From assembly GCA_037481835.1 (NCBI GenBank), contig JBBFKW010000025.1:1-15479 (forward strand): 15,479 nt of DNA. Direction: 5' to 3'. The notes below the pieces were generated by a model that had not been told where the DNA came from, ran no database searches, and worked only from the letters and a program-made list of their open reading frames with translations. The translations under genes and the position numbers were made by a program. Position 1 is the first letter of the stretch; each line of letters opens with the position of its first letter. The DNA comes from Desulfosoma sp. (GTDB lineage Bacteria > Desulfobacterota > Syntrophobacteria > Syntrophobacterales > DSM-9756). Shown piece after piece: positions 1 through 15,479 of the stretch.

Positions 1-2409
1 CCGTCCCCCGACCCCTCCCGGAACGGTCAAGTCCAAAATGACGGCGGCAAAGGGGTGCCCCTCCGCCAAAGCCTTTTCGAATCGCCTCAGGGCTTCCGTG
101 CCCTCGTGGGCCTCTTCGGTTTCAAAGCCCAACTGTTGCAGCATGGCCGTGAGGACCTCGCGAACGATGGGATCGTCATCCATGAGGAGCAGGCGTCCCG
201 AACCTGCCAGGGGCCCGTCCACGTCTTCCGCCGCCCGTTGGGTGCCGTCCGTTTCCGAAGCCGGCAGATAAAAGACCATTTCGGTGCCTTTCCCCGGCGT
301 GGACCGTACGGTGATGTGGCCGTCGTGCCTTTTGACGATGGAATAGGCGGTGGGAAGGCCCAGACCGCTGCCGTCCTTCTTGGTGGTGAAGTAGGGATCG
401 AAGACGGCATCCAGGTGTTCTCTGGGAATGCCCACGCCTTGGTCCCGAACGGACACGCGCACGTACCGGCCGGGCGGCAAGGGAGGATCGGCGCCCTCAT
501 CTAAGAGGACGTTATGCGCCGAAACGGTGACGACCCCTCCGTGGGGCATGGCCTGGTGGGCGTTGATGACCAGATTTTGGATCACCTGGCTCATCTGGGC
601 TGCATCGTAGTCCACGAGCCAGAGATCCTCGGCCAGATCAAACCGGCATCGGCACGGGGTTCCGCGCAAGGAGAACTCGGTGCAGTCCCGGATGAGATCC
701 TGCAGGGAGCCGGTCTTTTTGATGGGAGCGCCCCCTTTGGCGAAGGTGAGTAGTTGGCGCGTGAGTTCCTGGGCCCGCAGGCAGGCTTTTTCCACGTGCT
801 CCAGCCGGTCGACCAAAGGAGCCCCCGTTTTGGCGGCATGCTTGATCAGGGAAATATGTCCCAGGATGCCCGTCAGGATGTTGTTGAAATCGTGGGCGAT
901 ACCTCCGGCTAGGAGCCCCAGGGATTCCAGCTTCTGAGCTCGAAGCCGTTCCTGTTCGGCCAGTTTCCTGTCGGTGATGTCCTGGATGAAGGTCCAGATG
1001 GAATCCGGCGTCCCGTCGGCGTTCCTGTGGAGATACATGCGCACTTCCACGTCCAGGAGGGAGCCGTCTTTGCGGATGAGCTGCTTTTCGAATTTGTCGG
1101 AAAAGCCCCGTTCCATGAGCAGCCTGCGCATGGCTTTGGTGATGGCGTCGAAGCGCTGGGGCGGGGTCATGTCGAGGCACGCGATCCCCTCGATTTCCCT
1201 AGGGTCCGCATAGCCCAGCATGGCGGCGAAGGGCGGGTTGCATTCCAAGATCACGCCGCGAAAATCCGTGCGCACATACCCGTCGCGGCTTCTTTCATAG
1301 AGTTCCCGGTAGCGCCGTTCCGATTCGGAAAGCTGGGCCTGGGCTTCCCGGCGGCGGCTCAGTTCTTCCTGGAGCCGAGCGTTGGCTTCCCGAAGTTCGG
1401 CTGTTTTTTCGGAGACTTTTTTTTCCAAAAGCCGAGTGGCTTGATCCAGAAGGTCTTCCGAGCGCTTCTTGTGGATCATGGCCCCCACCAGATGGGCGGC
1501 GGTTTTCAGGGCGTCGATTTCCACCGCGTTCCATTGTCGGGGACTGAGGCAATCGTCGAAGCCGATAAATCCCCACAGGGCCCCGTTCACGAAAATGGGG
1601 GCGGCCACCAGGGACAGGATCCCTTGGGCCTGGAGAACAGGCTGTTCCGAAGGCGGGAAGTCTTGGATCAGGCCGTAGATAGGTTCCCCTTGGAGGAAGG
1701 TTTCCATCCATCGGGAAAAGCCTCCGGCATGGACGGGAAAATTTTGAAGATGGGGATTGCCTTTTTGCGACAAAATCCCTTCCGCCGTCCATTCATACCG
1801 TTGGCTGGTGAGCAAGGTGCCGTCCGGGGCGGGGTGATTTTCGAAGACGTAAACACGGCTGACCCGGGCGGCTTCGCCGAGGCGGCCCAAGACCGTCTCC
1901 AGGCTCACTTCGGTTCGGGAGTGCGTAAGAAAATATTCGGAGGCGTAGGCCAAGGCCTGCAGGATGGTGTCTCGAGACGCCAAGGCCTCTTCCAGGGCCT
2001 TTCGGTCTGTCATGTCGTAAAGGACGCCGTGGAGGCGCATCGTGCCGTCGCTGTCCCGAACCACCGAGGCGTGGTCCAGGACCCAGCGGACCTGGCCGCC
2101 GGCTCCGATGAGGCGGTACGCACAGGTCAAGGAACGGCCTTGACGGAGCGCCTGGTGCCGCTCGGCGAGAATCCGTTCCCGGTCTTCGGGATGCACACAG
2201 GCCTCCCAAAATTCGTGGGCTTGAGAGGCGGCCAGAGCCGGGTCGGCGAGGATTTTTTCCGCCTTCGGGGTGATGAAGACGGAGCGGGCCTTTTCGCTTT
2301 GGGCTTCACAGTAGAGCACGGCCGGCATGGGTTCCAAAAGATTGAGATCAGCACGATTGTCCTCAACGCGTTCCCGCACCGCATGCCGCTCCGTCTGTCG
2401 CCTTTCCAT
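1..2409 (-). CDS. Hybrid sensor histidine kinase/response regulator (PAS-GAF-coiled coil-PAS-HisKA-HATPase_c-REC), 3' end runs off the left edge of the window
   Basis: Translated by hand; absent from the ORF track because there is no stop in the window. ATG at 2409 with GGAGG 8-9 nt upstream. Reads MERRQTERHAV... PAS motif FWEACVHPEDRERI...VRWVLD...LYDMTDRK. GAF motif SRVYVFEN...SLVAAPIFVNGALWGFIGFDDC. Second PAS ...LIRKDGS...IQDITDRK. H-box QKLESLGLLAGGIAHDFNNIL; N-box QVIQNLVINAHQAM; G boxes DQGVGIP, FDPYFTTK, GSGLGL. REC: LLLMDDDPIVREVL...VILDLTVPGG. Frame is continuous for 803 codons to position 1. Confidence 0.95.
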   Translation of the reverse strand, partial: MERRQTERHAVRERVEDNRADLNLLEPMPAVLYCEAQSEKARSVFITPKAEKILADPALAASQAHEFWEACVHPEDRERILAERHQALRQGRSLTCAYRLIGAGGQVRWVLDHASVVRDSDGTMRLHGVLYDMTDRKALEEALASRDTILQALAYASEYFLTHSRTEVSLETVLGRLGEAARVSRVYVFENHPAPDGTLLTSQRYEWTAEGILSQKGNPHLQNFPVHAGGFSRWMETFLQGEPIYGLIQDFPPSEQPVLQAQGILSLVAAPIFVNGALWGFIGFDDCLSPRQWNAVEIDALKTAAHLVGAMIHKKRSEDLLDQATRLLEKKVSEKTAELREANARLQEELSRRREAQAQLSESERRYRELYERSRDGYVRTDFRGVILECNPPFAAMLGYADPREIEGIACLDMTPPQRFDAITKAMRRLLMERGFSDKFEKQLIRKDGSLLDVEVRMYLHRNADGTPDSIWTFIQDITDRKLAEQERLRAQKLESLGLLAGGIAHDFNNILTGILGHISLIKHAAKTGAPLVDRLEHVEKACLRAQELTRQLLTFAKGGAPIKKTGSLQDLIRDCTEFSLRGTPCRCRFDLAEDLWLVDYDAAQMSQVIQNLVINAHQAMPHGGVVTVSAHNVLLDEGADPPLPPGRYVRVSVRDQGVGIPREHLDAVFDPYFTTKKDGSGLGLPTAYSIVKRHDGHITVRSTPGKGTEMVFYLPASETDGTQRAAEDVDGPLAGSGRLLLMDDDPIVREVLTAMLQQLGFETEEAHEGTEALRRFEKALAEGHPFAAVILDLTVPGGVGGR

Positions 2410-2502
2410 GGGCTTTTCCCTCCTTCCCCGCGTAGATCCCCCATCGTCGCCGCATCATGGGATCTTTGCCTCTCTCGGGAGGCCGCCCGAGACATGTCCT
2501 TC

Positions 2503-2531
2503 AAATGGAATCAAGTTCCTAGTTTTGTCAA
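2503..2531 (-). promoter_or_regulatory. Possible sigma70-type promoter for the hybrid kinase (perfect -35, poor -10)
   Basis: TTGACA on the minus strand at 2531-2526, about 120 nt upstream of the ATG at 2409. The hexamer 16-17 nt downstream (TCCATT/CCATTT) is a weak match to TATAAT. Confidence 0.3.
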
Positions 2532-2577
2532 CAAATATCCAAAGCGCGCACCAAGGGCCCGGCCCGATGTCAGCTTT

Positions 2578-2594
2578 TTTTACAATTCGTAAAA
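2578..2594. promoter_or_regulatory. AT-rich inverted repeat TTTTAC-N5-GTAAAA, candidate transcription factor/enhancer site
   Basis: Perfect 6-bp arms in the divergent intergenic region, about 115-130 nt upstream of the candidate sigma54 -24 element at 2710. Confidence 0.4.
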
Positions 2595-2708
2595 GGCGGC
2601 GCAGCCCTATGCTTCGGGTTTGGGAAACCGATCGCCGGGGCTTGTAGAAAAAGACGACGTCGCGGCCTGAGTCGCCAATCCCCGGCGCGTTTTCCGGGTG
2701 GAGCGTGA

Positions 2709-2724
2709 TGGTGCGGATTTTGCC
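2709..2724 (+). promoter_or_regulatory. Candidate sigma54 (-24/-12) promoter for the cNMP/HK/RR unit
   Basis: TGGTGCG-GATT-TTGCC: GG(2710-11)-N10-GC(2722-23) with TTGC at -12. Two mismatches to TGGCACG in the -24 box. Confidence 0.45.
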
Positions 2725-2994
2725 TCCTGAAGACACAGGAACCTGACGGCGGAGGCGAAACCTTCTCCCTCATGGTGGGCCGCAGGGGAGAAGACGGCAT
2801 TTTCCTGGGCCGGATGCAACCCCGCTCGGAAGAATCGCGGGCACGCCCGCTTTTGAGGCGCCAGTCGGTATCCACTGTGCCCGGGTGTCAGCTTCACGAG
2901 GGGGCGAGGAGTCTTGAAGACGGTTTCGGGGAGGGGCCGCCCCGGCACTGGGGAGCGGCCGAGCGGATGAGGCTTTTTAACAAGGAGGCGAGAG

Positions 2995-3477
2995 ATGATG
3001 ACCACCGATGAGCTCAAAGGGTGCTCCTTCTTCTTGGTCTTCGGCGATGCCGAACTGGAAAAGATCGGCCAAGTGACCGGGAAGAAAAGCTACAAGAAAG
3101 GCGATGTGGTCTACAAGAACGGGGACCCGGCGCAGAAATTTTTCATCGTCTCCAAAGGGCTGGTCAGCCTCCGGGAATTCCAACCCGGCGATACGGTGGG
3201 GATCGCTTTCGAGACGCGCGGGCCTGGGGAAGTTTTCGGGGTGGCTTCCTTCATGCCCATCAAGAGCTACACCCTCACGGCCGTGTGCCAGGAGGATACG
3301 GAGCTCTTCGAAGTGGACGTGAAGGGCTTGGAAGAACTCATCCAATGGGCGCCCTCCATCGGCTACATTCTCATGAAGGAGGTCGCGTGCATCTACTTCG
3401 ATCGTTATCGCCTGTGCAAGCGCCAATTGTATCAAATGGTGAAAACCCCCACGTTGATCACGGCGCTGCCCGGCTAG
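2995..3477 (+). CDS. Stand-alone cyclic nucleotide-binding (Crp/Fnr effector-type) domain protein, no HTH
   Basis: 160 aa. AAGGAGG RBS at 2982-2988. cNMP-fold pattern YKKGDVVYKNGDPAQKFFIVSKGLV...GPGEVFG...TLTAVCQEDTELFEVD. Too short for a C-terminal HTH. Confidence 0.9.
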   Translation: MMTTDELKGCSFFLVFGDAELEKIGQVTGKKSYKKGDVVYKNGDPAQKFFIVSKGLVSLREFQPGDTVGIAFETRGPGEVFGVASFMPIKSYTLTAVCQEDTELFEVDVKGLEELIQWAPSIGYILMKEVACIYFDRYRLCKRQLYQMVKTPTLITALPG

Positions 3478-3562
3478 AGGGGCTTTCCGGGAGGATCGGC
3501 CTGCGTGCCTTAAAAGCAAAGGAGACGGGCTGGTGCCTCCGAGTGCCCGGCACCTAAGGGTC

Positions 3563-3604
3563 GGCCACCTCAAAGGTGGGGCAAGAACCGCCTTGGGGGT
3601 GGCC
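3563..3604 (+). other. Long intergenic RNA hairpin
   Basis: GGCCACCTCAAAGGTGG (3563-3579) pairs with CCGCCTTGGGGGTGGCC (3588-3604): 16 of 17 pairs including two G-U, 8-nt loop. No U-tract follows. Confidence 0.55.
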
Positions 3605-3669
3605 GCGTGTGCCCTTTCGGCCCAATGGCCCGCCACAGGGCCGCACTGTTTCCCTGTCGGATCGACGCG

Positions 3670-5340
3670 ATGGAAGACAAGTACGGGAATCTTCGCCTCA
3701 AGCTCCTGGCCTCCATGCTGAGCTTTTCCCTGGTGCCGCTCTTTATCGTCGGGCTGAGCCTTTACCACCAGTTCGATCGCGCCTACACGACGAGGGTGCA
3801 AGAAAACCTGCGCGCCTTGGTGGAAGACCGCCGTCACGCGTTGGATCTCTTTTTCGATGAGCGCATCTCCCAGCTTTACACCGTGGCCCACACCCACAGT
3901 TTCGACGAGCTGTGTACACAAACCACGCTGCAGCAGGTTTTCGATCTCATGCAGCGCCGTTCCAAGTACTACGTGGACCTCGGGGTCATCGACGAAAAAG
4001 GGAATCACGTGGCTTATGCCGGCCCCTACGCCCTTAAGGGGGTCAACTATCGGGATGCCGAATGGTTCCAATCGGTGCTCCTTCACGGCATTTACGTGAG
4101 TGACGTGTTCTTGGGGGTTCGCCAGTTTCCCCATTTCATCATCGCGGTGCTCCGACGCGAGGGCGACCGTTACTGGATCCTGCGGGCGACCATCAACACC
4201 GATCTTTTCGAATCCATGGTCAAAGCAGCTCAGGCGGGAGAATTCGGCGACGCCTTTCTTGTCAATGAAAAAAATCTGTTGCAGACTTCTTCGCGTTTCG
4301 TCGGCCGCCCCATGGAGGCACCGCCCATTCCGGCACAGCCCCGTTTCAACGGCTCAAGGCTCATGACCCTGGATATCGGCCAGAGGACCATGCTCGTGGG
4401 AGCCGTCTGGCTGCACAACGTGCCGTGGATGCTCGTGGTCATGGAAGACCCCCAGGAAGAGTTCCTGCCGGTGCTGCAAACGCGGTCTTTGGCGTTGATC
4501 CTGTTGGCTGCGGGCGTGGCCGTCGTCGTCTTGGGCGCCGTCTTCGTCGTCAACCTCATGATCGGCCAGCTCCAAGAGGCGGACCGCCAGAAGGCCCTCT
4601 TGGACGCCGACCTCATGCAGACGAGCAAGATGGCCGCCTTGGGACGATTGGCGGCGGGCATCGCCCATGAAATCAACAATCCCTTGGCCGTGATCCAGGA
4701 AAAGGCCGGCTGGATTCAGGATCTTCTGGAAGAGGAAGACGTTCAAGGGAGCGAAAATTTCAAGGAATTTGAGGCCGCCGTGACCAAGATCCAGCAACAC
4801 GTGGATCGGGCCCGCAACGTGACTCATCGGCTGCTCGGCTTCGCCCGTCGCATGGAACCGGTGCAGCATCCCGTCAACATGAACAAGCTGGTGGAAGAAA
4901 CCCTGACCTTTCTGGAAAACGAAGCGCGCCATCGCAACATTCAAATCACCAAGGAATTGGAAGACAATATGCCCGATGTGCTGAGCGACGGCGCCCAGCT
5001 CCAGCAGGTGATCCTGAACGTGGTCAACAACGCCATCGATGCCGTGGAAAAGGACGGCCGGGTCCACATCAAGACCCGTTACGATAAGGATCTCCAACAC
5101 GTGCTGGTGGAAATCAGCGACACGGGGCCGGGCATTCCTTCCGAGCTCCTGGACAAGATTTTCGATCCCTTTTTCACCACCAAGAAACTGGGCAGCGGCA
5201 CCGGCTTGGGACTGAGCATTTGTCACAGCATCATGACCAAATTGGGGGGGCGTATCGAAGCGCGCAACGGCCCGCAGGGTGGAGCCGTCTTCGTGTTGTC
5301 CGTCCCCGTGCAGCACCACGCGTCCGTGTCCGTGGGATGA
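3670..5340 (+). CDS. Membrane sensor histidine kinase (TM - Cache-type periplasmic domain - TM - HisKA - HATPase_c)
   Basis: Start chosen at ATG 3670 ([13 protein letters not shown]..., 556 aa). TM1 [20 protein letters not shown]. Cache-like [10 protein letters not shown]...NYRDAEWFQ...YVSDVFLG...HFIIAV. TM2 [22 protein letters not shown]-box [21 protein letters not shown]-box [34 protein letters not shown]. Confidence 0.95.
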
Positions 5341-5384
5341 CCCCGCAGTGTGCCCGGTCCATTGCGCATAGGAGGCTTCAAACG

Positions 5385-5783
5385 ATGGATCGCCCACCGT
5401 ATCGGGTGTTGGTCGTGGATGACGAGGCGGATTTCTTGGAGACCCTCGTCAGGCGTTTGGAAAGGCGCCAGGTGGAGGCCGTCGGTGTTCCCGGAGGCCG
5501 GGAGGCGCTGGAGGCGCTGGCGGAACGTCCTTTCGACGTGGTGGTCCTGGACGTGAGGATGCCCGGCATGGACGGCCTGGAAGTCTTGAAAGCCATCAAG
5601 ACGCGATGGCCTTTGGTGGAAGTGATTTTGCTCACCGGCCATGCCTCGGTGGAATCGGGCCTGCAGGGCATGCAGCTGGGAGCCTTCGACTATGTGATGA
5701 AACCGTGCAAGCTCACCGATCTTTTGCCCAAAATCGAACTGGCCTACGAGCGCAAATGCCTGCGGGAGAAGACGACTCGATGA
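5385..5783 (+). CDS. Single-domain response regulator (REC only)
   Basis: AGGAGG at 5370-5375, ATG 5385, 132 aa. RVLVVDDE, DVVVLDVRMPGMDG (phosphoacceptor Asp), VILLTGH, GAFDYVMKP. No output domain. Confidence 0.93.
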   Translation: MDRPPYRVLVVDDEADFLETLVRRLERRQVEAVGVPGGREALEALAERPFDVVVLDVRMPGMDGLEVLKAIKTRWPLVEVILLTGHASVESGLQGMQLGAFDYVMKPCKLTDLLPKIELAYERKCLREKTTR

Positions 5784-5817
5784 ACCCCATCACGGGCGGC
5801 CAGTGACAACAAAGGAT

Positions 5818-5854
5818 GAAAGTCTTATAGTCACGGCATTTTACCGAGACTTTC
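5818..5854. terminator. Weak inverted repeat between convergent genes, possible terminator
   Basis: GAAAGTCT (5818-5825) / AGACTTTC (5847-5854) with a 21-nt loop in the 83-nt gap between convergent stops. No clear U-tract. Confidence 0.2.
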
Positions 5855-5866
5855 GTATAAATCCCT

Positions 5867-6802
5867 TCAGAGTCTCAAGGCGTTCATGACGGCGTGGGCG
5901 CCCAAGGCCAAGGCCCCGGCGCCCACGGGGGTGAGGACCCAGCCGAAGGCGATTTTCAGCACCGTACGGGCATTGATGGTTTTGAGATCCTTGGCGACGC
6001 CGACGCCGAGCACGGCGCCGACGACAGCTTGGGATGAGGAGACGGGAACGCGCAGCTGGGTGAATAGATGGAGGGTGGCCGCCTCGGCCAATACCACCAC
6101 CATGGCGGAAAAAGGATCCAGAGGAACGATTCCTTTTCCCACGGTGAGCATGACCCGGCGGCTGTACGTCAAGATCCCCGTTGCAATACTCAATCCGCCG
6201 AGGAGGGCTCCCATATCGTCACGCAGCAAGCCGGCGGTGACGTAAACCCCTGTCACATTGGCCACACTGTTGGCGCCCAATCCATAGGCGGCGTAGCATC
6301 CCGTGAGGAGGACGCCCACGAGAAAAAACCGGTTTCGGGCGGAAAAGGATCGAATCCGTTCCACGACGAGTCGCTCCAGCCCTCGGTGCAGCACCGCGCT
6401 CGAGACCATGGCGGCTACGGGCGTGAGCAGCCAGCAGACGACGATCCTGCTAAGTTGGCCGAAATCGGGGGAGGCGTTCAACAGAGACCAACCGATGATG
6501 GCACCCACAAGCGCCTGCGATGTGGACGCCGGCACGCCAGCTCGGGTCAGACCCGTCATGGTGACGGCCGTGGACACGGTCAGGGCGAAGGCTGCGTCGG
6601 CATGCAAAGCGGCCAGTTTGGAATATGTGGCCATGCATTTGGTGCCTTCCAGGACGGCCCCCAACACCACGTAGGCGGCGGTCAACCACACGGCCCGGGA
6701 AAAGCGCACGAGGCCGCTCGCCACGGCCGTTCCGAAGATGTTGGCGGAATGGTTGGCCCCCAAACTCCATCCCAAAAAAAGGCCGCCCGCGATCCGCCAC
6801 AT
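5867..6802 (-). CDS. PiT (inorganic phosphate transporter/CysP) family anion permease
   Basis: 311 aa, very hydrophobic, with duplicated PiT halves: LGANHSANIFGTAV...GVPASTSQALVGAIIG and LGANSVANVTG...VPVSSSQAVVGAVLGVG...IAFGWVLTP. Adjacent to a DUF47 gene, as is typical for this family. Confidence 0.9.
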   Translation of the reverse strand: MWRIAGGLFLGWSLGANHSANIFGTAVASGLVRFSRAVWLTAAYVVLGAVLEGTKCMATYSKLAALHADAAFALTVSTAVTMTGLTRAGVPASTSQALVGAIIGWSLLNASPDFGQLSRIVVCWLLTPVAAMVSSAVLHRGLERLVVERIRSFSARNRFFLVGVLLTGCYAAYGLGANSVANVTGVYVTAGLLRDDMGALLGGLSIATGILTYSRRVMLTVGKGIVPLDPFSAMVVVLAEAATLHLFTQLRVPVSSSQAVVGAVLGVGVAKDLKTINARTVLKIAFGWVLTPVGAGALALGAHAVMNALRL

Positions 6803-6828
6803 GGTTTCCGCCCGCCTTCCGCAAAGCC

Positions 6829-7455
6829 CTATCGAAAGCTTACGGTGAGCACGTACAGAGCGTCGCTGGCGTCTTCGATGAGATCGCTGAAGGCGGTGAG
6901 GCTTTGGAGGAAGTCGGCGTAGAACTTGCCCTGCCAGAAGTCGGCGACGGGAACCTCGTGGATCTTCTGGTAGATGTCCCCTTTCAGGTCATCCACGCGT
7001 TTTTCCAAAATGCGAATGGCCAAGACCTGCTCGCGGATGTCTTCGCCTCGAACGGCCAATTCGAAGGCCAAGATGAGGATCTCGCACATCTGTTGGTTGA
7101 AGGACGCGATACGGCGGCATTCTTCGGTGATGGAGGGGTGCAGGGCAATGAGGTCGTAATAGCGGGCCGTGTCTTCCACGGTATCGAAGGCCTCGTCCAC
7201 GAGTTCCACGAAGCGGCAGAGATTGGGCCGAAGATAGGGCAGAAAAGCGCCTTCGAAAATGATGGACAGGACCCGGCGTCGAGCCGTATCGCCTTCCCGT
7301 TCCAGATCGAAAATCTTCTCCACCAGGTCTTTGGCATTGGAGGTGAGCAGTTCGGTGAGCGTGTGGCCGGCCGCGCAGAGAAGGTCCAGGTGTTCGTGCA
7401 TGGCCGTCAGAGCGGCCTCCTCCTTGCGGTTTCCGCGCATGAACTTCTTAAGCAT
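6829..7455 (-). CDS. DUF47 family (PhoU-like) phosphate-transport-regulator-type protein
   Basis: Start reassigned to ATG 7455 (MLKKFMRG..., 208 aa), which overlaps the CBS gene stop by 8 nt. Helical repeats LEREGDTARRRVL...EGAFLPYLR...VDEAFDTVED and LEKRVDDLK...SDLIEDASD are typical of DUF47. Confidence 0.88.
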   Translation of the reverse strand: MLKKFMRGNRKEEAALTAMHEHLDLLCAAGHTLTELLTSNAKDLVEKIFDLEREGDTARRRVLSIIFEGAFLPYLRPNLCRFVELVDEAFDTVEDTARYYDLIALHPSITEECRRIASFNQQMCEILILAFELAVRGEDIREQVLAIRILEKRVDDLKGDIYQKIHEVPVADFWQGKFYADFLQSLTAFSDLIEDASDALYVLTVSFR

Positions 7456-7849
7456 GGGGATTCCTGGCTCTGTCGATGAGGGCCGCCTGCATGATGTCCA
7501 TGAGGGCCACCAGGCCCACCACCGTGCCTCCGTCGCAGACGAACACGCGGGCCACATTGGCCTGTTCCATGAGAGCGGCCACGTTCTCCACGGTTTCGTC
7601 CTTGGGCACGCACCGAAGCGGCCGGCAGGCGATGTCTCCGACGCGAATTTTCATGGGATTGAGTCCCTTGGCCAGGACTTTGAAAACGACGTCGCGGGCC
7701 GTGACCACGCCGTCCAATTCCGCGGGATGGGAGGCCCGGACGAGGAGGGATCGGATGCGCTTGTCCACCATTCTTTCGATGGCTTCGTAGACCGAGGCGT
7801 CCGAGGCGATGGATTCCAACTTTCGGGTCATGATCTCTTCGAGCTTCAT
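7448..7849 (-). CDS. CBS-pair domain protein
   Basis: Start at ATG 7849 (MKLEEIMTRK..., 133 aa), preceded by GGAGAGGA. Two CBS motifs: SVYEAIERMVDKRIRSLLV...GVVTARDV and TVENVAALMEQANVARVFV...VVGLVALMDI. Confidence 0.92.
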   Translation of the reverse strand: MKLEEIMTRKLESIASDASVYEAIERMVDKRIRSLLVRASHPAELDGVVTARDVVFKVLAKGLNPMKIRVGDIACRPLRCVPKDETVENVAALMEQANVARVFVCDGGTVVGLVALMDIMQAALIDRARNPHA

Positions 7850-7892
7850 GAAGGGTTTCCTCTCCCGTGCCCGGGGCAGCGTGCCTGGGGTC

Positions 7893-8669
7893 CTAAGATC
7901 GTGAAACGTAGACGACTGGAGGCAGCCGGTCGGCGTCATCGAGCCGCGCTTGCGCATCGTTTTGGCTTACCGTTTCCACCCGGGCGACACCGAGGGGGCG
8001 GCCGTCTTCGGCCACGATCGTGACGGAATCTCCCGGGGACACGCCGTCGGCGCTTCCCAGGCCGAAGAAAAGGGTTGTCGTTTTGTCCTTGCGCACAGTC
8101 CGATAGACCGGGGCCATGCCTTGACGGCGCAGCGCTTCGTCCAGCCTGTCGCTGGCTTTATAGGACAGGTAGAGGCAAAACACAAGAAAGGGCATGGCGG
8201 CCGCGGCCCCGACCCACGGGCTCAGGCCCAAGTAGCGCAACACAAAAGATCTTTCCGAGGCTTGAAAGGCCTGGCGATCGGCCAGCAGGCGGATGGTGTA
8301 AAGGGGATTTTGGGCGGCATCCTCGGGCTTTTCTCCGTGGAGGAACACGCGAAACGTGTAAGTTCCCTCGGGCGCCGTGGGCTCCACGGCCAGCTCCGCC
8401 CTCCACAGCCTCCCCTTGGCTTCCAGGAAGGTCACGCTCAGGCCCGGCGCCGTGGTTTCATAAGTGAGCCATCGCCGTTCGGGGATAGCCGCTTCGGTCT
8501 TGCCCGCCACGGGGGTTTTCATGCCTGGATAAAGGCGGATCTCGGTCTTTGGGGTACGAACGACGGCGGCCAGGCCGTCCATCAGGCATGCCGCCAGAAT
8601 CAACCCTGCAAGAACCCCGACCCGTTGGATCCACGATCCTGTGGGGGTATGGGCGGCTCCCATAATCAT
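7893..8669 (-). CDS. Uncharacterised membrane protein (N-terminal TM/signal, beta-rich periplasmic domain, TM, small C-terminal cytoplasmic beta domain)
   Basis: ATG 8669 overlaps the upstream TGA (ATGA coupling), 258 aa; alternative start 8663. Hydrophobic segments VGVLAGLILAACLMDGLAAVV and LSPWVGAAAAMPFLVFCLYLSY. C-terminal FFGLGSADGVSPGDSVTIV...LGVARVETV. Confidence 0.8.
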   Translation of the reverse strand: MIMGAAHTPTGSWIQRVGVLAGLILAACLMDGLAAVVRTPKTEIRLYPGMKTPVAGKTEAAIPERRWLTYETTAPGLSVTFLEAKGRLWRAELAVEPTAPEGTYTFRVFLHGEKPEDAAQNPLYTIRLLADRQAFQASERSFVLRYLGLSPWVGAAAAMPFLVFCLYLSYKASDRLDEALRRQGMAPVYRTVRKDKTTTLFFGLGSADGVSPGDSVTIVAEDGRPLGVARVETVSQNDAQARLDDADRLPPVVYVSRS

Positions 8670-8881
8670 GACTCCGCCCCAGCGGCCGCACTCAGCCGAC
8701 GGATGCGGCGAAGAAGCCACCAGGCCGCGCCCACCGTGACGGCGGCCAGAGGCACATAGGTTCGCAGGAACACGGCCGCCATGGCCTTCCCGTGCGGGGC
8801 GCTCCAATACATGCACAACGTCAGTTCGGCCAGAAGAAGCACATCCATGCCGAAAACGATGAGACGCCTTTGAGTGATCAT
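8666..8881 (-). CDS. Small 2-TM membrane protein (71 aa)
   Basis: GGGAG RBS about 8 nt upstream of ATG 8881. Two hydrophobic helices with basic flanks (QRR..., LLRRIRR). Its stop overlaps the next start. Confidence 0.75.
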   Translation of the reverse strand: MITQRRLIVFGMDVLLLAELTLCMYWSAPHGKAMAAVFLRTYVPLAAVTVGAAWWLLRRIRRLSAAAGAES

Positions 8882-8966
8882 CGTGATTTCTCCCGCTGTG
8901 TTCGCTCAGTCCCCACGCCTTCGTTGAAACCCGCGGTGCCGGAATCTTTGCAGGGGGCGGCTTTTC

Positions 8967-8990
8967 CCGACCCCCTCATGAGGAGGTCGG
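8967..8990 (-). other. Intercistronic RNA hairpin
   Basis: Sense strand CCGACCUCCU-CAUG-AGGGGGUCGG: 10-bp stem with one U-G pair that forms only on the minus strand. No U-tract. Confidence 0.55.
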
Positions 8991-9029
8991 CGGCCCCGGC
9001 AAGGAGCGGGCCGTTGCCGCCGGGTAGGT

Positions 9030-9368
9030 TTACTTTTTCCTGAGATCCTGTTTGGAAACGTTCATGATGCGCACAGCGATACGATCGGGACCATGCGCCT
9101 TGTAGGCGACGCGCACCACATCCCCGGGTTGGGGCGGAATGCCGACGAGGGTCTGCTTTTCGATCTTGTATTCCGACGTCACCCCCGTAGGGCGGCCGTA
9201 CGGGTGATCCGCGCTCTTGTGCGTGTCGAATTCCTCGATGGTCAAGGTGTTTGTCGCCTTGTCCATGGAAAGCACTTTTCCCTGTGCCACGTCGGCGGCG
9301 AGCGCCGTCGAGACCATGAGGAAAGCACCCGTTATGGCCAGGAACAAACCGAGAAGGGATCGTTTCAT
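9030..9368 (-). CDS. Small secreted/periplasmic protein (Sec signal peptide, probable OB-like beta fold)
   Basis: Start reassigned to ATG 9368 with GGAGG 5 nt upstream, 112 aa. MKRSLLGLFLAITGAFLMVSTALA|AD signal peptide (A-X-A site). QGKVLSMDK...TLTIEE...PQPGDVVRVAY...IAVRI pattern. Confidence 0.85.
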   Translation of the reverse strand: MKRSLLGLFLAITGAFLMVSTALAADVAQGKVLSMDKATNTLTIEEFDTHKSADHPYGRPTGVTSEYKIEKQTLVGIPPQPGDVVRVAYKAHGPDRIAVRIMNVSKQDLRKK

Positions 9369-9447
9369 GGGAACCTCCATGGGCGAGTTCTTGTGTTTTT
9401 GAAAAGTCTTAAAGACCATCTGGTTCCGTACCCGATGCTGGAGCCCG

Positions 9448-9473
9448 GCGGCCGCCCTTTGAGAGGCGGCCGC
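9448..9473. other. Intercistronic GC-rich hairpin after the TSUP gene
   Basis: GCGGCCGCC-N8-GGCGGCCGC, perfect 9-bp stem, 13 nt downstream of the TSUP stop. No immediate U-tract. Confidence 0.6.
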
Positions 9474-9486
9474 GACGGCCCTTGCG

Positions 9487-10524
9487 TTAGTAGGATCGGG
9501 AGGCCGCTTCCCGGGCCTTCTTTTCCCGAAGTTCATTGGCGGCGCCCCGGAACATGATCACGCAGATGTAAAGAGAGATGATGCTGATGGCGCCCAGCAC
9601 GACGACGGCTGCCGAGTTGTTGAAGCCGTATTGTTTCAGGATGATGGAGACCATGCATGCCAGCACGGCACAACCGAAAAGGATCCGAATGCCGTATCCC
9701 TTGGCGTACTTGGTGGCCACGGTGCCGATTTGGGCCCCGATGGCCGCTCCCGTGAGCATGACGAAGACGGCGACCAATTCGATCCGGCCTTTCATGCTGT
9801 ATGTGAAGGCGCCGTAAAGGCCGGAAATCATCACCTCGAAAAGGTCGGTGCCCACGGCAATGTGAGTGGGGCAGCCGATGAGGTACACAAGCGCCGGCAT
9901 GCGCAGCAACCCACCGCCGATGCCCAGAAAGCCCGCCAGAGCGCCGGTGGCGAAACTCACCATGATGGGCAACCACGCGGAACATGTGAAACCGGCGGCC
10001 TTAAAATGCACCATCGGGGGGATGCGGATCTTGTGGAGGGTCTTGTACCACGTGATGCCTTCCGTGCCCTTTTCCCCTTCCACAATGCCGGCTCTTTTCT
10101 TTTGCTCCGCCTTGTAGAAGTCATAGAAAACCATGGTGGCGATGAGGGCGAGGAAAACCACATAGACCCATCGGACGACGCCGCCCACGACACCGAGACG
10201 TTCCAAATACATGATGAGCTGGGCGCCGCACTCGATGCCGACCATCGTGCCGATGATCATGACGAAGCCGAGCTTGTAGTCCACGTTGCCGAACTTGGAG
10301 TGGCGCATGGTGGATACCATGGACTTTCCGGCAATATGAGCGATGTCCGTTCCGATGGCGAAGGCCATGGGAAATCCCAAAATGTTCAGCCCCGGCGTGA
10401 CCATCCAGGCGCCGCCCATGCCGAAAAAACCGCCGATGACGCCCACGGAAAAGCCGATAAGAAGCAACCCGGGCCACAGGATATCCATTCCCGCAATGGG
10501 CATATAAAGATACAACCAATCCAT
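9487..10524 (-). CDS. Sulfite exporter TauE/SafE (TSUP) family transporter
   Basis: AAGGAGG RBS then ATG 10524 (MDWLYLYMP..., 345 aa). Duplicated TSUP motifs GVIGGFFGMGGAWMVTP...AIGTD and GALAGFLGIGGGLLRMP...AVGTD, plus GAAIGAQIG. About 8-9 TM segments. Confidence 0.93.
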   Translation of the reverse strand: MDWLYLYMPIAGMDILWPGLLLIGFSVGVIGGFFGMGGAWMVTPGLNILGFPMAFAIGTDIAHIAGKSMVSTMRHSKFGNVDYKLGFVMIIGTMVGIECGAQLIMYLERLGVVGGVVRWVYVVFLALIATMVFYDFYKAEQKKRAGIVEGEKGTEGITWYKTLHKIRIPPMVHFKAAGFTCSAWLPIMVSFATGALAGFLGIGGGLLRMPALVYLIGCPTHIAVGTDLFEVMISGLYGAFTYSMKGRIELVAVFVMLTGAAIGAQIGTVATKYAKGYGIRILFGCAVLACMVSIILKQYGFNNSAAVVVLGAISIISLYICVIMFRGAANELREKKAREAASRSY

Positions 10525-10545
10525 GGTCAGCCTCCTTGTCATCTC

Positions 10546-10845
10546 TTAGTGCTCGATGATCTTACGGCTCTTCAGGTCCAAGCCCGTCCGCGCCATGAGG
10601 AAATCCATGAAGAAACCCAGAAAGGCTCCGTACAGGGCGGTCAGAACCACGGCCCAGACGGCGAAAAGCAGCGTGTTCGTGTTGTAGAGATCGGCGATGT
10701 ATTTCACAAAGGCGTTGTTGATAACCCGCGTGTCCGCCACGACCACCAACTGGGAGGCCTTTTCCCCGCCGGCCCATACCAACGACGGCACGGCCGTCAC
10801 CAGCCCCGCGACTCCCACGGCGATTTTTTTTGCGCGCTCCATCAT
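10546..10845 (-). CDS. Small membrane protein resembling the DVU0150 family (TSUP-associated)
   Basis: Start reassigned to ATG 10845 after GGAGG, 99 aa. Signal-like N-terminus ...VPSLVWA|GG, LVVVADTR motif, one TM (LLFAVWAVVLTALYGAFLGFFM) and C-terminal GLDLKSRKIIEH. The family name is from recollection of Desulfovibrio annotations and is unverified. Confidence 0.85.
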   Translation of the reverse strand: MMERAKKIAVGVAGLVTAVPSLVWAGGEKASQLVVVADTRVINNAFVKYIADLYNTNTLLFAVWAVVLTALYGAFLGFFMDFLMARTGLDLKSRKIIEH

Positions 10846-11068
10846 GATGAAAACCTCCTCCCTCCGATGTTCGTGAAAAACAACCACTCCCTCGTGGTTT
10901 CCCTCATGGATCTCTTCAACTTCTCGACGCCGGATCTTTTCCTCCTTTCTTTTTTGTCTTCCCGTCTCATTCCTTTTGCGGCCCTTTCGGTCCTTTCCAT
11001 CCTTTGTCCCGAAGCCCTTTTCGGCCTGGTCAGGCTTTGGCGACCTCGGGCTTGCCGCCCGGGTCGCA
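10846..11068 (-). promoter_or_regulatory. Long structured, purine/GGA-rich 5' leader of the TSUP operon
   Basis: 11-bp hairpin at 11040-11067 directly after the predicted sigma54 start. Further hairpins at 11024-11035 and 11009-11024. 13 GGA triplets between 11009 and 10856, one in a hairpin loop (AACCAC-GAGGGA-GUGGUU, 10899-10882). Confidence 0.5.
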
Positions 11069-11078
11069 CCATCCATCA

Positions 11079-11094
11079 ATCAAAAGGCGTGCCC
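11079..11094 (-). promoter_or_regulatory. Candidate sigma54 promoter for the TSUP/PiT operon
   Basis: Minus strand GGGCACG-CCTT-TTGAT: near-perfect -24 box, correct 10-nt spacing, GA instead of GC at -12. Divergent from a sigma54 activator gene. Confidence 0.6.
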
Positions 11095-11107
11095 GATTCA
11101 TCGGGCA
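11090..11107. promoter_or_regulatory. Perfect inverted repeat TGCCCGAT-TC-ATCGGGCA overlapping the -24 element
   Basis: 8-bp arms with a 2-nt spacer, read directly from the sequence. Confidence 0.4.
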
Positions 11108-11228
11108 GGCTTGCGGGATGGCGAACAGATCCTTTGAGGGAGAGGATAAAAATTTTTGATCCGCAAAAATCGCGCACCCCCTAAGCCATCCGAACCTTCC
11201 ATCGCGCAGGCTCGGTTCCATGGCGGCT

Positions 11229-11247
11229 CATTGAAGTCAATGTATTG
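11229..11247. promoter_or_regulatory. Palindrome CATTGA-AG-TCAATG overlapping an IHF-like site
   Basis: 6-2-6 palindrome at 11229-11242. AGTCAA-TGTA-TTG (11235-11247) has one mismatch to the IHF consensus WATCAA-N4-TTR. Lies roughly midway between the two divergent sigma54 candidates. Confidence 0.4.
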
Positions 11248-11407
11248 AAACGACTCATGGAAAATGGAAGAACGCGCATTCCTGTCAGGGGCCTTAACAC
11301 TTGAGGGATAGCGAATTGGAGGCGGCAGTCCGGGGCACGGCGTCCATCTACCAGAAAAGTCAGGCGATTGCAGTTACTTGAAGATAAGAGGCCTTGGGGC
11401 ATCCCTT

Positions 11408-11423
11408 TGGCATGGAAGCTGCT
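11408..11423 (+). promoter_or_regulatory. Candidate sigma54 promoter for the activator/PEP-synthase-like unit
   Basis: TGGCATG-GAAG-CTGCT: GG(11409-10)-N10-GC(11421-22), close to TGGCACG-N4-TTGCW. A weaker overlapping GG-N10-GC lies at 11398-11411. Confidence 0.6.
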
Positions 11424-11486
11424 TCGATACTGGCGCGACCGCAAATGGCCGAAGAACCGGACCATGGAAAGGGGGAGAAAGCGCGG

Positions 11487-14105
11487 ATGAGGTGGAAACC
11501 GTTCTATGAGGAATGGCCCGGGTGGGGCGGGGGGATGTCCTTCAGGGCCTTTCGCATCCGCACGAAGTTGTGGCTTACCCTGGTGCCGACGGTGCTGACC
11601 ATCTTGATCGTCATGGGCTATGTGAGCCACTGGTTTTCCAGTCGGTTTCTCCAGGAAGCCGTCCGGCGCACGGTGTTACTCCAAACTTTGGCCGTCGCCC
11701 ACGAATATGAAATGTTCATGGATCGGTGCCGGGAGGATCTCCTTTGGGTCGCTCGAGACGGCGTTACGGAAGAACGCCTTCGGGACGTGTGGGCGGGGTT
11801 CAAGGCCGCACGGGGGTGGGCCTATGCGGAGATCGGCTTTGTGGAGAAAGCCGGCGGCAACGGCATTGTGTTGGCCATGTCCGGCGAGGGGGTGGAGCCC
11901 GTCGTGCTTGAGCCGGGCACATCCCTTTGGGACGGCATGGATGCGCTGTACGGGTGGACTCAAGGGCCTCCGGAGTCCGATCCCGGGCCGTGGATCGGTC
12001 CCGTGGTGCATGTGGGGTACCGATCGGTGGACGGGACGGCTTTCTATGGGAAGGCGACCCACGTGGTGCGTTTCATGGCGCGAGTGCGCGCCCGGGACGG
12101 GGAATGGCCCGAAGGGTACGTTTTCCTTTCCGTGGACGCCCGCCGGTGGCGGGATATTCTCTCTCTTTACAATTCTCCGCAATCCCCCCTTTTCGGTTTC
12201 GTTCGCAGCCCGGAATTGCGCTATCTCTATTTTATCGATTCTCAGGGCTGGATTCTTTTCCAATCGGAAGACAAAGTGGATTCGGGAAAGGCCTTGAACA
12301 CGGATACGGCCCGTTTCGGGCTTTCAGGAACCTACGGCAGGCCCGGCCTTCCCTTCGCCTTTCGTCCCAACGTGGATCATGCGGATTATTGGGGCATCGC
12401 CGGGGACATTCGGGAAATCAAGTCCGGCGTCCTCATCCGCTATGTTCCCCCGGCATCCGAGAGCAAGGTGGATCGGGTCTATATCGGGTATGCCCCCATC
12501 CTGTTTTCCAAGGGGCCCGGTGCTGAGGAAAGAACCCTTTGCGGCGGCGTGGTCTTTGTGGACCGCAGTCGACTCATCACCATGGCCGGGTATCGGCAGG
12601 TGGACGTGGTTTTCATCGTGGGGCTGGTCAGTGCGGTGCTCGTCGCCGTTTTGCTTTGGGGGGTGAGCCGCATCATCACGCGCCCCCTCTACCGGCTGGC
12701 CGCGGCGGTGAACGACATCCAGGAAACCGGCCGTCTGGAGCCCATCGATATTCCGGAAAAGGATCTGGACACCGCATTTCTCAAAGACGCGGTGAATCGG
12801 CTCGTCGAGCGCATTCGGGATCAGATGGCGGCCTTGGAGATGCAGGATCGACAACTGCAAGAAATGATCATGCGCGAGAAGATTTCCCTGGACGAGGAAA
12901 GCGATGCCTTGCGGCAGGATCGCCGAAGCTTGCCCGAACCCTTGGCCAGGTTGGTGGGGCAGTCGCCGGCCATGCAGCGGTTTCGGGAGTTTGTCGTCCG
13001 GGCCGCTTCCGTCGAGGCCGATGTGCTCATTGTGGGGGAAACGGGCACGGGCAAGCAGCTGGCCGCCGAAGCCATCCACGCCTTGAGCCGGCGGGCGTCC
13101 AAGCCTTTTGTGGCCATCAACTGCGGCGCATTGGACGAAAACCTTCTCTTGGACGCCCTGTTCGGGCATGTGAAGGGGGCGTTTTCCGAAGCCAAGAGCG
13201 AGCGGAAAGGGGCGTTTATGGCGGCCGACGGCGGGACGCTCTTCTTGGACGAAATCGGCACTGCATCCCCCAAGGTGCAGCAAGCGCTGCTTCGCGTCCT
13301 GGCGGAGCGCAAGGTGCGTCCCTTGGGAAGCGACGTGGAACATGCCGTGGACGTCCGCGTGGTGGCGGCGACGAACGTGGACTTGCTGGACCTGGTCCGG
13401 CGGGGCCTTTTCCGGGAGGATCTCTATTACCGACTCAACGTGCTCACCTTACAGACGCCGCCTTTGCGGGAACGGCGGGAGGATATCCCGCTTTTGGCGG
13501 CCCATTTCCTTTCGGAAGCCGGGGCTAAACTGAACCGCTCCACGGTGTCGTTGACCCAGGGGGCTTTGGAAGCCCTCTTGGCCCACGATTGGCCGGGGAA
13601 CGTGCGTGAATTGGAAAACCGTCTGACCCGGGCCGTGGCCATGACCCAAGGTTCGCGGATTCACGCCTCCGATTTGGACCTGCAAGGGGATGCGGGGGCG
13701 CTCGCCCCCATGGGTGCCAACGGCGAATCGGAGGCGAGGGAGGCGATGGGCTGGAGAAGTGGTCACGCGGGAAAAGGCATGGGCGGGGACCCTTTCCGTG
13801 AGGGCGATGAGGGCAGTGTGCAAAGGACCGTGGGAGGCAAGCGGGAAGCGCCTCCGGTGGAACTCAACGAACGGCAGCGCAAGGCCCTGACGGTGCTCCT
13901 CCAGCGCGGCCACATCACAAGGGCCGAATATCAGGAAGCGGTCGGAGGCGGCGTGGCGCCTCGAACAGCTCTCAATGATCTTCAGGACATGGTGGCGAAA
14001 GGGGTGCTCAAGAAAACAGGCCGAGGGCCGGCGACGCGCTACAAGGTAATGCGGCGCGAGCACCTCCTGGCGTGTGTCGACGAAGGGCCCGGAGGATCTT
14101 CATGA
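11487..14105 (+). CDS. Membrane-anchored sigma54-dependent transcriptional activator (TM - periplasmic sensor - TM - HAMP - AAA+ - winged-helix C-terminus)
   Basis: Start uncertain: 11487 follows GGAG, alternatives are 11445 and 11535; the ORF-track TTG at 11394 lies upstream of the predicted promoter. TM1 LWLTLVPTVLTILIVMGYV; TM2 VVFIVGLVSAVLVAVLLWGV; HAMP IITRPLYRLAAAV. Walker A GETGTGKQ; INCGAL...LFGHVKGAFSEA; Walker B LFLDEIG; FREDLYYRLN; WPGNVRELEN. C-terminal LNERQ...ITRAEYQ...RTALNDLQDMV..GVL...GRGPATRY. Confidence 0.95.
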   Translation: MRWKPFYEEWPGWGGGMSFRAFRIRTKLWLTLVPTVLTILIVMGYVSHWFSSRFLQEAVRRTVLLQTLAVAHEYEMFMDRCREDLLWVARDGVTEERLRDVWAGFKAARGWAYAEIGFVEKAGGNGIVLAMSGEGVEPVVLEPGTSLWDGMDALYGWTQGPPESDPGPWIGPVVHVGYRSVDGTAFYGKATHVVRFMARVRARDGEWPEGYVFLSVDARRWRDILSLYNSPQSPLFGFVRSPELRYLYFIDSQGWILFQSEDKVDSGKALNTDTARFGLSGTYGRPGLPFAFRPNVDHADYWGIAGDIREIKSGVLIRYVPPASESKVDRVYIGYAPILFSKGPGAEERTLCGGVVFVDRSRLITMAGYRQVDVVFIVGLVSAVLVAVLLWGVSRIITRPLYRLAAAVNDIQETGRLEPIDIPEKDLDTAFLKDAVNRLVERIRDQMAALEMQDRQLQEMIMREKISLDEESDALRQDRRSLPEPLARLVGQSPAMQRFREFVVRAASVEADVLIVGETGTGKQLAAEAIHALSRRASKPFVAINCGALDENLLLDALFGHVKGAFSEAKSERKGAFMAADGGTLFLDEIGTASPKVQQALLRVLAERKVRPLGSDVEHAVDVRVVAATNVDLLDLVRRGLFREDLYYRLNVLTLQTPPLRERREDIPLLAAHFLSEAGAKLNRSTVSLTQGALEALLAHDWPGNVRELENRLTRAVAMTQGSRIHASDLDLQGDAGALAPMGANGESEAREAMGWRSGHAGKGMGGDPFREGDEGSVQRTVGGKREAPPVELNERQRKALTVLLQRGHITRAEYQEAVGGGVAPRTALNDLQDMVAKGVLKKTGRGPATRYKVMRREHLLACVDEGPGGSS

Positions 14106-15479
14106 TCAACATGTGGCAACGGATCGCGAAGCGGTTCTCGAAAAAACAGCGGCGCAGTCCCGAAGAGGTCGCCGATCTCTTTCGGTTCAAATACAGCCAC
14201 TTCAAAGACCTGCTGCAGTCCAACACAGACCTGGCCCAAGTCATCGCCGACATCACAGAACGGCTTCAGGGCCATGACGTTTTCGGCATGGGTTACGTGC
14301 GAGCCAAGGCCACCATGGCCATGTCCCATGCGGCCAGGATGGTTCGGGCGTTGAACGCCTTGTCCTTCCATCGCTATGCGGCATTGGAAGACGCCCTGGA
14401 AAGGATCCAGAACCATATCCGTGAAGAGCTGGAAGCGGAATCGGAAAAGGCCGGTCGTTGTCCCGACCTGGTCATCCCCCTGGAAAAGGTCCATCGGGGC
14501 ATGGTGGATTGGGTCGGGGGGAAAAGCGCCAATCTGGGGGAAGTGGCCGGCCGGGTGGGGCTCAAGGTGCCTCAGGGTTTTGCCGTGACGACGCGGGCCT
14601 TCGAGCTGTTCATGGATCAGGGAGACCTTCGGGACTGGATACGCAAGCACAAGACCGAAACGGACATGACGTCGCCTGCGGCGGTGCAAGCATTGAGCGA
14701 AACCGTACAGCACCTGATCCTACGCACACCGGTGCCTCGGGAGATCCGGGAGGCTTTGGAGGCGGCGTTCCATGAGATGGAAGCCAAGGCAGCGCAGAGC
14801 CTCGCTTCGGGCCGTCCCCTGCGGGTGGCCATGCGCAGCAGTGCCATTGGGGAAGACAGCGATTTGTCCTTCGCCGGCCAGTACGTGAGCGTGCTCAATG
14901 TGGAGCGGGATCGGCTGGCCGAGACTTACCGGGTCATCGTGGCGAGCCTCTACACGCCGCGGGCTGTTTCCTACCGGTATCAAAAGGGCATCCGGGACGA
15001 GGACACGGCCATGGGGGTTACGGTGTTGGCCATGATCGAATCGGTGGCCGCCGGTGTCGCCTATTCCATGGATCCGCTGCGCCCCAACCCGGATGAGCTG
15101 TTGATTTCCGGCATTTGGGGTCTGGGCCCCTACGCTGTGGAAGGGGTGGTGACGCCGGACATGGTCCGCGTGTCCAAAAAGCCGGGCTTTCCCATCCTGG
15201 AAAAAACGGTGGCCGTGAAACCCGTGAAGCTCGTGCTCAACCCGGACGGCGGGTTGCGGGAAATTCCCGTGCCGGAGGCGGATCGGGCCCGCTTGTGCCT
15301 GGACGACGATGCCGTGCGACGACTGGCCGAGGCGGTGATCCGGTTGGAGGAGCACTTCGGATGTCCCCAGGACGTGGAGTGGGCTTTGGACGGCCGGGGT
15401 GACGTCTACATCCTCCAGAGCCGGCCTTTGCAGATCCTCGGGACTTCGGCCGTGGATGCCCCGCCGGAGCCGGCGGCGG
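14102..15479 (+). CDS. PEP synthase/pyruvate phosphate dikinase-like protein (PEP/pyruvate-binding, PPDK_N domain), runs off the right edge of the window
   Basis: Translated by hand; absent from the ORF track. GGAGG at 14091-14095; ATG 14102 overlaps the TGA of the activator gene. About 120-aa helical N-terminal extension (FRFKYSHFKDLLQSN...), then VGGKSANLGE, VPQGFAVTT, VAMRSSAIGEDSDLSFAGQY, AGVAYSMDP, WGLG..AVEG..TPD, FGCPQDVEWA, ILQSRPL. Confidence 0.92.
   Translation, partial: MINMWQRIAKRFSKKQRRSPEEVADLFRFKYSHFKDLLQSNTDLAQVIADITERLQGHDVFGMGYVRAKATMAMSHAARMVRALNALSFHRYAALEDALERIQNHIREELEAESEKAGRCPDLVIPLEKVHRGMVDWVGGKSANLGEVAGRVGLKVPQGFAVTTRAFELFMDQGDLRDWIRKHKTETDMTSPAAVQALSETVQHLILRTPVPREIREALEAAFHEMEAKAAQSLASGRPLRVAMRSSAIGEDSDLSFAGQYVSVLNVERDRLAETYRVIVASLYTPRAVSYRYQKGIRDEDTAMGVTVLAMIESVAAGVAYSMDPLRPNPDELLISGIWGLGPYAVEGVVTPDMVRVSKKPGFPILEKTVAVKPVKLVLNPDGGLREIPVPEADRARLCLDDDAVRRLAEAVIRLEEHFGCPQDVEWALDGRGDVYILQSRPLQILGTSAVDAPPEPAA

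Follow-up and report, generated by a model that had tools for sequence, protein, structure and literature searches.

The eight-gene string described here is, in our judgement, probably the DVU0151 regulon known from sulfate reducers, in a local form to which a separate permease module has been added, and in which a ligand-induced, multi-subunit anion permease of the TSUP family would stand beside a regulated oxyanion permease. It lies in a 15,479-nucleotide stretch of Desulfosoma DNA, analysed as a whole and called the window. The sigma-54-controlled TSUP core is already known and published as the DVU0151 regulon. What is new is the separable CBS-DUF47-PiT module with its aspartate-less PiT, the survival of these three genes without the core in a congener (genome G006), the recurrent coupling of DUF47-led permeases to the core, a predicted double-Cache sensor in the activator, and the apparent conservation of the divergent promoters and of candidate TGCGCGAT sites. 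The transport of sulfate, sulfite, and related anions in sulfate reducers is still unsettled, and a comparative study names TSUP and CysP-type PiT proteins only as candidates for it (PMC5840216). The window joins both threads, a conserved putative TSUP assembly and an aspartate-less PiT, in one operon-like string, and similar couplings recur as DUF47 with Na/Pi or PiT permeases and as a PiT-TauE fusion.

The TSUP core and its counterpart in Desulfovibrio vulgaris

The eight genes run in the same direction on the minus strand from 10845 to 5867, as the first-pass annotation had described, and face a sigma-54 activator gene and a PEP-synthase-like gene on the plus strand. The spacings from the 99-aa gene to the PiT gene are +3, +118, +148, -4, +43, -8, and +26 nt, which bears out the short gaps and overlaps that it had noted. 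It had also pointed to a DVU0149-DVU0152 parallel in D. vulgaris, and this proved correct, with a match of the 99-aa protein to NCBIfam NF040783 and a GAFSEA loop in the activator as in DVU0151 (PMC4641369). Its description of the system as uncharacterised does not stand, since the core has been published as the DVU0151 regulon (PMC4641369) and NCBI has a 'DVU0150 family' model. By gene order and family membership the first five genes and the activator are the counterpart of DVU0150-DVU0146 and DVU0151. DVU0151, which has the GAFSEA loop and lacks a receiver domain and a Fis HTH, is predicted to target DVU0150-DVU0146, a set labelled 'transmembrane transport' (PMC4641369). The published gene order (small membrane protein, TSUP, lipoprotein-type gene, small gene, hypothetical protein; gene list in the PMC4641369 supplement), divergent from the activator, was found here. 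In both, the sigma-54 activator lacks a receiver domain, carries a GAFSEA loop, and has a non-Fis C-terminus, and a sigma-54 promoter, in the window a candidate one, precedes the operon by about 180-235 nt; both also have a GCGCGAT-type site core and a PEP-synthase-related gene behind the activator (DVU0145 and DVU0152 are nearby in D. vulgaris Hildenborough). The Desulfosoma locus differs in that it belongs to another bacterial class, has three further same-strand genes (CBS, DUF47, PiT), has its receiver gene paired with an opposite-strand dCache kinase and not at the end of the operon, and has TTGA as its -12 element. In the part of the literature on this cluster covered by PMC4265775, DVU0145-DVU0150 has been on record since 2009 as syntrophy-induced and functionless; the cluster was strongly induced, and induction was seen in lactate-fermenting cocultures (PMC4265775). 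In D. desulfuricans the counterparts of the small protein, activator, and dikinase-like genes are co-regulated (PMC5701242).

Among genomes of the window's family 6 of 9 have a DVU0150-family gene, among those of its class 49 of 88, and in the sample of the phylum 90 of 401, with scores over the cut-off in 81 of these 90. The first-pass proposal of a conserved TSUP core with accessory proteins was upheld by a neighbourhood survey for which 40 loci were fetched. TSUP and the DVU0150-family gene are neighbours in 38 of them, and the 258-aa gene then follows in 36; the five-gene order is present in both TSUP clades. The linkage of the PEP-synthase-like gene to the core was likewise confirmed (within 10 kb in 26 of the 40 loci, both clades). 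The gene dsrA is present in 82/90 core-positive genomes and in 124/311 others, an association that is confounded by shared ancestry.

The 99-aa DVU0150-family protein (10546..10845, minus strand) scores 117.5 bits against NF040783 over positions 2-99 of the 99-position model (cut-off 70), and 118.8 bits when the whole genome was searched. Its N-terminus resembles a signal peptide (VWA/GG end); a short periplasmic stretch, in which a V..D.R motif is invariant, is followed by a single TM segment and a cytoplasmic tail with an invariant terminal E-H (alignment A2, 30 sequences); its hydrophobic segments are 7-26 and 57-85. The TSUP/TauE-family permease (9487..10542, minus strand, ORF of 351 aa) matches Pfam TauE PF01925 at 1.4e-41 and 143.1 bits against a gathering score of 32.6. 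Its conserved start is probably at 10524 (MDWLY...), which gives 345 aa, and a central insert makes it longer than the 237 positions of the Pfam model. The mean column identity is 78% (alignment A1, 30 sequences), and the core TSUPs cluster as a single clade, which a very long branch separates from the other TauE paralogues in their genomes; a sequence search returned no solved relative. Compared with TauE/SafE and the characterised TSUPs (TC 2.A.102), family membership is clear, but the window's TSUP has about 345 aa with the central insert and is always accompanied by four small envelope proteins.

The exported 112-aa protein (9030..9368, minus strand) scores 25.8 bits against DUF4881 (PF16222), just below the gathering score of 27, and so is not a formal member. 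Its positional orthologues in loci L044 and L084 reach 27.8 and 36.8 bits, and the clade-B gene at this position in L036 matches at 2.9e-91 and 304.6 bits. Judged by position and these scores, it is the counterpart of the DVU0148 'lipoprotein' and a shortened DUF4881 relative; it has one hydrophobic segment, N-terminal at 3-28, and no lipobox cysteine. The gene for the 71-aa small membrane protein (8666..8881, minus strand) overlaps the 258-aa gene by 4 nt. Orthologues were found by tblastn in 15 loci at >=60% coverage, in clade B a 68-73-aa ORF ends <=30 nt from the start of the 258-aa gene in 15 of 26 listed loci, and neither Pfam nor NCBIfam gave a family match. Of the two TM segments claimed for it in the first pass, the first hydrophobic segment passes a strict hydropathy cut and the second does not. 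The 258-aa protein (7893..8669, minus strand) has orthologues but no family in Pfam or NCBIfam. Its AlphaFold2 model (mean pLDDT 94.1) has a helix at 9-38, strands at 43-128, a helix at 151-182, and strands at 185-257, which predicts a bitopic protein with a TM helix, a periplasmic Ig-like beta-sandwich, a second TM helix, and a small cytoplasmic beta-barrel; fold matches were generic Ig-like, filamin, and FlgT domains only.

Control region, activator, and dikinase-like gene

Sigma-54 promoters facing both ways had been proposed, and the conservation of both blocks in relatives supports them. The block of the eight-gene operon, GGGCACGCCTTTTGAT (11079..11094, minus strand), lies about 235 nt before the ATG at 10845 and is kept in all six aligned upstream regions; in the window's genus its -12 element is TTGA instead of the canonical TTGC. 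The block before the activator gene, TGGCATGGAAGCTGC (11408..11422, plus strand), is kept in 5 of 6 aligned relatives and would suggest autoregulation. The bare sigma-54 pattern is not above chance in number (5 found, 3.17 expected). Two direct TGCGCGAT repeats (11169-11176 and 11201-11208, minus strand) are candidate binding sites for the activator and are conserved in L059 and L056, and a related block, ATCCCGCAAG, is at 11119..11110 on the same strand. The whole 15.5-kb window has two copies of TGCGCGAT, both in the control region; 0.78 are expected in the window, and 39 of 200 shuffles reach two. The predicted DVU0151 sites TTTTGCGCGATCAG and CTTTGCGCGATCGT (PMC4641369 supplement) have a core in common with TGCGCGAT. 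Sites of the TGGCACGCCCATTGCTT type are found at -169 to -196 in L044, L049, and L074, and the DVU0150 promoter of D. vulgaris has TTTGGCACGGCCATTGCTC at -180 (PMC4641369 supplement). From the position of the operon promoter a purine-rich leader of about 220 nt (10846..11067, minus strand) would precede the first gene. Its folding energy is -69.9 kcal/mol, a stability that 1 of 200 shuffles matches (z -2.74); the sequence is poorly conserved and has no Rfam match.

The 856-aa activator (11535..14105, plus strand) matches Pfam Sigma54_activat at 1e-62 and AAA_lid_14 and has the GAFSEA loop, and neither Response_reg nor HTH_8 was found by Pfam. The HAMP domain that had been ascribed to it was not found by Pfam either. 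Its layout of TM segment, periplasmic sensor, TM segment, helical linker, AAA+ domain, and non-Fis C-terminus is that of the DVU0151 type, with hydrophobic segments at 8-34 and 352-385. That the activator has its own periplasmic sensor was borne out by a structure model (pLDDT 79.1), in which residues ~35-350 form a predicted long stalk helix and two PAS-like modules. The best Foldseek matches are the dCache domains of TlpA, TlpC, and HK1S-Z (probability 1.00, TM 0.52-0.67), and we therefore predict a double-Cache domain, one that is joined to a sigma-54 AAA+ activator and not, as in TlpA, TlpC, and HK1S-Z, to a chemoreceptor or kinase. At the sequence level the sensor matched neither Pfam dCache models nor PDB chains. 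The best-matching solved domains bind organic ligands (lactate, amino acids, indole), a precedent that by analogy would favour an organic over an inorganic substrate or signal.

The start codon of the dikinase-like gene overlaps the activator stop codon as ATGA. The gene (14102..15479, plus strand) is cut by the contig end, and the window holds about the first 459 residues, which match PPDK_N at 4.3e-91. Against the PEP synthase models this incomplete copy scores 250.7 (TIGR01418, cut-off 739.75) and 263.2 (NF005057, cut-off 598). Full-length orthologues of 862-900 aa have an N-terminal extension, PPDK_N, a PEP-utilizers mobile domain, and about 290 aa without a family, and PEP synthases in the PDB align to an orthologue only up to about residue 587. 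The ATP-grasp PPDK_N and the swivelling phospho-histidine domain are shared with PEP synthases and rifampicin phosphotransferase-type dikinases, whereas the extension of about 130 aa and the C-terminal ~290 aa, which match no PEP/pyruvate domain, set this family apart.

The CBS-DUF47-PiT module

The stand-alone CBS-pair protein (133 aa, 7448..7849, minus strand), first gene of the added module, begins 43 nt after the 258-aa gene and overlaps the DUF47 gene by 8 nt; it matches Pfam CBS (PF00571) at 8.9e-21 and 74.4 bits in two stretches, so both repeats are present. The DUF47 or PhoU-like protein (208 aa, 6829..7455, minus strand) matches PhoU_div PF01865 at 3.1e-26 and 92.5 bits (gathering score 24.4) and scores 96.4 against TIGR00153, below the cut-off of 104.3. 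The short PiT-family permease (311 aa, 5867..6802, minus strand) matches Pfam PHO4 (PF01384) at 2.3e-51 and 175.2 bits (gathering score 33.7). Its signatures are GANHSAN and GANSVAN, so that both signature aspartates are absent, and all four orthologues are similar; GANDVAN stands at both places in the other PiT of the genome. According to what PMC5840216 says on this point, citing Bottger and Pedersen 2005, phosphate PiTs need the aspartate in both GANDVANA signatures, and the window's PiT has it in neither. CysP of Bacillus subtilis is likewise a short PiT with both aspartates replaced, there by G and N (PMC5840216) and here by H and S, but the window's PiT is paired with DUF47 and CBS genes and is unlinked to sulfate-activation genes. 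It scores 122.6 bits against the CysP model NF053884 (cut-off 400), a model that does not tell it from the canonical PiT of this genome, which scores 127.5 bits. A DUF47 gene directly upstream of a short PiT is common, being found in at least 23 of 27 related loci. What differs here is the CBS-pair gene, which in the tree is restricted to the closest clade of 11, the junction to a sigma-54 TSUP operon, and the loss of both aspartates.

The module had been called fused; the genes are adjacent, but there is no fused reading frame. Its standing as a lineage-specific extension was confirmed, as it is present in 4 of 40 loci. The order from core to CBS-DUF47-PiT is kept in five genomes of two genera, and in the second genus the junction is wider, at 156 nt. 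The window's own 7893/7849 junction, which lies where the first-pass annotation had it, shows no site resembling a promoter or terminator. The trio occurs without the core in seven other loci (L099-L105), and in the congener G006 it follows what is left of a broken 258-aa gene, with core and activator not found. Thus the second permease that had been proposed as an extension is present but separable, and functional coupling is therefore not obligatory. By gene order and distribution, CBS-DUF47-PiT is a module of three genes in its own right, which is joined to the core in just two genera, both of the window's family. The loss of the N-half aspartate is limited, in the PiT tree, to the lineage in which the trio joined the core. 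One genus has the order CBS-DUF47-PiT-TauE, and L101 has a PiT-TauE fusion ORF. In other lineages, a Desulfobacterales MAG and a related Desulfobacteria MAG, DUF47-led permeases also follow the core, Na_Pi_cotrans in L083 and L084 and PiT in L085; of 54 other core loci, 46 have neither a DUF47 gene nor a phosphate-type permease in their vicinity. On the opposite side of the PiT gene and convergent with it is a plus-strand pair (3607..5783) of a dCache_1 histidine kinase (3607-5340) and a single receiver protein (within 5220-5783), both recognised by Pfam, and such a pair likewise adjoins the core in L059, L057, L053, and L036.

Proposed mechanism and alternatives

A probable explanation is that the activator, anchored in the membrane, binds a small ligand in the periplasm with its double-Cache sensor and, on the TGCGCGAT repeats, would fire the two divergent sigma-54 promoters. 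From one of them the activator itself would be expressed together with the PEP-synthase-like dikinase, to which it would be coupled in translation; from the other, the DVU0150-family protein, the TSUP permease, the periplasmic DUF4881-like protein, the 71-aa membrane peptide, and the bitopic 258-aa scaffold, with probable read-through into CBS-DUF47-PiT in the window's lineage. The five core proteins would form one inner-membrane permease assembly for a small anion, whichever direction the transport would take, and for the substrate our best guess is a sulfur-type or phosphate-type inorganic oxyanion. From the lack of the two aspartates that phosphate PiTs need, we infer that the added PiT carries a related non-phosphate oxyanion; it may be gated by the PhoU-like DUF47 protein and the nucleotide-binding CBS pair. 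The anion reading is suggested by the TSUP family, the DUF47-led permeases, the PiT-TauE fusion, the link to dsrA, and the transporter content of the window's genome, in which no SulP and one DASS transporter were found. The 2009 D. vulgaris study reportedly compared cocultures with sulfate-limited monocultures, a design that would argue against plain sulfate scavenging. The outcome is a short list of substrates that is testable in the genetically tractable D. vulgaris and a double-Cache sensor for ligand screening.

It is possible, though somewhat unlikely, that the core carries an organic anion (a carboxylate, amino acid, or organosulfonate), that the dCache domains sense the same compound, and that the dikinase-like enzyme phosphorylates it or its product. 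The double-Cache sensors of the activator and the neighbouring kinases, with best structural matches that bind lactate, amino acids, and indole, are in keeping with this, as are the linkage of the dikinase-like gene to the core in both clades, the origin of the TSUP name in toluene-sulfonate uptake and sulfoacetate/sulfite export (PMC5840216), and the induction in lactate-fermenting cocultures (PMC4265775). However, none of the annotated loci has catabolic or desulfonating enzyme genes, and the modules recurrently found joined to the core are of phosphate-type families for inorganic anions. We think it unlikely that the eight genes are two independent head-to-tail units, of which CBS-DUF47-PiT has its own promoter and an unrelated phosphate-like housekeeping role. 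The seven lone loci, the survival of the trio in G006, and the 156-nt junction of the second genus would agree with two units, but the window's junction without promoter-like or terminator-like sites, the order kept in five genomes of two genera, the independent joining of DUF47-led permeases to the core elsewhere, PiT beside or fused with TauE, and the loss of the N-half aspartate only where the trio joined the core all speak against them.

That the TSUP assembly is chiefly a 'transceptor' feeding a kinase, receiver, and dikinase network, and not a bulk transporter, seems very unlikely. Signalling genes are unusually numerous in these loci (dCache kinases, soluble kinases, single receivers, two kinds of sigma-54 activator), TSUP is extremely conserved at 78% mean column identity, and G006, which lacks the TSUP core, also lacks a counterpart of the kinase-core part of the neighbouring kinase. 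Yet TSUPs are permeases by family, the accessory proteins have no sequence link to kinase or receiver domains, and the strong induction in D. vulgaris (PMC4265775) suits a working transporter. Phosphate transporters import selenite in yeast and plants, and the 112-aa protein has a chance-level resemblance to ExtJ of a selenite/tellurite operon (E 0.0092). With the induction in syntrophy (PMC4265775), this would fit import of a trace metal(loid) oxyanion (selenite, tungstate, molybdate) for the hydrogenases and formate dehydrogenases of syntrophy, but the ExtJ match is far below the cut-off and no annotated locus has selenium, molybdenum, or tungsten genes, which makes this scarcely probable at all.

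Within the favoured reading, of a DVU0151-type anion permease enlarged by an oxyanion permease module, a further step is improbable, namely that the five-protein TSUP assembly and the DUF47-gated phosphate-family permeases recurrently joined to it are two halves of one oxyanion device of dissimilatory sulfur reducers, with the PiT of the window's lineage re-tooled, through the loss of both aspartates, for the same non-phosphate anion. Where supply is low, such a device could, for example, take up or exchange sulfite, thiosulfate, or sulfate. If this were true, the long-sought sulfur-oxyanion carriers of sulfate reducers would be named and the syntrophy-induced cluster explained.

Gene order and identity of the core genes

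The window is one complete contig of its assembly and carries eight successive minus-strand genes (10845..5867). Five of them form the core, and encode a 99-aa protein (10845..10546), a TSUP/TauE permease (10542 or 10524..9487), a 112-aa exported protein (9368..9030), a 71-aa membrane peptide (8881..8666) and a 258-aa protein (8669..7893). They are followed by the trio, that is, a CBS pair (7849..7448), a DUF47 protein (7455..6829) and a PiT-family permease (6802..5867); the TSUP, CBS, DUF47 and PiT assignments were made with both Pfam and NCBIfam. From the 99-aa gene to the PiT gene the intergenic gaps are +3, +118, +148, -4, +43, -8 and +26 nt. None of them holds a terminator-like site by consensus scanning, the 5 sites that the scan gave for the region (7.0 expected) being all intragenic or in the leader. 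The plus strand carries a sigma-54 activator gene (11535-14105) and a PPDK_N-domain dikinase gene, which begins at 14102 in an ATGA overlap with the activator stop codon and runs off the contig end. Left of the PiT gene, also on the plus strand, Pfam identified genes for a cNMP-binding protein (2995-3477), a dCache_1 histidine kinase (3607-5340) and a single receiver protein (within 5220-5783), all of which were absent from the first-pass annotation, and a hybrid PAS/GAF histidine kinase with a receiver is encoded on the minus strand (1-2409, open end). The operon is flanked by this signalling block (1-5783), and comparable kinase/receiver sets recur beside the cores of relatives. Two familyless minus-strand ORFs, 2977-4134 (385 aa) and 4354-5397 (347 aa), are antisense to the kinase gene and of the shadow-ORF type common in GC-rich DNA. 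An Rfam search of the window and of its promoter-bearing control region gave no match.

The 99-aa protein passes the NCBIfam model NF040783, 'DVU0150 family protein', with 117.5 bits (cut-off 70), and the activator has the GAFSEA loop and lacks both a receiver domain and a Fis-type HTH. Kazakov et al. 2015 describe DVU0151 of D. vulgaris likewise, as a receiver-less, non-Fis protein with GAFSEA, and their listing has it as a single-component regulator whose target, DVU0150-DVU0146, is labelled 'transmembrane transport' (PMC4641369). Qi et al. 2014 report higher expression of DVU0145-DVU0150 in syntrophic coculture and lower expression once the culture is shifted to sulfate; they cite Walker 2009 and Plugge 2010 and, in their passage on these genes, call them without known function (PMC4265775). 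Therefore the parallel with DVU0149-DVU0152, which the first-pass annotation had drawn, is correct, and the core is an already published cluster of the 'known unknown' kind. Literature searches on the locus tags, on DUF4881 and on TSUP with Desulfovibrio and syntrophic found no functional study.

Distribution of the core and its accessory proteins

NF040783 was found in 6 of the 9 genomes of the window's family, in 49 of the 88 of its class and in 90 of the 401 of the phylum sample, 81 of these being above the cut-off, and named records of the family come from Desulfosoma, Desulfarculaceae, Desulfomonilales, Desulfobacterales, Acidobacteriota and Aminicenantes MAGs, among others. Neighbourhoods were compared for 40 fetched loci of 20 kb each, which come from 38 genomes: the TSUP gene followed the DVU0150-family gene in 38 loci, the 258-aa gene was present in 36, a dikinase-like gene lay inside the fetched stretch in 26 and a divergent full-length membrane activator was found in 9. 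All 40 core TSUPs form one clade in a quick tree (SH-aLRT 99), far from other TauE paralogues, and within it the sub-clades have moderate support (82 and 86). Two clades of the core were distinguished. In clade A, which includes the window, the TSUPs are 78-96% identical to that of the window and the membrane activator is followed by the dikinase. In clade B the TSUPs are about 65% identical to that of the window, a full DUF4881 lipoprotein is encoded, a receiver-type activator lies about 4 kb off and the dikinase is about 6 kb downstream on the opposite strand. Clade B also has a 197-250-aa ORF between the TSUP and 258-aa genes in 25 of the 26 listed loci, and the 26th, L054, has one as well (Pfam was run on that of L036 only); a 68-73-aa ORF ends where the 258-aa gene starts in 15 of the 26. 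Both TSUP types occur together in two genomes (G029 and G072). A TSUP-DUF4881 fusion in L054 was ruled out by a stop after residue 353, and three long 'unknown' ORFs in two relatives' loci (L036:5822-8269, L059:235-2097 and L059:18259-19275) proved to be shadow ORFs on the strand opposite kinase genes.

In the 99-aa protein a signal-like N-terminus is followed by an invariant V..D.R stretch (VVADTR in the window), a single TM segment and a tail that ends in an invariant E-H. The 258-aa protein was modelled with a pLDDT of 94.1 as a TM helix, an Ig-like sandwich, a second TM helix and a cytoplasmic beta-barrel; a fold search with this model gave generic Ig-like matches only (TM <=0.27), and the ESM Atlas gave only unnamed clusters of the same family. 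The 112-aa protein aligns with the two ends of the DUF4881 profile but has no counterpart of the middle, and its resemblance to ExtJ (E 0.0092, 16.4 bits against a cut-off of 52.5) was taken as chance. Full-length orthologues of the dikinase (862-900 aa) can be aligned to PEP synthases as far as about residue 587 and no further, and for their last 290 or so aa we found no family and, in the ESM Atlas, only unnamed same-family clusters.

The CBS-DUF47-PiT module

Only 4 of the 40 loci have the trio behind the core. They belong to two genera of the window's own family, and the junction between core and trio measures 43-49 nt in the first of these genera and 156 nt in the second. The trio occurs without the core in a sister family, in each of its five genomes, and also in two other genomes, where it is preceded by different genes: in G312 by those for a kinase and a receiver-type sigma-54 activator, in G041 by an outer-membrane-channel-like gene. 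As evidence for a link between trio and core we counted DUF47 and permease genes that follow the core elsewhere, strings of the trio with TauE, and a single ORF of PiT and TauE. In L084 (a Desulfobacterales MAG) and L083 (a Desulfobacteria MAG) the strand of the core continues with a second TauE, DUF47, Na/Pi-cotransporter-family and PhoU-domain genes, and in L085, a second locus of the MAG of L084, genes for a receiver, Usp, DUF47 and PiT come after the DVU0150-family gene. In one genus a TauE gene comes directly after the trio. In genome G084 a 623-aa ORF (L101:1489-3360) consists of a short PiT (PHO4, residues 18-302) and TauE (residues 342-612), the same genes being separate and 15-16 nt apart in the congeners L099 and L100; this ORF may reflect natural fusion between two families of anion permeases, or else a mistake in the assembly. 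A familyless 252-258-aa protein and the second TauE paralogue are encoded between the core and the DUF47/Na-Pi cotransporter/PhoU genes at L084:3778-5767 and L083:8004-10451, and an IS200-type transposase lies inside the L084 gene string.

Counted against the link were the other core loci, 46 of 54 of which have neither DUF47 nor a phosphate-type permease near the core, and the genome G006 of the window's own genus, which retains CBS, DUF47 and PiT at 84, 71 and 78% identity. A search of G006 that covered all but 4401 bases, with a fetched stretch free of N, found no DVU0150-family gene, TSUP, activator sensor or dikinase; G006 likewise has no counterpart of the kinase core that belongs to the neighbouring dCache kinase. 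DNA synteny between the window and G006 stops within the 258-aa gene. Since the trio is kept without the core in G006, the module can live alone and any coupling between the two is facultative. A remnant of the 258-aa gene (L132, G006:C1:52000-66000, positions 9297-9867), in two frames and with the first 56 or so codons gone, lies directly before the intact trio of G006.

In the PiT tree, with the rows of L112 (wrong ORF) and L085 (long branch) left unused, the 11 CBS-linked PiTs form a supported clade (97/91), within which the four attached to the core make up a sub-clade (100/99). Phosphate PiTs carry GANDVANA in both halves with essential aspartates, and in the sulfate permease CysP G and N replace both of these, as stated by Marietou et al. 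2018 (PMC5840216). The window PiT has GANHSAN and GANSVAN, and because both aspartates are replaced we do not class it as a phosphate transporter. We do not class it as CysP either, because the NCBIfam CysP model, whose hit was dismissed as an argument for sulfate, scores the canonical PiT of the same genome no lower. The aspartates are replaced in both proteins, by G and N in CysP and by H and S in the window PiT. Its orthologues have GANHSAN/GANSVAN, GANHCAN/GANSVAN or, at two loci, GANNSAN/GANNVAN, the sister-clade PiTs retain GANDSAN in the first half, and the second PiT of the window's genome has GANDVAN twice. The same genome has one DASS gene and no SulP gene. In one family (L111, L114 and L122) a short PiT and a canonical 407-aa PiT were found in tandem, preceded by DUF47 in L111, with DUF47 undetected in L114 and L122 beginning at a contig end; the two types are thus retained next to each other and probably differ in function.

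Promoters, sensor and substrate class

When the sequence 5' of the 99-aa gene was aligned for the window and five relatives, two conserved sigma-54 elements appeared. The predicted promoter of the eight-gene string, GGGCACGCCTTTTGAT (11094..11079, minus strand), is kept in all six sequences, its -12 element being TTGA within the window's genus and TTGC in the relatives' loci L057 and L058, and the predicted promoter before the activator gene, TGGCATGGAAGCTGC (11408-11422, plus strand), is kept in five of the six. Sites of the type TGGCACGCCCATTGCTT occur at -169 to -196 in more distant loci, and the D. vulgaris counterpart in the supplement of PMC4641369 is TTTGGCACGGCCATTGCTC at -180. The raw count of sigma-54 pattern matches in the window is at chance level, and one match, 11188..11174, is unconserved in the closest relatives and was replaced by the site at 11094..11079. 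The octamer TGCGCGAT has only two copies in the window, 32 nt apart and both just upstream of the operon promoter (0.78 expected; two were reached in 39 of 200 shuffles), and its core is shared by the DVU0151 sites that the same supplement predicts in D. magneticus and D. vulgaris Miyazaki. In D. desulfuricans 27774, NO lowers three counterparts together, with tabulated values of -1.85 for the small protein, -1.45 for the activator and -1.21 for the dikinase-like gene (PMC5701242); this fits autoregulation and an activator-dikinase operon.

The N-terminal region of the activator is an 'unknown sensing domain' in the account of Kazakov et al. (PMC4641369). Modelled from a 13-sequence alignment (mean pLDDT 79.1), this sensor matches the double-Cache ligand-binding domains of TlpA, TlpC and HK1S-Z (Foldseek, probability 1.00, target TM-scores 0.52-0.67); at the sequence level it has no match in the PDB and no similarity to the neighbouring dCache kinase (E 1.0). 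The whole would be a TSUP permease induced by a ligand, driven by sigma-54 and joined in a putative assembly by four envelope subunits of its own; it may be autoregulated jointly with the dikinase, and a DUF47/CBS-regulated PiT that departed from the phosphate-type signature would be its lineage-specific extension.

As to what is transported, dsrA is present in 82 of 90 core-positive genomes of the phylum sample versus 124 of 311 others, counts on which relatedness inflates any test. We prefer an inorganic oxyanion, sulfur- or phosphate-type, because of this association, the TSUP family itself and the repeated recruitment of phosphate-family permeases. An organic ligand fits better with double-Cache sensors, and it would also accord better with the 2009 syntrophy comparison of Walker et al., which reportedly used sulfate-limited monocultures.

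The 5' leader inferred at 10846-11067 (minus strand, about 220 nt) is purine-rich. It has no Rfam match and only slight sequence conservation, and it folds stabler than its shuffles (z -2.74, 1/200).
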